A DNA stretch of 64,000 bases from Cyanobacteriota bacterium (GCA_033764955.1 JANRIL010000024.1:1-64000); one strand, 5' to 3'. Shown: positions 1 through 64,000, numbered from the stretch's first letter. Program-made: numbers and translations. Notes: generated by a model not told the origin, from the letters alone.

Positions 1-434
1 TGTTCGTTCAATCTTTGACGCTGGATGTATCAGAGCTGTTTGAAGAACCAGAGCCGATTCAGTACCCTGCCAACCGCAAGCAGCAACTATCTAGGCAGGA
101 AGAAGGCTCCTTGGTTGGCGATGTCGATAAGGATGCACTGCTGAGTTGGATAGACCAGACAGTCATGGAACCACCGCTTAATGCGTTAGAGATGGCAGCG
201 CAACTACGGGATCTGGCGCATGGGGAGACTGTGGAGGAATGGTCAAGGGCGATCGCCCAGTATCTTCGTCAGTTCCCCTCAACTATTTGTATCTCTGATT
301 TGCAGCAGGCGTTAGCAATGCCTCTGGTGGAGCTATGGTTGGGTTTATTAATCGGCGGCTACTCCTTAACCCAGCACGGTGAATTTTATGATAATCAGAC
401 GCTCTGGATTATTAATTATGATGGAGAGGTATAG
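1..434 (+). CDS. Hypothetical protein, probably 5'-partial (frame open to the window edge)
   Basis: ORF 15..434 whose frame is open from base 3; acidic, with C-terminal LWLGLLIGGY-QHGEFY; no family I can name. Confidence 0.6.
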   Translation, partial: FVQSLTLDVSELFEEPEPIQYPANRKQQLSRQEEGSLVGDVDKDALLSWIDQTVMEPPLNALEMAAQLRDLAHGETVEEWSRAIAQYLRQFPSTICISDLQQALAMPLVELWLGLLIGGYSLTQHGEFYDNQTLWIINYDGEV

Positions 435-498
435 GCTGCATCATGGTGCCCAGCCTTGTCCTACGGTAAGAGGCGTTATCCGTTCAAGCAATACCCTA

Positions 499-843
499 AT
501 GACCAACGCTGTCTTGCCAACGTCCAATCTTCCCAGCCTAACCATCAACGACTTCCTGATCACCAGTTGGCTACATGGCAAGAGCCACGACACCCAACTT
601 GCCTATCGTCGAGACATTGCCTGCTTCTGGACAATCCTAGAGCCAGTGCCACTCACCCAGATTGCTCTCCAAGATTTACAGCAGTTTGCCACTGCCCTAG
701 CAACACGGGGAGATGCCCCTGCGACCCAACGTCGTCGCCTCAACACGCTGAAATCATTGCTGACCTATGCCCATGAGTTGGGAGAACTTCTAAGCAATCC
801 CGGACGATTGCTCAAACCACCCATAATTTGCATAAGTCGATGA
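499..843 (+). pseudogene. Truncated tyrosine recombinase/integrase (N-terminal SAM-like core-binding domain only)
   Basis: WLHGKSHDTQLAYRRDI...ATQRRRLNTLKSLLTYAHELG...NPGRLLKPP is a XerC/D-like N-domain; stops before any catalytic domain; similarity ends near 822. Confidence 0.8.
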
Positions 844-1005
844 AATCAAGATGAAATCGTTTGAGATCGATCGACCGAACAACATCCTGAATTTTGGGTT
901 AATTAGCCACTGCAGAACGGTGATTTCACCCTGAATTCATAATTTTATGTTTTCTTCTAATTGAGGATTATTTGTACTAAACTCAATCTCACCTCATGGT
1001 TTACT

Positions 1006-1135
1006 AGGGCGTGTTTTAAAACCCTCAAAGCTAGAATGGAAATAGCCGTAATTCAAAGATAGCTAACAGACATTGGTCACACGCAATCCAATTTCACGCA
1101 AAGACTTAACCAATCACCAATGGCAACGACTCCAC
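1006..1135 (+). mobile_element. IS5-family remnant (possible left end plus transposase N-terminal fragment)
   Basis: RKDLTNHQWQRL (1097-1132) resembles the IS5 N-terminal 'DLTDxQWxxL' motif; preceded by (CTA)GGGCGTGTTTTAAAAC, a plausible IS end. Confidence 0.55.
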
Positions 1136-1140
1136 CGTGG

Positions 1141-1239
1141 TTATGCGATCGCTGCAATTCCCAGCAGAATCATCAAAACACCTAAGACAATTGCCAATGC
1201 TGAAGTTGTTCTGGTTTCTCTAAAATCTTCAAAAGTCAT
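1141..1239 (-). pseudogene. Truncated HdeD-family membrane protein (32 aa)
   Basis: Read by hand: MTFEDFRETRTTSALAIVLGVLMILLGIAAIA*P, with GGAGGAG RBS upstream; resembles HdeD first TM helix; abuts the IS remnant. Confidence 0.55.
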
Positions 1240-1344
1240 AGCTCCTCCCAAAATGTTTTGCTAGGTTGTTAGATCTTGAAAGAGAGACGCGATTAACCCT
1301 TGTCTGTACAAGAGTTATCTCTCCCTTGTGCTCCTTTGCCCTCT

Positions 1345-3966
1345 CTAAGCGTTGACCAGTTCAGGTGATAAGCGCTTCAACACCAGTCGTTCATGTTCCA
1401 CATGGATGTAGATTGTGTCGCCTTCGTGAAACTCGCCGCGTAGAATCGCTTTGGCAATCGGAGTTTCTAGTTCTCGCTGAACCGCCCGCTTCAGGGGACG
1501 AGCACCGTAAACGGGGTCATAACCGACTTGAACAATCCAATCGAGAGCCTCGTCGGAGATTTTGAGCAAGAGTTTACGCTCGCGCAGTCGCTCCTCTAAA
1601 TGCTGCACTTGTTGTTTGACAATTTCGCGCAACTCGTCCTTCCGCAAGCTGTGGAAGATAATGATTTCATCAATGCGGTTGAGGAATTCGGGGCGGAAAC
1701 TTTCTCGCACTGCTTCCATGACGCGATCGTGCATTTGTTCGTACTTGCTATCGTCTCCTGCCACATCCAAAATGTATGTTGAACCAATATTGCTGGTCAT
1801 AATCGCGATCGTATTTTTAAAATCTACTGTGCGTCCCTGAGAATCAGTGAGGCGACCATCATCCAGGATTTGCAGCAGGGCGTTGAATACATCAGGATGA
1901 GCTTTCTCAATTTCGTCAAACAGAATGACAGAATACGGTCGGCGGCGAATCGCTTCGGTGAGTTGTCCGCCTTCTTCATAACCCACGTAACCTGGAGGCG
2001 CACCGATGAGACGGGCAACGGCGTGTTTCTCCATGTATTCGGACATATCGATCCGCACCAGTGCAGCTTCGGTATCAAACAGATATGCCGCTAACGCTTT
2101 TGCCAGTTCTGTTTTTCCCACCCCGGTCGGGCCTAAGAAAATAAAGCTAGCAATGGGACGATTCGGGTCTGCCAACCCAGCACGGGAACGTTGAATTGCA
2201 TCAGCAGCAGCTCTTACAGCTTCGTCCTGACCAATCACACGTTGATGTAGCTCTTCTTCCAGATGCAAGAGTTTTTGCATTTCCGATTCAACCAGTCTGC
2301 TCAGCGGAATCCCCGTCCACTTGGAGATAATTTCGGCAATGTCAGCTTCGGTAACTTCTTCGCGCAACAGAGATTTACCGCTAGTCTGGATTTGAGCGAG
2401 TCGCGCTTCGGCTTCTTCTAGTTGTCGTTGTAGCTCAGTGAGTTTGCTGTATTTCAGTTCTGCTGCCCGGTTGAGGTCGTAATCGCGTTCGGCTTGCTGA
2501 ATTTCTACATTGACACGCTCAATCTCTTGTCTAATTTGGCGAATGCGATCGATGATTTGCTTCTCTGCCTGCCATTGAGCATTGAGGGCATCTTGGCGTT
2601 CTTTTAACTCTGCAAGCTCTCTCTCTAGGCGTTCTAACCGCTCTCTGGAAGCACTGTCTGTTTCTTTTTGCAGTGAAAGCCGCTCCATTTCCAGTTGCAG
2701 AATTTTGCGATCGATTTCGTCTAATTCTTCTGGTTTGGAAGTAATTTCCATTTTTAGTTTAGCCGCCGCTTCATCCACCAAATCAATCGCTTTGTCGGGT
2801 AGGAAGCGATCGCTAATATATCTTGCAGACAAAGTAGCTGCCGCAACTAACGCACTATCAGAAACCTTCACGCCATGGTGTAACTCGTAGCGCTCTTTCA
2901 AACCGCGCAGAATTGAGATGGTATCTTCCACATTGGGCTGATCGACATACACCTGCTGAAAACGACGTTCCAAAGCCGCATCTTTTTCAATGTACTTGCG
3001 GTATTCATCTAGCGTGGTGGCACCAATACAACGCAGTTCGCCGCGAGCAAGCAGCGGCTTGAGCAAGTTGCTAGCATCCATTGATCCTTGCGTTGCACCC
3101 GCACCCACTACCGTGTGAATTTCGTCAATGAACAAGACGATTTGTCCCTGTGCTTCTTGGATTTCTTTTAAGACAGCTTTCAGGCGTTCTTCAAATTCTC
3201 CCCGGTATTTGGCTCCGGCAATTAACGCACCCATGTCTAAAGCGATTAGTTTGCGATCGCGCAATGATTCCGGGACATCACCACTGACAATGCGCTGCGC
3301 TAATCCTTCTACAATTGCCGTTTTACCGACACCGGGTTCACCAATCAGCACGGGGTTATTTTTAGTCCGACGAGAAAGGATTTGAATCGTGCGACGAATT
3401 TCTTCATCTCGTCCAATCACTGGGTCGAGTATGCCCTCATGTGCCAATTGGGTTAAATCGCGTCCGTATTTTTCTAGCGCTTCATATTTAACTTCTGGGT
3501 TTTGATCTGTCACTTTTTGACTCCCTCGAATCTGTTGAATGATGGTGCGGAGTTTTGTTTCATCCAGTCCAAATTCTTGAAACAACCCTTTACCAAAGCG
3601 ATCGTCTTTGGCAAAGGCTAGTATTAGATGTTCAATAGAAATATATTCATCACCAAACTCTTTGCGGTATTGTTCGGCGCGATCGAGCAGCGTCTCTAAA
3701 CTGTGTCCGATATAGACCGAACCACTGCTAGCCCCCGATACTTTGGGCTGACGGTTGATAAAGTCGATAGTGCGCTCGTGTAGTTTTTGAACATTTACCC
3801 CGGCTTTGTTGAAAATAGAACTGGCGAGACCTTCCTGTTCCAGTAGCGCTGGCATCAAATGTTCGCTCTCAATCTGCTGCTGCTGAAACTGCTTGGCAAT
3901 TTCGGGAGTCCGAACAAGGGCTTGCCAGGCTTTTTCGGTAAATTGCGCGGGATTGGTTGGTTGCAT
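1345..3966 (-). CDS. clpB: ATP-dependent disaggregase ClpB
   Basis: 873 aa; Walker A GEPGVGKT and GPTGVGKT, middle coiled-coil domain, GARPLKR. Confidence 0.97.
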
Positions 3967-4010
3967 AATCGTGCCCCTTCGCTGAGAAATAAATTATTTT
4001 GTTAATGCTC

Positions 4011-4328
4011 TTAATTACGAATTTGTAATTCAGCTCGGTAGGCACGCAGTTGCGCCTTGAGTTGGGCAATTTCAGTTACCATATCTAGCACCATTGCTGC
4101 TCCGACCCAATTCAAGTTCAGATCGTGGTGCAACCTTTGAATCTGCACAACGCGAAAGAGATCCTGTCGGTGCAACATGATTCCTACAGGTTCAATTAAT
4201 CCCAGGCGGGCAAATCGTTCTAGCAATAAAACCGAGGTTTGAGTGAGGTAGGCGGCTTGCTCGAAACTATAGAGGCGATCGCCTGTTTCTGACCACACCA
4301 CGCAAGACAAACTCAGGTTAGAACTCAT
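4011..4328 (-). CDS. cbpM: Chaperone modulator CbpM (MerR-like HTH)
   Basis: RLGLIEP...[21 protein letters not shown]; overlaps the cbpA stop by 4 bp. Confidence 0.85.
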
Positions 4329-5332
4329 AACCGCACCTCTTCTAAGCTCTGACGGGAATTAAAACTACTGACCTGCTGCAATTTTTCATAGCACTCTCTT
4401 TCTTGGGGACTCAAATCTTTGGGTGTCACAATTTTTAACCGCACGATCAAAGCGGTACGATTACCTTTTGGATTGCGCCAGCCCTTGCTACGTAGCCGGA
4501 GTGCTTGGCCGGAATCCACACCGGCTGGAATCGTCATCGTTACCTTGCCGTCGGGCGTGGGAACATCTATTTGTGCGCCAAGTACCGCTTCCTCTGGGCT
4601 GACAGGTACTTCGCAAGCAAGATTGTCGCCCTCAAATTTGAAGAAAGGATGGGGCAATACTTCAATTGTCAGATACAAATCGCCGCGTTGCTGACTAAAA
4701 GGACTCATCTGTCCTTTGCCTTTTACCCGAATGCGGCTTCCCGGTTTCGCACCCGGCGGAATGCGAACAGTGATAGTTTCTCCATCAATTTGTAGCCGCT
4801 TCTGTGTACCGTGAAACGCTTCAGAAAAAGTAAGCGCGATCGCCGCTTCTGTATCCTGTGCGGGAACATCAGTGAAGCGGCCGAAGGGGTCTTCTCCATA
4901 GCCAAAGTCGGCGTATTCCCGGAATCCTTCTGGTCTTCTTGTAGTGCGATAATTCGCTGTGCGCTGCCTTGTACGACCGCCACTGCGACCTAACCCTCCC
5001 AGCAATTCATCAATGAAATCATCAAAGTTGCCATACTGGCTAAAGTCATAACCTTGTGTATCCGCCCCTCTGGGTGGAGGTGCACCCGCCGCAGCCTGTT
5101 GCCAGTACTGACCATACTGGTCATACTTCTGGCGTTTTTCCGGGTCGGACAGCACTTCATTAGCTTCGTTAATTTCTTTGAACCGCGCTTCCGCTTGCTT
5201 ATCGTCAGGATTTAAGTCCGGGTGATATTTCCGTGCCAGTTTCCGGTAGGCTTTTTTGATATCCTCCGGAGTGGCGTTCTTACTGACACCCAGAATTTCG
5301 TAATAATCTTTGAAATCGGTTGCTGCAACCAT
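4325..5332 (-). CDS. cbpA: DnaJ-class co-chaperone CbpA (J-domain, no zinc finger)
   Basis: KDYYEILGV...YHPD J-domain, G/F region, DnaJ C-terminal domain; coupled to cbpM. Confidence 0.88.
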
Positions 5333-5483
5333 CAGCACCTCTTGAGATTAACGCGATGGGACGGGTGGGCAGAGGGATTGTTGCCGATTTGGAAACCTTA
5401 TCCAAATCGGCGTTTTGCAACAGGCTTGCAGTTGATCAGGGTTGCAGCATGGCTAACCCTCACCTTGATAGGTTTAAACCCAA

Positions 5484-6371
5484 TCAAGCATTAGCGGTTT
5501 GCTGACTTTCGGCTCTGGACACCCGGTTGAAGAAACTAGAGAACTTTTCCCGGAGTTTGGCAAATGGACTTTCTGTTTTCTCCTTTGCCCTGATTTGCCG
5601 CTCAATGTCTCTGATTGCCCGGTCAAGTTCTTTGTACTCGGGATCGCGTCTAGCATAGCCCAGTTCTCTCGCCAGCTTGAGGTGGGTGCGAGCATCTGCC
5701 AGCGACCGCAGTACTTGGTCCCGATTTTGCTGGTCCTGATTTTGCTGGTCCTGATTCTGTTGATCCTGTCCCTGAGCGGCTAAAGCCATTGCAGCAGCTA
5801 GTTCAGTCAGGGCATTAATCAGTGGAATGGGTCGAGATTGTTCTGTCACCACCAGAGTTGAGAGTGCCAGTTGTATTACCGCTCTGGCTTCAGCGGTTCT
5901 CCCTTGATGCAACAATCGGGCGGACTCCTTCATGGCATCAGGATACGTCTCAAGTGGCAGATTGACGGTTGATGTGCGAATCTCGCTCACCAGGTTGTGC
6001 AACAGTGCCCGCCCAGTCGGAAAATCTTCCTCATTCACAGCCCTCTTAGCTTCATCGCGAATTGGCTCAATCAAATCAAAATCCCGAGGGGCAAGATCGA
6101 TAATGGTGATCTGAGTTGACACAGGAACCAGAGCCAGTTCAGGGTAGCGTGCCAGGAGAATATCCAGTTTTCCAGTTGCCCGTTCCAGAGCTTGAATGCT
6201 TTCCTGAGTGTTTTCCTGATCCATGGCGTTGATTGCATTGCGAGTTTCTGCGATCGCGGCGACTGCGTCCTGATCTAGGGAACTTTGAGCCTCATTCGTT
6301 GCCTTTTGCCTCTCCTGTTCAATCTCCTGCTGAGATTGAGGATTGGGCTGATTCAATGTCGTAGAGTTCAT
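5484..6371 (-). CDS. YfdX-family protein
   Basis: ALERATGKLDILLARYPELALVPV and SEIRTSTVNLPLETYPDAMK are YfdX-like motifs. Confidence 0.8.
   Translation of the reverse strand: MNSTTLNQPNPQSQQEIEQERQKATNEAQSSLDQDAVAAIAETRNAINAMDQENTQESIQALERATGKLDILLARYPELALVPVSTQITIIDLAPRDFDLIEPIRDEAKRAVNEEDFPTGRALLHNLVSEIRTSTVNLPLETYPDAMKESARLLHQGRTAEARAVIQLALSTLVVTEQSRPIPLINALTELAAAMALAAQGQDQQNQDQQNQDQQNRDQVLRSLADARTHLKLARELGYARRDPEYKELDRAIRDIERQIRAKEKTESPFAKLREKFSSFFNRVSRAESQQTANA
5724..5768. repeat. 3 x 15-bp tandem repeat encoding QDQQN in yfdX
   Basis: attttgctggtcctg twice plus attctgttgatcctg. Confidence 0.9.
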
Positions 6372-6442
6372 AATTTTCTCCTTGTTTGTTAATTTGTTTT
6401 GGGTTTGGAATCGGTGGTTTTTTCATCGCGATCAAACAATGT

Positions 6443-7123
6443 TTATGCACCGCTACGATACACTGGCTTTTTCGGCGGCAGCGTGTAGAGTAATGTCAAT
6501 CCCACGCATAACACCAATCCGGCGATACCGCTCCACAACGACAGCACAAGCGCTAAGAAGTAAAACACGCTAGTTAATGTGTACCTGCGGGTGAGGTAAG
6601 CGATGAATTGACCGTCGAGATTTCTGTTCAGCAATCGATGATTGCGGCTGGCATAGAGCCAGATGAGCGCCCATGTCAACACTGATAAGAACAATACCAA
6701 TGCATACAAGACGACTACGGCTTGCAACTGCTGTGGGTCAGTAATGCATCTAGCCACGACCGCCGTTGGAAACGGCAGAAACGCAATACACATCAGAAAC
6801 AAGAGGTTGAACAGATTAAATACTTGATCACTCCGTTCGTAGAGTTGGAAGACATAGTGATGATTTGCCCAGAAAATTCCAATGACCACGAAGCTGAAAA
6901 TGTAGGCGAAGTAGGACGGCCACAATACGAATAATGCTGAGGCAAGACTTAGTGTGTTGGTTGTTCCCTCCGTAAAGTTCAACTCTGGCACGCGAATTTC
7001 CAGTATCAGCAGCGTGATGGCAATGGCAAACACGGCATCGCTAAACGCTTCAATCCGCTGGGTGTCCGACTCCGTTGATGCTCGTGATTTCTGCATAGTT
7101 GACTTGATTCTGTGTTCCACCAT
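6443..7123 (-). CDS. TMEM175-family (DUF1211) potassium channel
   Basis: RIEAFSDAVFAIAITLLILEI signature, WANHH, FLPFPT; multiple TM helices. Confidence 0.9.
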   Translation of the reverse strand: MVEHRIKSTMQKSRASTESDTQRIEAFSDAVFAIAITLLILEIRVPELNFTEGTTNTLSLASALFVLWPSYFAYIFSFVVIGIFWANHHYVFQLYERSDQVFNLFNLLFLMCIAFLPFPTAVVARCITDPQQLQAVVVLYALVLFLSVLTWALIWLYASRNHRLLNRNLDGQFIAYLTRRYTLTSVFYFLALVLSLWSGIAGLVLCVGLTLLYTLPPKKPVYRSGA

Positions 7124-7175
7124 ACCTTTGTGCCTGCTTCGATGATAGTAGAGGCGGCCGTTCTGACGGTCAGGC

Positions 7176-7847
7176 TTAGGGCAAGATCGTGATCCAGTTT
7201 TCCACCGAGGTGATTCCTGGTGCTGACCACGCTGCCCGCTCCGCCTCTTGCTTCTCAGCCCAGGAGCGCACCGCCCCCCTCAGGATGACCTTGCTCCCCT
7301 TCACCTCGACCGTGATCCGCAGCGCGTCGGTCTCCGCGCTACGCACCAGTGCCTGCTCAATTTTCTGCTTGAGTTCCGACGGCGACACGCGGGGCTTGAT
7401 GGTGAGCAAGTTGGCTACCCCCTTGACGCCTTTCAGACGGCGGACAACCCGCTCGACATCGCGCTTCTGGTACTCCCACTCGACCACACCCCTGAGCGTG
7501 ACCCAGCCCTTGGAGACCGTGACATCGAGATCATCGATGGACACGCCGACATCCCACTCCAGCGCATGAATGGCGGCTGCGGCAATGTCGGCATCAGTGC
7601 GCTCGGCGGAGCTAGGTAGCCGCACCTCAATGTCGTTAGCTACAGCCAGTACGCCACGGACGCGGTGGGCAGCTTCTTCGGCAGCCCAGCGCTTGTAAAA
7701 GGAATCGACCCAGCCTGTGAGCGTAACAACACCGTCTTTGATGGCGACGCCGACTTCGGTAGACTGGACGCGGGAATCCCACTTCAACTCATTCAGCACA
7801 TCCTTTTGGATTGCCTCGTCAGTTCGGGTTACGGTTGCAGTTGTCAT
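7176..7847 (-). CDS. Triple BON-domain (OsmY-like) protein
   Basis: Three BON repeats (GVVTLTG, GWVTLRG, KVILRG), AAWSAPG end. Confidence 0.92.
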
Positions 7848-7899
7848 GGTTGTTTCTCCTTTAAGTTGTTTTGTGACTGGAATACGTGCCTTGTTCGTC

Positions 7900-7957
7900 G
7901 CGATGGGCTACGCCCCACCGTAGACGATGGCGCAGAGCGCCCGTTGGAAGCGATCGC
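7900..7957. repeat. HIP1 site interrupted by two short dispersed repeat-like inserts
   Basis: GCGAT[gggctacgccccaccgtagacgat][ggcgcagagcgcccgttggaagcgat]CGC; removing both inserts restores GCGATCGC. Confidence 0.6.
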
Positions 7958-7969
7958 AACTCTGGAAAT

Positions 7970-8743
7970 TTACGATGTGACTTTAGACTTGGAATACGTG
8001 CCTTGTTCGTCGCGATCGAACATCTGTTTGACCCGATCCCAAGCCTTCGTCAAGGCATTATCTTTTCCATTGGCTTCTCTGAACGACCGATTGTGGGTAT
8101 CAACAAACGTTTTTTGTGCGTCGTCCGACAAATTTGCTCTAATTTCTGGTGAAATCTGCTCATTATCTGCCAGTTCACCTTTTGGTTGACGGGGAATCTT
8201 CATGTCAGTGATGGCGACTTCTTCCGCACCCGCACTTTCTAACAGTGAGACAACTTCGTCTGCTTGTTCTTGTGGCACTTCCGCGACCAGTAGAAACTCA
8301 CCTGTTTTCAGGCGTGTTTCGTAAATAGCAGCTTTGTCCTCTGGCATACCCAATGCGATTAAGGCAGATCCAATGCCTGCTCCCAGGGAACCATATAAAG
8401 CACCGCCTGCCGCTCCTAATAATGCTGCTCCCAAAGGACCTGCTGCTACTACGGTGCCCAAAAAGGGAATGAACAACACGCCCACACCCGTCAGTAAAGC
8501 CAAGATAGAACCAAATAGCGATCCAAAAATCGCTCCGGTGGCGAGTCCATCCAAGATCACACCTTGTTTAGTCACAAATCCGGAGATGCGAGTTTCGGTG
8601 TGGAAGTCGCGACCAATAATCGAAATGTGATCTTTGGAAACGCTGCGATCGATTAGACGCTCAACCACTTCTTGCATCTTCTTCTCGTCTTTGAAACTAG
8701 CAGAGACACTTTTGAGGATGGTTTCTTCAGATGTAGAAGTCAT
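7970..8743 (-). CDS. General stress protein (YflT-like/glycine zipper) fused to C-terminal ChaB domain
   Basis: ISIIGRD, G-rich TM with IPFLGTVVAAGP, GMPEDKAAIYETRLKTGEFLL; tail LSDDAQKTFVDTHN...AWDRVK is ChaB-like. Confidence 0.8.
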   Translation of the reverse strand: MTSTSEETILKSVSASFKDEKKMQEVVERLIDRSVSKDHISIIGRDFHTETRISGFVTKQGVILDGLATGAIFGSLFGSILALLTGVGVLFIPFLGTVVAAGPLGAALLGAAGGALYGSLGAGIGSALIALGMPEDKAAIYETRLKTGEFLLVAEVPQEQADEVVSLLESAGAEEVAITDMKIPRQPKGELADNEQISPEIRANLSDDAQKTFVDTHNRSFREANGKDNALTKAWDRVKQMFDRDEQGTYSKSKVTS

Positions 8744-8838
8744 AAAAATTACTCCAAATTAAAAAACTAGATAACATCATGAAATGTGGCGCAGATTTAA
8801 GGACGCGGGGACAGGAAGAGAGTATTTGATGATTTCAC

Positions 8839-8861
8839 TGCGTCACCCAGAGGGTGACGCA
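8839..8861. repeat. Perfect 10-bp hairpin downstream of dnaK
   Basis: TGCGTCACCC-AGA-GGGTGACGCA; no U-tract. Confidence 0.7.
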
Positions 8862-8930
8862 CGCAGGCTCGCTAAAGCAGTTCCTTTAACTCTGGAAGAG
8901 CAACGGACTGCTCGCTGCGTCTTGTTACGT

Positions 8931-10835
8931 TTATTCCACAAAGTCTGCATCGATGACATCTTCACCGCCGCCTTGACGGTCTGTAGAAGTACCACCGTTT
9001 TCTGTGGAAGTACCACCGTTTGGAGATGCACCTGCTTGTGAGTAGACCGCAGTGCCGATTTGCATCAGGGCTTGTTGAATTTCGTTGGTGAGCGACTTCA
9101 TGCGATCGAGGTTGTTCTGCTCAATTGCCTGACGCAAGTCTCGAATTAAGCCTTCCACGCGGGACTTGTCTGCTGGTGGCACTTTGTCGCCCAAATCCTG
9201 TAGTTTTTTCTCGGCTTGATAGGCAATAGAATCCGCCATGTTTTTGGTGTCGATTTGTTCGCGCCGCCTACGGTCTTCTTCCGCATTGCGATCGGCTTCT
9301 TTCACCATCCGCTCGACTTCAGATTTGTCGAGGGTGGATGCACCTGTGATGCTAATGGACTGTTCTTTACCTGTGGCTTTTTCTCTGGCAGTTGCTGACA
9401 GAATCCCGTTAGCATCAATGTCAAAGGTAACTTCGATCTGTGGCGTACCTCTGGGAGCGGTCGGAATCCCATCTAGTCGGAAGGTTCCCAGGCTCTTGTT
9501 GTCGGATGCCATTTCGCGTTCACCTTGCAGAACATGGATTTCTACGTTTGTTTGTCCATCAGCCGCCGTTGAGAACACCTCAGACTTCTTCACTGGGACA
9601 GTGGTATTGCGCGGAATAATCTTGCTCGTCACACCACCTAGAGTTTCAACACCCAGCGACAACGGCGTGACATCTAGGAGCAGTACGTCTTTTACCTCAC
9701 CCCCAAGCACACCCGCCTGAATCGCTGCACCCATTGCTACGACTTCATCTGGGTTGACACCCTGGTATGGGTCTTTGCCGATTATCTGCCGTACCAGTTG
9801 CTGAACAGCCGGTATCCGAGTTGCACCACCCACTAGGATTACTTCGTCAATATTTGCGGGACTCAGTTTAGCATCGCGCAGAGCTTGTTCGACGGGAATG
9901 CGGCTGCGATCGAACAAGTCGGCGCACATTTGCTCAAACTGTACCCGCGTTAAGGTCATATCTAGATGTTTCGGACCTTCCGGGGTTGCAGTAATAAAAG
10001 GTAAGTTAATGTTCGTCTGTGTTGCGCCTGACAGTTCAATTTTGGCTTTTTCTGCGACTTCGGTGAGGCGTTGCAGGGCTTGGTTGTCTTTACGGAGGTC
10101 GATGCCTTCGTTACGCTGGAATTCGGTTGCTAGCCAGTCTACGATTCTCTTATCAAAGTCATCACCGCCCAAGTGGGTGTCGCCACTGGTCGCTTTCACT
10201 TCAAACACACCATCACCCACTTCTAGGATAGACACGTCAAACGTTCCACCCCCTAAGTCAAAGACTAGGATGGTTTCATTGGTTTTCTTGTCAAGTCCGT
10301 AGGCGAGGGCAGCCGCCGTTGGCTCATTGATAATTCGCAGAACTTCAATCCCGGCAATTCTACCGGCATCTTTGGTCGCTTGCCGTTGAGAGTCATTGAA
10401 ATAGGCAGGGACGGTAATTACCGCTTGCCTCACCGGTTCTCCCAGATAGGTGCTGGCATCATCGATCAGCTTGCGGACTACCTCAGCCGAGATTTCTTCG
10501 GGTGAAAATTCCTGGTTCAGAGCGGGACAGTTTAGCTTGACGTTGCCATTACTGTCACGTACCACTTTGTAAGTAACTTGTTTTGCCTCTTGGGTGATTT
10601 CATCATACCTGCGCCCAATGAACCGCTTAACGGAATAATAGGTGTTTTCTGGGTTCATTACACCCTGGCGTTTGGCAATTTGCCCGACAAGTTTTTCGCC
10701 CTTCTTGGTGTAGGCAACCACAGACGGAGTTGTGCGACTGCCTTCTGTGTTCGCAATGACGATGGGTTGTCCGCCCTCCATTACAGCGATACAGGAGTTG
10801 GTCGTTCCTAAATCAATACCAACGATTTTTGCCAT
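8931..10835 (-). CDS. dnaK: Molecular chaperone DnaK (Hsp70)
   Basis: [33 protein letters not shown] tail; AGGAG RBS before ATG 10835. Confidence 0.97.
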
Positions 10836-10995
10836 CGTTAACAATCTCCTTCAAAGATTGAGATAAAAAATTGAGAATCTGGATTCAGGACAAGTTGAAT
10901 AAATGGTATTGAGAAGGAAGAGGGAAGAATCTATACCTTGAACCTTCTGCCCTCTGGCTCCTTAGCACTCAGGATTTGGCTGCGGTTTGAATCGC

Positions 10996-11096
10996 GGCTA
11001 ACAATGAGCGGAGGTCGCAAGAGCCATCGTGGTACACACCGTTGATGAAAAAAGTCGGCGTGCCGTTGCCCCCGCTCTGAATTCCGCTTGTCATCT
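10996..11096 (+). repeat. Degenerate attC-like palindromic element between hsp20 and dnaK
   Basis: GGCTAAC...GAGCGG(11006)...CCGCTC(11072)...GTCATCT; same layout as the elements at 11974 and 57579 but more decayed. Confidence 0.3.
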
Positions 11097-11131
11097 CCTG
11101 CTCTTAAGGGAGTGCTTGGGAAAACATTGCG

Positions 11132-11602
11132 TCACTGCCCTTGCCCGTTGCCCCCGTGCCCGTCACCTAAGTTTACTTTCACAACCTTGTTCTTATCTTC
11201 TTCAGCCTTGGGCAGCTTCAGCTTGAGAATGCCATCTTTGTATTCTGCTTGCACCTGATCGTGCTGGACACGGGTAGGCAACGGAACTACGCGCTGAAAC
11301 CTGCCATAGCGGAATTCGGTGCGGGTGATGCCTCTTTCTTCCGTTTTGATTTCTGACTTGCGCTCACCGGAAATAGATACTGCCTCTGGCGATACCTGCA
11401 CATCTAAGTCTTTGGGGTCTACACCGGGAACTTCTACCTTGAGATGAACTCCATCAGGGGTTTCTTCTATCTCCGCAGAGGGAATAAAGGCAATGCCTTC
11501 CTCTCCTCTACGACCTGTTGGTGCTATTTCATCAAACAAGCGGTTTAACTGCCGCTGCAAACTTTCAACTTCTCGGAAAGGTTCCCAACGAACGAGTGAC
11601 AT
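11132..11602 (-). CDS. Small heat-shock protein Hsp20/alpha-crystallin
   Basis: MSLVRWEPFRE, EFRYGRFQRVVPLP, AEYKDGILKLKLPK. Confidence 0.95.
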   Translation of the reverse strand: MSLVRWEPFREVESLQRQLNRLFDEIAPTGRRGEEGIAFIPSAEIEETPDGVHLKVEVPGVDPKDLDVQVSPEAVSISGERKSEIKTEERGITRTEFRYGRFQRVVPLPTRVQHDQVQAEYKDGILKLKLPKAEEDKNKVVKVNLGDGHGGNGQGQ

Positions 11603-11836
11603 AATTTCAAGTCTCCTGATGATCTATACTTGGGTGTTTAGAATTCTGCATTAGGCTGGGTTTTGTCAGTCGCTGAAACAGCGTTGCTATACATGCCAGT
11701 TCTGAACTCTGTTGACACTGTAAAAAAGAAATCTAAGGGCTTTCTGAGGAAATTATGATGATTGGGGATTGGGACAAGGCAAAATTGGTAAAGGCGATTT
11801 TTTCCCTGTAGATGTCTCTCTAGAGCAAGCTAAGTG

Positions 11837-11974
11837 GAGCATGTTTTGAACGGCGATGTTGACCCCTCGGCTGTGCTGACGCATCGCTTGCCTCTAACTG
11901 AAGTAAAGCAGGGCTTTGAGATGTTCAAGCACAAGCAAGACCAATGCATCAAAGTGATGCTGCAGCCGGGCTAG
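11837..11974 (+). pseudogene. C-terminal fragment of a zinc-dependent alcohol/formaldehyde dehydrogenase (YbdR-like)
   Basis: Hand translation EHVLNGDVDPSAVLTHRLPLTEVKQGFEMFKHKQDQCIKVMLQPG*; in-frame stop at 11831 just upstream. Confidence 0.75.
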
Positions 11975-12046
11975 TTGTGCGACGGCAGGTAACTTTGAAC
12001 CCGCGCCGATAACCTCTGTACCATCCGTACCAACGCATTGTTAGGT
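11974..12046 (-). repeat. attC-like site downstream of the restriction endonuclease
   Basis: Minus strand ACCTAAC (RYYYAAC) 11 bp after the stop; GTTGGTACG can pair with CGCACAAC with one bulged base; final GTT core is missing. Confidence 0.55.
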
Positions 12047-12057
12047 AGCTGTTGCAT

Positions 12058-13026
12058 CTACAAACTGCATAGCCAACGAGAAATAGATGCAACTTGATTC
12101 TCCTCATTCAAGTTGGCAGCATTACTGAGCGTCCCGCTTACTAATTGCTCCCAAATTTCACCAGCCATCCTTTTCTCAATCGCTGCTCCTACAAAAAATG
12201 TCAGGGGCGAATGACCAGCATCTGCGAATGCCTGTCTAATACGGTTGAGTGCTGCTTGTGCTGTTTTCCAATGCTCGTCAGCTCCGGCTGGATCAATTCC
12301 GCCTTTCAGTTCTCCCAATGCAATTGTGTAAGGCTCAACTTCAATAGGTTCAATTTTGCTGGATTTATTAGCTGGCAATGCTTCTGGCGCAAGATTGAAC
12401 AAACAGAGGTCTACATTACTTTTAACTAACGGAATATTTAGGTTATAGATAAGTTCACGTCTACCAAGAGCGCTCTCCCAACTGAGTCCGCGTAAAGAAA
12501 ATTCAATTTCTGCATCGTCGTTTGTCATCGCTATCCACCTTTTTGTCTTTGAATGCAGCCAATGATATTTTTGACCTGCAATTGTAAGAGTTGAAAGAAT
12601 AGCACGAGTTAGTTTTCTTTGTGCCAAAGCTCCACCAACATTACGCATTGAACCACCAAGCGTATCGCCACGAGTCAATAGAAATCTAAAGACTAATTCC
12701 TCTACAAAGTTTGCACCTACTGGCTCAAGAAAGTTTTTGATTAGACCGTTAATCGCATCAGTTTTATCCTCTGGTGTCAAATGAGCAAGAGATTTGTCAG
12801 ACAATCCTGCCGCAGTCAACAATCCCATCTCGATACCCTGAATGTCTAGCAAATCAGCAGGACTTTTAGCTTGATTTGCCGCTTCTTGAAGTGCCCTTGC
12901 TTCTGCAACATAAGGGGTAGCCCGTCGATTTTTCTCAAGCGCAAGTGCTACAAAGCCCGCACGAGTCGCTTCATAGGTTGTGACAAGATCGTCACTAGAC
13001 TGAAGATGGCTACGATAAGCAGTCAT
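12058..13026 (-). CDS. Type II restriction endonuclease, AvaI/BsoBI family (predicted site CYCGRG)
   Basis: [41 protein letters not shown] match BsoBI/AvaI as I recall them. Confidence 0.92.
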
Positions 13027-13035
13027 AGGATCAGA

Positions 13036-14469
13036 TTACTGTTTTTTCCATACGTAAACACACTTTCTCAAGGGGTCACGCCCATGATTGCCCATTTGCT
13101 GGCTACTGTTACCCTTATTGCTAGGTAAAACGAGAATATTTTCAACTATAAAACCTAGCTTCTCTGCAAAGTCAGAGAGGAGCATATCTACTGAAATACT
13201 TACGCCAGAGTAACGCACATTGTCATTGACCATAAACAACAATGCTCCAGGTTTAAGTGCGCGAGAACATTCTTGTATGACGCAAGCCATTTCATAGAAG
13301 TAACCTCTCACCATCCTGGGTATTCCGTTATTATTTAATACACCCTGGAGTTTCTGATTATCTAAATATCTCAGGATAGCTTGCAATAGAGGTTGTGAAT
13401 TTGCAGTTTCTAAAGCCAAGCTCCAATTTGGATTGATAGTTAATAAATCTTTTGAGCGATTTTCGACTGTACAGCTTAACATCTCCTGCCGGAGATCAAT
13501 TAGTCCCTTTTCAGAAATATCTAACAATGCAAGCTCTAATGCATAAGTACGAGTGTAATCATATCGATTACAATAGGGTGGAGATGTGATAACAGCATCA
13601 TAAGTTGCATCAGGTAAAGTCGGTAACAATTTGAGGCAAGACCCTTTGTAAAGCTCGATTTTACCTTGCGATCTTTTGAGCGAAAAAAGTTCTACCTGAT
13701 GTGTAGGAGGTTCCAGATCATCAACAATTTCTTCTATTTTACTAGTGATGGCATAATCAAAATCTAAGATTTTACCTTTATTGAAAGGCCTTTTCCCCTG
13801 CCCACGACCGGAACGATAATCCCAACGAAGATATTGCCCATCTTTGCGAGTGTAACTTATAGACTCCAAAATGCAAAGTAAAGCGAAGAGCAAAACTTTT
13901 TGAAGTCTTTCGTTTTCCTGATAACAAGCTCCAAGGTATTGCTCAATTGCTCTTTTGTTTTCTGTAGAATAAGCTCCTTTTGTAATCTTGAACTCTGGCA
14001 AGCAGAATTCTTTTTCAGCCTGTTTCCATATCTGCGAACTTAACCAAGTCTTGAGACGTACAAGATCATCAGATCTAAATTCGGTATCGAGAATCTTCTT
14101 CGTTTCAATAATCTGTTGACCAATGGGTAACAATTCAATACCATCGGCATCAAGTCCCAAATCACTAGCAGCAAACAAAGCTGTTCCGCTACCTGTAAAA
14201 GGATCTAGTATCTTGCCCTGCTCAAACCCGTATTTCTGAAATAAAAACTCAACAAGAGAAGCAGAAAAGGCTTCTTTGTACTTGTACCATCGATAAATAG
14301 GTCTTGCTTTGTTAGCTTGAAAACTTACTAAAACTCTGGTGAGTGCAGGCTGAACTAAAAACTTGGTTTGGAAATGATGTTGCAATCGTTTGTCAAGGTT
14401 GTTAATTTCCCTAAGAGCGCTAATTTGCACTTCAGGGGCGATGTCGGAGATGCTTGACAGACTTGTCAC
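13036..14469 (-). CDS. Cognate N4-cytosine DNA methyltransferase
   Basis: [11 protein letters not shown] motif precedes TSPPY catalytic motif; 9 bp upstream of the endonuclease; AT-rich. Confidence 0.9.
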
Positions 14470-14600
14470 AAGTATTAGTCCCTATCAAACACAGATCTGC
14501 CCATTATATCAGTGCCTCCAATAGTCCGCCGAATCTAGGTTACATCGCATGTCCCCTCAACATTGCCCTAACAGATATGTGGGAGCCAGCTAACTAGATG

Positions 14601-16595
14601 CTAGCCCGCCATCGCTAAGCGCTGGGTATATTCCTCTGGTGACATGACTTGCCAGCCCATTTCACCATCTAGTTCCAACACCAAATCGTGATATTTCAAA
14701 AGGCTGGTGCGGTGTCCCACACTCAGATAAACCGTGCCCATTTCCGAGAGTCGCTCGTAGAGCATCCGTTCATTAAACACATCGAGGGCACTAGTGGCTT
14801 CATCCAAAATCACCATATTGGGATGATTTAATAAAATGCGGGCAAAGGCCAAACGCTGCTGCTCCCCCAACGATAGGATGCTCGACCAATCTTGCTCGCT
14901 ATCCAACCCTCCCACTCGCTCCGGCAGGGATCCCAAATTGACCTGTTCCAGAGCATTTTGTAGTTCTGTTTCCGTGATTTCCTGACGATAATTGGGATAA
15001 AGCAGTTGATCCCGTAGGGATCCCAAAAGCATGTAGGGTTTCTGGGGTAAAAAGAGCATCTGTTCACGGTTGGGATGTAATATGGATCCCTCGCCATTGC
15101 TCCATAATCCAGCAATCGCTCGCAATAACGAACTCTTCCCACACCCACTGCTCCCCACCACCAAAAGTCGTTGTCCAGCCTGCAAAGTTAGGCTGAGATT
15201 TTGAATTAACGTTCGCTCTGAATTGGGAGTTTTGAGTGTGAGATGCTCTAGGGCAATGTGAGGAGCCACTACCGTTTGAATAACCATCTGGTCGGGTTCC
15301 GATTGACCCGCTTTTTGTAGGGCTTCATTAAAGGCTCCCAAACGGTTAATTCCAGCCGCAAAACTAGAAATACTTTGAATCTGGTTGGTCACTAAGGATA
15401 AGGCACTCAGAACCTGGCTAAAAGCAATCGTCGCTTGGGTAATTCGCCCGAAGTCGGTCACACCCGCAAAATAAAGAGGAGCCACAATCACATAGGGAAC
15501 TACGCGAGTAAAATAGTTATAGCCATACTGAAACAAATCAATAATGGACTGCCAAATAATCAACAAATCAAAATTACGGAGAGCCGCCACAAATCGATTG
15601 ACAACCTGCCGTAACTCCAAATTCTCTCCTTGATAAAAGGCAATAGATTCCGCATTATCTCGCACATGCACCATGCCATAGCGAAAATTGGCCTCCAGTC
15701 GAAGCTGATTGAAGTTGATACCAATTAGCTTTCGACCTGCTACCACAGCAATCGCCGTTCCCACGGTTGCATAAACCACCAACCCGAAAGCCAGGGGCTT
15801 TGAGATTTCATATAAAATTCCTGTAAAGGCATAAAGAGTGAGAATAGAGTCTAAAATATCCAACAAAAATGAGAGGGTTGTGCCCGTAAAGGAAGCAACA
15901 TCTTCGGTGACCCGTTGGTCAGGATTATCAATTTGTGTGTTAGCGGCATTAGAGTCTAGCTCATAATAGGAGCGCTTGTTAAAATAAAGGTTGAGAAAGT
16001 AGTTGGTTAGCCATTCTCGCCAAAATAATCCTAATTTGAGTCGAGCATATCGGTAAATGACTAAGATGGGAATGGCAGAGATAATTAAAATCGTATAGAT
16101 CGTTAAAAACTGCCAGAATGTTGATTGATCCTTTTCCTGAAGAGCAGTATCTATAAATCGGAAAATAAAGCTAATCATCACGTTAAGTCGGTTGACCGTT
16201 AGCGATAAAAACAGCAAAAAGGTCAGAAGCACCCATTGTTTTTTTCTTTGATAAATTTGTCTGCCTGCTACAATAAAAGCAGAGCCACTGATGAGGAAGC
16301 TGACTAAAGCCACATAAAAAATGGGTGAGTTGATGTTATTTTGAGTCTGTTGAATCAATCCCTCCGCAACATTGGTAAAAAACTCAGGAAATAACGCCTG
16401 ACCTGCTAAAGCAACCCCAATTTCCACAAAAAACATCAACGAAATCACAAAGACCATGGCGGCAGCCAATAGCCCTAGAAAAGCCCAAACACTTCCTTTC
16501 TCCATAGGAAAAAAATATGGTTGAGCAATTGTTATAAAGCGATCCCAAAGGGTGCGATCAAAATTAAATCGGAGTTGAGGGGTGGAGGATGGCAT
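14601..16595 (-). CDS. ABC transporter fused permease/ATPase (ABCD/YddA type)
   Basis: IDNPDQR, EANFR, GSSGCGKSS, LSLGEQQR, ILDEATSALD. Confidence 0.92.
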   Translation of the reverse strand: MPSSTPQLRFNFDRTLWDRFITIAQPYFFPMEKGSVWAFLGLLAAAMVFVISLMFFVEIGVALAGQALFPEFFTNVAEGLIQQTQNNINSPIFYVALVSFLISGSAFIVAGRQIYQRKKQWVLLTFLLFLSLTVNRLNVMISFIFRFIDTALQEKDQSTFWQFLTIYTILIISAIPILVIYRYARLKLGLFWREWLTNYFLNLYFNKRSYYELDSNAANTQIDNPDQRVTEDVASFTGTTLSFLLDILDSILTLYAFTGILYEISKPLAFGLVVYATVGTAIAVVAGRKLIGINFNQLRLEANFRYGMVHVRDNAESIAFYQGENLELRQVVNRFVAALRNFDLLIIWQSIIDLFQYGYNYFTRVVPYVIVAPLYFAGVTDFGRITQATIAFSQVLSALSLVTNQIQSISSFAAGINRLGAFNEALQKAGQSEPDQMVIQTVVAPHIALEHLTLKTPNSERTLIQNLSLTLQAGQRLLVVGSSGCGKSSLLRAIAGLWSNGEGSILHPNREQMLFLPQKPYMLLGSLRDQLLYPNYRQEITETELQNALEQVNLGSLPERVGGLDSEQDWSSILSLGEQQRLAFARILLNHPNMVILDEATSALDVFNERMLYERLSEMGTVYLSVGHRTSLLKYHDLVLELDGEMGWQVMSPEEYTQRLAMAG

Positions 16596-16835
16596 CAGAG
16601 TTCTAAGGGGTCAGGAATAGTCAGCCTTTCTAGATTAGCAGGAGTGTGGAGAATTGCTGCTGGATTGCTGTCACGCCCCTAGCTAGGGTGGATGCGCTAG
16701 ACTAACTCGCAAGGTGTGCTCTTAGATCAATAGAATATTTAGCAATGATTGAGGCGAAGTTCTCGCTGGACTTGTCTTAACCAGAGGAGATGATTCTACC
16801 CCCCGTGAGACGCTAGCTGAACCGGAGAGGATCCC

Positions 16836-18068
16836 ATGGCTCGATTTGTGTTTGCTGCTCAAGAACTGCCTACTTTGCTTCGTCAGCAGAGCAAGCACTT
16901 TACAACGGGGTACTTGCAGTTGCACATGCGCTCCTCCGACCAAGTTGAAGCCAAAGAAGCCTGGTTGCTGGCTTTTTTTCAGGGACGGATAGTTTTCTCC
17001 TCCCATCAACCCCTCAACTGCAAAGTCTTTCTCCAACGGTTGTCCCGCTACATTCCCCGACTCAAGCTGGGTTGGTCCCAACGAGCCATTCAGGTGATCC
17101 AAGAGCGCCTCATGCGGCAAAACTCGATTCAAGAACTAATTGAGGGGATGACTCAGTTAGCACTGCTCAAGCCGGGAGAAGTTGAGGATGCCATTTGGAT
17201 GAATCTGATGGCAGATTTTGATCGGTACCTGTTTGAGCGATCGGGTACTTGTCGCTTTGAGGTGAATGATCTGGTTGCCCAAGAAGCCCCTATCAACGGG
17301 TTTGAGTTGGAGCCTCTTCTGCAACGGGCGGCAGAACGACGAGATCAATGGGCTACTCTCAAGGTGGGCGTGCCGACGATGTTAGCCGTGCCCTTAGTCA
17401 ATTGGGAGCGGATCAATCGCTATAAGATCAGCGAAGAGCAAAAGCAAAAGCTGCACAGTTTGACCAAAGACGGGCAGTCTCTGGAGACTATAGCCGCCAA
17501 ACTGGCGCGTGACCGCCTAGAAGTTGCTCAGATGTTTGCGGGTTGGGTCAAAAAAGGCTTGGTCAGTCTTCAGACTCCCCCCGAATTATTGCAAGCCCAG
17601 CAGCACAACCCCACTACCATTCTGGCTGTGGATGACAGTATGGTCATGCAAGAAATTCTCAAGCAATCTTTGCCTAACTACCGCGTAATTACGACAGGCA
17701 ATCCTTCGGAACTGTTGAATTTACTGTTTCAACATCAACCAGATCTATTACTGATGGATGTGACGATGCCAGGCATTGATGGCCTAGAACTCTGTCGGAT
17801 TGTACGGAACCTGGAAGAGTTTAAGTCTATCCCGGTGGTGATGTTGACCGCCCGTGATGGATTTTTTGATCGGATTAAGGGCAAGCTGTCTGGAGCCACT
17901 GCTTACTTAACTAAGCCCTTCAGTGAAGTGCAGTTGAATACGGAGATTGAACGGTTGCTCAACCTTCACCCTGCTTCGCAAGGACGACAGGCCAAGCCGT
18001 TGAGCTCTCCGGTTGATGTACCAACTGACTGGCATAATTCCATGTTCAATCCCACGACAGGTCAGTAA
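16836..18068 (+). CDS. PatA-type response regulator (PATAN/DUF4388 plus receiver)
   Basis: C-terminal REC (AVDDS, LLMDVTMP, YLTKPF); N-terminal PATAN-like region. Confidence 0.8.
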   Translation: MARFVFAAQELPTLLRQQSKHFTTGYLQLHMRSSDQVEAKEAWLLAFFQGRIVFSSHQPLNCKVFLQRLSRYIPRLKLGWSQRAIQVIQERLMRQNSIQELIEGMTQLALLKPGEVEDAIWMNLMADFDRYLFERSGTCRFEVNDLVAQEAPINGFELEPLLQRAAERRDQWATLKVGVPTMLAVPLVNWERINRYKISEEQKQKLHSLTKDGQSLETIAAKLARDRLEVAQMFAGWVKKGLVSLQTPPELLQAQQHNPTTILAVDDSMVMQEILKQSLPNYRVITTGNPSELLNLLFQHQPDLLLMDVTMPGIDGLELCRIVRNLEEFKSIPVVMLTARDGFFDRIKGKLSGATAYLTKPFSEVQLNTEIERLLNLHPASQGRQAKPLSSPVDVPTDWHNSMFNPTTGQ

Positions 18069-18115
18069 TCCGGTTAGGAAGTATCTGCAAGTCAACCTCT
18101 CTTTCTTCAGCCAAT

Positions 18116-19363
18116 TCAATTTTCTGGTTTCTCCGTAATGATTCCCTCGCTTAGGGGATTGAGGGATCCGCTGAGTCGATCCGGGATCCCTTGACAGCCT
18201 CCTGGTACCGTGGCGCGGGTTTGGGCTCCCCCCCAGGCACAGAGGTAGTAGCGTTGTTCGTCGGATAGCCGCTTTACCTGCTGAAAGTTGGCTCCCTGGA
18301 TCAGCGCCCCCGTAAACTCTCCTGTTTTGAAGTTGGGTTTGCGTTTGGGGTGACCGGGGGTAGCGGTTTCTGGGGATCCCGCAAAGAGAAAGGCTTTGTG
18401 GAGGTCAGATTTTTGCAGATTGGCGGCCCGCAGATCCGCACTGCTGAAATTACAATAACTGAGATCGCATTCACTGAGATTAGCCCCCTCCAAGCTAATA
18501 TCACTGAAATCAATCCCCCGCAGTTCCGTCTTGCTCAGATCCGTGCGCTCTAAAATCGTTCTTAAATTTACCACTCGGGTTCCGTTCAAGCGATCCCGTT
18601 GATAGCCGCCGGATCCATCCAAGATGGGTCGCCCTAGGTGTTCATCCCGCCGCAATGGGCTTAACAGGTTCGCCATCGATAAAAAGCGCAAAATCTTAGC
18701 TTTGCCATAGCGATCCACACCGTTCATGATGGCGGCAGTGCGTCCTTCTGCAATCGCCCGCTCCAAGGGCCAATCATCCAGTTGTCCGTCGGGGCTGAGC
18801 ACTAAGCCAGAAATTCCTTCAAAATAAGCATCGATGGTTTGCTGTTGGGTAATGAGATTTTGTTGAATGGTCAATTCGCGGGAGATGACATATTGTTGCC
18901 AAGCAATGTAGGCGGCCAAAATGGCAATCAAAATTTGTCCGGCGGCTCCAAATACCTCCCCCAAAGCTCCTACCGCATCCCAGCCAAAGGATCCTAACCA
19001 TTGCTCCATCTGACCAAAAACATCCGACAACATCACAAAAACCACCAGCGCCGCCAAGAATCCTAGCCATGCCAGCAGTTGTCCAACCCCTTCCGCTCCC
19101 AGATTTTTAAGCAACGAAGGCAATAATTGCCAGCCCGACAAACCCAGTAGTACCCAGGCGGCTAGCCATGCTAACCCACTTAGCCCTGTGCCCAAACTAA
19201 CCACCAACAGTCCAAAGGATCCCAGCCAGAGGGCTAGCCAACGCCCCCCTAGGGTAGCCACTAGGCTCGGCCATAAACTGGGATCCGCCAGAGGGGGGGA
19301 GGCTGACTCGGATAAGCCGATCTCGCCAGAGGCCGCAGAAGAAGGGGTAGAAGGCAAATCCAT
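18116..19363 (-). CDS. Membrane-anchored pentapeptide-repeat protein
   Basis: N-terminal TM helices, QQQTIDAYFEGIS, A(D/N)L repeats. Confidence 0.85.
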   Translation of the reverse strand: MDLPSTPSSAASGEIGLSESASPPLADPSLWPSLVATLGGRWLALWLGSFGLLVVSLGTGLSGLAWLAAWVLLGLSGWQLLPSLLKNLGAEGVGQLLAWLGFLAALVVFVMLSDVFGQMEQWLGSFGWDAVGALGEVFGAAGQILIAILAAYIAWQQYVISRELTIQQNLITQQQTIDAYFEGISGLVLSPDGQLDDWPLERAIAEGRTAAIMNGVDRYGKAKILRFLSMANLLSPLRRDEHLGRPILDGSGGYQRDRLNGTRVVNLRTILERTDLSKTELRGIDFSDISLEGANLSECDLSYCNFSSADLRAANLQKSDLHKAFLFAGSPETATPGHPKRKPNFKTGEFTGALIQGANFQQVKRLSDEQRYYLCAWGGAQTRATVPGGCQGIPDRLSGSLNPLSEGIITEKPEN

Positions 19364-19560
19364 GAGCAAAAACTCGCAAGTATAAAGGGGCAACCGGTTG
19401 ATCTAGGGCAGGATCCCTCCTGATTGATTAGCCATCGGAGGGACAGGCTCCCCTCCCCTCTTGTTTCCGAAAAACTCTAGCCAATTCTTGCGAAAGACGG
19501 CTCAGGCTGGTGAGGAGATGAGGACAATGTTAATGTTACATAGAGTCTCCACAGAGAACG

Positions 19561-19932
19561 ATGGAATCCAAAACTCGAATTCGCAATTCGGTCACTCCTA
19601 ACGGGCAAAAGCTAGCTATTGTGCCTGTGGAGGGACGATTTGATGCCAAAGCCGCTTCGGAAGCTCGCCAACTGCTCCAGCAGGTGATTGACTTTGGTTA
19701 CCCTAACCTACTGCTCGATATGGCTGGTGTCACCTTTATGGATAGTTCTGGATTGGGGGTTTTGATCTCGGCGCTCCGCAAATGTCGTTCGGTGGGGGGA
19801 AACCTGGCTCTCTGTAATGTGCCTGATAATGTAGCCTTGGTACTCAATCTCACTTCAATGGAAAAAGTCCTGCTCAGTTTTAGCGATATACAAGGGGGAA
19901 TCACTAATTTCCCCACGTCATCAGGTCGTTAA
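19561..19932 (+). CDS. STAS-domain anti-sigma factor antagonist
   Basis: GRFDA, LDMAGVTFMDSSGLGVL phosphoserine motif. Confidence 0.9.
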   Translation: MESKTRIRNSVTPNGQKLAIVPVEGRFDAKAASEARQLLQQVIDFGYPNLLLDMAGVTFMDSSGLGVLISALRKCRSVGGNLALCNVPDNVALVLNLTSMEKVLLSFSDIQGGITNFPTSSGR

Positions 19933-20005
19933 TGAGGATTCCTCCTCAGGATAAAGTAATCGATATCCACTCCGGCGATTTCCTGAAGGGGATCCCTTTA
20001 CTGTT

Positions 20006-21157
20006 ATGACGCAACCCAATATTTTGGACATCTTGGGAGCAAAAGCCACGGCTACGCCCTCTTCAGCGACATCTGAATCTAGGATCCCGACTTTAGCTCA
20101 GTTGGTGAAAGAAGCCCATAACCAGGGCTACTCGGATATTCATTTGGGGGTGGGCAGACCTCCCTATTTTCGTAACCACGGCATCATCGAAAGAACCAAC
20201 TATCCGCTGGCGAATGAGACCCATTTTTGGAGCTGGATGGAGGAGATTCTAAACCCTGCTGAGATTGACAAATTTCGGGAGCAGCAGGATTTTGACGGTG
20301 CCTCCGAATATGAGTTTACCCGTGTACGGATCAATGCGTTTATGACCCTGCGGGGGGCGGCGATGGTGCTGCGTTTGATCCCTTTACAAATTAAAACCCT
20401 CGATGAACTGGGCTTGCCGGAGGTTTTTAAGAAGCTTTCTATGGACTATCGACGCGGATTGATCCTGTTAACGGGAGAAACTGGATCCGGTAAATCCACA
20501 ACCTTAGCCGCCATGATTGATCATATCAATCGCCATCTGCCCAAACATATTGTAACCATCGAAGATCCCATTGAATTTGTGCATCAAAACCACAAATCTT
20601 TGATCAATCAGCGGGAGGTGGGGATGCACACCAGTGATTTTGATCGGGCATTGCGGGCGGTTTTGCGAGAGGATCCCGATATTATTTTGATTGGAGAAAT
20701 GCGAGATCGTAATACCGTCAGCACCGCCCTGAAGGCAGCGCAAACCGGACATTTGGTGCTGGGGACTCTCCATACGAATAGTGCAGTTGCCAGTATCGAG
20801 CGGTTGCTTAACATCTATGAGCCACCGGAACAAGAGGTGATGAGAATTCAGATTGCCGAGGCGTTGGTAGCAGTGGTTTCGCAAATTTTGGTTCGCACCT
20901 ATGATGGCAAGCGTACCGTTGCCCAAGAAATTATGCTCAACACCGATGCCATTAAAGATTGGATCCAACGGGGAGAAATCGACAAAATTGAGGCAGTGAT
21001 CCCAGAGTCACGCTTTGATGGGATGCAAACCATGAATCAGGCTCTCTATCACCTCTATCAAAGGGGCAAGATTAGCCAAGAGGAAGCTTTAGCCGCTTCT
21101 CCCAAAGCCAACGAGATGATCCACATGATTAAGGGGGCAGGTAGCTCCGCTTGGTGA
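20006..21157 (+). CDS. pilT: Type IV pilus retraction ATPase PilT/PilU family
   Basis: GETGSGKST, TIEDPIE, LREDPDIILIGEMRD, TGHLVLGTLHT. Confidence 0.9.
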   Translation: MTQPNILDILGAKATATPSSATSESRIPTLAQLVKEAHNQGYSDIHLGVGRPPYFRNHGIIERTNYPLANETHFWSWMEEILNPAEIDKFREQQDFDGASEYEFTRVRINAFMTLRGAAMVLRLIPLQIKTLDELGLPEVFKKLSMDYRRGLILLTGETGSGKSTTLAAMIDHINRHLPKHIVTIEDPIEFVHQNHKSLINQREVGMHTSDFDRALRAVLREDPDIILIGEMRDRNTVSTALKAAQTGHLVLGTLHTNSAVASIERLLNIYEPPEQEVMRIQIAEALVAVVSQILVRTYDGKRTVAQEIMLNTDAIKDWIQRGEIDKIEAVIPESRFDGMQTMNQALYHLYQRGKISQEEALAASPKANEMIHMIKGAGSSAW

Positions 21158-21345
21158 AGGGATCCCATTCGTTTTTTGCCTGCCTGTGAAGGAGAGAGAG
21201 AGCTTGAATAGAATACTTTTTCCCACAAGCGGAGACAGGATCGAGAACACTTTTCTCCTGTTGACAAGTGCAGAAGAAACTTCCTGAGCTTCCTCCACGT
21301 CGTGGACATGCTGGTTCATATTTAAAGATCAATGGATCCCAATTC

Positions 21346-22668
21346 TTACCAAGTCTTTAGCGCTATATCCAGTGGTAAAGGCGATCGGGTTGGAATGGCC
21401 AAATTTGCCTGTAAGAAACTTTCCACAAGATCAGCGTAGTGGCGAGGAAAAATCAGCCAAACCTGCGGGGGTGTATGAACCAATGCATTGACCAAAGGAG
21501 ATAAAGTAGCAATTTCTTGTAAGCCAACATCCGTTTCCAGAAGGATCCCTTGATAATAAAAGGTATAACCCTGGACATGGGCAGCTCGAAACCCCAGATA
21601 GTAATCGGGATCCCAATTATCTTGGATAAGTTTTTGTTGAAGCTTAATTTTTAGAGATTGTTGCTGCTCACTGCTGAGTTGCGAGATATTGCGAGCTTTG
21701 AATAAATCGCGGTTGAGATAGCGGCGGGCTAAGTCTTGCAAAATGGGATCCTTTGTCTGGCTCCAGAAATAGAAAGGATAGGAAAAGAGACCATCATCGG
21801 CGGCTAAATATAGATCCAGTGGGAGTTGGTTAACAGGTTCTTTTAGCCAAGCGGATAAAACGGCATCCAGGGTTAAGCTTTGCTGTTCAAATAATGTGCG
21901 AACCCGCCGAAAGAGCCGATCCAAAACGAAGCGAGCTGCTAAACTTTTTGGGTGCTGATATACCTGTGTGTACATGAAATAGCGCACCACCAAATAATGT
22001 TCAATTGCCCCCAGTCCTTTACGAGCCGGAATCGAAAGAGATTCGCGGGTGGGGCTGTAATCCAAAACGGTAATAATTCGATCCAGATCTAAGTGCCCGT
22101 ATTGAGCGCCCGTCAGCAAACTATCTCGCATTAAATAATCCAGCCGGTCACAGTCCAGTTGACTGGATACTAATTGCATAACCAAGGGCAGAGAAAATTC
22201 CTTCAAAAAAACCTGCTGAATCTGTTGGGGTAACTGCGGGTCAAATTCGGCCAACAATTGGGCAATTTGGGGATCTTCCTGCACAATCCGCCGTGTCCAG
22301 AGTTCGTGGTGGGTGCCAAACATGTCTTCCCCAGCATGGCTAAAGGGGCCATGCCCAATGTCGTGCAGCAAAGCGGCCACCAGCGTCACCGCTCGATAGG
22401 GTTTCAATTCGGGATAGCGACTCGCCAACCGGTCAAACACCCGTCGCGCAATGTAGAGTACCCCCACCGAGTGGGTAAAGCGGGATCCCTCCGCTCCGTG
22501 GAAGGTAAAGTAGGCAGTGTCCAATTGCCGGATGCGACGCAGCCGTTGAAAAGCGGGGGTATCAATCAGGCGAATCAACAGGGCTTCCACGGCGTCCCCC
22601 CCATCCAGGCTGATCGCCCCGTGCAGAGGGTCATGATAGGTGCGAGATTTGCAAAAGCGGAGTGCCAT
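21346..22668 (-). CDS. HD-domain phosphohydrolase (SAMHD1/dNTPase-like)
   Basis: FQRLRRIRQL, SRFTHS, LLHDIGHGPFSH, LDCDRLDYL. Confidence 0.9.
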   Translation of the reverse strand: MALRFCKSRTYHDPLHGAISLDGGDAVEALLIRLIDTPAFQRLRRIRQLDTAYFTFHGAEGSRFTHSVGVLYIARRVFDRLASRYPELKPYRAVTLVAALLHDIGHGPFSHAGEDMFGTHHELWTRRIVQEDPQIAQLLAEFDPQLPQQIQQVFLKEFSLPLVMQLVSSQLDCDRLDYLMRDSLLTGAQYGHLDLDRIITVLDYSPTRESLSIPARKGLGAIEHYLVVRYFMYTQVYQHPKSLAARFVLDRLFRRVRTLFEQQSLTLDAVLSAWLKEPVNQLPLDLYLAADDGLFSYPFYFWSQTKDPILQDLARRYLNRDLFKARNISQLSSEQQQSLKIKLQQKLIQDNWDPDYYLGFRAAHVQGYTFYYQGILLETDVGLQEIATLSPLVNALVHTPPQVWLIFPRHYADLVESFLQANLAIPTRSPLPLDIALKTW

Positions 22669-22965
22669 AATTTGTCCTGTTTGCTTTCCCTATTCTGAAT
22701 CAAGTGAAGGGATGGGCTGGTAAATCATCTCGAACCTTCACCGATGCCCTCGCCCTCATCTGCATCACTACAGTATTGATTAGTTGCCACTCCGTCGGTG
22801 GATGAGACATCTCCTAAACTCGGAACCTCGCTTACCGATATTTGCACAAGCTACGGCAACCAGCCCCAGCGAGTCGCAGGAGGGAGGGTTGGATCTTGCC
22901 AGATTATCGAGAAGGCATAGAGTAATAAAGACATAGAGTTGTGCCGATACTTGTCATTGTCTGCC

Positions 22966-23670
22966 ATGTTGCCCCTTGCCTCCCCCACCACCCTCCTGCA
23001 CTTGCATCGTGATGGACAAGGGATCCATCTGCATTTGCCCCCCGCAGAGATCCCCTGGTCGGATCTTTGGGAGCACCTCAGTTTGTGGTTACGTGGCCAA
23101 CGGCGTTTTTGGCAGGGGGAGGCTCCTCTGATTCTCTGGGGGGAAGCGTGGCTGTTGGATCCCCAACAGTTGCAAGCTCTGGCTCATCTGTTAGCTCAAC
23201 ATCACCTCTGCCTAGAACGAGTCCATACCCACCAGCGCCACACCGCTATCGCCGCCGCCAGTTTGGGCTATTCTGTAGAGCAATCCTCCCCTTGGCAGAC
23301 AGCCAAACGGGTTTGGTCAGGGGATCCCCCCCTCTATTTGCGAACCACCATCCGTTCGGGGACGGAGATTCGCCATACCGGATCAGTGTTTGTGCTAGGA
23401 GATCTCAATCCGGGGGGAGAAATCATCGCCGATGGTGACATTGGCATCTGGGGTCGTTGCCGAGGTCTCACCCATGCCGGAGCCAGTGGGGATCGACAAG
23501 CTGTTATTCTCGCCTTACAGTTGGATCCCACCCAGCTTCGCATCGCTGACCAAGTGGCCCGCCCCCCTGCCCCCCATCGGGCGGATCCCGAGCCGGAGGT
23601 GGCCTACCTCAAGGATCAGATCATTTGCATTGCCAGTGCCCATGACTTTTTGCGGAGAGTGTCTTTATGA
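22966..23670 (+). CDS. minC: Septum site-determining protein MinC
   Basis: TIRSGTEI, GDLNPGGEIIADG, HAGASGD; upstream of minD. Confidence 0.9.
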   Translation: MLPLASPTTLLHLHRDGQGIHLHLPPAEIPWSDLWEHLSLWLRGQRRFWQGEAPLILWGEAWLLDPQQLQALAHLLAQHHLCLERVHTHQRHTAIAAASLGYSVEQSSPWQTAKRVWSGDPPLYLRTTIRSGTEIRHTGSVFVLGDLNPGGEIIADGDIGIWGRCRGLTHAGASGDRQAVILALQLDPTQLRIADQVARPPAPHRADPEPEVAYLKDQIICIASAHDFLRRVSL

Positions 23671-24473
23671 GCCGTGTCATTGTGATGACCTCAGGCAAGG
23701 GAGGAGTGGGCAAAACCACAATTACCGCCAATTTGGGAACCGCCCTGGCACGCCTCAACTCCTCGGTGGTGGTGGTGGATGCCGACTTTGGCCTGCGTAA
23801 CCTCGATCTCCTGCTGGGTCTGGAGCAACGGGTGGTTTATACCGCTGTGGATGTGATTCTGGGAGAGTGCCGGCTGGAACAAGCCCTCGTCAAAGATAAA
23901 CGCACCCCCAATCTGGCTCTTTTGCCCGCCGCTCAAACCCGCAACAAAACCGCCGTTACCCCCGACCAAATGCGCGATCTCGTGCAAAAGTTGACCAGTC
24001 TCTACGATTTTGTCTTGGTGGACTGTCCGGCGGGCATCGAACAGGGGTTTCGCAATGCCATCGCCGGAGCCAAAGAAGCGATTATTGTCACCACCCCGGA
24101 GTTGTCAGCCGTGCGAGATGCCGATCGCGTGGTAGGTCTCTTAGAAGCCGCCCAGATCCAACCCACCCAACTGATCGTCAACCGGATTCGACCAGACATG
24201 GTGGCGGCGGAGCAAATGATGTCGGTGGAGGATGTGGAAGAAATTTTGGCTATTCCCCTTCTGGGCGTTGTGCCAGAAGATCGGGAGGTGATTGTCTCCA
24301 CCAACCGGGGAGAACCCCTGGTCTTAGCCGCCAACCCCGCGCAAGCCGCCCTAGCGATTGGTCGGATTGCCCGTCGCCTCAAGGGAGAGGGGATCCCCAT
24401 TCCCGACCCAGAGAGCTTTCAGGAAGGGTTGATGGGACGATTACGAAAATTCCTGAACCAAAAAGTGCTGTGA
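23667..24473 (+). CDS. minD: Septum site-determining ATPase MinD
   Basis: [25 protein letters not shown], amphipathic C-terminus. Confidence 0.97.
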
Positions 24474-24534
24474 AGTCCACCGACCCCGCCTCAGCCATGA
24501 TGGCTATCCCCTATCCAGGAACCTATCCCCCACC

Positions 24535-24840
24535 ATGTTTCTCGATTTTTTAGAACAAATTTTCACCCGCCATAGCAAGCAGAGTCGCAACCAAGCCAAG
24601 CAGCGCATTAAGCTGATTTTGGCTCATGATCGTGCCGATCTGACCCCGGCGGCGCTAGAGTCAATGCGGCTAGAAATTTTGCAGGTGGTTTCTCGTTATG
24701 TAGAACTAGAATCAGATGGCTTGGAATTTAATCTGGCGAGTGAGCAGGGTACCACCGCGTTAATTGCCAATTTACCGATTCGCCGGGTCAAGGTAAGCCC
24801 AGAAACCTTGTCCGAAGGTTTCTCGGTAGAGCCGGGATAA
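24535..24840 (+). CDS. minE: Cell division topological specificity factor MinE
   Basis: [24 protein letters not shown]. Confidence 0.95.
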
Positions 24841-24947
24841 GCCTCAGCTAGAGTTCGGATCCCTAGAGGGATGGGGACAAGAGCCGGGATCCCATCGAGC
24901 AAGGGTAGGGCAGCAAAGGCATAGCACAGGGCAACAAACATATAGAT

Positions 24948-25565
24948 ATGACTCAACACGATTCTGAACATTCCCACCATCCATCTACCTTTTGGTTGAG
25001 CTTATTAGAATCCGCTGAGGTGAGCATTAGCCAAATTGTCATTACCGCCAGCGAAGAGATGCTACGAATGGGGCAAGAGGCTCTAAATTGGTTAGAGGAA
25101 TTTTGGCAACCGGATCTGTGGGAGGAAGCCCGTCTGTCCCAGACTGACCCAGAGAGAACTTCCGATGAGTCAGATGATCAGGAAGCCTCCCGTTACCTGT
25201 GGGCATATCTTGAGGGTCAACCATTTTTTGAACCTCTACGGTTACCAATAGAAGAACCTTCGCAAGAAGAGTGGCAAGCCATGGATGGGGAGGCTCGTCG
25301 GCTCTACCAAATACTCATGCAGATGGAGGAACCCACAGAAGCTTTTCAACCTCAGCCCCGCGATAGCGGGATCCACCCCCCACCCCGCAGGGGCATCATC
25401 TGGCGAAGCCCAGAGGAGTTTTTGGGGGCTTACTCGCAGGCCGAGATGGGCTTTGTCAATTGTCGCTACCATGCCCACTCCCCCTATCTGCTCTGTACCG
25501 TTAATCCCGCAGGGCCTTGTCAGAGTTGCCCCCACTTTCAGCCGGAGGAGGAGACCCCCTTTTAA
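24948..25565 (+). CDS. Hypothetical protein with C-terminal Cys motif (DUF6464-like)
   Basis: NCRYHAHSPYLLCTVNPAGPCQSCPHF. Confidence 0.65.
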   Translation: MTQHDSEHSHHPSTFWLSLLESAEVSISQIVITASEEMLRMGQEALNWLEEFWQPDLWEEARLSQTDPERTSDESDDQEASRYLWAYLEGQPFFEPLRLPIEEPSQEEWQAMDGEARRLYQILMQMEEPTEAFQPQPRDSGIHPPPRRGIIWRSPEEFLGAYSQAEMGFVNCRYHAHSPYLLCTVNPAGPCQSCPHFQPEEETPF

Positions 25566-25718
25566 GTCCGGCGGCTACTGAGCGCCCTCACCTCCCAGCA
25601 GGATCCCGCCCAAGCATCGGCAGAGTGGGTTAACTTGGAGAGCAAGCGCAGAGGATCCCGGCTTACCCCATCCCAGCGGGTCGCGGCAAGTGAGGGCTTA
25701 GATTAGGATCAGACCGGC

Positions 25719-27791
25719 ATGGAAAATTCCTTTGGGTTGTTGCTGTTGATCACGGTAGCTTTGGTTGCGGGGATTGCGGCTCAGGTCATTGCCAATTTTT
25801 TTAAGGTGCCTGGAATTGTTTTTTTGCTACCTCTGGGGATTTTAGTAGGTCCGGATGGGTTGGGATTAGTTCATCCCCAGTCGTTGGGGATTGGCTTGGA
25901 TGTTTTGGTCTCTCTGGCGGTGGCTCTGATTTTGTTTGAGGGGGGTCTCAATCTGCGTTGGCAGCAACTCAGTCAGGTTTCCCAAAGCTTACGCAACTTG
26001 GTAACGGTGGGTACAGCCTTGACACTGCTGGGGGGATCCATCGCTGCCCATTATTTGGCGGAGTTTCCCTGGTCACTGGCCTTTTTATATGGATCGTTGG
26101 TGGTGGTAACCGGACCTACGGTGATCAACCCCATTCTGAAACGGGTGCGACTGGATGAAGCGGTCAGTACGCTCTTGGAGGGGGAAGGGGTGCTGATCGA
26201 CCCGATTGGGGCAGTGTTGGGGGTGGTGGTGTTGCAGGTGATTTTGTCGGGCAATCCCAATCTAGTGATGGCGGCGGAGCAGTTGGGGGGACGCCTTCTG
26301 ATTGGAGCTACCATTGGTGCGGTGGGCGGCTGGCTGATGGGATCCTTTTTGCTGTGGTCGCGGCAATATCTGACGGAGGAGTTGCGTAACTCGGTGGTGC
26401 TGGCGGGAGCCTTAGCGGTCTTTGCGCTGGCACAGTCTTTGCTTTCGGAGTCTGGGCTGATGGCGGTGGTGGTAGCGGGTTTGGTAGTGCGGCAAAAAGC
26501 CGCCATTGCTGAGCGGAGTGTCCGTCAGTTTCATGGGCAGTTGGTGGTCTTAGCCATTTCGGTGCTGTTTATTTTATTAACGGCCAGCCTCTCGATTAAA
26601 GCGGTGTTAGCTCTGGGCTGGGGAGCGGTCGCCACGGTGGGGGTGTTGATGGTGGGGGTGCGCCCCCTGAGTGTTTGGCTTTGTACCTGGCAAAGCGATC
26701 TCAACTGGCGACAAAAACTGTTTATCTCCTGGTTAGCCCCCCGTGGCATCGTGGCGGCGTCGGTGGCCTCCCTGTTTGGCATTTTGCTGACAGAACGGGG
26801 GATTACGGGGGGGGATGCCTTGAAGGCATTGGTATTTCTGACGATTGCCATGACGGTGATGATCCAAGGGCTGACGGCAACTTGGGCGGCTCGCTGGCTA
26901 CGGCTGGATCAAGGGCGACATACGGTGATTGTGGGCAATCATCCCCTCGCTCAGCAACTGGCGGAACTGCTGCGGCAACATCAACAATCGGTTCATCTGG
27001 TTTCTCTGGAGAACCGGGATCCCCTAGGGGCGGAAGGGCGGCTGGGATCCCTTTATTTTCAACCCGCTTCCCCCCCAGAGAACCACCCACAGCCGGATCT
27101 CCTGGCCAAAGCCACTGACAACGCCACCGACAAATCGGATAAGTCGATTGATTTGACAGCCGCACAAAGTCTGTTTAGCGAATCAGGACTACAAGCCAAC
27201 CTGGAGGATGTGGATGATCTGGTGATCATGACTCTCAATCCCCAACTCAACTGGGCGTTTGCCGAACTCACCGTCAAGCTGTTTGCCTCCACCACCATCT
27301 GGGCTTGCCTATTACCGGATATGCCTATTTCAGAAGGGATCCGTCCGCTGGCTCCCAGCTTCCAGCAATTACAAACCTGGGCCAACTATTTAGGGCAAGA
27401 TCGTACCCAACTGCGCTCTATTACCCTACCTGCTCTCGCCGATCTGGGCTTCGGCAGAATAAATCCTCCTCGCCAAAGGGGGTTATCGACTCCGGTGGAG
27501 CTGGGGGATATTACCCTGAATCGCCTACGGGATCACTTCGCGCGCCGCATGACTAGTCAGCTTTGTTTGCCGTTGGTGTTAGTGCGCCCCCACGCCAGCA
27601 ACCGCTGGCTGAGAACCCGTGCGGGTCAAAAAGTTTATCTTTTGCCGGATCCGAGCCTGTGGCATCGCGGGGATCAAGTCTTTTTTCTGGAGCGCAGTCA
27701 GACAAACTTGGATGCAGAGCCTCAAGAAGAGGCAAGTCTGCCCATCGGGATCCCACGCTATTCCGAAATTAAGCTGCACTTTGACCTATAA
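25719..27791 (+). CDS. CPA1-family Na+/H+ antiporter with soluble C-terminal region
   Basis: ILFEGGL, TGPTVI, LEGEGVLIDP, APRGIVAA; many TM helices. Confidence 0.9.
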   Translation: MENSFGLLLLITVALVAGIAAQVIANFFKVPGIVFLLPLGILVGPDGLGLVHPQSLGIGLDVLVSLAVALILFEGGLNLRWQQLSQVSQSLRNLVTVGTALTLLGGSIAAHYLAEFPWSLAFLYGSLVVVTGPTVINPILKRVRLDEAVSTLLEGEGVLIDPIGAVLGVVVLQVILSGNPNLVMAAEQLGGRLLIGATIGAVGGWLMGSFLLWSRQYLTEELRNSVVLAGALAVFALAQSLLSESGLMAVVVAGLVVRQKAAIAERSVRQFHGQLVVLAISVLFILLTASLSIKAVLALGWGAVATVGVLMVGVRPLSVWLCTWQSDLNWRQKLFISWLAPRGIVAASVASLFGILLTERGITGGDALKALVFLTIAMTVMIQGLTATWAARWLRLDQGRHTVIVGNHPLAQQLAELLRQHQQSVHLVSLENRDPLGAEGRLGSLYFQPASPPENHPQPDLLAKATDNATDKSDKSIDLTAAQSLFSESGLQANLEDVDDLVIMTLNPQLNWAFAELTVKLFASTTIWACLLPDMPISEGIRPLAPSFQQLQTWANYLGQDRTQLRSITLPALADLGFGRINPPRQRGLSTPVELGDITLNRLRDHFARRMTSQLCLPLVLVRPHASNRWLRTRAGQKVYLLPDPSLWHRGDQVFFLERSQTNLDAEPQEEASLPIGIPRYSEIKLHFDL

Positions 27792-27899
27792 ATCGTCTTA
27801 CAAAAGTCGGCTCAGTGGGTGAGATTCCCCCTGTTCCTAGACCCAGTCAATTCATGAAACCACCATGCTAAAGTTTAATCATTAGTGGTAATAATTCTT

Positions 27900-28703
27900 A
27901 TGACGCTGGCTCAACGTCTGCCCACACTTTCTCTTCCCGACCATACCCAACTTCCAGAGTCAGATGGCAGCTTTGTGAAAAATTTTCAAGAGCATCCACA
28001 AAGTCTGCTTCTGACTAGCTCCATTCGACCTGTCCTCGATGCCCTTCACCCCGATGGACAATACGCCATTGGTCAAGATTGCGGTATCTACTGGCAGTTG
28101 ACCGATCCCCCCGAAAGGGGAGCCGAGGCTCCCGATTGGTTTTATGTTCCTCATGTGCCACCACTCCTGAACGGCAAGCGGCGCCGCTCTTATGTCATGT
28201 GGAAAGAAATCATAGCCCCATTGCTGGCTATTGAGTTTGTCTCTGGGGATGGTTCAGAGGAACGGGACTCTACACCCATATACGGCAGTCATGGTGCTCG
28301 ACCCGGCAAGTTTTGGGTATATGAACAAGCCATTCACATTCCCTTTTATGCCATCTATGAGGTAGACAAAGCCTCTGTAGAGGTTTACGAGTTACATAGG
28401 GGACGCTATCAACCTTGCCAAGCCAACGAGCGTGGACATTATCGGATCCCAGCTTTGGGTGTTGAGTTGGGCATTTGGTATGGGCAATACATGAACCAAG
28501 ATTTGCCCTGGTTGCGTTGGTGGACGGAGGACGGGATCCTCCTCCTATCTGGGGAAGAACGAGCTGAACAAGCAGAAGAACGAGCCGAACAAGCAGAAGA
28601 ACGAGCCGAACAAGCCACTCAGCAAGCACAGTCAGCTAACCAACGGGCAGAGAAACTAGCGGCGCGATTACGGGAGCTGGGGGTAGAACCAGAGGCTATC
28701 TAG
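27900..28703 (+). CDS. Uma2-family (DUF820) putative endonuclease
   Basis: LPDHTQLPESDG, EAPDWFYVP, IEFVS, WLRWW, LRELGVEP tail. Confidence 0.9.
   Translation: MTLAQRLPTLSLPDHTQLPESDGSFVKNFQEHPQSLLLTSSIRPVLDALHPDGQYAIGQDCGIYWQLTDPPERGAEAPDWFYVPHVPPLLNGKRRRSYVMWKEIIAPLLAIEFVSGDGSEERDSTPIYGSHGARPGKFWVYEQAIHIPFYAIYEVDKASVEVYELHRGRYQPCQANERGHYRIPALGVELGIWYGQYMNQDLPWLRWWTEDGILLLSGEERAEQAEERAEQAEERAEQATQQAQSANQRAEKLAARLRELGVEPEAI
28554..28616. repeat. 3 x 21-bp tandem repeat (EERAEQA) in the Uma2 tail
   Basis: gaagaacgagcYgaacaagcM three times. Confidence 0.9.
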
Positions 28704-28852
28704 ATGTTGCTTGGTCTCCGATGGAGTTCTGGGATCCCCACCATCCCAAGCCAGCTTCATCCAGTCACAACCAACCAGAGCAAGAGGCTGTCTGCGGGAA
28801 GATGAATTTCGCTAAGCTAGGTGTCTGCACTTTCGAGGTGAGGAAGTAGGAG

Positions 28853-29518
28853 ATGAAAGTCTTGGTGGCAGGCTCTACGGGGGAAACGGGTCGGCGGGTG
28901 GTCACGGAATTGCTGGAGCGGCGGATCCCCCTACGGGCTATGGGGCGAGAATTGGCAACCGCCCAGGCCATTTTACCAACAGGGATTGAGCTAGTAGCGG
29001 CGGATCTCACGCAACCCCACACCCTGACCGCCGCGTTGGAGGGCTGTACCCACGTGATTTGTGCGGCGGGATCCCGTCCCAGTTGGGATCCCTCAGGCCC
29101 TTATGCTGTTGATTTTATGGGAACAAAAAACCTGATTGACCAGGCGAAGTCCACAGGCATTCAGCATTTTGTGCTGGTCACCTCCCTTTGTGTCTCCCGC
29201 CTGTTTCATCCCCTCAACTTATTTTGGTTGATTTTACTGTGGAAGAAACAAGCCGAGCTCTATCTGCAACACAGTGGGCTAACTTATACGATTATTCGTC
29301 CCGGCGGGCTAAAAAACGAAGACAATACGGATGCGATTGTCATGGCTCCTCCTGACACCCTTTTTGAGGGCCGCATCCCGCGTCGCCAAGTGGCTCAGGT
29401 TTGCGTGGAGTCTCTTCTGGAGATAGGTGCCCGCAACAAAACCGTAGAAATTATCGCTCAACCCGATGCCCCGCAAGAAACCCTATCAAAACTGTTTAGT
29501 ACCATTCGCCCATCGTAG
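28853..29518 (+). CDS. NAD(P)-binding atypical SDR oxidoreductase
   Basis: VAGSTGETG Rossmann motif, YTIIRPGGL. Confidence 0.88.
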   Translation: MKVLVAGSTGETGRRVVTELLERRIPLRAMGRELATAQAILPTGIELVAADLTQPHTLTAALEGCTHVICAAGSRPSWDPSGPYAVDFMGTKNLIDQAKSTGIQHFVLVTSLCVSRLFHPLNLFWLILLWKKQAELYLQHSGLTYTIIRPGGLKNEDNTDAIVMAPPDTLFEGRIPRRQVAQVCVESLLEIGARNKTVEIIAQPDAPQETLSKLFSTIRPS

Positions 29519-29559
29519 GGATCCCAGATATTTTAGAGTAGATTCATTTTAAGGATTCA

Positions 29560-29889
29560 ATGGCCTGTATGTCTGAGTTATCTGATGGGCTGGCTCGTTT
29601 GCGGGAACTCATCATTCATTTGGAAGATATCTCCATTCATCAACCCATCGATAGTGTCAGTGCCGTTTTAGAAACTATTGATCTGGCCATTAGCTTTGAT
29701 ATGTATGAGGTTGAGGCAAGTCATTATCTTTTACAAATTTCAGCTAACTTAAAAGAACAACTCAAGCAAGTGGAGCTAGCCAGCTCAGAATTTGAACAAG
29801 TTAAAAACCGTATGCGAGAAGTGGGTTTTACGGAGCAAGAAATTGTCGATCTTTTTGATCTTGAGGTTGACAACAATGGAGCCGAGTAG
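29560..29889 (+). CDS. Hypothetical acidic protein
   Basis: 109-aa ORF filling the gap between neighbours. Confidence 0.55.
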   Translation: MACMSELSDGLARLRELIIHLEDISIHQPIDSVSAVLETIDLAISFDMYEVEASHYLLQISANLKEQLKQVELASSEFEQVKNRMREVGFTEQEIVDLFDLEVDNNGAE

Positions 29890-29907
29890 CCTAATGCACA
29901 GATAACC

Positions 29908-30840
29908 CTAATAAGTCGCCTGCAATTTACTCAACAAATAGTCACCCGCCCGCACCATGGGATAGCGAGGAGGATGGCCGGATCCGCGCCCTTGACTCAA
30001 ACAGACGATCTCCGCCTGCCGATCCGGATCACAAAAAAAGGCGATGGAATAGCGGTCGCGGTTTTGGGAGGGATCCCTTGGCTGGACAACCCGATGACGG
30101 GTGGATCGGAGGTGATCATTCGTCCAGCGCTGCATCAAGTCTCCCAAATTGACCACTACCGTATCGGGGCTAGGGGTGACGGAGATCCAGGAGCCCTGGC
30201 GGTTTTTTACCTCTAACCCTCCCACCCCATCTTGAAACAACAAGGTCAGACTGCCGTAATCGGAATGTTCTCCTGCCCGAATTTGTCCGGCTGGACAGGG
30301 GGGATAGTGCAAGAGTCGCAGGGTGGTTTGATCCCCCTGTTGATGATGCCCGACAAACCAATCTCGATCGGGCAGGTGCAAGCCCAGAGCCAAGGCACGC
30401 AACAGATGGAGAGCCGCGCTGCCACAGGCATGATGAAAAGCGAGCAACGTTGCGCGATTGTCCTCCAGTAGTGGCGGCCAGGGATTGTCTCGCAAGTTTA
30501 CCCCCGCCAGATTAAACGCTTCCTTAACGTCACCGGGCTGCGCCGGATCCAGTCGCTCTCGCCCCACCCCCACATAACCCACATTACTCTCGGCTCCTGA
30601 CCAAGCCAGTTGTTCTTTAACCGCTAGCGGCAGGGCAAAAAGCTCTTGACTAGTTCGGAAGGTGGCCTCGATCAGGGATGGCGGGATCCCCAAATTCTTC
30701 ACCCTCATAAACCCGACCTCGTGACAGGCTTGATAAACCTGCTCAGCCACCTGCTGTTGAGCCTCAGCCACCCCCGCTAAAAAGGGAGCAAAATCGATAA
30801 CAGGGATCCCGTTCATAGAGCTAGAAAAAAAGTCGCCCAT
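29908..30840 (-). CDS. 2OG-Fe(II) dioxygenase, isopenicillin N synthase family
   Basis: IPVIDF, HSD...H facial triad, RYSIAFF. Confidence 0.92.
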   Translation of the reverse strand: MGDFFSSSMNGIPVIDFAPFLAGVAEAQQQVAEQVYQACHEVGFMRVKNLGIPPSLIEATFRTSQELFALPLAVKEQLAWSGAESNVGYVGVGRERLDPAQPGDVKEAFNLAGVNLRDNPWPPLLEDNRATLLAFHHACGSAALHLLRALALGLHLPDRDWFVGHHQQGDQTTLRLLHYPPCPAGQIRAGEHSDYGSLTLLFQDGVGGLEVKNRQGSWISVTPSPDTVVVNLGDLMQRWTNDHLRSTRHRVVQPRDPSQNRDRYSIAFFCDPDRQAEIVCLSQGRGSGHPPRYPMVRAGDYLLSKLQATY

Positions 30841-30888
30841 GAATCAGCATGGCATAATGGCGGCTGGTGTGTTCCGGTAGATCCTGAC

Positions 30889-31989
30889 GTGACTCTAGAC
30901 TTGCCTTCCCCCCCCCTCCCTATCCAGGTTTCTGGGATTGCCCCCCTTGATGCCCGCTTGCTGGAAGGGGGGCTAGATCTGCACTTTCAATTGCCGGATC
31001 CCACCGATTCAGAAATTCCAGAATTCGATTTTCAACAACAGGTGGAGGTGGCTTGGCAGGTGTGTGACCGTTTCGACCTGCAAACCGACATTTGGCGGGG
31101 GCGAATTTTGCGGGTGGTGCGGGACCACCTTAAGCTGACGGGGGACGGACGGGGAAGTAGCTTCATGAGTTGGCTCAAAGAGCGTGACATTAGCAAAAGC
31201 CAAGCCTACGCCCTGATTGAGTTGGCGGATAGTGCCGATATCCTCCTGCAAAATCAAGACTTGGATAGCGAAGCGGTCGAACGTTTCAGCAAGCGGGCTT
31301 TTGTCGAAACCGCCCAAGCAGCTCCGGAAGTGCAACAGATGGTGGCGGCGGCAGCTCAGCAGGGAAATCGTATCACCCGTCAAGAGGTGCGGGATCTGAC
31401 CCATCAGTGGACAGCCATGACCTCCGATCTCATCCCGCCCCTGGTCAAGGCCAAAGTAGCGGATAACACGATTCCCACTCGCTATCTGGCTCCTCTCGTG
31501 AAAGAGCTAGCCAAACTGCCTCCCTCTCAGCAGCAATCCTTGCAGGTGGAAATAGCCAGCCACCCTGATGTGGATACCCTCAAGCAAGTCACCGCCGATG
31601 CCCGTTATTTGGCGCGTTACCTAGAGGCAGCCGCCCAAGTCCGCTCTCTCGATGATCCAACCCTCAACCTGGAACAGGCATTAGAAGAAGCCCTCCGCCT
31701 GGGATCCCTGAACTTGACGGCTGACCTGATGAACCAAGCCGCCCAATTGGAACAAACCCTGACCCGCCTCTATACCACCTGGAAGCGGCTAAATACCCTC
31801 TCCGAAAAACTCTATCTCACGAGTGGTGCTAGCACCCCTCACCTACAGCGGTTGCTCAACTGCTTGGGCAGGCTCTCCGAAAGTCACATTACTCTGGATC
31901 TGGGGCAGGCTGACCACCTGCAAACCATTCGCCTCACCTTAGAGGAGCTAAACAGCGCCAGCCAGAGTAGCAGGGGATCCCTGCCTTAG
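30889..31989 (+). CDS. Hypothetical protein
   Basis: 366-aa ORF, DRFDLQTDIWRGRILR; helical; function unknown. Confidence 0.7.
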   Translation: MTLDLPSPPLPIQVSGIAPLDARLLEGGLDLHFQLPDPTDSEIPEFDFQQQVEVAWQVCDRFDLQTDIWRGRILRVVRDHLKLTGDGRGSSFMSWLKERDISKSQAYALIELADSADILLQNQDLDSEAVERFSKRAFVETAQAAPEVQQMVAAAAQQGNRITRQEVRDLTHQWTAMTSDLIPPLVKAKVADNTIPTRYLAPLVKELAKLPPSQQQSLQVEIASHPDVDTLKQVTADARYLARYLEAAAQVRSLDDPTLNLEQALEEALRLGSLNLTADLMNQAAQLEQTLTRLYTTWKRLNTLSEKLYLTSGASTPHLQRLLNCLGRLSESHITLDLGQADHLQTIRLTLEELNSASQSSRGSLP

Positions 31990-31995
31990 GCCAGT

Positions 31996-33501
31996 TTATT
32001 GATCTCCCTCATGGGCAGTGCTGACGAAATCAGGATAGGCAATATTGCCATGTTCGCCAATATCGAGTCCGGCGATTTCTTCTTCCACCGAAACTCTTAG
32101 CCCAATCGTAGACTTGATGATCTGAAAAAGAACGAAACATGTGACAAACGACCAGAGGGCAATCGCCCCCGCCCCCAAGATCTGTACCCCCAGATTGCCC
32201 CAACCCACACCAGACTCGCTATGGGCAAAGATAGGAATGCCCGCCGCTATCACTCCCCAGGCTCCACAAACCCCATGCACCGAGATCGCCCCCACGGGAT
32301 CATCAATCTTGAGGTTGGCTTCGATAAACAGCACTGCGAATACAACCAAAATTCCCGCAATCGAGCCAATCAAAATAGCACCCAAAGGATGCACCGTGTA
32401 GCAACCAGCCGTAATCCCCACCAGTCCTGCCAGGGCACCGTTGCCCACAAATGTCATATCCGGTTTGGTAAAAACAGCCCAGGAGGTGAACAGTGCCCCA
32501 ATCGCCCCCGCCGCCCCCGCTAGGTAGGTATTAAAGGCAATCCAGCCAATGTCAGGAATAGCTGCCGTTGTGGATCCCGCATTAAAGCCAATCCAACCAA
32601 ACCACAAGATAAAAACCCCCAGCATTCCCAATGGCAGGCTATGTCCAGGAATCGCCCTAGGCTGACCATCTGAGCTATATTTACCCGTGCGCGGTCCCAG
32701 CGACAAAGCCCCCGCCAAGGCGGCGGCTCCTCCACAGAGATGCACTACCCCGGATCCGGCATAGTCGATATAGCCTAAATTGCCTAACCAACCGGAGGTG
32801 CCACCGTTATAAGCCCCAAACAGGCTATTCCAAGCCCAGCCGCCAGAGATGGGGTAAACGATCAAAGAGATAAAAACAGAGTAGATCAGATAAGCAATAA
32901 ACTTGGTGCGCTCAGCCATTGCCCCCGAAACGATGGTGGCTGCCGTCGCTGCAAACACCAGTTGAAAACAGAAAAAAGTGAATGGCCAGCCTGGATTGGC
33001 ATCAGGGCTATCCACCACCGTAGAAGTATTGGCACTCGCCCAATTAAAAACAAACCAGTTGATTCCTAAAACCCCAGTCGGGTTAGACCCAAACATCAAA
33101 CCAAACCCCATAAACCAAAAGGCACAGGCTCCAAAACAAAAGTCCATCAAGTTTTTCAGAACAATGTTGGCCGCATTTTTGGCGCGGGTAAAGCCACACT
33201 CCACCATGGCAAAGCCCGCCTGCATGAAAAAGACGAGGGTTCCCCCCACCGTTGTCCAAACAATGTCAGCGTGGTATTGGCTAGTCGCTAAGCTCTTTTT
33301 TAATTCTGCCAAAGCCGCTGGAGAGAGGGTTTTCGCCAGCTCAGGTAGGGTTTCTTCGTCTTGGGCAAAACCAGGCCAATGGCTCAAAATCAACCAAAAC
33401 CCTAGCATCATCAAACTGATTTTTAACCAACGGGGCAGTTTCCTGATGGGATCCAGCCACAGTTGGCGGAATGGTGCTGTCTGAGTGAGGAAGCGATCCA
33501 T
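31996..33501 (-). CDS. amt: Ammonium transporter
   Basis: FFMQAGF, SGAMAER, DYAGSGVVH, WFGWIGFN, DDPVGAISVHG. Confidence 0.96.
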   Translation of the reverse strand: MDRFLTQTAPFRQLWLDPIRKLPRWLKISLMMLGFWLILSHWPGFAQDEETLPELAKTLSPAALAELKKSLATSQYHADIVWTTVGGTLVFFMQAGFAMVECGFTRAKNAANIVLKNLMDFCFGACAFWFMGFGLMFGSNPTGVLGINWFVFNWASANTSTVVDSPDANPGWPFTFFCFQLVFAATAATIVSGAMAERTKFIAYLIYSVFISLIVYPISGGWAWNSLFGAYNGGTSGWLGNLGYIDYAGSGVVHLCGGAAALAGALSLGPRTGKYSSDGQPRAIPGHSLPLGMLGVFILWFGWIGFNAGSTTAAIPDIGWIAFNTYLAGAAGAIGALFTSWAVFTKPDMTFVGNGALAGLVGITAGCYTVHPLGAILIGSIAGILVVFAVLFIEANLKIDDPVGAISVHGVCGAWGVIAAGIPIFAHSESGVGWGNLGVQILGAGAIALWSFVTCFVLFQIIKSTIGLRVSVEEEIAGLDIGEHGNIAYPDFVSTAHEGDQ

Positions 33502-33584
33502 GCTGCTTGTAACCTACTAAAAACAATAAGATTTCTGAAAACTTTCGGGATCCTTATGAATGGCTATTTATGGCTAATTGTGTA

Positions 33585-33627
33585 AAGCTACACGATTTAT
33601 CCTGAGGTCATAGGTAACATACTATAC
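33585..33627 (-). promoter_or_regulatory. NtcA-activated promoter of the leftward amt
   Basis: GTAacatactaTAC at 33614-33627; TAGCTT (TAN3T) 23 nt downstream on the minus strand. Confidence 0.75.
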
Positions 33628-33817
33628 AAATACAGAGAGGAATGCTTTTGAAGTGATGTTGCTTATGGCTGCTTAGTTAAAGAAACAAAGCCTGGGAGCG
33701 GAAGGCTGCCAACACTTTGACGGTATCAGGACTGACTCAGCCTCGCTAGATACAAAGGGATCCCCTAGATTCTGGAGCCTAGGGTCAATCCTCATTTGCC
33801 TAGGTTCTGATAATTTT

Positions 33818-33859
33818 GTGTCGCATGTTACATTTCTCTGGCACATCAGCCCTTAAAGT
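33818..33859 (+). promoter_or_regulatory. NtcA-activated promoter of the rightward amt
   Basis: GTGtcgcatgtTAC (33818-33831), 22-nt spacer, TAAAGT -10 box. Confidence 0.7.
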
Positions 33860-33902
33860 TAGCCGAGATTGTTGATATCGATTTACCTGGGACTTGATAA
33901 AT

Positions 33903-35381
33903 ATGCGGTGGAAACGCTTAGCAACAAAGCTAAATGATCTCAAGCGAGAAAACCGATCCAACCGATTGGTGAGGTTCTTGGTTGATAAATGGGGCTACTG
34001 CCTCCCCTTTGCCATCTTGATTGGATTGGATTGGATGTGGGCTGTCCATGCACAGGACGAAACCGTAACCATTGATTACTCAACTATTGAAGGCTTAAAG
34101 GTTGGTCTTGACACCATGTGGGTCATGATTGCAGCCTTTCTTGTGTTCTTTATGAATGCCGGATTTGCCCTGGTTGAATCTGGCTTCTGCCGTGTCAAAA
34201 ATGCTGTCAACATTTTGTCAAAAAACTTAATTGTATTTGCCATCTCTACCCTAGCTTTTTGGGCGATTGGCTTTGCCTTCATGTTTGGAGATGGCAACCC
34301 GATTATTGGGCTAAGTGGATTTTTCTTGGCGGGTGCCGATAACAGTCCGGCCACTGGCGACGCCTATCAAGGGGTATTTTCTGCTCTCAACTGGACGGGG
34401 GTCCCTTTAGCGGCCAAGTTTTTCTTTCAGTTGGTGTTTGCAGGAACTGCCGCCACTATTGTTTCTGGAGCCGTGGCTGAACGGGTTAAGTTCATTGATT
34501 TCCTGATTTTTAGCTTCATTATTGTCGGTTTGATCTACTCCATTGGGGGACATTGGATTTGGGGTGGTGGTTGGCTATATGGCCTGGGCTTCTGGGACTT
34601 TGCCGGATCAACCGTGGTTCACTCCATCGGTGGTTGGTGTGCTTTGACGGGAGCGGCATTTCTGGGGCCGAGGCTCGGTCGCTACGTTAACGGCCAGACC
34701 ATCGCTATTCCCGGTCACAACTTGGGCTTAGCCACCCTAGGCTGCTTGATCTTGTGGTTGGGTTGGTTTGGGTTCAACCCAGGATCCACAATGGCCTTAG
34801 ATGCCAAATTGATTGGTCATATTGCGTTGACCACTAATTTGGGTGGTTCGGCGGGTGGAATCATGGCAACGATTGTGGCCTGGGTAAGGTTTGGCAAGCC
34901 AGATTTAAGTATGGTGATCAATGGCATCTTGGCCGGTTTGGTGGCTGTCACCGCTGGCTGTGCCTTTATCAGTGCTGGAAGCTCTGTGATCATTGGGGGG
35001 ATTGGTGGCGTGCTGGTCGTCTTTGCGGTGGGTTTCTTCGATAGCCTCAAAATTGATGACCCTGTGGGTGCACTCTCGGTTCACTTGGTCAACGGAGTTT
35101 GGGGCACTCTCGCCCTTGGTTTATTTGCGGATCCCAGTTGGCTGGGAGCGGGGATGGATCCTGGCTTGCTGTTTGGGGGCGGGGTCAAACTCTTAATTGC
35201 TCAACTGATCGGTATCATTGCGATTGGCGTCTTCTGTGTGATCACTAGCTCTATCGCTTGGATCGTGTTGAAATCCATTTTTGGCTTGCGGGTTTCTCCC
35301 GAGGAAGAAAACGAAGGTCTGGATATTGGGGAACATGGCATGATTGCCTACAGTGGTTTTGTTACTGTCAAGGAGCCATAA
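33903..35381 (+). CDS. amt: Ammonium transporter (cyanobacterial Amt1 type)
   Basis: [38 protein letters not shown]; start codon uncertain. Confidence 0.96.
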
Positions 35382-35406
35382 ATTTCCCTTTCTCGTTAAA
35401 CACTTC

Positions 35407-35487
35407 TAAAAAAAGATGCTTTGTCCGATAATAGGGTCTTAATCATTTGGATTACGATCTTATCCATCCTACAGAGCATTTTTTTTA
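35407..35487. terminator. Long imperfect hairpin after amt, possible terminator
   Basis: aaaaaaagatgctttgt...acagagcatttttttt arms with an inner gtcttaatc/gattacgat pairing. Confidence 0.5.
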
Positions 35488-35790
35488 GGCTATGCCTAAG
35501 TTCATGTCCCTTGTTTTTTGATCAGGGCTAACTATCGCTTGATTTAATCATCCGCTTATCATCTGTCTGCCCGTTCCTACCTGATCAGCCGCTTTATCCT
35601 GCACGATTGCTCATCTGGCTGACTACATCGAGCCTATCCGTCATGGCTGAATCATCTGCTCCTCAAAGGTTTACCTATCCGAACCTTATTGACAGATACA
35701 ACTTATCCCTAGATTGCTAAACACAGCCCTCACCCGTCTCCCAGAATAGGGAGGGGAGTTAGCCTTTGCTTGATAATTCAGAGAAGAACC

Positions 35791-35931
35791 GGGCGTTGCT
35801 AAATGCAACTATGAATCGCCCTTATCCCAAACCCTTCTCTCCAGGGAGAAAGGCTTAAAATTCTTGTTCCCTCCCTCTTTGGGGAAGGCTAAGGGTAGTT
35901 TGGCAATTCATGGACAGATTCAGCAACGCCC
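35791..35931. mobile_element. MITE-like element enclosing REP-like palindromes
   Basis: Terminal inverted repeats GGGCGTTGCTAAAT / ATTCAGCAACGCCC (13 of 14) plus inner ATGAAT/ATTCAT; non-coding. Confidence 0.65.
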
Positions 35932-36293
35932 CTATTCCGAGTTAGGGTTTCCACCGATAGGGCAGTGTTGGTCACCACCACCGACGAAACCCAAAACGCG
36001 GGGAAAGAACACCTAACGGGATGGTAGCCATCGCTGGGAAATTGAACAGTCCCACTAAAAATGAAAGGCACTGACAGGAATAGAAAGGCGTCAGTGCCAG
36101 TAGGTCTTAGGTATTTTTTGGAGAAAACTTTCTCTATCTTGGATAAAATTCCTCAAATGCTATCTCAAGAAAAGGATGGAATGATTTCGTTTCTCTAGGT
36201 CGTGTTGATCTTTAGCAAAGCAAAGGGAGATTTAGGGGGATCCGAGCCTGGGACAGACTGTATTGTCTGATCGAAGGCAAAGATCAACAAAGC

Positions 36294-37766
36294 CTAGTAA
36301 TTGTGCTCGGAATCGGTCGCCACACTCACAAAGTCAGGATAAGAAACATTGCCATGTTCCCCAATATCTAGACCTGCGACTTCTTCTTCCACCGTCACCC
36401 GCAAACCAATTGTAACTTTGAGGATCACAAACAAGATTAGGCAACTAAAAAATGACCACGCAGCAATAGAAGCCGCTGCCAAGATCTGTACCCCAAAAGT
36501 TCCCCAGGTAATGCCAGCGTTGGCATGAGCAAAGAAAGGGATCCCTGCTGCCAAAACTCCCCAGACTCCTCCTACTCCATGTACAGAGGAAGCCCCAACT
36601 GGATCATCAATCTTGAGAACGTTCTCAATGAATAGAACCGCAAAGACAACCAATACTCCCCCTATTCCACCAATAATGATGGCTCCCAGAGGATGAACTG
36701 TCCAACAACCCGCCGTAATACCAACCAATCCCGCTAGAGCACCATTGCCAGTAAAGCTGGTATCCGGCTTACTGAAAATGATCCAGGTTGTTACCATCGC
36801 CCCAATCGCTCCGGCGGCTCCAGCTAGGTAGGTATTGAAGGCAATCCAACCCATATCTTGGATAGCGGCAGTGGTGGAACCCGCATTAAAGCCAATCCAG
36901 CCAAAATAGAGAATGAATACCCCTAATATCCCTAAAGGTAAGTTATGTCCGGGAATAGCCCGTGCTTCTCCATTGGAGCCAAACTTACCTGTGCGTGGGC
37001 CTAACACCAGAGCCCCTGCTAGAGCAGCGGCTCCCCCACAAACGTGAACCACCCCTGAGCCAGCATAATCAACGTAGCCTAGGCTACCCAACCAACCGGA
37101 TGTGCCCCCGTTATAAGCCCCAAAGAGGCTGTTCCAAGCCCAGCCACCGGAGATCGGATAAACAATTAAAGAAATAAAGACTGAATAAATCAGATAAGAA
37201 ATAAACTTGGTGCGCTCGGCCATCGCTCCCGATACAATCGTGGCGGATGTGGCCGCGAATACTACCTGAAAACAGAAGAAGGTAAAAGGCCAAGCATCGC
37301 CAATCACTATCCCGTCTGCTCCCACTGTGGATCCGGTACCCGTTAGCCAACTAAACGCAAACCAGCTAGTGCCAAAAAAGCCATTGCTCGATCCAAACAT
37401 CAAACCAAAACCAATAAACCAGTAGGCAATAGATCCAAAGCAAAAATCCATCAGGTTTTTGAGGACAATGTTGGCGGCATTCTTGGCACGAGTAAAGCCA
37501 GTTTCCACCATGGCAAACCCTGCCTGCATAAAGAAGACGAGGGCACTGCCTACCATCGTCCACACCAAGTTGCTCCCCGCCTTCACACTAGCAAGCTCGG
37601 CAGCCAGAGACTCTAAGGTGGGAGGTTCATCCTGAGCCCAAGCAGCATGATCTCCCAAAACAATCCAAAAAAGGCTTAGAACAACAAAACCCAGCAGCCA
37701 CCTAGGGATCCTTGCCATCAAGCGATGGTACAGGGTTGAACGATTTAGCATCATATTCATTGTCAA
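36294..37766 (-). CDS. amt: Ammonium transporter, close paralog of 31996-33501
   Basis: Same motifs; long identical stretches such as YPISGGWAWNSLFGAYNGGTSGWLG. Confidence 0.96.
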   Translation of the reverse strand: MTMNMMLNRSTLYHRLMARIPRWLLGFVVLSLFWIVLGDHAAWAQDEPPTLESLAAELASVKAGSNLVWTMVGSALVFFMQAGFAMVETGFTRAKNAANIVLKNLMDFCFGSIAYWFIGFGLMFGSSNGFFGTSWFAFSWLTGTGSTVGADGIVIGDAWPFTFFCFQVVFAATSATIVSGAMAERTKFISYLIYSVFISLIVYPISGGWAWNSLFGAYNGGTSGWLGSLGYVDYAGSGVVHVCGGAAALAGALVLGPRTGKFGSNGEARAIPGHNLPLGILGVFILYFGWIGFNAGSTTAAIQDMGWIAFNTYLAGAAGAIGAMVTTWIIFSKPDTSFTGNGALAGLVGITAGCWTVHPLGAIIIGGIGGVLVVFAVLFIENVLKIDDPVGASSVHGVGGVWGVLAAGIPFFAHANAGITWGTFGVQILAAASIAAWSFFSCLILFVILKVTIGLRVTVEEEVAGLDIGEHGNVSYPDFVSVATDSEHNY

Positions 37767-37816
37767 TTCGACCTGTAGGGTTACGTCACATCAGCGTTAG
37801 GGTTGGGAACAAAGCT

Positions 37817-38209
<393 letters not shown>

Positions 38210-38216
38210 TTATTTT

Positions 38217-38230
38217 GTAACGGTAGCTAC
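38217..38230 (-). promoter_or_regulatory. NtcA box upstream of glnB-amt
   Basis: GTAacggtagcTAC; -10 box imperfect (TACAAA at 22 nt). Confidence 0.65.
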
Positions 38231-38409
38231 GGTTTTTTGAATGGGATAATTCTTAGCATCATTTTTCTGGTTCCGTCAAGTCCACGGATAAGGTGGACTG
38301 GGATCCCCTAGGGTCTAGGGAGGGCATCCTGGTTTGCTCATCAGTTATTCATCAAAATTCGAGTTACCGCCATTAGGATTCAGGCTATGCAGACCCCAAC
38401 AATTGGCCC

Positions 38410-39438
38410 ATGAACATCGAATCGATTGCCCAGCAGATTCACCACCACTGGCAGGAACAGGGATCCCTGGAGACTCCTCGCCTGTTAGCACATGGGGAGT
38501 CGAATCTGATCTTTCGGTTGGGGGAGGATCGTTTAATGCGGGTCGCTGTCACCACCCCCAATCAACGATTCGCGGGCGATCCGCAGCGGGTGACGGCCTT
38601 TGAATCGGCTATTTTGCACTATCTGGCGGGCACTGGCATCAGCCATCAACTGTTGGGATCCCAGCTTAGCCCCACGCCTGAGTTGCCCTATACCTATCTG
38701 ATCACCAACTTTTTAGAGGGAGAATCCCTCAACTACCGTCGAGATCATCTCGCCAAAGCTGCCCAAACCCTGGCTTGTTTGCATCGTCTCCCCTCTGTCC
38801 ACACCTTGGTACCTCCCCTCCAGCCGATTGACGAACCCTTAACCCTGTTTTTGCGAGAATCCCAACGCTATGCTCAGCCCTACCTGAAGGATCCCAAAGC
38901 GGATCCCGATATCGTCGAGATGCTTCAGATTGTCTTGATGCAAGCACGGCGGCTACAAAAACAAGAGACCGACCTGCAACGGGATCCCTATGTCTGTCTG
39001 GTGCATGGCGACCATACCCATGACAACTGGCTAATTAACTCCCAACAAGCCCACCTAATCGATTGGGAATGGGCAGAATTGAGTACGCCAGCCGCAGATT
39101 TGGGGCATTTCCTCTCCCCTGTCACCATCCATCGCTATCACCATTACCAATTGCCTGTGGAAGATCGGGAGTTTTTTCTGAATCACTATTGGCAGGCTCT
39201 CGACCATGAACCCTTGCGGCAAACCCTTCAGAATCATTGGAGAGTGTTTGGGGCTTTTCCGGCGATTCGCTCCCTTTGCTGGACGGCTGGACAATGGACA
39301 AAAGGGGATCCCTGGTATAGCCAAGCGGGGGATGCCAGCTCGCAGGTACGTTTAGCCCGCCAGCAAGCCAGCCACCAGCATTTCTCTCGGTTATGGGAAG
39401 GGGTTATGCAGTGGATCGAGGAGGTATCTGGCCTGTAG
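38410..39438 (+). CDS. Aminoglycoside phosphotransferase/choline kinase family protein
   Basis: LVHGDHTHDNWL, LIDWEWA. Confidence 0.85.
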   Translation: MNIESIAQQIHHHWQEQGSLETPRLLAHGESNLIFRLGEDRLMRVAVTTPNQRFAGDPQRVTAFESAILHYLAGTGISHQLLGSQLSPTPELPYTYLITNFLEGESLNYRRDHLAKAAQTLACLHRLPSVHTLVPPLQPIDEPLTLFLRESQRYAQPYLKDPKADPDIVEMLQIVLMQARRLQKQETDLQRDPYVCLVHGDHTHDNWLINSQQAHLIDWEWAELSTPAADLGHFLSPVTIHRYHHYQLPVEDREFFLNHYWQALDHEPLRQTLQNHWRVFGAFPAIRSLCWTAGQWTKGDPWYSQAGDASSQVRLARQQASHQHFSRLWEGVMQWIEEVSGL

Positions 39439-39639
39439 AGTCAAAGAACCCATGACTCATCCCAAGGGGTCGGTTCCGCCTCCCAATCGGCTGATCGCCC
39501 ATGCCTGCCAAGGGCAACTTTTTGTAACAAACTTGTCATAATCTCATCGCCATCCTCTGCGTGAGCGGGCGATCACGGAGGTTAAAGATTTCTATTATCA
39601 TGGCGAAGAGACGGAAAACCCTTGGGTAGTCAAAGCGAT

Positions 39640-41472
39640 ATGAATGCAAGCGCCGGATTCAGTGCCGCCGACACAGAACGTTTTGAGATTCGGTTGGGTG
39701 AGGCGCTAAACAAGGCCGGAGTATTGACCGGATCCCAACTGGCTCAAGCCATGTACGAAAAGCGGGATTCTCCTTTTATGTTAGGGGAAATTTGTTTGGA
39801 GTATGGTTGGCTGACTGTTGACAAGCTTTATCCGTTTATTCCCTCTAACCTGCTGCGCCTAGGGGAAATTTTGGTGCTTTATGGAGTAGTCAAACTGGAT
39901 CAACTGAAGGCGGGCTTGATCAGGCAACAGCAGAAACCAGGTACCACAATCGGACAGGCACTTCTTCAACAGGGATTAATCACCAATGAACAACTGACCT
40001 GGGCGCTGGAAGAGCAACGCATCTTACGCAAACGGCCTTTTCCGAATGCGTGGCAAGCTCTAGAGGGTCGTCTACCTGGCACGCAACCGCAAGGTTCGAG
40101 GGCGGCTGAGGAGCTAAAAGCCCTGCACGATCAAGTCAGCCAGTATCAAGCGCAATTGGCGACCCTAGCGCAGCAACGGCAAGAATGGGAGCTATTTCGT
40201 CAGCAAACCCAACGGCAACAGACTGAACAACAGGCTCGTCACCACGAGCAACTCGCCACTCAGCAAGCCACCCTAGAAGCCAAGGAAGCCCAACTGCAAG
40301 CCACGGCTCAGGCGTTGGATGCTGCCCGTCAACAAATTAAAGAGATCACCCAGCAACTGCAACAATCCCAAGCTCAGGCCACTAGCCACGAACAGCATCA
40401 GCAACAATTGGCTCAGGCTCAAGCCGTTACCCGTCAACAAATTGAACACTATCAGCAACAAATTCAGCAACAAGAGCAGGTGATGGCTAAACTGCAACCG
40501 GTGATTCAGCAGTTGCGGGGGCAGGTGGGGCAACTTAACCAAAAACTAGCGGAGGCGCAGGCTGGTGAGCAAGAATCCCAAACCAAGCTTCAGGAACAGC
40601 AATCTCAATTGATGCTGGCTCAATCAACCAAAGAACGGTTGATTCGAGATGTTGCCGAAGCGCGGCGGCAAATTGCCGAACTCACCCGCCGCTGCCAAAT
40701 TCAGCAACAGGAAGAAACTGATTATTTGCAGCAGATTGCCGGACTGAAGTCAGATCTATTGCAAGAGCGCTCCCAAAAAGCAGCTTTTGTTCAGGAGGTT
40801 CAACAATTGCGTGAACAACTCTCCGCTCAATCCCATCAACTGAAAACTGTGCAGCAGGAATTGATCCGCCTCCGCACCGCTTCCGTATCCAGTCGCACCA
40901 CCTCCGGTCCTGTTCCCCTACCTGCTCGCCAGTCGATGCCACCGACACCAATTGCTCCAGAGGTTAAATTAACTGCTGCCGTTAATCAGGAGGAGGAGTG
41001 GTCAGACGACTCAGAAATTACTCTGGTAGATTTGGCAGAAGAAGAGTCGGAGGCTCTGCAAGCGGCAACGCCCTGGGTGCAACGGGTTTTAACTGCTTTG
41101 CGATCGGCAGGGTTGATCAGCAATGCTGAGATCGAGCTAGTGCTATCGGAATGGCAACGGGATGGGGGAACTTTTACGGAAGTTTTGTCTGCCCACACAG
41201 GCTTGCAAACAGAAACCGTCAAGTTTTTTAGTGATGGGGGGTACTCGGTCAAACTGTCAGGCGCTAACCAGATGGGTGATTTTTTGCGAGCCTCTGGGTT
41301 AGTAGCTCCTCAGTTAATTGACCAAGCCCAAGCCAGTCTTCAGCCAGGACAGTCTCTCTGCCAACTTCTCGCTCATCAAGGGCTAATTCGCCAGGAAACC
41401 GCCGACTACTTTACCCGTAACTTTGGTCAGCGCCATAACCGTTTTCGTTCCCTACGGGATCCCTCTCACTAG
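39640..41472 (+). CDS. Coiled-coil protein with MshEN-like repeats
   Basis: RLGEAL..GVL, MLGEICL..GWL, RLGEILV..GVV, IGQALL..GLI; long Q-rich coiled coil; further similar motifs at the C-terminus. Confidence 0.7.
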   Translation: MNASAGFSAADTERFEIRLGEALNKAGVLTGSQLAQAMYEKRDSPFMLGEICLEYGWLTVDKLYPFIPSNLLRLGEILVLYGVVKLDQLKAGLIRQQQKPGTTIGQALLQQGLITNEQLTWALEEQRILRKRPFPNAWQALEGRLPGTQPQGSRAAEELKALHDQVSQYQAQLATLAQQRQEWELFRQQTQRQQTEQQARHHEQLATQQATLEAKEAQLQATAQALDAARQQIKEITQQLQQSQAQATSHEQHQQQLAQAQAVTRQQIEHYQQQIQQQEQVMAKLQPVIQQLRGQVGQLNQKLAEAQAGEQESQTKLQEQQSQLMLAQSTKERLIRDVAEARRQIAELTRRCQIQQQEETDYLQQIAGLKSDLLQERSQKAAFVQEVQQLREQLSAQSHQLKTVQQELIRLRTASVSSRTTSGPVPLPARQSMPPTPIAPEVKLTAAVNQEEEWSDDSEITLVDLAEEESEALQAATPWVQRVLTALRSAGLISNAEIELVLSEWQRDGGTFTEVLSAHTGLQTETVKFFSDGGYSVKLSGANQMGDFLRASGLVAPQLIDQAQASLQPGQSLCQLLAHQGLIRQETADYFTRNFGQRHNRFRSLRDPSH

Positions 41473-41579
41473 TCTATTCGCCAGCCTGTCAGTCAGTCAC
41501 CGACAACAAGTGGAGAGTAAGGATTGTCTTTGAAAAGGAGCAGATGAAATCCACAAGATCAAAAGCGAAACGAGGGAAC

Positions 41580-44135
41580 TCAAGTTTCCTGCCATTGGGG
41601 AATATCTACCCGAAAGTTTGTCCATCCCTGCTGACTGGTAACCGTGATTTCTCCCGCTAACTCTTCCACCAATCCTTTAATCAGGGAGAGTCCTAAACCT
41701 GTGCCACCCCGCTGCCAACGATCAGCTTGGGGAATACGATAAAATTTATCAAATAGCTTGGGTAAATTATTGGGATCTATCGAGGCTTGGTTGCTGACCG
41801 AAAACTGAATGCCATAGCCAGAATTACTTAAAAAGGTGCCAACCCGTAAAATAATTTGTCCAGTGGGTTCTGTATATTTGCAGGCATTATTCAGGAGTTC
41901 TTCCAAAATACGCTCTAGGGAGGCTCGATCCGTACAAAAGGGAGGTAAACTCTCCTGAATATCGCAGCGTAACTGCAACTGAGATTCTTGGGTACGAATG
42001 TGAAAGGGTTGCAGTAAATGCTCCAAAAAATCAGTGATGTTCAGGCATTCGGGAGTGATCATGTGAGCATGAGCCTCCAGGCGTTGCAGGCTGAGCAGGT
42101 CATTGATGAGGTTGGCCTCATATTTACATTGTTGTTCCAGAATTGCTAAATAACGCTGTTGTTTTTCGTTGAGGGGACTTTTCTTGAGCATCTCAATTGA
42201 CATTCGCATGGTGGCAAGGGGAGAACGCAATTCATGGGAAACAGTGCTGAGGAAGTCATCTTTCAGTTGATTGAGTTCTTCCAATTCGCGGACTTGCTGC
42301 TGACTGGCTTCAAAAAGACGGGCTTGACGGAGGGCAATCGCACATTGATTCGCCACCTGCTGAACAAGACGAATTTCTGCTTCCGAAAAAAACTCTTCTT
42401 TGGGTCGATAAACCGAGATATCGCCAGGGATCCCTTGCTCATCTTGCATCGGACAAAATAAGACAGTGAGGGGTTGTTGCCGACAATAGAGATCACAGCA
42501 ATGTACCCACTCTCCCTCTAAGAGGGGAAGAGTGTATTCGGGATAGCTATCCAAGGCATAGATGTGATGGAGGGAGGAGGGAAACGTACCATCGGTGTAT
42601 TCATGGGTGGCAATGGCTGTACCCGCTTCCACGTCGTAGAGGGCAATTTCACAACAGAAGCATTGCAGGGCATGACCCAATTCCTCAACTGCTGTTTGTA
42701 AGGATTCATTTTCGTCAAGGGAGTCGCGCACTTTGTCGGTGATGCGTTTAAGGAGGGCTTCAAAAGCTAGGGATTGTTGCAGTTGTTGGGTGCGCTGCTC
42801 CACCCGCATTTCGAGCTGATTGTTGAGGGCTTTAACCTGTTCGTAGAGGCGACTTTGTTGCAAAGTGATAGCCAGTTGATCTGCTAGCCGTTTGAGGAAC
42901 TCTTTGTCCCAGGGATCCCAACGGTGGGGAGCCGTGCAATGGTGGGCAATCAAGAGACCCCAGAGGATATTATCTTGGCGAATTGGCACTACCAGATTGG
43001 CGCGCACATCCAAACTAATTAACAATTCCATGTGGCAGGGTTGAATGCTGCTGTCGTAGATATCGTTAATGGAACTGACTCGTCCGGCTTGATAACTATG
43101 ATGCCATTCGTTTTGTAGGCAAGTATCTTGAATTTCTCGTCCCAAAATCGAAAAGATCGGGTCGCTGACGGATTCTACGATGACAGTTCCTACCCAATCT
43201 TTATCAAACTGGTAGATCAAAACCCGATCCGCCTGCAACAGTTGGCGAACCTCCGTAACGGTTGTAGTAAGAATGACTTGCAGATCGAGGGATTGACGGA
43301 TCCGCTCCACCAGGGATCCCAGGAGTTTTTCCTGCTCGGTTTGCTGCTGCAGGGCACGCTCAATTTGTTTGCGTTCCGTGATGTCTTGGACAGTGCCAAA
43401 CAAATGCTTGAGATGGCCTCGTATAGTTCCCGCTTCACCCCGAATTTCAATAAAGCGAATCTCACCGTTCGGGCGAACAATTCGACAATCGATTTGAAAG
43501 GATTCTCCGGTAGTCACATAAAGTTCGAGGGTTTGGCGTACCCGCATCTGATCGTCGGGATGATAGCGATCTAATACTTCTGGGAAGGCAGGATGATACT
43601 GCTTGGGATCCTGTCCAAAGATGCGGTATTGCTCGTCTGACCATGCCAGGGCAAGGGTCTGGGGGTCAAAACTCCAACTGCCCACATGCGCCACCTGCTG
43701 AGCCATCCGCAGATCGGCCTCTAGCTTCCAGACCTCGGTGATATCGCGGCTACAGCAGAGCAATCCCTCAAGTTCGCCCTCGCTATTGCGAAGTGCCGTT
43801 ATCAGATTTTCCCACCACTTGGGGGTGCCTTTGGCGGTCGGACAAAACCCTGTAAAGCGACCTACCCCGCCCGCTTTGGCGGCAGCGGCAGCGGCATAGG
43901 CGGCCTCTCGATCCTCCCCCTGCCACCAATCCATCCAAATAGAGCCTAAACAGGGGGCAAGATCCTCCAACTCCATGAGAATCAAACCGATATCACTCAC
44001 TGAACAAATGCGTCCCTCAAGGTCGAGCACCTTAATACAAAACGGGCTGCTTTCCAAAATACGTCGATTGAGTTCTTCGCTGCGGCGCAACGCTTCTTCC
44101 GTGGATAGGTCTCGGTTGCCACTCAGATTAAGCAT
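41580..44135 (-). CDS. PAS-PAS-GAF-GAF sensor histidine kinase, probable cyanobacteriochrome
   Basis: ADRVLIYQF, QDTCL, PCHMELL, VRANLVVPI, LWGLLIAHHC; SHELRSPL; NACKY, GGTGLGL. Confidence 0.88.
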   Translation of the reverse strand: MLNLSGNRDLSTEEALRRSEELNRRILESSPFCIKVLDLEGRICSVSDIGLILMELEDLAPCLGSIWMDWWQGEDREAAYAAAAAAKAGGVGRFTGFCPTAKGTPKWWENLITALRNSEGELEGLLCCSRDITEVWKLEADLRMAQQVAHVGSWSFDPQTLALAWSDEQYRIFGQDPKQYHPAFPEVLDRYHPDDQMRVRQTLELYVTTGESFQIDCRIVRPNGEIRFIEIRGEAGTIRGHLKHLFGTVQDITERKQIERALQQQTEQEKLLGSLVERIRQSLDLQVILTTTVTEVRQLLQADRVLIYQFDKDWVGTVIVESVSDPIFSILGREIQDTCLQNEWHHSYQAGRVSSINDIYDSSIQPCHMELLISLDVRANLVVPIRQDNILWGLLIAHHCTAPHRWDPWDKEFLKRLADQLAITLQQSRLYEQVKALNNQLEMRVEQRTQQLQQSLAFEALLKRITDKVRDSLDENESLQTAVEELGHALQCFCCEIALYDVEAGTAIATHEYTDGTFPSSLHHIYALDSYPEYTLPLLEGEWVHCCDLYCRQQPLTVLFCPMQDEQGIPGDISVYRPKEEFFSEAEIRLVQQVANQCAIALRQARLFEASQQQVRELEELNQLKDDFLSTVSHELRSPLATMRMSIEMLKKSPLNEKQQRYLAILEQQCKYEANLINDLLSLQRLEAHAHMITPECLNITDFLEHLLQPFHIRTQESQLQLRCDIQESLPPFCTDRASLERILEELLNNACKYTEPTGQIILRVGTFLSNSGYGIQFSVSNQASIDPNNLPKLFDKFYRIPQADRWQRGGTGLGLSLIKGLVEELAGEITVTSQQGWTNFRVDIPQWQET

Positions 44136-44402
44136 TCAGTTTAAGCATAGGTAAGGTTTGGCAGGCAGAAGAATGAGTGATGTCAGCAGATAACCTAGCA
44201 GTATCTTAATTCTAAGTATAATTAGAAACCTGCCTTCATAACACTTAACTTTTGATTCCAAAAGTAAAAATCGCGGCTAGGGATCCCTGCCCGTTCTAAC
44301 CTGCACAAGGGAATAGCTTGAGTCTAAACCCTCACAATTTTTGCAATTCTTAATGCCTAAAGAGGGTCATCGCCTAGCCCAGTTGCCCCACTAGCAAGAT
44401 CG

Positions 44403-44789
44403 TTAGGATGATGGATCCCGACGGATCAAACAGCGAATTTCTTGCAGCAAAATCTCAAAGCGTTGGTCAGATTCTGCCTGTCGTTGCTTGAGTTCGAGGT
44501 ATTACTGCTTAAATTGATTGAAATTAACTTGATGGTGTTCCAAGGTTTGCTGCTGACGTTCCAAGATCCCTTGGTGGCGTTGCTGCACCTCCCGCAACAT
44601 CTGGATAGCTGTGGTCACACTACTGAACCATTCCAGAATATGGATGAGATCAGCACGGGTTGCGGCGACGACCTCCTGCAAACGCTGTTGACCCTACTGC
44701 CACTCGGCTTGCCTTTCTTCAAAGTGGCTGTGCTTGTTTTCTAGGCGCAGTACGGCTTGGGTGAGGAGGGCTTCTTGTTCGGGTGTCAT
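44403..44789 (-). pseudogene. Coiled-coil hypothetical protein with two in-frame stops
   Basis: MTPEQEALLTQ...ESDQRFEILLQEIR; TAG at 44696-44694 and TAA at 44504-44502 in one frame. Confidence 0.6.
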
Positions 44790-44850
44790 CTTTCTTCTCG
44801 AAGGGAGTGGCATCCAGATTGTTTGCTCTAGCCTAGCCGGGATCCCTGGG

Positions 44851-45696
44851 CTATTTATCCCGCCCTAAGGCAAACCCACTCATAAACTGTTGTTGGAGCA
44901 AGACAAAGACAATGACCGGGGGCAAACTGGCAATGACCGCTCCCAACATCATCGGGCCATAGGATGCGGATCCATCGGAATTGATCAGGGTTTGTAGCCC
45001 AATCTGCACCACTTGCCGAGCCTGACCCTGAATGATCAAACGAGGCCAAAGATACATATTCCAGGCATAAACAAACTGGATGACTGCCAACGCCCCAATC
45101 GTATTCCAACTGAGGGGAATTAACACCTTGATCAAAAACTGGAAAGGGTTTGAGCCATCCAATTGAGCCGCTTCCGAAAGTTCGGCGGGAATGTTGGCAA
45201 AGTGTTGACGAAACAAAAAGGTTCCGGTAGCACTCGCCAAAAAGGGCACGATCAAGGCTGTATAAGTGCTTCCCCAACCCAAATCGGTGACAAAACGAAG
45301 CAGGGCAATGATCAAAATTTCGGTGGGCATCATTAAGGTGAGCAAGACCAACCCAAACACCAACCACTTGCCAGGAAAACGAAAATAAACAAAGGCTAGT
45401 CCGGCCATCAGGGATAAAATCGTCTTGCCGACCGTGATCGTCACTGCCATAAAAATACTGTTGAGCATGTAGGATCCGAGGCGACGGGATCCCATCACCA
45501 CCTGCCAATTATTGAGAAAGGCGTCACCAAAAGTAAATTGATAACTATATACTTCTGTATTGGTCTGGGTGCTGACAATGATGGCATAAAGAATGGGAAA
45601 TCCTAAAATCAGGCAGACAACCCACAGTAGCAGGTGAATAGGCCAGCGTTCCGGCCAAAGGGATCCCGTTTTCACGGCGGTGATAGATTTGGTCAT
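44851..45696 (-). CDS. Carbohydrate ABC permease (UgpE-like)
   Basis: TFLFRQHF, ELSEAAQLDG EAA loop, WNMYLWP. Confidence 0.9.
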   Translation of the reverse strand: MTKSITAVKTGSLWPERWPIHLLLWVVCLILGFPILYAIIVSTQTNTEVYSYQFTFGDAFLNNWQVVMGSRRLGSYMLNSIFMAVTITVGKTILSLMAGLAFVYFRFPGKWLVFGLVLLTLMMPTEILIIALLRFVTDLGWGSTYTALIVPFLASATGTFLFRQHFANIPAELSEAAQLDGSNPFQFLIKVLIPLSWNTIGALAVIQFVYAWNMYLWPRLIIQGQARQVVQIGLQTLINSDGSASYGPMMLGAVIASLPPVIVFVLLQQQFMSGFALGRDK

Positions 45697-45722
45697 TGCT
45701 TTTGGCCCATGGGGAGAATAGT

Positions 45723-46916
45723 TTAAGCACCATAGGTAACATTCTTTTCGGTGGTGCGGAATTGCAGGATAGTTAACCCCACCACCACGACAAATAAAAC
45801 AATCGATTGAGCAGCGGCTTTACCCAAATTACCAGAGGCTACACCTACCTCATAGATTTTATAGATCAAAACTGATGTCGAACCCAGTGGGCCACCTGCC
45901 GTCAACAAATCAATTGTGCCGAAAATATCAAAGAACGCATAAGTCAAATTCGTAACCACCAGAAAGAAAGTAATCGGCGAAAGCAGGGGAACCGTAATAT
46001 TCAAAAATCGCCGGATAGCACTGGCTCCATCCAAAGAGGCTGCTTCTTGCAAATCGTGGGGTAGGTTTTGCAACCCCGCAATATAAAACAAGACGTTGTA
46101 GCCCATCTGTTTCCAAACACTGGCAAAAATCACCACCCAGGGAGCCAAATTGGGATCACTCAACCAGTTAAACTCTACGCCAATAATTCCTTTCAAAAAA
46201 TAGTTGATAATGCCAGCAATTGGGTTAAACAAAATGAAAAAGATAATGCCGGCGACAGCGGGAGAAATGGCATAAGGCCAGATTAAAAGAGTGCGATACA
46301 GATTAGCCCCTCGAATCGGCTGATAGGCCAATATCGCAATCAGCAGGGAACTCACCAAGCCAAGCACAATAATGGCTGTTGAAATGCCAAAAGTGATGAT
46401 CACACTGTGGAGATAGCTATCATCCGTGACCAAGCCCGTAAAATTATTCAAACAAACAAACTTGCTACGGGGTGCTCCGACAAAGGTGAGCAGAGTGGAT
46501 AACCGCAGGGTATCGAGGGCGGGATAGTAGAGAAATAAAACAAGGATGACCAAGGTTGGCAACAGAAACAGCCAAGCCGCCCACCAGGATCGAAATATTC
46601 CCTGTTGTTGGATAGCAGGGATCCCTTGTTTTTTTTGCCGATCTTGCCAGATTAACCAACCAGCGGGGATGAGCGTGGCAGCCATGCCGATTATGACCAA
46701 CCCCCAGCCAAAGATTTGATCGAGAGCCGATCGCTCCGCTGCAAAAGGACAAAAACCCAGGGGAGCCATAAAGATCAAGGATCCCCCCAGTCCGGCGAGT
46801 CCCCCCAAGCTGGATCCCTGCCAAAGCGGTCGCCCCAGATATTGACCCCATAACCCCAAGAGGATGGATCCGACTATCGCCGCCACCAGAGGGATCCCGA
46901 TTTCTGCCATCGCCAT
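45723..46916 (-). CDS. Carbohydrate ABC permease (UgpA-like) with extra N-terminal TM segment
   Basis: YRTLLIWPYAISPAVAG, WKQMGYN, EAASLDGA, PLLSPITFF. Confidence 0.9.
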   Translation of the reverse strand: MAMAEIGIPLVAAIVGSILLGLWGQYLGRPLWQGSSLGGLAGLGGSLIFMAPLGFCPFAAERSALDQIFGWGLVIIGMAATLIPAGWLIWQDRQKKQGIPAIQQQGIFRSWWAAWLFLLPTLVILVLFLYYPALDTLRLSTLLTFVGAPRSKFVCLNNFTGLVTDDSYLHSVIITFGISTAIIVLGLVSSLLIAILAYQPIRGANLYRTLLIWPYAISPAVAGIIFFILFNPIAGIINYFLKGIIGVEFNWLSDPNLAPWVVIFASVWKQMGYNVLFYIAGLQNLPHDLQEAASLDGASAIRRFLNITVPLLSPITFFLVVTNLTYAFFDIFGTIDLLTAGGPLGSTSVLIYKIYEVGVASGNLGKAAAQSIVLFVVVVGLTILQFRTTEKNVTYGA

Positions 46917-47059
46917 AGGTCTGTTGTGGTTAACTATCTTCTATAAAGGTTCTGGAGAATTGCAGATTTGCCTCGCCTGTTGGGATCCAACCAAGTCAGA
47001 AGGAGCGAAGCTCACTTGCCTCACCCCTTCTTTAGAATCCTACAGAATCAGCGAGAGGA

Positions 47060-48421
47060 TTATTGATAGAGAGAGTTATACTCCTCCAGCAACTGGTTAG
47101 CCTCGGTGTTGGCATTCGCCATCGCTGCCGCCGGATCACCCCCCTTTAGCATCAACTCTTCCATCGTCTGGGTGACAATATCACGGGTTTGGGGAAAGCT
47201 ACCCAAGAGGGCACCACTGGTGGCTACTGTAACGGTGCTGTTGTTGATCTGGTCACTGGCAGTGTAGAAGTTGGGATTTTCCTTAAACCAGCCTTCCTTC
47301 TCTAGCAATTCCACAGAGCTTTCGCGGATCGGCAGATATCCAGTGAATTGATGCCATTCCGCCGCATTCTCGGTGTTGTTGAGCCACAACATCCAGGTGA
47401 GTGCCCCTTCCTCGACTTTCGGATCGAGATCATTAACCAACCAGAGGCTAGCCCCCCCGATCAAATTTCCTTTCCAGCCGGTTTCAGCGTTGTAGGGCAT
47501 CCGCGAGGTAACCAGCTCAATGTTGTTCTCTTTAGCGGCATTGGTGATGTTAGCAGCATCGGCGCTACTGGTGATCACCATCGCTACCGTACCCGTTTGG
47601 ATGCCAAGTTCCGTGGCTTCCCAATCCCGTTGCTTGCCACTATAGAGGTAGTAACCTTTGTCCTCCATGCTCTGCCACCAACTGGCAACGGCTACCGAAG
47701 GAGAAGAATCCAGTAATAATTCACTGGCGCGACTTTTCCGTCCATTATCGTTGTTGGCCAAGGGAGCATCCTGTTGAGCCATCCACTGCTCGTAAAACCA
47801 ACCATGATTCGGCCAGGTCACACAGCCTTTTGGTTTGTTAGGCAGAGCCATAATTTTTTCACAGGCGGCTTCTAGTTCCTGCCAGGTGGCGGGGGGCTTT
47901 TCGATGCCTGCTTCTTTAAGGATGGCGGTGTTGGAGTAGAGGATGGGGGAAGAACTGTTCCAGGGCATGGAGGTAAACTTCCCTTCCACGGTGTAATAGT
48001 TCACCACGGGTTGCACAAAGTCGTCAAAGTTGACCGGAACGCCGTTAAATTCGGTTTTGTCCCCCAAGGCATCCGCAATCGACTTAAAGTAGCCAAAGTC
48101 ACGGGCTCGTTGGGTTCCCACTTCAAACCACTGCACGACGGCAGGGGCGCTATTTTGTTGGATGGCTAGATCCGTAGCTTTTTGGATTTCTTCGTAGTTG
48201 GCGTAGCCTTCCACGCTCACCTTAAATTGGGGAAATTGACTGTTAAAGGCTTCGGCCTTTTCTTTCGTCCAGTCCAAACGGTTATCGGTAAAAGCAATCC
48301 AAACCTTCACCTCAGCAGGATCCTGGGCAAAGCTAGGAATACTGCCGATCTTGAAAACGGCGACGCTGGTCAATAGGCTGGCGGCAGCTAACAAAAAACG
48401 ACGATTGATCACGCTGACCAT
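47060..48421 (-). CDS. ABC substrate-binding protein (UgpB-like, glycerol-3-phosphate/sugar)
   Basis: Signal peptide, FEVGT, SMPWNSSSPILY, IGGASLW, WHQFTGYLP. Confidence 0.85.
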   Translation of the reverse strand: MVSVINRRFLLAAASLLTSVAVFKIGSIPSFAQDPAEVKVWIAFTDNRLDWTKEKAEAFNSQFPQFKVSVEGYANYEEIQKATDLAIQQNSAPAVVQWFEVGTQRARDFGYFKSIADALGDKTEFNGVPVNFDDFVQPVVNYYTVEGKFTSMPWNSSSPILYSNTAILKEAGIEKPPATWQELEAACEKIMALPNKPKGCVTWPNHGWFYEQWMAQQDAPLANNDNGRKSRASELLLDSSPSVAVASWWQSMEDKGYYLYSGKQRDWEATELGIQTGTVAMVITSSADAANITNAAKENNIELVTSRMPYNAETGWKGNLIGGASLWLVNDLDPKVEEGALTWMLWLNNTENAAEWHQFTGYLPIRESSVELLEKEGWFKENPNFYTASDQINNSTVTVATSGALLGSFPQTRDIVTQTMEELMLKGGDPAAAMANANTEANQLLEEYNSLYQ

Positions 48422-48597
48422 AAGGTTAGTGAGTATTTTGTACAGCTACAGACAATACACTGCTCACGTTAAGGAAGGATTATCCTTCGTCAGCTCCTTA
48501 AAAAATCTAGGGCAAGATAAGCTAGTCACCCTAAATTGGCAGCAATGTCAAGAGGATTGCCTGCGTTTTTTAGGTTACATAACCGGTTCGCCAAGCT

Positions 48598-49428
48598 ATG
48601 GATTTATCGGCTCTCTCCCCTCAGCAAGTCGTCACTTACCTGGAGCGTCTCGGCTATCAGGGATCCCTGCATCCCACGCCGGAAACCCTCCGCCGACTGC
48701 AAAACTCTCATTTGTTGGCGGTGCCTTTTGAAAACTTAGATATTCATATAGGGCGAGCCATTTCCATTGAACCCCAACATCTGTTTCATAAGATTGTTCT
48801 CCAACGACGGGGGGGGTTTTGTTACGAACTCAATGGTTTATTGGCGGAGCTGTTGATGGCTTTAGGATTTCAAGTGGATCGCTTATCGGCACAGGTGAAT
48901 CGACCGGATGGTCGTTTAGGACCTGCGTTTGATCATTTGGTTTTATTGGTGCATTTGGAACACCCTTGGTTAGTGGATGTGGGCTTTGGCGATTCCTTTC
49001 GGGATCCCCTGCGATTGGTAGCCGATTGTCCTCAATCTTCCTATCGCCTAACCTGCCAACACAACCACTGGCGGGTGGAACAATCCCAGCCAAATGGGGA
49101 CTGGAAATCTCAGTTTGTGTTTGATTTGGATCCCCACCCGTTGTCGGATTTTGCGGCCATGTGTCAGTTCCATCAAACCTCGCCAGAATCCTTATTTCCG
49201 AAAATGCCTTTGTGTTCCATTGCGACTCCCACTGGGCGTGTAACCCTCAGCAAACAAAAACTGATCATGACCCTAGATTCAACTAATCGAACCGAAAAAG
49301 GCTCCGAGAAAAAAGTGATGACCCTCACGCGATCTGACTACGCCACCGCGTTAGCAACCTATTTTGGTGTGAAATTAGCTGATCGAGAGGTGGAGCGATT
49401 ATGGGGATCCCTGATGGTCACTTCTTAG
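48598..49428 (+). CDS. Arylamine N-acetyltransferase
   Basis: VPFENLD, RRGGFCYELN, DH, VDVGFG catalytic triad motifs. Confidence 0.93.
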   Translation: MDLSALSPQQVVTYLERLGYQGSLHPTPETLRRLQNSHLLAVPFENLDIHIGRAISIEPQHLFHKIVLQRRGGFCYELNGLLAELLMALGFQVDRLSAQVNRPDGRLGPAFDHLVLLVHLEHPWLVDVGFGDSFRDPLRLVADCPQSSYRLTCQHNHWRVEQSQPNGDWKSQFVFDLDPHPLSDFAAMCQFHQTSPESLFPKMPLCSIATPTGRVTLSKQKLIMTLDSTNRTEKGSEKKVMTLTRSDYATALATYFGVKLADREVERLWGSLMVTS

Positions 49429-49438
49429 AAACAGTTCC

Positions 49439-50392
49439 TTAAATCAGGCAGTCACGATTGAATTGATCCAAAAACTTGAGTTGATGATAGAGCATCTGAA
49501 TATGGGTCAGGTCAACCCCTTGAGACTGGGCTGAGCGCCAGGGATGGCCAATAATAGCTTCGATTTCCAGAGGTCGTCGCTGTTCATAATCAATTTTCAT
49601 GCTGGTGCGGTAAGGTTTCATTTTTTCAGTCTTTTCTATCATTTCTTGCAGAAATTCATCGGCAATAGTTCTTCCCCAAGCCGCTGCTCCCACTACTACT
49701 TCCTGCATCAGCTTTTTGATCAAATAGCGGGCATCCTCACTGCTCATCATTTGGTCAGTCGTAGCATTAAAGATAACAGATAACCCATTAAAGGGAATGT
49801 TCCAAACCAGCTTTTGCCAGCGAGAGAGTACCCAATCTTCCCCTAGCTGCACAGGGATCCCAGATTCCTGAAAGTCAGACTGAATAGCCAACATCCCCTG
49901 AGTAATACCTTTTACTTGATAATTATCACCATACTCAGCCAAATGAACGGAGCCATAATCGAGATGGTGAATATGACCTGGACCAATTTTATTAGAACTC
50001 ACAAAGCATAGCCCTGCTATCACCCGTTTCGGACCGATAATCTTAGCCACCCATTCCTCTCCGCCCAGACCATTTTGTAAGAGAAGGACAATTCCATCAG
50101 GTTTTAATAAAGGAGGCAACAGCTCCGTTAATAAATGATTTTGTAGGGTTTTGATGGCAACGATCACGACATCACAAGCGGGCATTTGTGAAACCTGTGG
50201 ATAGGCTTGCACCTGAGGCAGATAAAAATCCCCCTGCCATGAGTCAATTCTTAAGCCGTGGTTTACAACATGGGCATAGTCTTGATGAAATAAAAAATGG
50301 ACAGGAAAGCCCGCTCGTTGCAGTTGCCCTCCATACAAGCCTCCTACGGCTCCCGCTCCCACAACAGCATAAGATCGTTCCCTGCTGGTCAT
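49439..50392 (-). CDS. panE: 2-dehydropantoate 2-reductase (ketopantoate reductase family)
   Basis: GAGAVGG, LQNGLG, WQKLVWN, TSMKID, LEIE. Confidence 0.85.
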   Translation of the reverse strand: MTSRERSYAVVGAGAVGGLYGGQLQRAGFPVHFLFHQDYAHVVNHGLRIDSWQGDFYLPQVQAYPQVSQMPACDVVIVAIKTLQNHLLTELLPPLLKPDGIVLLLQNGLGGEEWVAKIIGPKRVIAGLCFVSSNKIGPGHIHHLDYGSVHLAEYGDNYQVKGITQGMLAIQSDFQESGIPVQLGEDWVLSRWQKLVWNIPFNGLSVIFNATTDQMMSSEDARYLIKKLMQEVVVGAAAWGRTIADEFLQEMIEKTEKMKPYRTSMKIDYEQRRPLEIEAIIGHPWRSAQSQGVDLTHIQMLYHQLKFLDQFNRDCLI

Positions 50393-50549
50393 CCCCCGAT
50401 CTCCCCTAACGATCTAGCTTTGCCCCAGTCAACCCTGGAAAGGAACCTTCTTGGCGAAGTTATTAGTTGCCCCAGCATCATGGACATTAAAATAACAACT
50501 GACAACATTAGCTACCAATAACTTAAAATCTTCCACCAACATTCATCAA

Positions 50550-50636
50550 CGGAGAGAGAGGGATTTGAACCCTCGATGACGTTGCCGCCATAGCAGTTTT
50601 CGAGACTGCCGCATTCAACCACTCTGCCATCTCTCC
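50550..50636 (-). tRNA. tRNA-Ser(CGA)
   Basis: GGAGAGA acceptor stem, GCAGT-CT-CGA-AA-ACTGC anticodon arm, long variable arm, GGTTCAAATCC; CCA not encoded. Confidence 0.96.
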
Positions 50637-50700
50637 AGCAGGGTCTAGGTAAACCATTCTGACACTGAAGCCCACCGCGAGCAAGGGATCCCTCTCCCCT

Positions 50701-51552
50701 TCAAATCCCCAGCCCATCCCGCAACAACCAAAATCCGCTAAACGATCTGGCCTGTAGATCGGTCTGAATCGCCAAAAAGTGGATCCCGTACACCTGCTTT
50801 TTCTGGGCTTCAAATGCCTCTCCTTCCTGCTGCAAGCTAGCGCTATTCAAGCGGGCTACTCGATAGCAGTCACTTTGCCCGACCTCCAAAACAAGGCTGG
50901 CCTCGGTTGGGGCTAACCGCAAATAGGCAGGTTCCAACCCACTCATCCAAGCGGCTAAGGGCAAAGCGCGCCGTGAGATGATGACCAATCCAGGCACAAC
51001 AACCTCATCGGCTAAGGGCAAATTCGCCAGAGAAAAGCTCTCACCAAAATCCCTTGTCCACAACTCTGCGCTTGCCAGATCCGACACCGTCATGGATACC
51101 AGTGCCCAGCGTTCCCCCAGCACCTTATCCGGCAGAGGGCTGGGATCCGCAGGTTCTGCCTCACTATCCTCCAGATCGAGGGGATCATAACGATAGGCTG
51201 ACTCCTGCAGATAAACCTGCTCGACTCGCTGTCGCATCCATTCTGCCAACGCATAAACACGGCGACTGGGTAGGAGCGGAATACCAACCAGATCACAGCC
51301 TCGCTGTAGGATAGAAGTCATTCGCCCCCGAAACACGCGAATCGCGCTGGGGGTCATCCCCCTAGCCTCGATCAACTCCTTGAGGCGTTCTCCTACCCAG
51401 CTACTATTCACCTGCTGGTTGCTGCCATAAAAAGCCTGACGGAGGGATCCGGATGAATCGCAGACCAACAACTGCCAAACCCGCTTGTCTTGGTCATCCC
51501 GGAGGGGAGTAACCCAAAAGTCCATTTGCCAAATCGTTTCGGAATGCCCCAT
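50701..51552 (-). CDS. Tab2/Atab2-family RNA-binding protein (DUF1092)
   Basis: IWQMDF, VNSSW, PSRRVYAL, LAAWMSGLEP, GIHFLAIQ, FSGFWLL. Confidence 0.88.
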   Translation of the reverse strand: MGHSETIWQMDFWVTPLRDDQDKRVWQLLVCDSSGSLRQAFYGSNQQVNSSWVGERLKELIEARGMTPSAIRVFRGRMTSILQRGCDLVGIPLLPSRRVYALAEWMRQRVEQVYLQESAYRYDPLDLEDSEAEPADPSPLPDKVLGERWALVSMTVSDLASAELWTRDFGESFSLANLPLADEVVVPGLVIISRRALPLAAWMSGLEPAYLRLAPTEASLVLEVGQSDCYRVARLNSASLQQEGEAFEAQKKQVYGIHFLAIQTDLQARSFSGFWLLRDGLGI

Positions 51553-51986
51553 TAGCCCTGCGGATCCCCCACCAACGCCAGAGAGTGCTCACCAAAGATA
51601 GCCTCTTGATGCCGATAAAACTTAAACTCCAGCAGATTAAAGAAGGGATCCTGAAGAAAGAAGGTGGCATGCTCTAGGGGAAGATCCGCAAAGCGCCAGC
51701 GTGGTTCCTGGTAAAAAGTTAGGTGATGAGCCTGGGCACGATCACAGAGGTTCTGCCACGCCTGCTGGCTAGGCAAGATCAAGCCAAAGTGACGAGGATA
51801 AATCCCCCGTTGGGGAGTTAGCGGTTCATGGGTGAGATGAGCCACCAGTTGATGTCCCGCCAGGTTCAAAATCACAGAGGTAGGAGTTTCCCGTCCGACC
51901 CCACAGCCTAAACCTTCCGCATAAAACGCTTTGGTTTGGGCAATATCATGCACCGGAAAGGCGAGATGAAAGCAAACGGTATCCAT
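51552..51986 (-). CDS. VOC/glyoxalase-family protein
   Basis: FHLAFPV, GHQLVAH, PRHFG, DPFFNLLEFK. Confidence 0.9.
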   Translation of the reverse strand: MDTVCFHLAFPVHDIAQTKAFYAEGLGCGVGRETPTSVILNLAGHQLVAHLTHEPLTPQRGIYPRHFGLILPSQQAWQNLCDRAQAHHLTFYQEPRWRFADLPLEHATFFLQDPFFNLLEFKFYRHQEAIFGEHSLALVGDPQG

Positions 51987-52054
51987 AAAATCGCAGGGAT
52001 CCCTTAGAGAGGCTATTTATCCTACCAGGGTAGACAAGAAGGATTCAAACCTGA

Positions 52055-52741
52055 CTATTCCACCTGTTTCTCTTCCATCCTCTCTAGACGCTCCTGAAAA
52101 TAGTCCCGCCAGTTTTGAGGTAACTCCTCCACCCTCAATAGAGCCTGCAAACGCACGGGATCCTGAGAGCGCTCTAGGTAAAGGCGAGTAATCTCTGTAA
52201 TCGGCACCTGCTGAGGATGGGCTGCTATCCGCTCGATCCGATCCCCAGCCGCCAAAACCCCCGGCTGCACCACCGAAAAATAAATGCCCGTGCGCTGAGC
52301 CTCTTGAAACCGCTTGACCATCTGCATGTCCCCAAAACGGATCCCTAACTTAAAGCAGGGAAGGCGAGGTTGTTTAGCCATCAACAGGGCAGATCCAAAG
52401 CGAAAGAGATCCCCGATGGCAACCGTTTCTTCTAGCAAGCCGGAGGTGGTTAAATTTTCCCCAAAGATGCCACCCACCAGATCCACCTCCGGTAACTGGT
52501 GTCGCCAGAAGGAATAATGCTCGATTGGATAGGTATAGACAGCTTTATCCACCCCCCCATGTACCGTCAAATCCGCCTGTCCATCCCCAGCCAGATTCAA
52601 GGGATCCACCACCACTTCCCCCTGAATGGGGTGTTTGTAGATACTGGTCAGAACCGACTTCCCCTGCCAGAGTACGGCGCGGGGTTGTCCGACATAAACA
52701 TTCTCAATTTGCATCCCTTCCCCCCTTGACGGTGCTCTCAC
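52055..52741 (-). CDS. MOSC-domain protein (YiiM-like)
   Basis: GDGQADLTVHGGVDKAV, FGENL, QPRLPCFKL; real start may be ATG at 52714. Confidence 0.9.
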   Translation of the reverse strand: MRAPSRGEGMQIENVYVGQPRAVLWQGKSVLTSIYKHPIQGEVVVDPLNLAGDGQADLTVHGGVDKAVYTYPIEHYSFWRHQLPEVDLVGGIFGENLTTSGLLEETVAIGDLFRFGSALLMAKQPRLPCFKLGIRFGDMQMVKRFQEAQRTGIYFSVVQPGVLAAGDRIERIAAHPQQVPITEITRLYLERSQDPVRLQALLRVEELPQNWRDYFQERLERMEEKQVE

Positions 52742-53136
52742 GCATCAGTATTCCCCCATGAACTAAGCGGAGGGGGAGCCATCTACTTGACCTCGAAAAT
52801 CGTCAGAAACAGGACTAGCCTGCATCTACTGTATCCCTTCTATTTATCCTTCCCGCGCGTTCTTGCTTCTGCGGAGAATACAAACCCCCTAGCAAAACTT
52901 AGTCAAGAGATATAACAGAATTTTGAGAAATCGAGATAAAAATTGCGGGGTCTACATACAGCGGGATATAGTTTTTTCCATAAAAGCGGTGATAAATGGT
53001 TTTTTTCAATAACAGCTCCAGGGGACACGACCCTCTGGGGCTTTTGACATGAAGGATGGATCCCCCCAGAATGAGGGGATCCACTCTCGCGGGATCCGTT
53101 TATAGTCCAGACAGGGTGCAACGGCTGGAGGCTCTC

Positions 53137-55290
53137 ATGGTGTCCAATTCCGCAGCAGTACGGGCTGGCAAAGATGCCCTAATTCAGGGGCGGTATCAAG
53201 AATCGGTGCAAATTCTGGAGGCGTATTGCCATCCCTCCTCATCTGAACAGGTAGGAGATCCGGAACGCACAGAAGCCCTGATGATTTTGATCCGTGCCTA
53301 TCAACAAATTGGGAATATTGAAGCTGCCCGTGGGCTATGTGAGCAGCTTGGGCAGCATCCCGACAGTAAAGTCGCGGATTGGGGAAAAAAGTTTTTATTA
53401 CGCCTCCCCCCTCCCTCTGTCCTAGCCGTTGCTCCCGAAACGGTTGCTAGCGCCCCGCCTCCCCCTCCCCCTAAAGTGTCTAATGCTTCTCAGCGAGCCA
53501 GTCCAAGCGGAGTCAAGCTAGCCATCACGCCGTTGGCGCTACCCCTCCCCTGGGTACTCAAACTAACTGTAGGCATCAGTGTAGGGGTGATTTTTGTCTT
53601 GGGGTTGCTCTGGATCAACGGACTATTTCGCTATAACTTACCGTGGGTTGCCAAAGGGTTCATTACCCTCAGCCTGACAGCGAACGTGGCTGCCGCTGCC
53701 TATTTTTTGACCCCCCTCATCCTTGATTATTTACAAAATTGGCTATTCAAAGTTCGTTGGGTTTCCCTGACCGAGATCGAACAACGCAGCCCAAAAGTGG
53801 GACAACTGGTCAGCCAGGTGGGGCAACAGCAGCATCTCAAGCTGCCCCGTTTTGGCATCATTCCCGATGCGAATCCGGTGATTTTTGCCTATGGATCCCA
53901 TCGGGATCACAGTCGGATTGTGCTCAGCCAGGGGATTCTCAACCGCCTAGAAGCTGATGAAATAGCCAGTTTGATTGCCCACCAATTAGGGCGCATAGTC
54001 AACGGTGACTGTAGTGCCCTCACCCTAGCGGCTTTCCCCGCCCAACTGTTTTATGCCATCTATGCTTTGGTGGTGCGCTGGGGGCAAGGGCGCAATGGAC
54101 GGCAGGATTTGATCGGGCATTTGGCGCTCCCCGCTTATGTGGTTTATGTGGCGCTTACTTATCCTTTATTTTTCCTCTCCCGCACAGGAGCTTATTATGG
54201 GGATCGCTTTGCGGCAGAGCTAACCGGAAACCCCAACGCCTTGGCACGGGCACTGGTCAAAATTGCCCACGGATTGTTGCAGGAGGGGAAAAAGCGCCAA
54301 CTCCCCAGCTATCTGGTGGATGGATCGCGGCTGATGGGAATCTACGATCCCAAAACGGCTATCGCCACTGGTCTGGCTTATCAGTCCATCAAAAGTGAAC
54401 AGGGATCCCACCAACCGCTCAGCGCCGTCTTTGGCTGGGATCTGTTTAATCCTTGGGCCCGTTGGATGGAGGCCAATTCTTCCCATCCTCTCCCTGGCAA
54501 GCGGATTCGGGCTTTAGCCACCTATGCCGAACGATTACGTTTGACTCCTGAATTTGGGATGGCAGAGGTCAGTCACATAAGTCAACAACTTGATAGTAAG
54601 CATCTCAAAGGAAAGTTCTACTGGGATTTAGCCATCTATGGGGCTGAGGTGGTAGGACTGGTAGCGGGCTGGATGGTGGGGTTAATTCTATTCTTTGTCA
54701 TCGACAGACCACCCACCTTAATTTATGGATCCGCAATGATAGGATTTGGCCTGGGCATGGGGGTCAAGGCCATACTCATCTTTCCCCGTCGCCAACAGGC
54801 TACTCCCGCCGATATGCTCACCCTCATGTCGGATGTCTATGCCTCTCCGGTTCGCAGTCAACCCGTTTTGCTGGAAGGGGAATTATTTGGTCAACGACAG
54901 GCCATGTATCAACTGGGATCCGAGCTACGCCTGCAAGATGCCACGGGGATGATCCCGGTTCGCTTTACCTCCCGCTTTGGCCCGCTTGGCAACCTATTGT
55001 CAGGACTGCAACAGGCAGGCTATGCTGCCCCCAAGGGGATCCGCACATTTTTGGGATCCCGTGTGCAAGTCCAAGGTTGGTTGAGAAGAGGGATCACCCC
55101 CTGGTTAGATCTGTCCCAAATCAACCATCCTTCGGGCAAAAAAGGAGCTAGTCACCATCAAGTCTGGCTTTGTATTTTTGCCTTAGGGATGGTAGTGTCT
55201 GGAGCTTTGGTCATTCTTTATTGGCATCGACTACCTCCACTTTCCTGGTATACCGTGCAAAAACTCCTCAGACTCAAGCCTAGTTATTAG
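53137..55290 (+). CDS. HtpX/M48 peptidase homolog with TPR-like N-terminus; zinc motif degenerate
   Basis: GIIPDANPVIFAYG, TGNPNALARALVKI, SSHPLPGKRI; HELGH replaced by HQLGR. Confidence 0.8.
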   Translation: MVSNSAAVRAGKDALIQGRYQESVQILEAYCHPSSSEQVGDPERTEALMILIRAYQQIGNIEAARGLCEQLGQHPDSKVADWGKKFLLRLPPPSVLAVAPETVASAPPPPPPKVSNASQRASPSGVKLAITPLALPLPWVLKLTVGISVGVIFVLGLLWINGLFRYNLPWVAKGFITLSLTANVAAAAYFLTPLILDYLQNWLFKVRWVSLTEIEQRSPKVGQLVSQVGQQQHLKLPRFGIIPDANPVIFAYGSHRDHSRIVLSQGILNRLEADEIASLIAHQLGRIVNGDCSALTLAAFPAQLFYAIYALVVRWGQGRNGRQDLIGHLALPAYVVYVALTYPLFFLSRTGAYYGDRFAAELTGNPNALARALVKIAHGLLQEGKKRQLPSYLVDGSRLMGIYDPKTAIATGLAYQSIKSEQGSHQPLSAVFGWDLFNPWARWMEANSSHPLPGKRIRALATYAERLRLTPEFGMAEVSHISQQLDSKHLKGKFYWDLAIYGAEVVGLVAGWMVGLILFFVIDRPPTLIYGSAMIGFGLGMGVKAILIFPRRQQATPADMLTLMSDVYASPVRSQPVLLEGELFGQRQAMYQLGSELRLQDATGMIPVRFTSRFGPLGNLLSGLQQAGYAAPKGIRTFLGSRVQVQGWLRRGITPWLDLSQINHPSGKKGASHHQVWLCIFALGMVVSGALVILYWHRLPPLSWYTVQKLLRLKPSY

Positions 55291-55310
55291 TATCCATTTG
55301 GAAGAGAACT

Positions 55311-56117
55311 ATGCACAAGGTTGAGCCTAAACCTGATTGGCCTGACTCCTGGAAATCTAGCTATACCTATGATCTTTTGGAGGTTTATGGAGAGATTTCT
55401 AGGAGAGGGTATGCCTATGCCTATCAAAATCGTCAAAATTATGCTTTAGAGGCTTTGAGAGCCATCTCTACCCCTGGGGAGAGGATTCTTGATGTGGCGG
55501 CGGCGCAGGGTAATTTCTCTCTTCTGTTGGCAGAAATGGGATATGAAGTGGTTTGGAATGACTTGCGATCTGAGCTAAAAGACTATGTGGAACTCAAGCG
55601 CGAAAAAGGTAATGTAGAATATCGAGTAGGAAATATATTTGACTTCTCCGACGCAAACGAATTTGATGCTATTTTAGCCACTGAAATTATTGAGCATGTT
55701 GCTCATCCTGATCAGTTTTTGAAGAAGCTAGCCTTTCTGCTTAAGCCATCTGGACATATCATATTAACCACCCCAAACGGAGAATATTTCCGAAATAACT
55801 TGCCTAAGTTTTCAGATTGTCCAGATCCTAGTCAATTTGAATCAATCCAATTCAAGCCAAATTCGGATGGACATATCTTCTTGTTTTATCCAGATGAGAT
55901 TCAAAAACTAGCTCAAGTGACTGGTTTACAACTCAAGGAACTAAAACTTTTTACAAATCCATTAACAGCAGGACATATCAAATTAGAGCTTCTTCTTAAA
56001 TCTTTCCCAAGAAAGGCTGTGAATTTTTTGGAGTCAATTACTCAATTACAATCTGGATTTCCATTCCGGAGACTGAATGTTCATCTGCTTGCTGTTTTGC
56101 AAAAGCCGAAGACCTAA
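55311..56117 (+). CDS. Class I SAM-dependent methyltransferase
   Basis: ILDVAAAQG, EIIEHV, LLKPSGHIILTTPN; AT-rich. Confidence 0.88.
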   Translation: MHKVEPKPDWPDSWKSSYTYDLLEVYGEISRRGYAYAYQNRQNYALEALRAISTPGERILDVAAAQGNFSLLLAEMGYEVVWNDLRSELKDYVELKREKGNVEYRVGNIFDFSDANEFDAILATEIIEHVAHPDQFLKKLAFLLKPSGHIILTTPNGEYFRNNLPKFSDCPDPSQFESIQFKPNSDGHIFLFYPDEIQKLAQVTGLQLKELKLFTNPLTAGHIKLELLLKSFPRKAVNFLESITQLQSGFPFRRLNVHLLAVLQKPKT

Positions 56118-56523
56118 GCTGCTCATCAAAGCGAGTAAAATCACTACCTGCCTGATACAATTCTAGTTCAAGCCTAGTTATGATTGATATAGTAAACCTG
56201 TAAAATTGCATAGTCATTCTCAGCTTAATTAAAAAATGTTTGAGTGTTTTGCCGTAGGGTTCTGCGAGCCCATTTGGGTTCACTCTTAATCTGTAATGAT
56301 TATAAAAAACATGCAACTATTCTTCTCCATTTCTTTGGTTTTACTCACCAGGTAGATTAGCTGAACAATGCAGTGCAAGCCTAAACTTTGCGATCTGGAT
56401 TGGACTGGTCTAAAGATTCTTGGGAAATGATTACTTGTATGTAGGGATCCGGTGAGGAGCAAGCTGATCCCTTTCTGTTGGCTGGATTTCTCATAAATAG
56501 CTCTGTCTAAGCAACTTACGACT

Positions 56524-56617
56524 TATAGTTATTCCAAATAAGTATGCAACCACCTAAATCTTGATATCCGAACCTTGAGAGATTTTGGGTTTCTCAAACT
56601 AAGTTGGAACGACTATA
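56524..56617. mobile_element. Short MITE-like element with TATAG/CTATA ends (IS630-like)
   Basis: TATAGTTATTCCAAATAAGT versus reverse complement TATAGTCGTTCCAACTTAGT (16 of 20). Confidence 0.55.
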
Positions 56618-56649
56618 GCTCGCCATCTGTGAATGCTTGAGACAAGAAC

Positions 56650-56790
56650 TCAGCCATGTACCGTTTCGCTCCAAGCCTCTAGGGATCCGGCTGAACGTAA
56701 TTTTTGTCGGAGGGTTTTGATATGAGCTTTGACGGTTTCTTCTTCGGGAGATTCTTCGGTTGTCCAGATGCGCTCAATTAGGGACTCAGG
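56650..56790 (-). pseudogene. OmpR-type winged-helix domain fragment
   Basis: Hand translation LIERIWTTEESPEEETVKAHIKTLRQKLRSAGSLEAWSETVHG*. Confidence 0.7.
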
Positions 56791-56944
56791 GCAAAGTTTA
56801 AGAAATCCTAGCTGTCTGGGAAGAAGAGGGATCCCCTATAACGGGAGGAGGAATTACCCTGTTGGCTCCGGCAGGCTTTCCTTATGGATAACATCTATTG
56901 GTTGGGACATACAGCAACCCTAAGTAAGATGTGAGAAGATTTTC

Positions 56945-56980
56945 CCCCTCTCCTTGCGGGAGAGGGGCTAGGGGTGAGGG
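56945..56980. repeat. REP-like palindrome
   Basis: CCCCTCTCC-ttgcg-GGAGAGGGG-ctaggggtgaggg; degenerate relatives near 35727 and 35820-35895. Confidence 0.7.
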
Positions 56981-57085
56981 CGGTTCACGGATCAAATAGG
57001 GTTGCTGTAGCTTGAAGCCTATCTGTGAGTTGCAGATAGCAGGTACATCAAAATCTGACTTTGAGGTTTGGTTGTGCAAATACCG

Positions 57086-57292
57086 ATGACTTTTAGTGAT
57101 GTGGTCGAGGTAGTCAAGCGTCTTTTCGCAGATAAAATGCGTGAAATTCAACTGTTGTTGAAGCAATACTTTCGTGAAGAGCGTCCTGACGAGATATATG
57201 ACAATTTCTAGTCAGCGCAAGTCGAACAGTAAAAGGGTGAACTGAAGTTTTCCTCTAATATTAAGGAACTGAGAGAATTGATAGAGGAGCAA
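57086..57292 (+). pseudogene. Probable antitoxin gene with two in-frame stops
   Basis: MTFSDVVEVVKRL...EIYDNF*SAQVEQ*KGELKFSSNIKELRELIEE; stops at 57209 and 57230; directly upstream of the toxin. Confidence 0.65.
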
Positions 57293-57294
57293 TT

Positions 57295-57561
57295 GTGGAA
57301 GTCGGTTTCGGCTATCCATTCAAATGTGCTTTTAAAAGACGCATTAAAGGCAATGCAAATCTAGAGGCAGGGTTTTGGCAAAAATTGGAACAGTTCACCA
57401 TAGATCTATTTGATCCGAGCTTGAAAACACATAAATTATCGGGCAATTTCAGGGAATTTTGGAGTTTTAGTGTAGATTGCGATGAGAGGGTGCTGTTCTA
57501 CTTTACGGAAGATGGAAAGGCTGTGTTTGTAGATATCGGTAGCCATGACGAGGTGTATTGA
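57295..57561 (+). CDS. RelE/YafQ-family mRNA interferase toxin
   Basis: DPSLKTHKLSG, WSFSV, DIGSHDEVY. Confidence 0.85.
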   Translation: MEVGFGYPFKCAFKRRIKGNANLEAGFWQKLEQFTIDLFDPSLKTHKLSGNFREFWSFSVDCDERVLFYFTEDGKAVFVDIGSHDEVY

Positions 57562-57578
57562 AAGCAATGGTCGCGGCA

Positions 57579-57663
57579 GCACAACAACGCTGTTGGAGCG
57601 GACTGGATCAAACTGCTGGTGTGACCAAAGATTGCTGACATCCGCTGACCGCAACCGTTATCT
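57579..57663 (+). repeat. attC-like site downstream of the toxin
   Basis: GCACAAC, 6 nt, GTTGGAGCGGA ... TCCGCTGACC, 6 nt, GTTATCT; 85 bp, starting 17 bp after the stop. Confidence 0.6.
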
Positions 57664-57888
57664 ATTCTCAATCAGCTAACCCCCCAGAATATTCTGGATA
57701 TTTCATAGCCATTACTTAAATTAGGACTACCCTTTTCCCTTGTGTGAGGGAACCAATCTCAGAAACTATCTGAATCAAGATCGGCAATCTCTCTGGGGAA
57801 GTAGGGTTTTCCCATCGGTTGACCGGATTAGCAACCGTTAGATTGGAGCAGAATAAGAAACCAATATTCCTAACAACGTAGGTAGCCC

Positions 57889-59349
57889 GTGAGTGGCCGC
57901 TTTTTTCCATCCTTACTGAGTCAAATGTGGGCGGAGTTGCCGTTGCCAGAGTGGTTGCCGGGAGTGGGTGAATCTGTCTGGCAGCAGGCTCTTTTGGCGT
58001 TGACTCAACTGTGGCGAGAGGCAGGTCAGTTTGGGGTAGTGGTGAGTGGACCAGTGGCTTGGCTGCCTGCCAGTGAGTGGCAATGGCAACCGGAGTGGCA
58101 CCCTTTAGCTCAACGGGATCCCTTATCAGCAACGGCTCATCCTGCGGAGGAGCCAACCACCGATACCCTACGGGATCGACGCTGGCTTTTCACCGCTGAT
58201 CTGTCTCCCGACGTGCTGTTTGAACCGGGTCAGACCACTATCCCCCTTTTGCCTTTGGATCCGGCGCAGCAAGAGCGATTTTTGCTATTGATTAGCCCAG
58301 TTTTTTGTGTGATTGTCGCCGAGGGATCCCATCCCCATACCGGTCAGCCGGGGATCATGCTCTCCTTTGAGCCGGAAGTATTGCAGCGGGCTTGGCAAGG
58401 ACTCCAGGCTCGCTTACGGCAGGTACGCCCCGACCGCTTATCGATTTGGGAAGATCTGCTCAACCACTTCCCCCTCCAACCTCCCCACCCCCGCGTCATG
58501 GCTCGCTTTAGCAGCCTCTTACTCTTGCCGTTGGGTTCAAGGGATCCCTCCCTCATGGCGCAACTACCCGCCGCCTTGCCCACAGAGCTAGTCACGACAG
58601 AAAACCCTCCAGACCACAAGACGGACGGTTCCTCACCAGCCACCCCTACCCATCCTTCTGAAGATGTGGCTCCCTTGTCGGAAGCCGAGCTACTGCGAGC
58701 CTTGATCCATGAAATTAAAACTCCTCTCGCCACCATCCATACCCTAGCAACCCTGATTCTCAAACGGTCCGATCTGCCGGATAAGGTGCGGGATTATGTG
58801 GAGAAAATTGATCGAGAGTGTTGCGAACAAATCGATCGCTTTAGCCTATTTTTTCAGGCCACTGAGATTGATCACCATCCCCTCCATTTGCAACCCACCG
58901 CCCTTGTGGATCTGGTGCATCATCACCTGCCCCGTTGGCAAACCCAGGTGGAGCGGCGGGGTTCTCGGCTGGATCTGAAAATTTCTGAGGATTTACCGAA
59001 TGTCGTCAGTGACCCCAAAGCTCTCGATACGATCCTGACGGGAATTATTGACCGGATTGCCCGAAGTTCTCCCCCCGGCAGCAGGATTTCCGCTCAACTG
59101 GTCAGCGCCGGAGAACAAGTCAAGCTTCAGTTTCAAGTCATTCCCCAGGATCCCGTCTGGCCCCATTCAACCCTGACCCCCCTGCAAGCCATTGGGCAAT
59201 GGCTGGTGCTACAACCAGATACAGGAGCGATCAGCCTGAGCATTCCCGTCACCCAAACTCTGTTTCGTGCGTTGGGGGGATATTTGACTGTCAAACAGAA
59301 AGGGCATCACGGAGAGGTCTTCACCATCTATCTGCCTCGCCAACTGTGA
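57889..59349 (+). CDS. Atypical histidine kinase, probably Hik34-like
   Basis: HEIKTPL H-box; ATP-binding domain lacks N/G1/G2 boxes (LQPDTGAISLS instead). Confidence 0.65.
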   Translation: MSGRFFPSLLSQMWAELPLPEWLPGVGESVWQQALLALTQLWREAGQFGVVVSGPVAWLPASEWQWQPEWHPLAQRDPLSATAHPAEEPTTDTLRDRRWLFTADLSPDVLFEPGQTTIPLLPLDPAQQERFLLLISPVFCVIVAEGSHPHTGQPGIMLSFEPEVLQRAWQGLQARLRQVRPDRLSIWEDLLNHFPLQPPHPRVMARFSSLLLLPLGSRDPSLMAQLPAALPTELVTTENPPDHKTDGSSPATPTHPSEDVAPLSEAELLRALIHEIKTPLATIHTLATLILKRSDLPDKVRDYVEKIDRECCEQIDRFSLFFQATEIDHHPLHLQPTALVDLVHHHLPRWQTQVERRGSRLDLKISEDLPNVVSDPKALDTILTGIIDRIARSSPPGSRISAQLVSAGEQVKLQFQVIPQDPVWPHSTLTPLQAIGQWLVLQPDTGAISLSIPVTQTLFRALGGYLTVKQKGHHGEVFTIYLPRQL

Positions 59350-59392
59350 AGCGGTCTAAGGAACATCTCTAGGGGATCCCTACCCTTTTGTA

Positions 59393-60229
59393 ATGCTGAA
59401 AAATCGTGCCAAGGGGAGTGATGGAAGGTTGAAAAAAGTCATGAGGCAGCCCCACAATTTGTCCCCCCTCTCCCCTCCTACTCAACCCCCCACTGATATG
59501 AACCTCAACAGGGATCCCCTCGTGAGTGGGGAGCAAGTAGCCGCCCTGCTTCATGAAGTGCGAAATCCGTTAACCACCCTCCAAACACTGGCAAAGCTAC
59601 TCAAAAAGCGACTCCCGGCTGGGGATCCCAACCAGTGGATCGGCAACAGTATGGAACAAGAATGTCAACATTTGCAGGCGTTATTAGAGCGTTTTGAAGC
59701 CAGCCTCGGTTCCGAGCGCCCACTCCAGTTGCAGATTGTCTATTTGCAAGAAATTCTGCCGGATTGGATTGCCACCTACGAAGCCCTTGCCCATGCTCAC
59801 CACATTCATTTTCAAAGCCAATTAACGGAAGCATTCCTCCAAGCTTTACCTGCCGTTTGGGTGGATCTTTTAGCGCTTAAACAAGTCCTGGGCAATTTGG
59901 TCGATAATGCTTGCAAATATACTCCCCCCGGAGGATCGGTGAGCCTGGGGGTAGCAGTGCAGTCGGATGGAGTGATTGTGTCCATTCAAGACAGTGGGGA
60001 TGGCATTTCCCCGGAGCATTTAGCCCACATTTTTGAGCCATTTTATCGAGCAGAATCAGCCACACCGGGTCAAGGTTTGGGCTTGGCCATCAGCCGAGAT
60101 TTGGTTGAGGGAATGCAGGGCTGCTTAGAAGTGGAAAGCCAGCTTCATCAGGGCACAACTTTTCGGGTGAAAGTAGCTTTAGCTAACACCGACCAGACCA
60201 CCCAGTTAAGGGATGATCAGCCTGATTAA
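59393..60229 (+). CDS. Sensor-less histidine kinase, Hik2/CSK-like core
   Basis: LLHEVRNPLTTLQTLAKLLKKRL, NLVDNACKY, DSGDGI, GQGLGL; no input domain; start uncertain. Confidence 0.75.
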   Translation: MLKNRAKGSDGRLKKVMRQPHNLSPLSPPTQPPTDMNLNRDPLVSGEQVAALLHEVRNPLTTLQTLAKLLKKRLPAGDPNQWIGNSMEQECQHLQALLERFEASLGSERPLQLQIVYLQEILPDWIATYEALAHAHHIHFQSQLTEAFLQALPAVWVDLLALKQVLGNLVDNACKYTPPGGSVSLGVAVQSDGVIVSIQDSGDGISPEHLAHIFEPFYRAESATPGQGLGLAISRDLVEGMQGCLEVESQLHQGTTFRVKVALANTDQTTQLRDDQPD

Positions 60230-62001
60230 GAAACCAGAACGGCTTCCTCCAGTTTTTGTTGATACCATAGACGGGCATACAACCCTGCCGGATCGGCTAA
60301 CAATTGGAGATGGGATCCCGATTGCACAATGTTGCCCTGATCCATCACTAAAATTTGATCGGCTTCCACCACAGAGGTGAGACGGTGGGCGATAAAAAGA
60401 ACCGTTTTTTGCTGTTGGGTTTGCCGCAGCGAGGTAAGAATATCGAGAGCTGTTTGGTTGTCCACACTCGATAACGAATCATCCAAAATTAGGATGGGGG
60501 CATCCACCAACAAAGCCCGTGCTAGAGCAACCCGTTGCCGCTGTCCACCAGAAAGGGTGATGCCCCGTTCCCCCACCCTGGTTTGATACTGCTGAGGAAA
60601 GCGTTCGATTTCGGGGTGAATGTGGGCAGCTTTGGCCACACTCTCCACCTCCCATTCACTGGCGTCGGGCTTGCCATAGCGAATGTTATCCAGCACGGTG
60701 GCATTAAACAAAAAACTTTCTTGTGGCACATAGGCAATCGCCTGCCGCAGGGATCCCAACTGAATCTGGGTGATGTCAAGTCCGTCAATCCAAAGCTGTT
60801 GGGGGGCAATTTCCAGGAGGTGGGGGATGGCATTGGCGAGGGTGGTTTTGCCCGCTCCAATCGGCCCAACAATAGCAACCATCTGACCGGGCTGAATTTG
60901 AAAACTGACATGATTGAGGGCGAGACGGGTGGATCCGGCAAACCCAAAGGTCAGATCGCGGGCAATGATTTCTCCTTTTGGATTGGGAAGCGGGACGGCT
61001 CCTAGTGGATCGGTGATGGTGGGTTGAATGGCCAACAGTTCTCCCACGCGATCTAGGCTGACCTGTCCACGCTGGTAGGCGGTGATGGTAAAGCCCAAAA
61101 GAGCGGTGGGAAAGACCAGCCGTTCTACATAAAGGGTAAGCGCTGAAAAATCTCCCAGGGTGAGGCGACCGGCGGCAATCAGGGGGCTACCTGCCACCAA
61201 CAACACCAACAAACTCATGCCCACCAGCGCCACCAAACTGGGAAACAACCAGTTACGAGTGATCGCTAACCGCAGGTTAGCTTCCAGAAGTTGTTGATTT
61301 TGGCGAGCAAACTCCGCTTGTTCATGTTGCTCTTGGGCATAGACCTTGATGGAGGTAATGCCGTTCATATCCTCTTGGATCAGATCGCTTAAGTTCCCCA
61401 GCCGTTGCTGCACCTCCAGTTGTTGTCGTTGCAGTCGTCCACTGGTGATTTTCACCAGCACCAACATGACGGGATACACCGATAGAGCCAGCAGACTCAA
61501 CCAGGGATCAATCCACAGCATCGCCGGGACGGTCATGCCATAGGCAAAAAACGTATTCGCTAGACTGAGAATGGCAAACCCCAACAAACGGCGGATATTG
61601 TCTACATCACTGGTGACACGGGTGATGATATCGCCGGCAGACTGATAGCCAAAATAGGAGGGAGAAAGGGTTAAGAGGTGTTCAAAAATGCGTTGTTTCA
61701 GGTCAAACTCCACCTGTCGCCCCACCCCAAACATCCAGACCCGCGAGGCAATCCGCACCCCCATCATAGCGCTGGCTACCAATAGCACCACCACGGCATA
61801 GTGGGTCATCTGCCCAAGATTTGGCAGCACTAAAACATCGGCATTGGTGGGGCTAGATAGACTATCCAGGATAATCTTGATATACCAAGGTAGAAATACC
61901 CCCAAGCCGTTCACCACTAGCAGGGATCCAATGCCCAGCCACACCTGCCGTTGATAGGGGCGGAGATAATGCTGGAGTTGTTGCAGGTGGGAATGAGCCA
62001 T
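60226..62001 (-). CDS. ABC exporter fused permease/ATPase
   Basis: TM domain, GPIGAGKT, LSGGQRQR, ILDDSLS. Confidence 0.93.
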   Translation of the reverse strand: MAHSHLQQLQHYLRPYQRQVWLGIGSLLVVNGLGVFLPWYIKIILDSLSSPTNADVLVLPNLGQMTHYAVVVLLVASAMMGVRIASRVWMFGVGRQVEFDLKQRIFEHLLTLSPSYFGYQSAGDIITRVTSDVDNIRRLLGFAILSLANTFFAYGMTVPAMLWIDPWLSLLALSVYPVMLVLVKITSGRLQRQQLEVQQRLGNLSDLIQEDMNGITSIKVYAQEQHEQAEFARQNQQLLEANLRLAITRNWLFPSLVALVGMSLLVLLVAGSPLIAAGRLTLGDFSALTLYVERLVFPTALLGFTITAYQRGQVSLDRVGELLAIQPTITDPLGAVPLPNPKGEIIARDLTFGFAGSTRLALNHVSFQIQPGQMVAIVGPIGAGKTTLANAIPHLLEIAPQQLWIDGLDITQIQLGSLRQAIAYVPQESFLFNATVLDNIRYGKPDASEWEVESVAKAAHIHPEIERFPQQYQTRVGERGITLSGGQRQRVALARALLVDAPILILDDSLSSVDNQTALDILTSLRQTQQQKTVLFIAHRLTSVVEADQILVMDQGNIVQSGSHLQLLADPAGLYARLWYQQKLEEAVLVS

Positions 62002-62321
62002 CCGAGTTGCTTCCGACTTTCTGAGTAATGAAGGGTAAGAAGGGGCGAGTTGCTGGCTTGGATCCTTGGGTTCACTCTAACCTGGGCAGGGGATGGACTA
62101 GCTGTGGTTTTAGGTGTGGGAGAGAATCCGCAGGAAAGTTACTAGGGGGTTTTCCGCCAATTCCATCACGGCTAAGGGTAGCCAAACAGGTCAAGAATCC
62201 TGCCTTGGTCTCATGCCGTCATCTTTTACAATGCTGAGGGGATCTCCAAGCGGATCCCTAGGCTAGAGGAGATCGTCCTTAACGATCCTAAACTGCTGAC
62301 TGTGTTCTCTGAGGTGTCATT

Positions 62322-62897
62322 ATGTCCAGACCGCATTCCTCTACTCACCCCACATCCCGTAGCCATCTTGGGCGACAGATTGTTATGGCGTTATGGGTTA
62401 TTAACCTCGGCACATTGGCGGCGGGGATCCTACCCCTCAAGGCGGCGGCACAGTCTGGCTTTGTCATTACGGGTAGTGAGGATGTGCCGGTTCTGTCCTA
62501 CAAACTCGACTTTCGAGGCGTTCGAGATAAGATAGACCGCTATCGACTGGATATCCCCCCACAGGATGTGGCCGTGGCGGAGGTGCAGATCAGTGGTCCC
62601 CCCAACTTTGATGGCAAAATTGATCCCGAAGAGGTGCGCTTAGAGGTGGAAGGCCAATCCGTTCCCCTTTCGGAGGTTTACTGGAACGAGGAATTTCGTT
62701 CGCTAGAGGTGATCACCGAGGAGCCAGTAGCAGCAGGCCAAAGCATGAGATTAATCCTTTCCCAGGTACGCAATCCCTCAAAAATAGGAGAGTATCGGTT
62801 TGTGGGGCGGCTGCTAGGCACGGAGGCTAATCCCCTATTTCGCACCATTGGCAACTGGATCATTTCTATCGATCAGTTTGAACGAACAGGTTTTTAA
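62322..62897 (+). CDS. Exported DUF2808-like protein
   Basis: Signal peptide, DRYRL, PVAAG..LILSQVRNP..GEYRF, IGNW. Confidence 0.65.
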   Translation: MSRPHSSTHPTSRSHLGRQIVMALWVINLGTLAAGILPLKAAAQSGFVITGSEDVPVLSYKLDFRGVRDKIDRYRLDIPPQDVAVAEVQISGPPNFDGKIDPEEVRLEVEGQSVPLSEVYWNEEFRSLEVITEEPVAAGQSMRLILSQVRNPSKIGEYRFVGRLLGTEANPLFRTIGNWIISIDQFERTGF

Positions 62898-62944
62898 CCC
62901 TTTCCGTCTGGTGCCCGATCCGCTTTCTCTAGAGGATTTTTCGT

Positions 62945-63802
62945 TTGTTCCATATCATTTGGCGGGGGGTTGCCGCTACCGATCTAGGGATCCCGAATGC
63001 TTGGCAAGCCTTAATTTTAGGGTTGGTGCAAGGGCTAACGGAGTTTTTGCCGATCAGCAGTACGGCGCATCTGCGGATTGTGCCGGCGGTACTGGGTTGG
63101 GCGGATCCGGGAGCTTCTTTTTCGGCGGTGATCCAACTGGGTAGTTTGCTGGCGGTACTGGTCTATTTTTGGACGGATCTGACTCATTTGGGGCAACAAT
63201 CCTGGCAGGCCATCCGCCAACGGGACTATCAAAATGATGCCTTGCGGGTGGTGTTGGGCATTGGGGTGGGAACGTTACCAATTGTGGTGGCGGGGTTAAC
63301 CATCAAGCTGATTTGGGGATCCCCTCCCCGCCAACTGACGGTGATTGCTCTGGCCTCGATTGGCTTAGCCCTGCTGCTGGCGGTGGCCGAACGCTATGGC
63401 AAACGGCAACGGGACTGGCAGGATCTGGGCTTTTGGGATGGCATTTGGGTAGGACTCGCTGAAGCCCTCGCCTTGATTCCAGGGGTTTCGCGCTCAGGAG
63501 CCACCTTGACAGCAGGGCTGTTTTGCCACCTAAAGCGGGAGACGGCGGCTCGTTACGCTTTTTTGTTAGGGATCCCGGCCTTAGCCCTGGCTGGGATTGT
63601 CGAGTTGGTTTCCGATTGGCAATGGACGGCTCTGGGATCCCAACTTTTGGGTACGCTCTCCGCTTTTGTCTTTTCCTATCTCTCCATTGATTTTCTGTTG
63701 AAATTTCTCCAGCGCAGCAGCACTTATATCTTCATTATTTATCGGGTGCTCTTGGGTTTAGCCATTTTGTTGGGGCTAGCAACCGGATTATTAAATCCTT
63801 GA
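62945..63802 (+). CDS. uppP: Undecaprenyl-diphosphate phosphatase
   Basis: GLVQGLTEFLPISSTAH, IQLG, PGVSRSGAT; start uncertain. Confidence 0.95.
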   Translation: MFHIIWRGVAATDLGIPNAWQALILGLVQGLTEFLPISSTAHLRIVPAVLGWADPGASFSAVIQLGSLLAVLVYFWTDLTHLGQQSWQAIRQRDYQNDALRVVLGIGVGTLPIVVAGLTIKLIWGSPPRQLTVIALASIGLALLLAVAERYGKRQRDWQDLGFWDGIWVGLAEALALIPGVSRSGATLTAGLFCHLKRETAARYAFLLGIPALALAGIVELVSDWQWTALGSQLLGTLSAFVFSYLSIDFLLKFLQRSSTYIFIIYRVLLGLAILLGLATGLLNP

Positions 63803-64000
63803 GTTGGCAACGCTAGAGCCAGGATCCTCCCCTCAAGGCACAGCCTGAGAACCCGCCATCCCTCAGGTTGGGGGAGAAAGTCGAGGGGCTAAGTTTATCC
63901 GAAACTCGCCGCTACTCTGGGATCCCGTCAACAGAAAAATTTCACCGATGGCGAGTGGTGAAGAGGGATCCACAACGGGGGATGATAAAGAAGTCTCAGC

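Follow-up and report, generated by a model that had tools for sequence, protein, structure and literature searches.

The window, a stretch of 64,000 nucleotides from a Cyanobacteriota genome, carries a chaperone island on its minus strand close to its left edge. The island occupies 1138-11787, a block homologous to islands on Nostocales plasmids, and consists of nine intact, co-oriented genes (hsp20, dnaK, a YflT/ChaB gene, BON, TMEM175, yfdX, a J-protein gene, a CbpM-like gene and clpB) and a 32-codon stump of hdeD. The nine remaining genes are full-length and free of stops in the ORF listing of the window, and the co-oriented run of ten genes from hsp20 to a truncated hdeD that had been predicted was recovered in full at its predicted positions. 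Both ends of the block are sharply defined. The blastn alignments with L002-L006 (92-97% identity) all break at 1138 and 11787, and contigs of relatives from four RNA-library runs part from the window at exactly these two positions; such contigs mark the borders and are no sign of transcription.

The clpB gene (1345-3966, minus strand) encodes a canonical ClpB disaggregase of 873 aa, which scores 1409.5 against TIGR03346 (cut-off 1232.1) over model positions 1-852 of 853, whereas the scores against the ClpG model NF033607 (819.6) and the ClpK model NF033606 (813.8) stay far under cut-offs of 1900. This agrees with the original prediction that a ClpB-DnaK-J system takes the place of ClpG here. 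Island ClpBs from five other records match it at 96-97% identity. Next to clpB are the genes for a CbpM-like MerR_2 protein of 105 aa (4011-4328, minus strand; PF13591 41.6 against a cut-off of 29) and for a class-B, CbpA-like J-domain protein of 337 aa (4325-5338, minus strand; DnaJ at residues 11-73, DnaJ_C at 164-306), and the two genes overlap by 4 nt. Neither a Pfam family match nor a CxxCxGxG motif indicated a zinc finger in the J-protein. In common with the cbpA-cbpM pair of E. coli, a class-B J-protein gene precedes a coupled MerR_2 gene for a small protein of about 100 aa. The predicted names hold to that extent, but the island pair lies below both NCBIfam equivalog cut-offs: the J-protein reaches 191.8 of the 403 set for the CbpA model PRK10266, and the small protein 26.8 of the 138 bits set for CbpM (NF007617), a match as weak in kind as its 24.4 bits against HspR. 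Orthologues of the small gene are annotated as 'chaperone modulator CbpM', and an assignment resting on Pfam MerR_2 and the labels of other annotators is probably best worded as CbpM-like. To our knowledge, the E. coli pair is not linked to clpB or dnaK.

The island dnaK (8931-10844, minus strand; PF00012 871.7 bits) exceeds both curated cut-offs (TIGR02350 977.3 against 822.6; PRK00290 990.7 against 648). The true start probably lies 9 nt downstream of the listed TTG, the orthologues being 634 aa long. The protein is 92-96% identical to the island DnaKs compared, and 95.1-95.6% to those of Trichormus variabilis plasmid C and the main Nostoc minutum copy. At the right end, hsp20 (11132-11602, minus strand; PF00011 72.8 bits) encodes a small heat-shock protein 94% identical to the plasmid C and N. 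minutum copies. As predicted, grpE is absent from the island, and exactly one copy was found in the host, on contig C12. A separate host clpB lies on contig C30, and two dnaK-dnaJ pairs lie on C12, so the island genes are not the only copies.

Between dnaK and hsp20 lies a 3'-end remnant of a thioredoxin/DsbA-like trx gene (approximately 10968-11088, minus strand; about 120 nt), recognized by alignment to L005: window positions 10916-11088 correspond to 20542-20713 of that plasmid, the window from 11088 on matches it from 21186 on, and its trx gene spans 20594-21184. The accessory genes that remain begin with a fusion of YflT and ChaB in one protein (7970-8743, minus strand; matches to PF11181 and PF06150), with a glycine-rich membrane segment between the domains (hydrophobic residues 62-116). 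A triple-BON protein with no signal peptide (7176-7847, minus strand; PF04972 167 bits over 3 stretches) is encoded at a GC of 0.60 and a GC3 of 0.72, unlike the remaining island. The TMEM175-family membrane protein, a putative K+ channel (6443-7123, minus strand; PF06736 98.3 bits), has about six hydrophobic stretches when overlapping ones are merged, and its gene is a variable cassette, missing in T. variabilis plasmid C. The yfdX gene (5484-6371, minus strand; PF10938 123.2 bits) is of the YfdX1 type; its product has neither a signal peptide nor a hydrophobic N-terminus, and the YfdX2 of L005 has the latter at residues 7-37. The 5' remnant of hdeD (DUF308; 1141-1239, minus strand) runs for its 32 codons to a stop at the junction; compared with residues 1-32 of the 186-aa HdeD of N. 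minutum (L004), its identity is 90.6%. A full-length DUF308 gene follows clpB in L002 and L004, and in L005 and L006 the annotation places HdeD at this position. Among metagenome loci, YfdX was linked to small Hsps in 20 of 33, and this recurrent linkage provides a handle on the function of YfdX.

The flanks correspond to those predicted, a recombinase remnant on one side and a restriction-modification system on the other. At the left edge, a tyrosine recombinase fragment (379-843, plus strand) retains only the N-terminal SAM-like domain (PF02899 33.2 bits), with no catalytic domain found in the Pfam search. No intact mobility gene lies beside the window copy, and a second copy of the left 1140 nt of the window was not found in the host genome. 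To the right lie a BsoBI-type restriction endonuclease and DNA methylase (12058-14469, minus strand; PF09194 556 bits and a PF01555 match). This block is a neighbouring, separately foreign element outside the island, with a GC of 0.41 against 0.515 for the genome and no blastn homology to the plasmid islands. Within the host, the island itself is not deviant in base composition (GC 0.494). It does stand out against the GC of 0.39-0.46 in the chromosomal chaperone loci that were sampled from its Nostocales and Phormidium carriers. About 130 nt upstream of hsp20, a direct-repeat motif, TCCTCAGA-AAG-CCCTTAGA (11732-11750, minus strand), is a candidate regulatory site. On plasmids L005 and L006 the 25-nt direct-repeat element also stands 5' of hsp20 and of groES; it occurs in L002 as well, and is unique in the host genome at 0-1 mismatch. 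Promoter and terminator scans gave matches at chance level only.

A synteny search located the cluster elsewhere, as blocks of 94-96% DNA identity. Three of these are on conjugative plasmids of Nostocales, and others are in genomes of Phormidium, Microcoleus, Cylindrospermum and Nostoc. All three plasmids were typed conjugative (MOBP, MPF_T) and cover 92-95% of the 10.5-kb block at 94.2-95.3% nucleotide identity. Whole-cluster synteny at 89-97% protein identity was found in all four YfdX-bearing genome loci (Microcoleus, Phormidium, a Cylindrospermum plasmid and N. minutum). Since the same gene order recurs at this level of identity in at least eight other records, the clustering is not due to chance. 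The island is also present on three metagenome contigs (L100, L102 and L103), and IS1182 and other transposases adjoin it in L006, L003 and L004. The fuller versions, on conjugative Nostocales megaplasmids, read groES-groEL ... hsp20-trx-dnaK-yflT/chaB-(adh)-BON-(TMEM175)-(akr)-yfdX1-yfdX2-J-cbpM-clpB-hdeD-yflT. The synonymous divergence (dS) of the island genes is only 0.05-0.13. The island has been transferred, its fuller versions are seated on plasmids, and its make-up is a mosaic.

Two readings that would deny this transfer into the host need to be weighed. Cyanobacteria commonly carry several dnaK and two clpB genes, and two ClpB-like matches per genome were indeed obtained in most of 60 sampled genomes, as would be expected if the cluster were an ordinary, vertically inherited set of chaperone paralogues of the lineage and not mobile. 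This view is already contradicted and deserves almost no credence. YfdX was found in none of 40 relatives, the host being the only carrier among 41 genomes, and is missing from all 22 family members searched; in a phylum sample, scored at first look on at most five candidates per genome, 2 of 401 genomes had it, namely the host and one with a weak 78-residue match (E 4e-4). Copies in other orders are 96-97% identical to the island ClpB and 92-96% to the island DnaK, against 67-70% for core copies, the value obtained between the host ClpB on C30 and the ClpBs of carrier genomes. In the ClpB tree (71 rows), six island ClpBs form one clade (SH-aLRT 100) inside a 45-row cyanobacterial clade, and the host and its family fall in the other ClpB clade; in the DnaK tree (23 rows), seven island DnaKs group together with support 100, and the host copies lie elsewhere. 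The island genes do not follow the species tree in either case. The block, moreover, sits on conjugative plasmids. Alternatively, the first 11.8 kb could come from a co-occurring filamentous cyanobacterium and have been misjoined to host DNA in assembly or binning. The island does lie at the very start of its contig, in an assembly of 48 contigs at 89% completeness, and none of the indexed sequencing runs contained half or more of the words of the stretch. Such an artefact is nonetheless very improbable. The contig goes on for 217 kb with ordinary chromosomal genes (minC, minD, a Tab2-like gene, amt), the other pieces of the plasmid islands are nowhere in the assembly, and the deletions of the window copy occur in a combination peculiar to it, with 4-6% divergence from each of the other copies. 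At the junction, no repeat common to donor and host was found, and a short repeat 190 nt past 11787 recurs on three other host contigs. Horizontal acquisition and mobility, as put forward in the original prediction, are strongly supported by the near-identical blocks, the three conjugative plasmids, the YfdX-less kin and both trees.

Mobile protein-quality-control islands are known mainly from Proteobacteria, where the tLST (LHR), a locus associated with extreme tolerance of heat, chlorine or pressure, matters for food safety and hospital hygiene. The island is a functional and architectural parallel to tLST and not a member, because its disaggregase is a true ClpB and not ClpG/ClpK; the predicted counterpart therefore stands in gene families and mobility but not in membership. 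In the available parts of PMC7685784 and PMC8290217, tLST comprises a small Hsp20, an Hsp100 disaggregase, a small MerR-type protein, YfdX1/YfdX2, HdeD, thioredoxin and a K+ transport protein, and the fuller cyanobacterial islands match this set in every one of these families, with YfdX1/YfdX2 in tandem. Both systems are mobile, plasmid- or island-borne and modular, and for the island mobile elements were found as the three conjugative plasmids, the transposases in L006/L003/L004 and the recombinase fragment in the window. The available part of PMC8290217 describes the tLST core as a MerR-like 'dna' gene, hsp20 and clpG in one unit, whereas the island hsp20 and MerR_2 gene lie 7 kb apart and the third member is ClpB. 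ClpG/ClpK works stand-alone; the island ClpB is of the DnaK-dependent type, and the island therefore also carries dnaK and a J-protein gene.

Of the three families predicted to be common to tLST and the window, hsp20 is present and YfdX is homologous, aligning to tLST YfdX1/YfdX2 over 81-97% of its length at only about 30-33% identity, but hdeD is a stump. Where tLST has a yfdX1-yfdX2-hdeD module, the window has one signal-peptide-less yfdX and the 32-codon hdeD remnant, having lost much of the common set (secreted yfdX2, trx, most of hdeD). The fuller cyanobacterial copies do have yfdX1, yfdX2 and hdeD, but with J-cbpM-clpB between yfdX2 and hdeD. TMEM175 stands where tLST has KefB/KefC, as had been proposed, and the island is without FtsH, HtpX, DegP, Cls and PsiE. 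The hosts of tLST are proteobacterial, those of the island cyanobacteria. The string 'cyanobacteri' occurs nowhere in the tLST survey PMC8290217, and no earlier description of such a cyanobacterial locus was found in the literature searched, in line with the original prediction.

An equally close parallel, absent from that prediction, is the actinobacterial dnaK-grpE-J-cbpM-clpB cassette. It is annotated in this order on an Arthrobacter plasmid and as gsp-dnaK-grpE-J-cbpM-clpB-trx on a Rhodococcus plasmid, and the annotation at the ClpB matches on plasmids of Nocardia, Gordonia and Streptomyces also shows clpB next to cbpM. In the available part of PMC5644110, a figure legend names a 'heat shock island' in Propionibacterium freudenreichii JS9/JS20. 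Like the island, the cassette sits on an accessory replicon or island and combines DnaK, a zinc-finger-less J-protein, a cbpM-like gene with a 4-nt overlap and ClpB directly downstream; the Rhodococcus plasmid also has a thioredoxin, a 'general stress protein' and a DUF1931 gene nearby. Unlike the island, the cassette has grpE, and the two annotated regions (Rhodococcus, Arthrobacter) are without YfdX, HdeD, BON and TMEM175. Identity to the island is 57-59% for ClpB and 37% for the J-protein, and a tblastn search at E 1e-3 gave no match to the actinobacterial cbpM.

In the trees, the island ClpB and DnaK are of cyanobacterial descent. Chromosomal paralogues in cyanobacteria are named ClpB1/ClpB2 and DnaK1-3. 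Of the two cyanobacterial ClpB clades, one includes the island ClpB, which is 75-83% identical to the other sequences there. The island DnaK has a chromosomal Cylindrospermum DnaK, 80% identical, as its sister. Across orders, the island copies nonetheless group tightly with one another in a clade of their own. No J-cbpM pair was found upstream of chromosomal clade-A clpB among the loci fetched with 1.5-kb flanks.

These observations can be brought together in a model in which the island would deliver a matched cytosolic disaggregation set. The small Hsp would keep unfolding proteins recoverable, the zinc-finger-less J-protein would direct the island DnaK to aggregates, and DnaK would recruit and activate the island ClpB, which would thread aggregated chains. 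Tuning of the J-protein may fall to the CbpM-like protein, whose translation is coupled to it, and nucleotide exchange would be supplied by the single GrpE of the host. Cooperation between ClpB and Hsp70 is species-specific. A ClpB that moves with its own DnaK and J-protein would bypass this restriction, for which the answer of tLST would be the stand-alone ClpG. BON, YflT-ChaB, TMEM175 and YfdX may add membrane, ion and osmotic protection, and the net effect would be a greater tolerance of heat, desiccation or oxidative proteotoxic stress. We give a probability of roughly three in four to the reading that 1138-11787 holds, in a partly eroded copy, a modular cyanobacterial protein-quality-control island that was acquired horizontally, is integrated into the chromosome and acts by this mechanism. 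That the island confers stress tolerance is inferred; it looks like a transferable stress-tolerance kit because it is a trimmed copy of an island travelling on the conjugative plasmids of distant cyanobacteria.

The extent of the trimming bears on whether the host still benefits. The window copy is a reduced version, without trx, adh, akr, secreted yfdX2 and most of hdeD. The nine genes left are intact and under purifying selection, with dN/dS of 0.11-0.20 for dnaK, clpB and the J-protein gene and 0.18-0.32 for hsp20, cbpM and yflT/chaB; constraint is relaxed in yfdX and TMEM175 (0.45-0.6). The island may have come with a larger element, since cut down, and now be a decaying passenger that contributes nothing to its host. 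The hdeD and trx remnants, the loss of yfdX2, akr and adh, the fragmentary state of the adjoining recombinase and the relaxed yfdX and TMEM175 are all consistent with such a course, as is the decay of the island in other carriers, where the dnaK of the Cylindrospermum plasmid is interrupted and a second N. minutum copy has large deletions. We consider this unlikely, however, given nine full-length genes with no stops and the low dN/dS of the chaperone genes, a value averaged over the whole path to the plasmid copies and not over time in the host alone. The island could also be active but be devoted chiefly to one client or condition, for instance photosystem II repair in dehydration or the survival of dormant cells. 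A review (PMC12157317, in its available part) describes NfDnaK2/NfDnaJ9 of Nostoc flagelliforme, a dehydration-induced pair of DnaK2 and a J-protein that acts in PSII repair, and BON, TMEM175, ChaB, the aldo/keto reductase and the DsbA-like thioredoxin suggest osmotic, ionic and redox stress and not heat alone. The small Hsp, ClpB and class-B J-protein are nevertheless the classic disaggregation set, and so specialized a role would seem to have only a slim chance of being the chief one.

If the island is the transferable disaggregation kit that we favor, a ClpB-DnaK-J counterpart of tLST would reveal a second evolutionary route to transferable disaggregation and would be a natural experiment on ClpB-Hsp70 partner specificity. 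A more far-reaching reading, which we regard as possible with the odds somewhat against it, combines two proposals. In it, a self-sufficient disaggregase kit would cross species barriers between cyanobacterial orders and bring a step change in heat or desiccation survival, and the island would at the same time belong, as one branch, to a much wider and so far undescribed family in which YfdX-sHsp stress neighbourhoods carry variable BON, HdeD, thioredoxin, TMEM175, PsiE, DnaK and ClpB cassettes in many soil phyla, tLST being only the proteobacterial branch. The island is additionally a candidate cassette for cyanobacterial production strains with greater heat or desiccation tolerance. The hypothesis is directly testable, because the island is present in genetically tractable strains such as T. 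variabilis ATCC 29413, where it sits on plasmid C.

The island lies at the end of a 217-kb contig (C45) of the host assembly, which comprises 3.8 Mb in 48 contigs and is 89% complete; the window is the first 64 kb of that contig. ORF calls, Pfam and NCBIfam placed nine intact genes, each on the minus strand, in the interval 1141-11602. In reading order these are hsp20 (11132-11602), dnaK (8931-10844), a gene whose product joins a YflT domain, a membrane segment rich in glycine and a ChaB domain (7970-8743), one for a protein with three BON domains (7176-7847), a TMEM175-family gene (6443-7123), yfdX (5484-6371), a J-protein gene encoding J and C-terminal domains but lacking a zinc finger (4325-5338), a MerR_2/CbpM-like gene of 105 aa that shares 4 nt with the J-protein gene (4011-4328), and clpB (1345-3966). 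They are followed on the same strand by an hdeD remnant (1141-1239) that keeps the first 32 codons and then a stop, and whose product matches the beginning of a HdeD of 186 aa at 91% identity. To the left, Pfam identified a tyrosine recombinase fragment consisting of the N-terminal domain only (379-843), and to the right a BsoBI-type restriction endonuclease with a DNA methylase (12058-14469; GC 0.41 vs 0.515 for the genome). The original prediction was thus right in every particular about gene content, order, orientation and neighbours.

The synteny predicted to exist elsewhere was found in both genomes and plasmids. A YfdX search of one-genome-per-species contigs confirmed at least four loci, in Microcoleus sp. 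F4-D5, [Phormidium] sp. LEGE 05292, Cylindrospermum sp. NIES-4074 plasmid1 and Nostoc minutum NIES-26; these were drawn from the 600 pattern matches listed, and the true number may be higher. All four carry the same neighbour genes in the same order around YfdX, with 89-97% protein identity. Additionally, a DNA search of 72,556 plasmids returned three matches, Trichormus variabilis ATCC 29413 plasmid C, T. variabilis 0441 and Nostoc sp. C057 p057_B. All three are typed as conjugative, with block coverage of 92-95% and identity of 94.2-95.3%. In every comparison, homology broke at window positions 1138 and 11787. Four RNA-library runs from four studies (X15, X17, X18 and X20) also contained contigs (Logan contigs, up to 21 kb) that resemble the island at 90-99% over 1138-11787; DNA carry-over is possible in such libraries, so these contigs do not demonstrate transcription. 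Among the DNA runs, soil, rhizosphere and mine-tailings metagenomes shared 0.34-0.39 of the words, from which no habitat is deduced. Two of the copies showed damage of their own. The N. minutum genome holds a second, degraded copy (L084, L021), whose dnaK is 92-93% identical to that of the window and in which large deletions join the dnaK 3' end to the clpB interior, and the dnaK on the Cylindrospermum plasmid appears frameshifted.

Vertical descent would be indicated if the island carried the only clpB and dnaK of the host and if these followed the species tree. Neither was the case. The host has a clpB on contig C30 whose product is 67% identical to the island ClpB, a ClpC on C21 (48% vs the island ClpB), two dnaK-dnaJ pairs on C12 (70% and 60% vs the island copy) and a second hsp20. 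The host copy of grpE predicted to be needed by an island lacking this gene is also present, as a single grpE on C12 adjoining one core dnaK. Both core dnaK-dnaJ pairs and this grpE lie within 10 kb (C12 500-9700 of the host genome) in divergent orientation; C12 is 25 kb long and its GC is slightly low (0.481). In a 71-row ClpB tree, from which seven rows were left out, the six island ClpBs formed one clade (SH-aLRT 100) nested in a 45-row cyanobacterial ClpB clade (support 92; inner 43-row clade 98), while the host ClpB fell into the other cyanobacterial ClpB clade, together with those of three family members (100). A 23-row DnaK tree likewise parted the two, with seven island copies forming a clade (100) whose sister is a chromosomal DnaK of Cylindrospermum; the host DnaKs grouped with those of the host family. 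The ClpBs of the Nostocales and Phormidium carriers share 67-70% identity with the host ClpB vs 96-97% with the island ClpB.

The distribution of YfdX and the low divergence of the copies bear on the same question. YfdX was absent from all 40 relatives searched, 22 of them of the same family, and from 400 genomes sampled across the phylum (best five or fewer candidates per genome scored) save for one 78-residue match at E 4e-4. The host assembly outside C45:1-12000 gave no match to the plasmid islands at 85% identity or above. Compared with three other copies, the window copy showed a synonymous divergence of 0.05-0.13. Altogether, the near-identical syntenic copies elsewhere, the absence of YfdX from kin, the two trees and the low divergence exclude vertical descent; barring an assembly artefact, horizontal acquisition of the island, as originally proposed, is essentially certain. 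The same results point to a recent transfer between orders.

The comparison of copies also indicated how the island is built. On the annotated plasmids the order is hsp20, a thioredoxin-domain (DsbA-like) gene, dnaK, ChaB, (alcohol dehydrogenase), BON, (TMEM175), aldo/keto reductase, yfdX, yfdX, J-protein, cbpM, clpB and hdeD, after which come a YflT-type 'general stress protein' and then xanthine-dehydrogenase-family genes. On these plasmids groES-groEL lies a few kb past hsp20 and IS elements surround the block; a DUF1931 gene is found near the island on both. Island copies vary by whole-gene cassettes: the T. variabilis copy has no TMEM175 gene, the copy on metagenome contig L100 has neither BON nor yfdX2, and the window copy is without the thioredoxin gene, adh, akr, yfdX2 and most of hdeD. 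The thioredoxin gene has left some 120 nt of its 3' end at roughly 10968-11088, so the thioredoxin difference is a deletion in the lineage of the window. An exact 27-nt duplication (7878-7904 and 7990-8016) spans the site at which other copies have adh; it may be the scar of a recombination event or a sequence that bounds cassettes. A weaker third copy (78%) occurs at 6406-6432, upstream of yfdX. YfdX2, which the window has lost, has a hydrophobic signal-like N-terminal segment and the retained YfdX has none, so the window keeps mainly the island's cytosolic part. The window thus holds a modular island in reduced, eroded form.

The island is a mosaic. By the two trees, its ClpB and DnaK are of cyanobacterial descent, and many cyanobacteria have CbpM-like proteins at 60-85% identity. 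No cbpM or J gene was found upstream of chromosomal clade-A clpB among the loci fetched (1.5-kb flanks each), which makes the J-cbpM-clpB linkage an island feature. About 33 clusters match YfdX at 87-96% identity, those with names being Nostoc, Trichormus, Cylindrospermum and Phormidium, with farther cyanobacterial relatives at 58-77% and relatives at 40-49% in Planctomycetota, Sorangium, Acidobacteriota and others. Island GC (0.49-0.50) is higher than that of the chromosomal chaperone loci of the carriers (Nostocales 0.42-0.46, Phormidium 0.39-0.42). The BON gene stands out further, with a GC of 0.60 and a GC3 of 0.72 vs 0.44-0.59 in neighbouring island genes, which suggests that this cassette came from a high-GC donor. 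Relatives of the BON protein (49-69% identity) were seen beside YfdX in metagenome contigs L108, L112, L114 and L157, and in contig L118 a relative at 57% lies about 9 kb from its YfdX.

The gene set corresponds to the textbook disaggregation chain. The small Hsp would keep aggregates workable, the class-B J-protein would carry Hsp70 to them, and Hsp70 would recruit ClpB and turn it on, with GrpE supplied by the host. ClpB-Hsp70 cooperation is species-specific, which offers a reason for the three to travel together. CbpM modulates CbpA in E. coli; by analogy, the CbpM-like protein, whose gene is coupled to the J gene by the 4-nt overlap, might modulate the J-protein, an assignment to CbpM that is weak at the equivalog level. 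ClpB and DnaK pass the NCBIfam equivalog cut-offs, and dN/dS values of 0.11-0.20 for dnaK, clpB and the J-protein gene indicate purifying selection, which supports function. A stress-tolerance role for the island is plausible.

The original prediction cast the island as a cyanobacterial counterpart of the tLST. In two publications, the tLST set is given as a MerR-like gene, sHsp20, ClpG, sHsp, YfdX1, YfdX2, HdeD, Trx, KefB/C, PsiE, FtsH, HtpX and DegP (PMC7685784, PMC8290217). The cyanobacterial pan-island has seven families in common with this set and is as mobile, with ClpB in place of ClpG and TMEM175 in place of KefB/C. However, the ClpG/ClpK disaggregase that defines the tLST is missing from the island by NCBIfam, and its YfdX is only 30-33% identical to that of the tLST. 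Thus the island would work like a tLST and is an apt analogue of it, but is not a member. The two also differ in design: ClpG of the tLST binds aggregates unaided, according to PMC8290217, and so gets round ClpB-Hsp70 specificity, whereas the island carries ClpB, DnaK and a J-protein together.

A second close relative in design was found in actinobacteria. A ClpB search of plasmids showed clpB adjoining cbpM on Rhodococcus, Nocardia, Gordonia, Arthrobacter and Streptomyces plasmids, and two annotated regions of large plasmids (L098, Rhodococcus; L099, Arthrobacter) carry dnaK-grpE-J-cbpM-clpB. In the Rhodococcus region the cassette is preceded by a 'general stress protein' gene and followed by thioredoxin, and DUF1931 is close by; near the Arthrobacter cassette lie FtsH and an MscS-type channel, and a trypsin-like peptidase lies near both. 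A figure legend in PMC5644110 labels a 'heat shock island' with an 18-kDa Hsp, DnaK, GrpE, CbpM and ClpB in two P. freudenreichii strains.

Metagenomes yielded 77 loci encoding YfdX relatives, 33 of them at least 6 kb long. Among these 33, three (L100, L102 and L103) are island copies or variants, and homologues were detected of hsp20 (20/33), BON (6/33), clpB (6/33), hdeD (5/33) and dnaK (4/33). By Pfam, contig L112 (GC 0.54) holds an MscS-type channel, Hsp20, HdeD, an oxidoreductase, BON, YfdX, Hsp20 and PsiE, and contig L157 (GC 0.66) holds DnaK, Hsp20, a DsbA-like thioredoxin and YfdX with an aldo/keto reductase, alongside BON-like and TMEM175-like tblastn matches. Both clusters look non-cyanobacterial; L157 also holds LuxR-type and Crp-type regulators. 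YfdX-sHsp stress neighbourhoods with exchangeable cassettes appear, from these gene contents, to be widespread, and the tLST and the cyanobacterial island look like two instances of them.

The original prediction knew of no description of such a locus in cyanobacteria, and a full-text literature search, with most subscription journals outside its reach, found none, so that one may exist. The sole related remark found was that the plasmid-C sHsp was probably horizontally acquired (PMC4152365). Machine annotations of the island genes have been publicly available for years, and accessory islands of heat-shock genes are already a known kind.

Potential control elements were also sought. Some 130 nt upstream of hsp20 is a 25-nt element (TCCTCAGA-N3-CCTTAGA) containing a pair of 8-nt direct repeats at a spacing of 11 nt, and the same element occurs upstream of groES on two plasmids, which suggests common control of hsp20 and groES through this candidate element. 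Elsewhere in the host genome it had no occurrence at 0-1 mismatch and only three at 2-3 mismatches. The hsp20/groES motif was also seen past hdeD in the Phormidium locus (L002 15060-15078, minus strand), between hybrid histidine kinase and response-regulator genes, a hint that this regulon may include a two-component system. The CbpM-like protein was also considered as a possible HspR-type repressor: the HspR model scored 24.4 bits against it (cut-off 105), and no HAIR-like inverted repeat was found. Rfam gave zero matches in window 1-12200 at E up to 1, and thus no known RNA thermometer. Promoter-like sites (9 vs 10.6 expected) and terminator-like sites (14 vs 13.7 expected) were near expectation, making that scan uninformative.

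On the left, window 1-1140 has no second copy in the host genome or in any fetched locus. On the right, the restriction-modification pair at 12058-14469 is a second, separately foreign block directly adjoining the island; it has no homology to the plasmid islands. Between the two, a repeat of about 75 nt at 11973-12055, with copies 77-82% identical on host contigs C7, C38 and C9, may be a host miniature repeat element. The remainder of the window consists of ordinary chromosomal genes, including minC, minD, Tab2-like, pilT-like and three amt genes, and the three ammonium-transporter genes (501, 495 and 490 aa) are packed inside 6 kb at 31996-37766.
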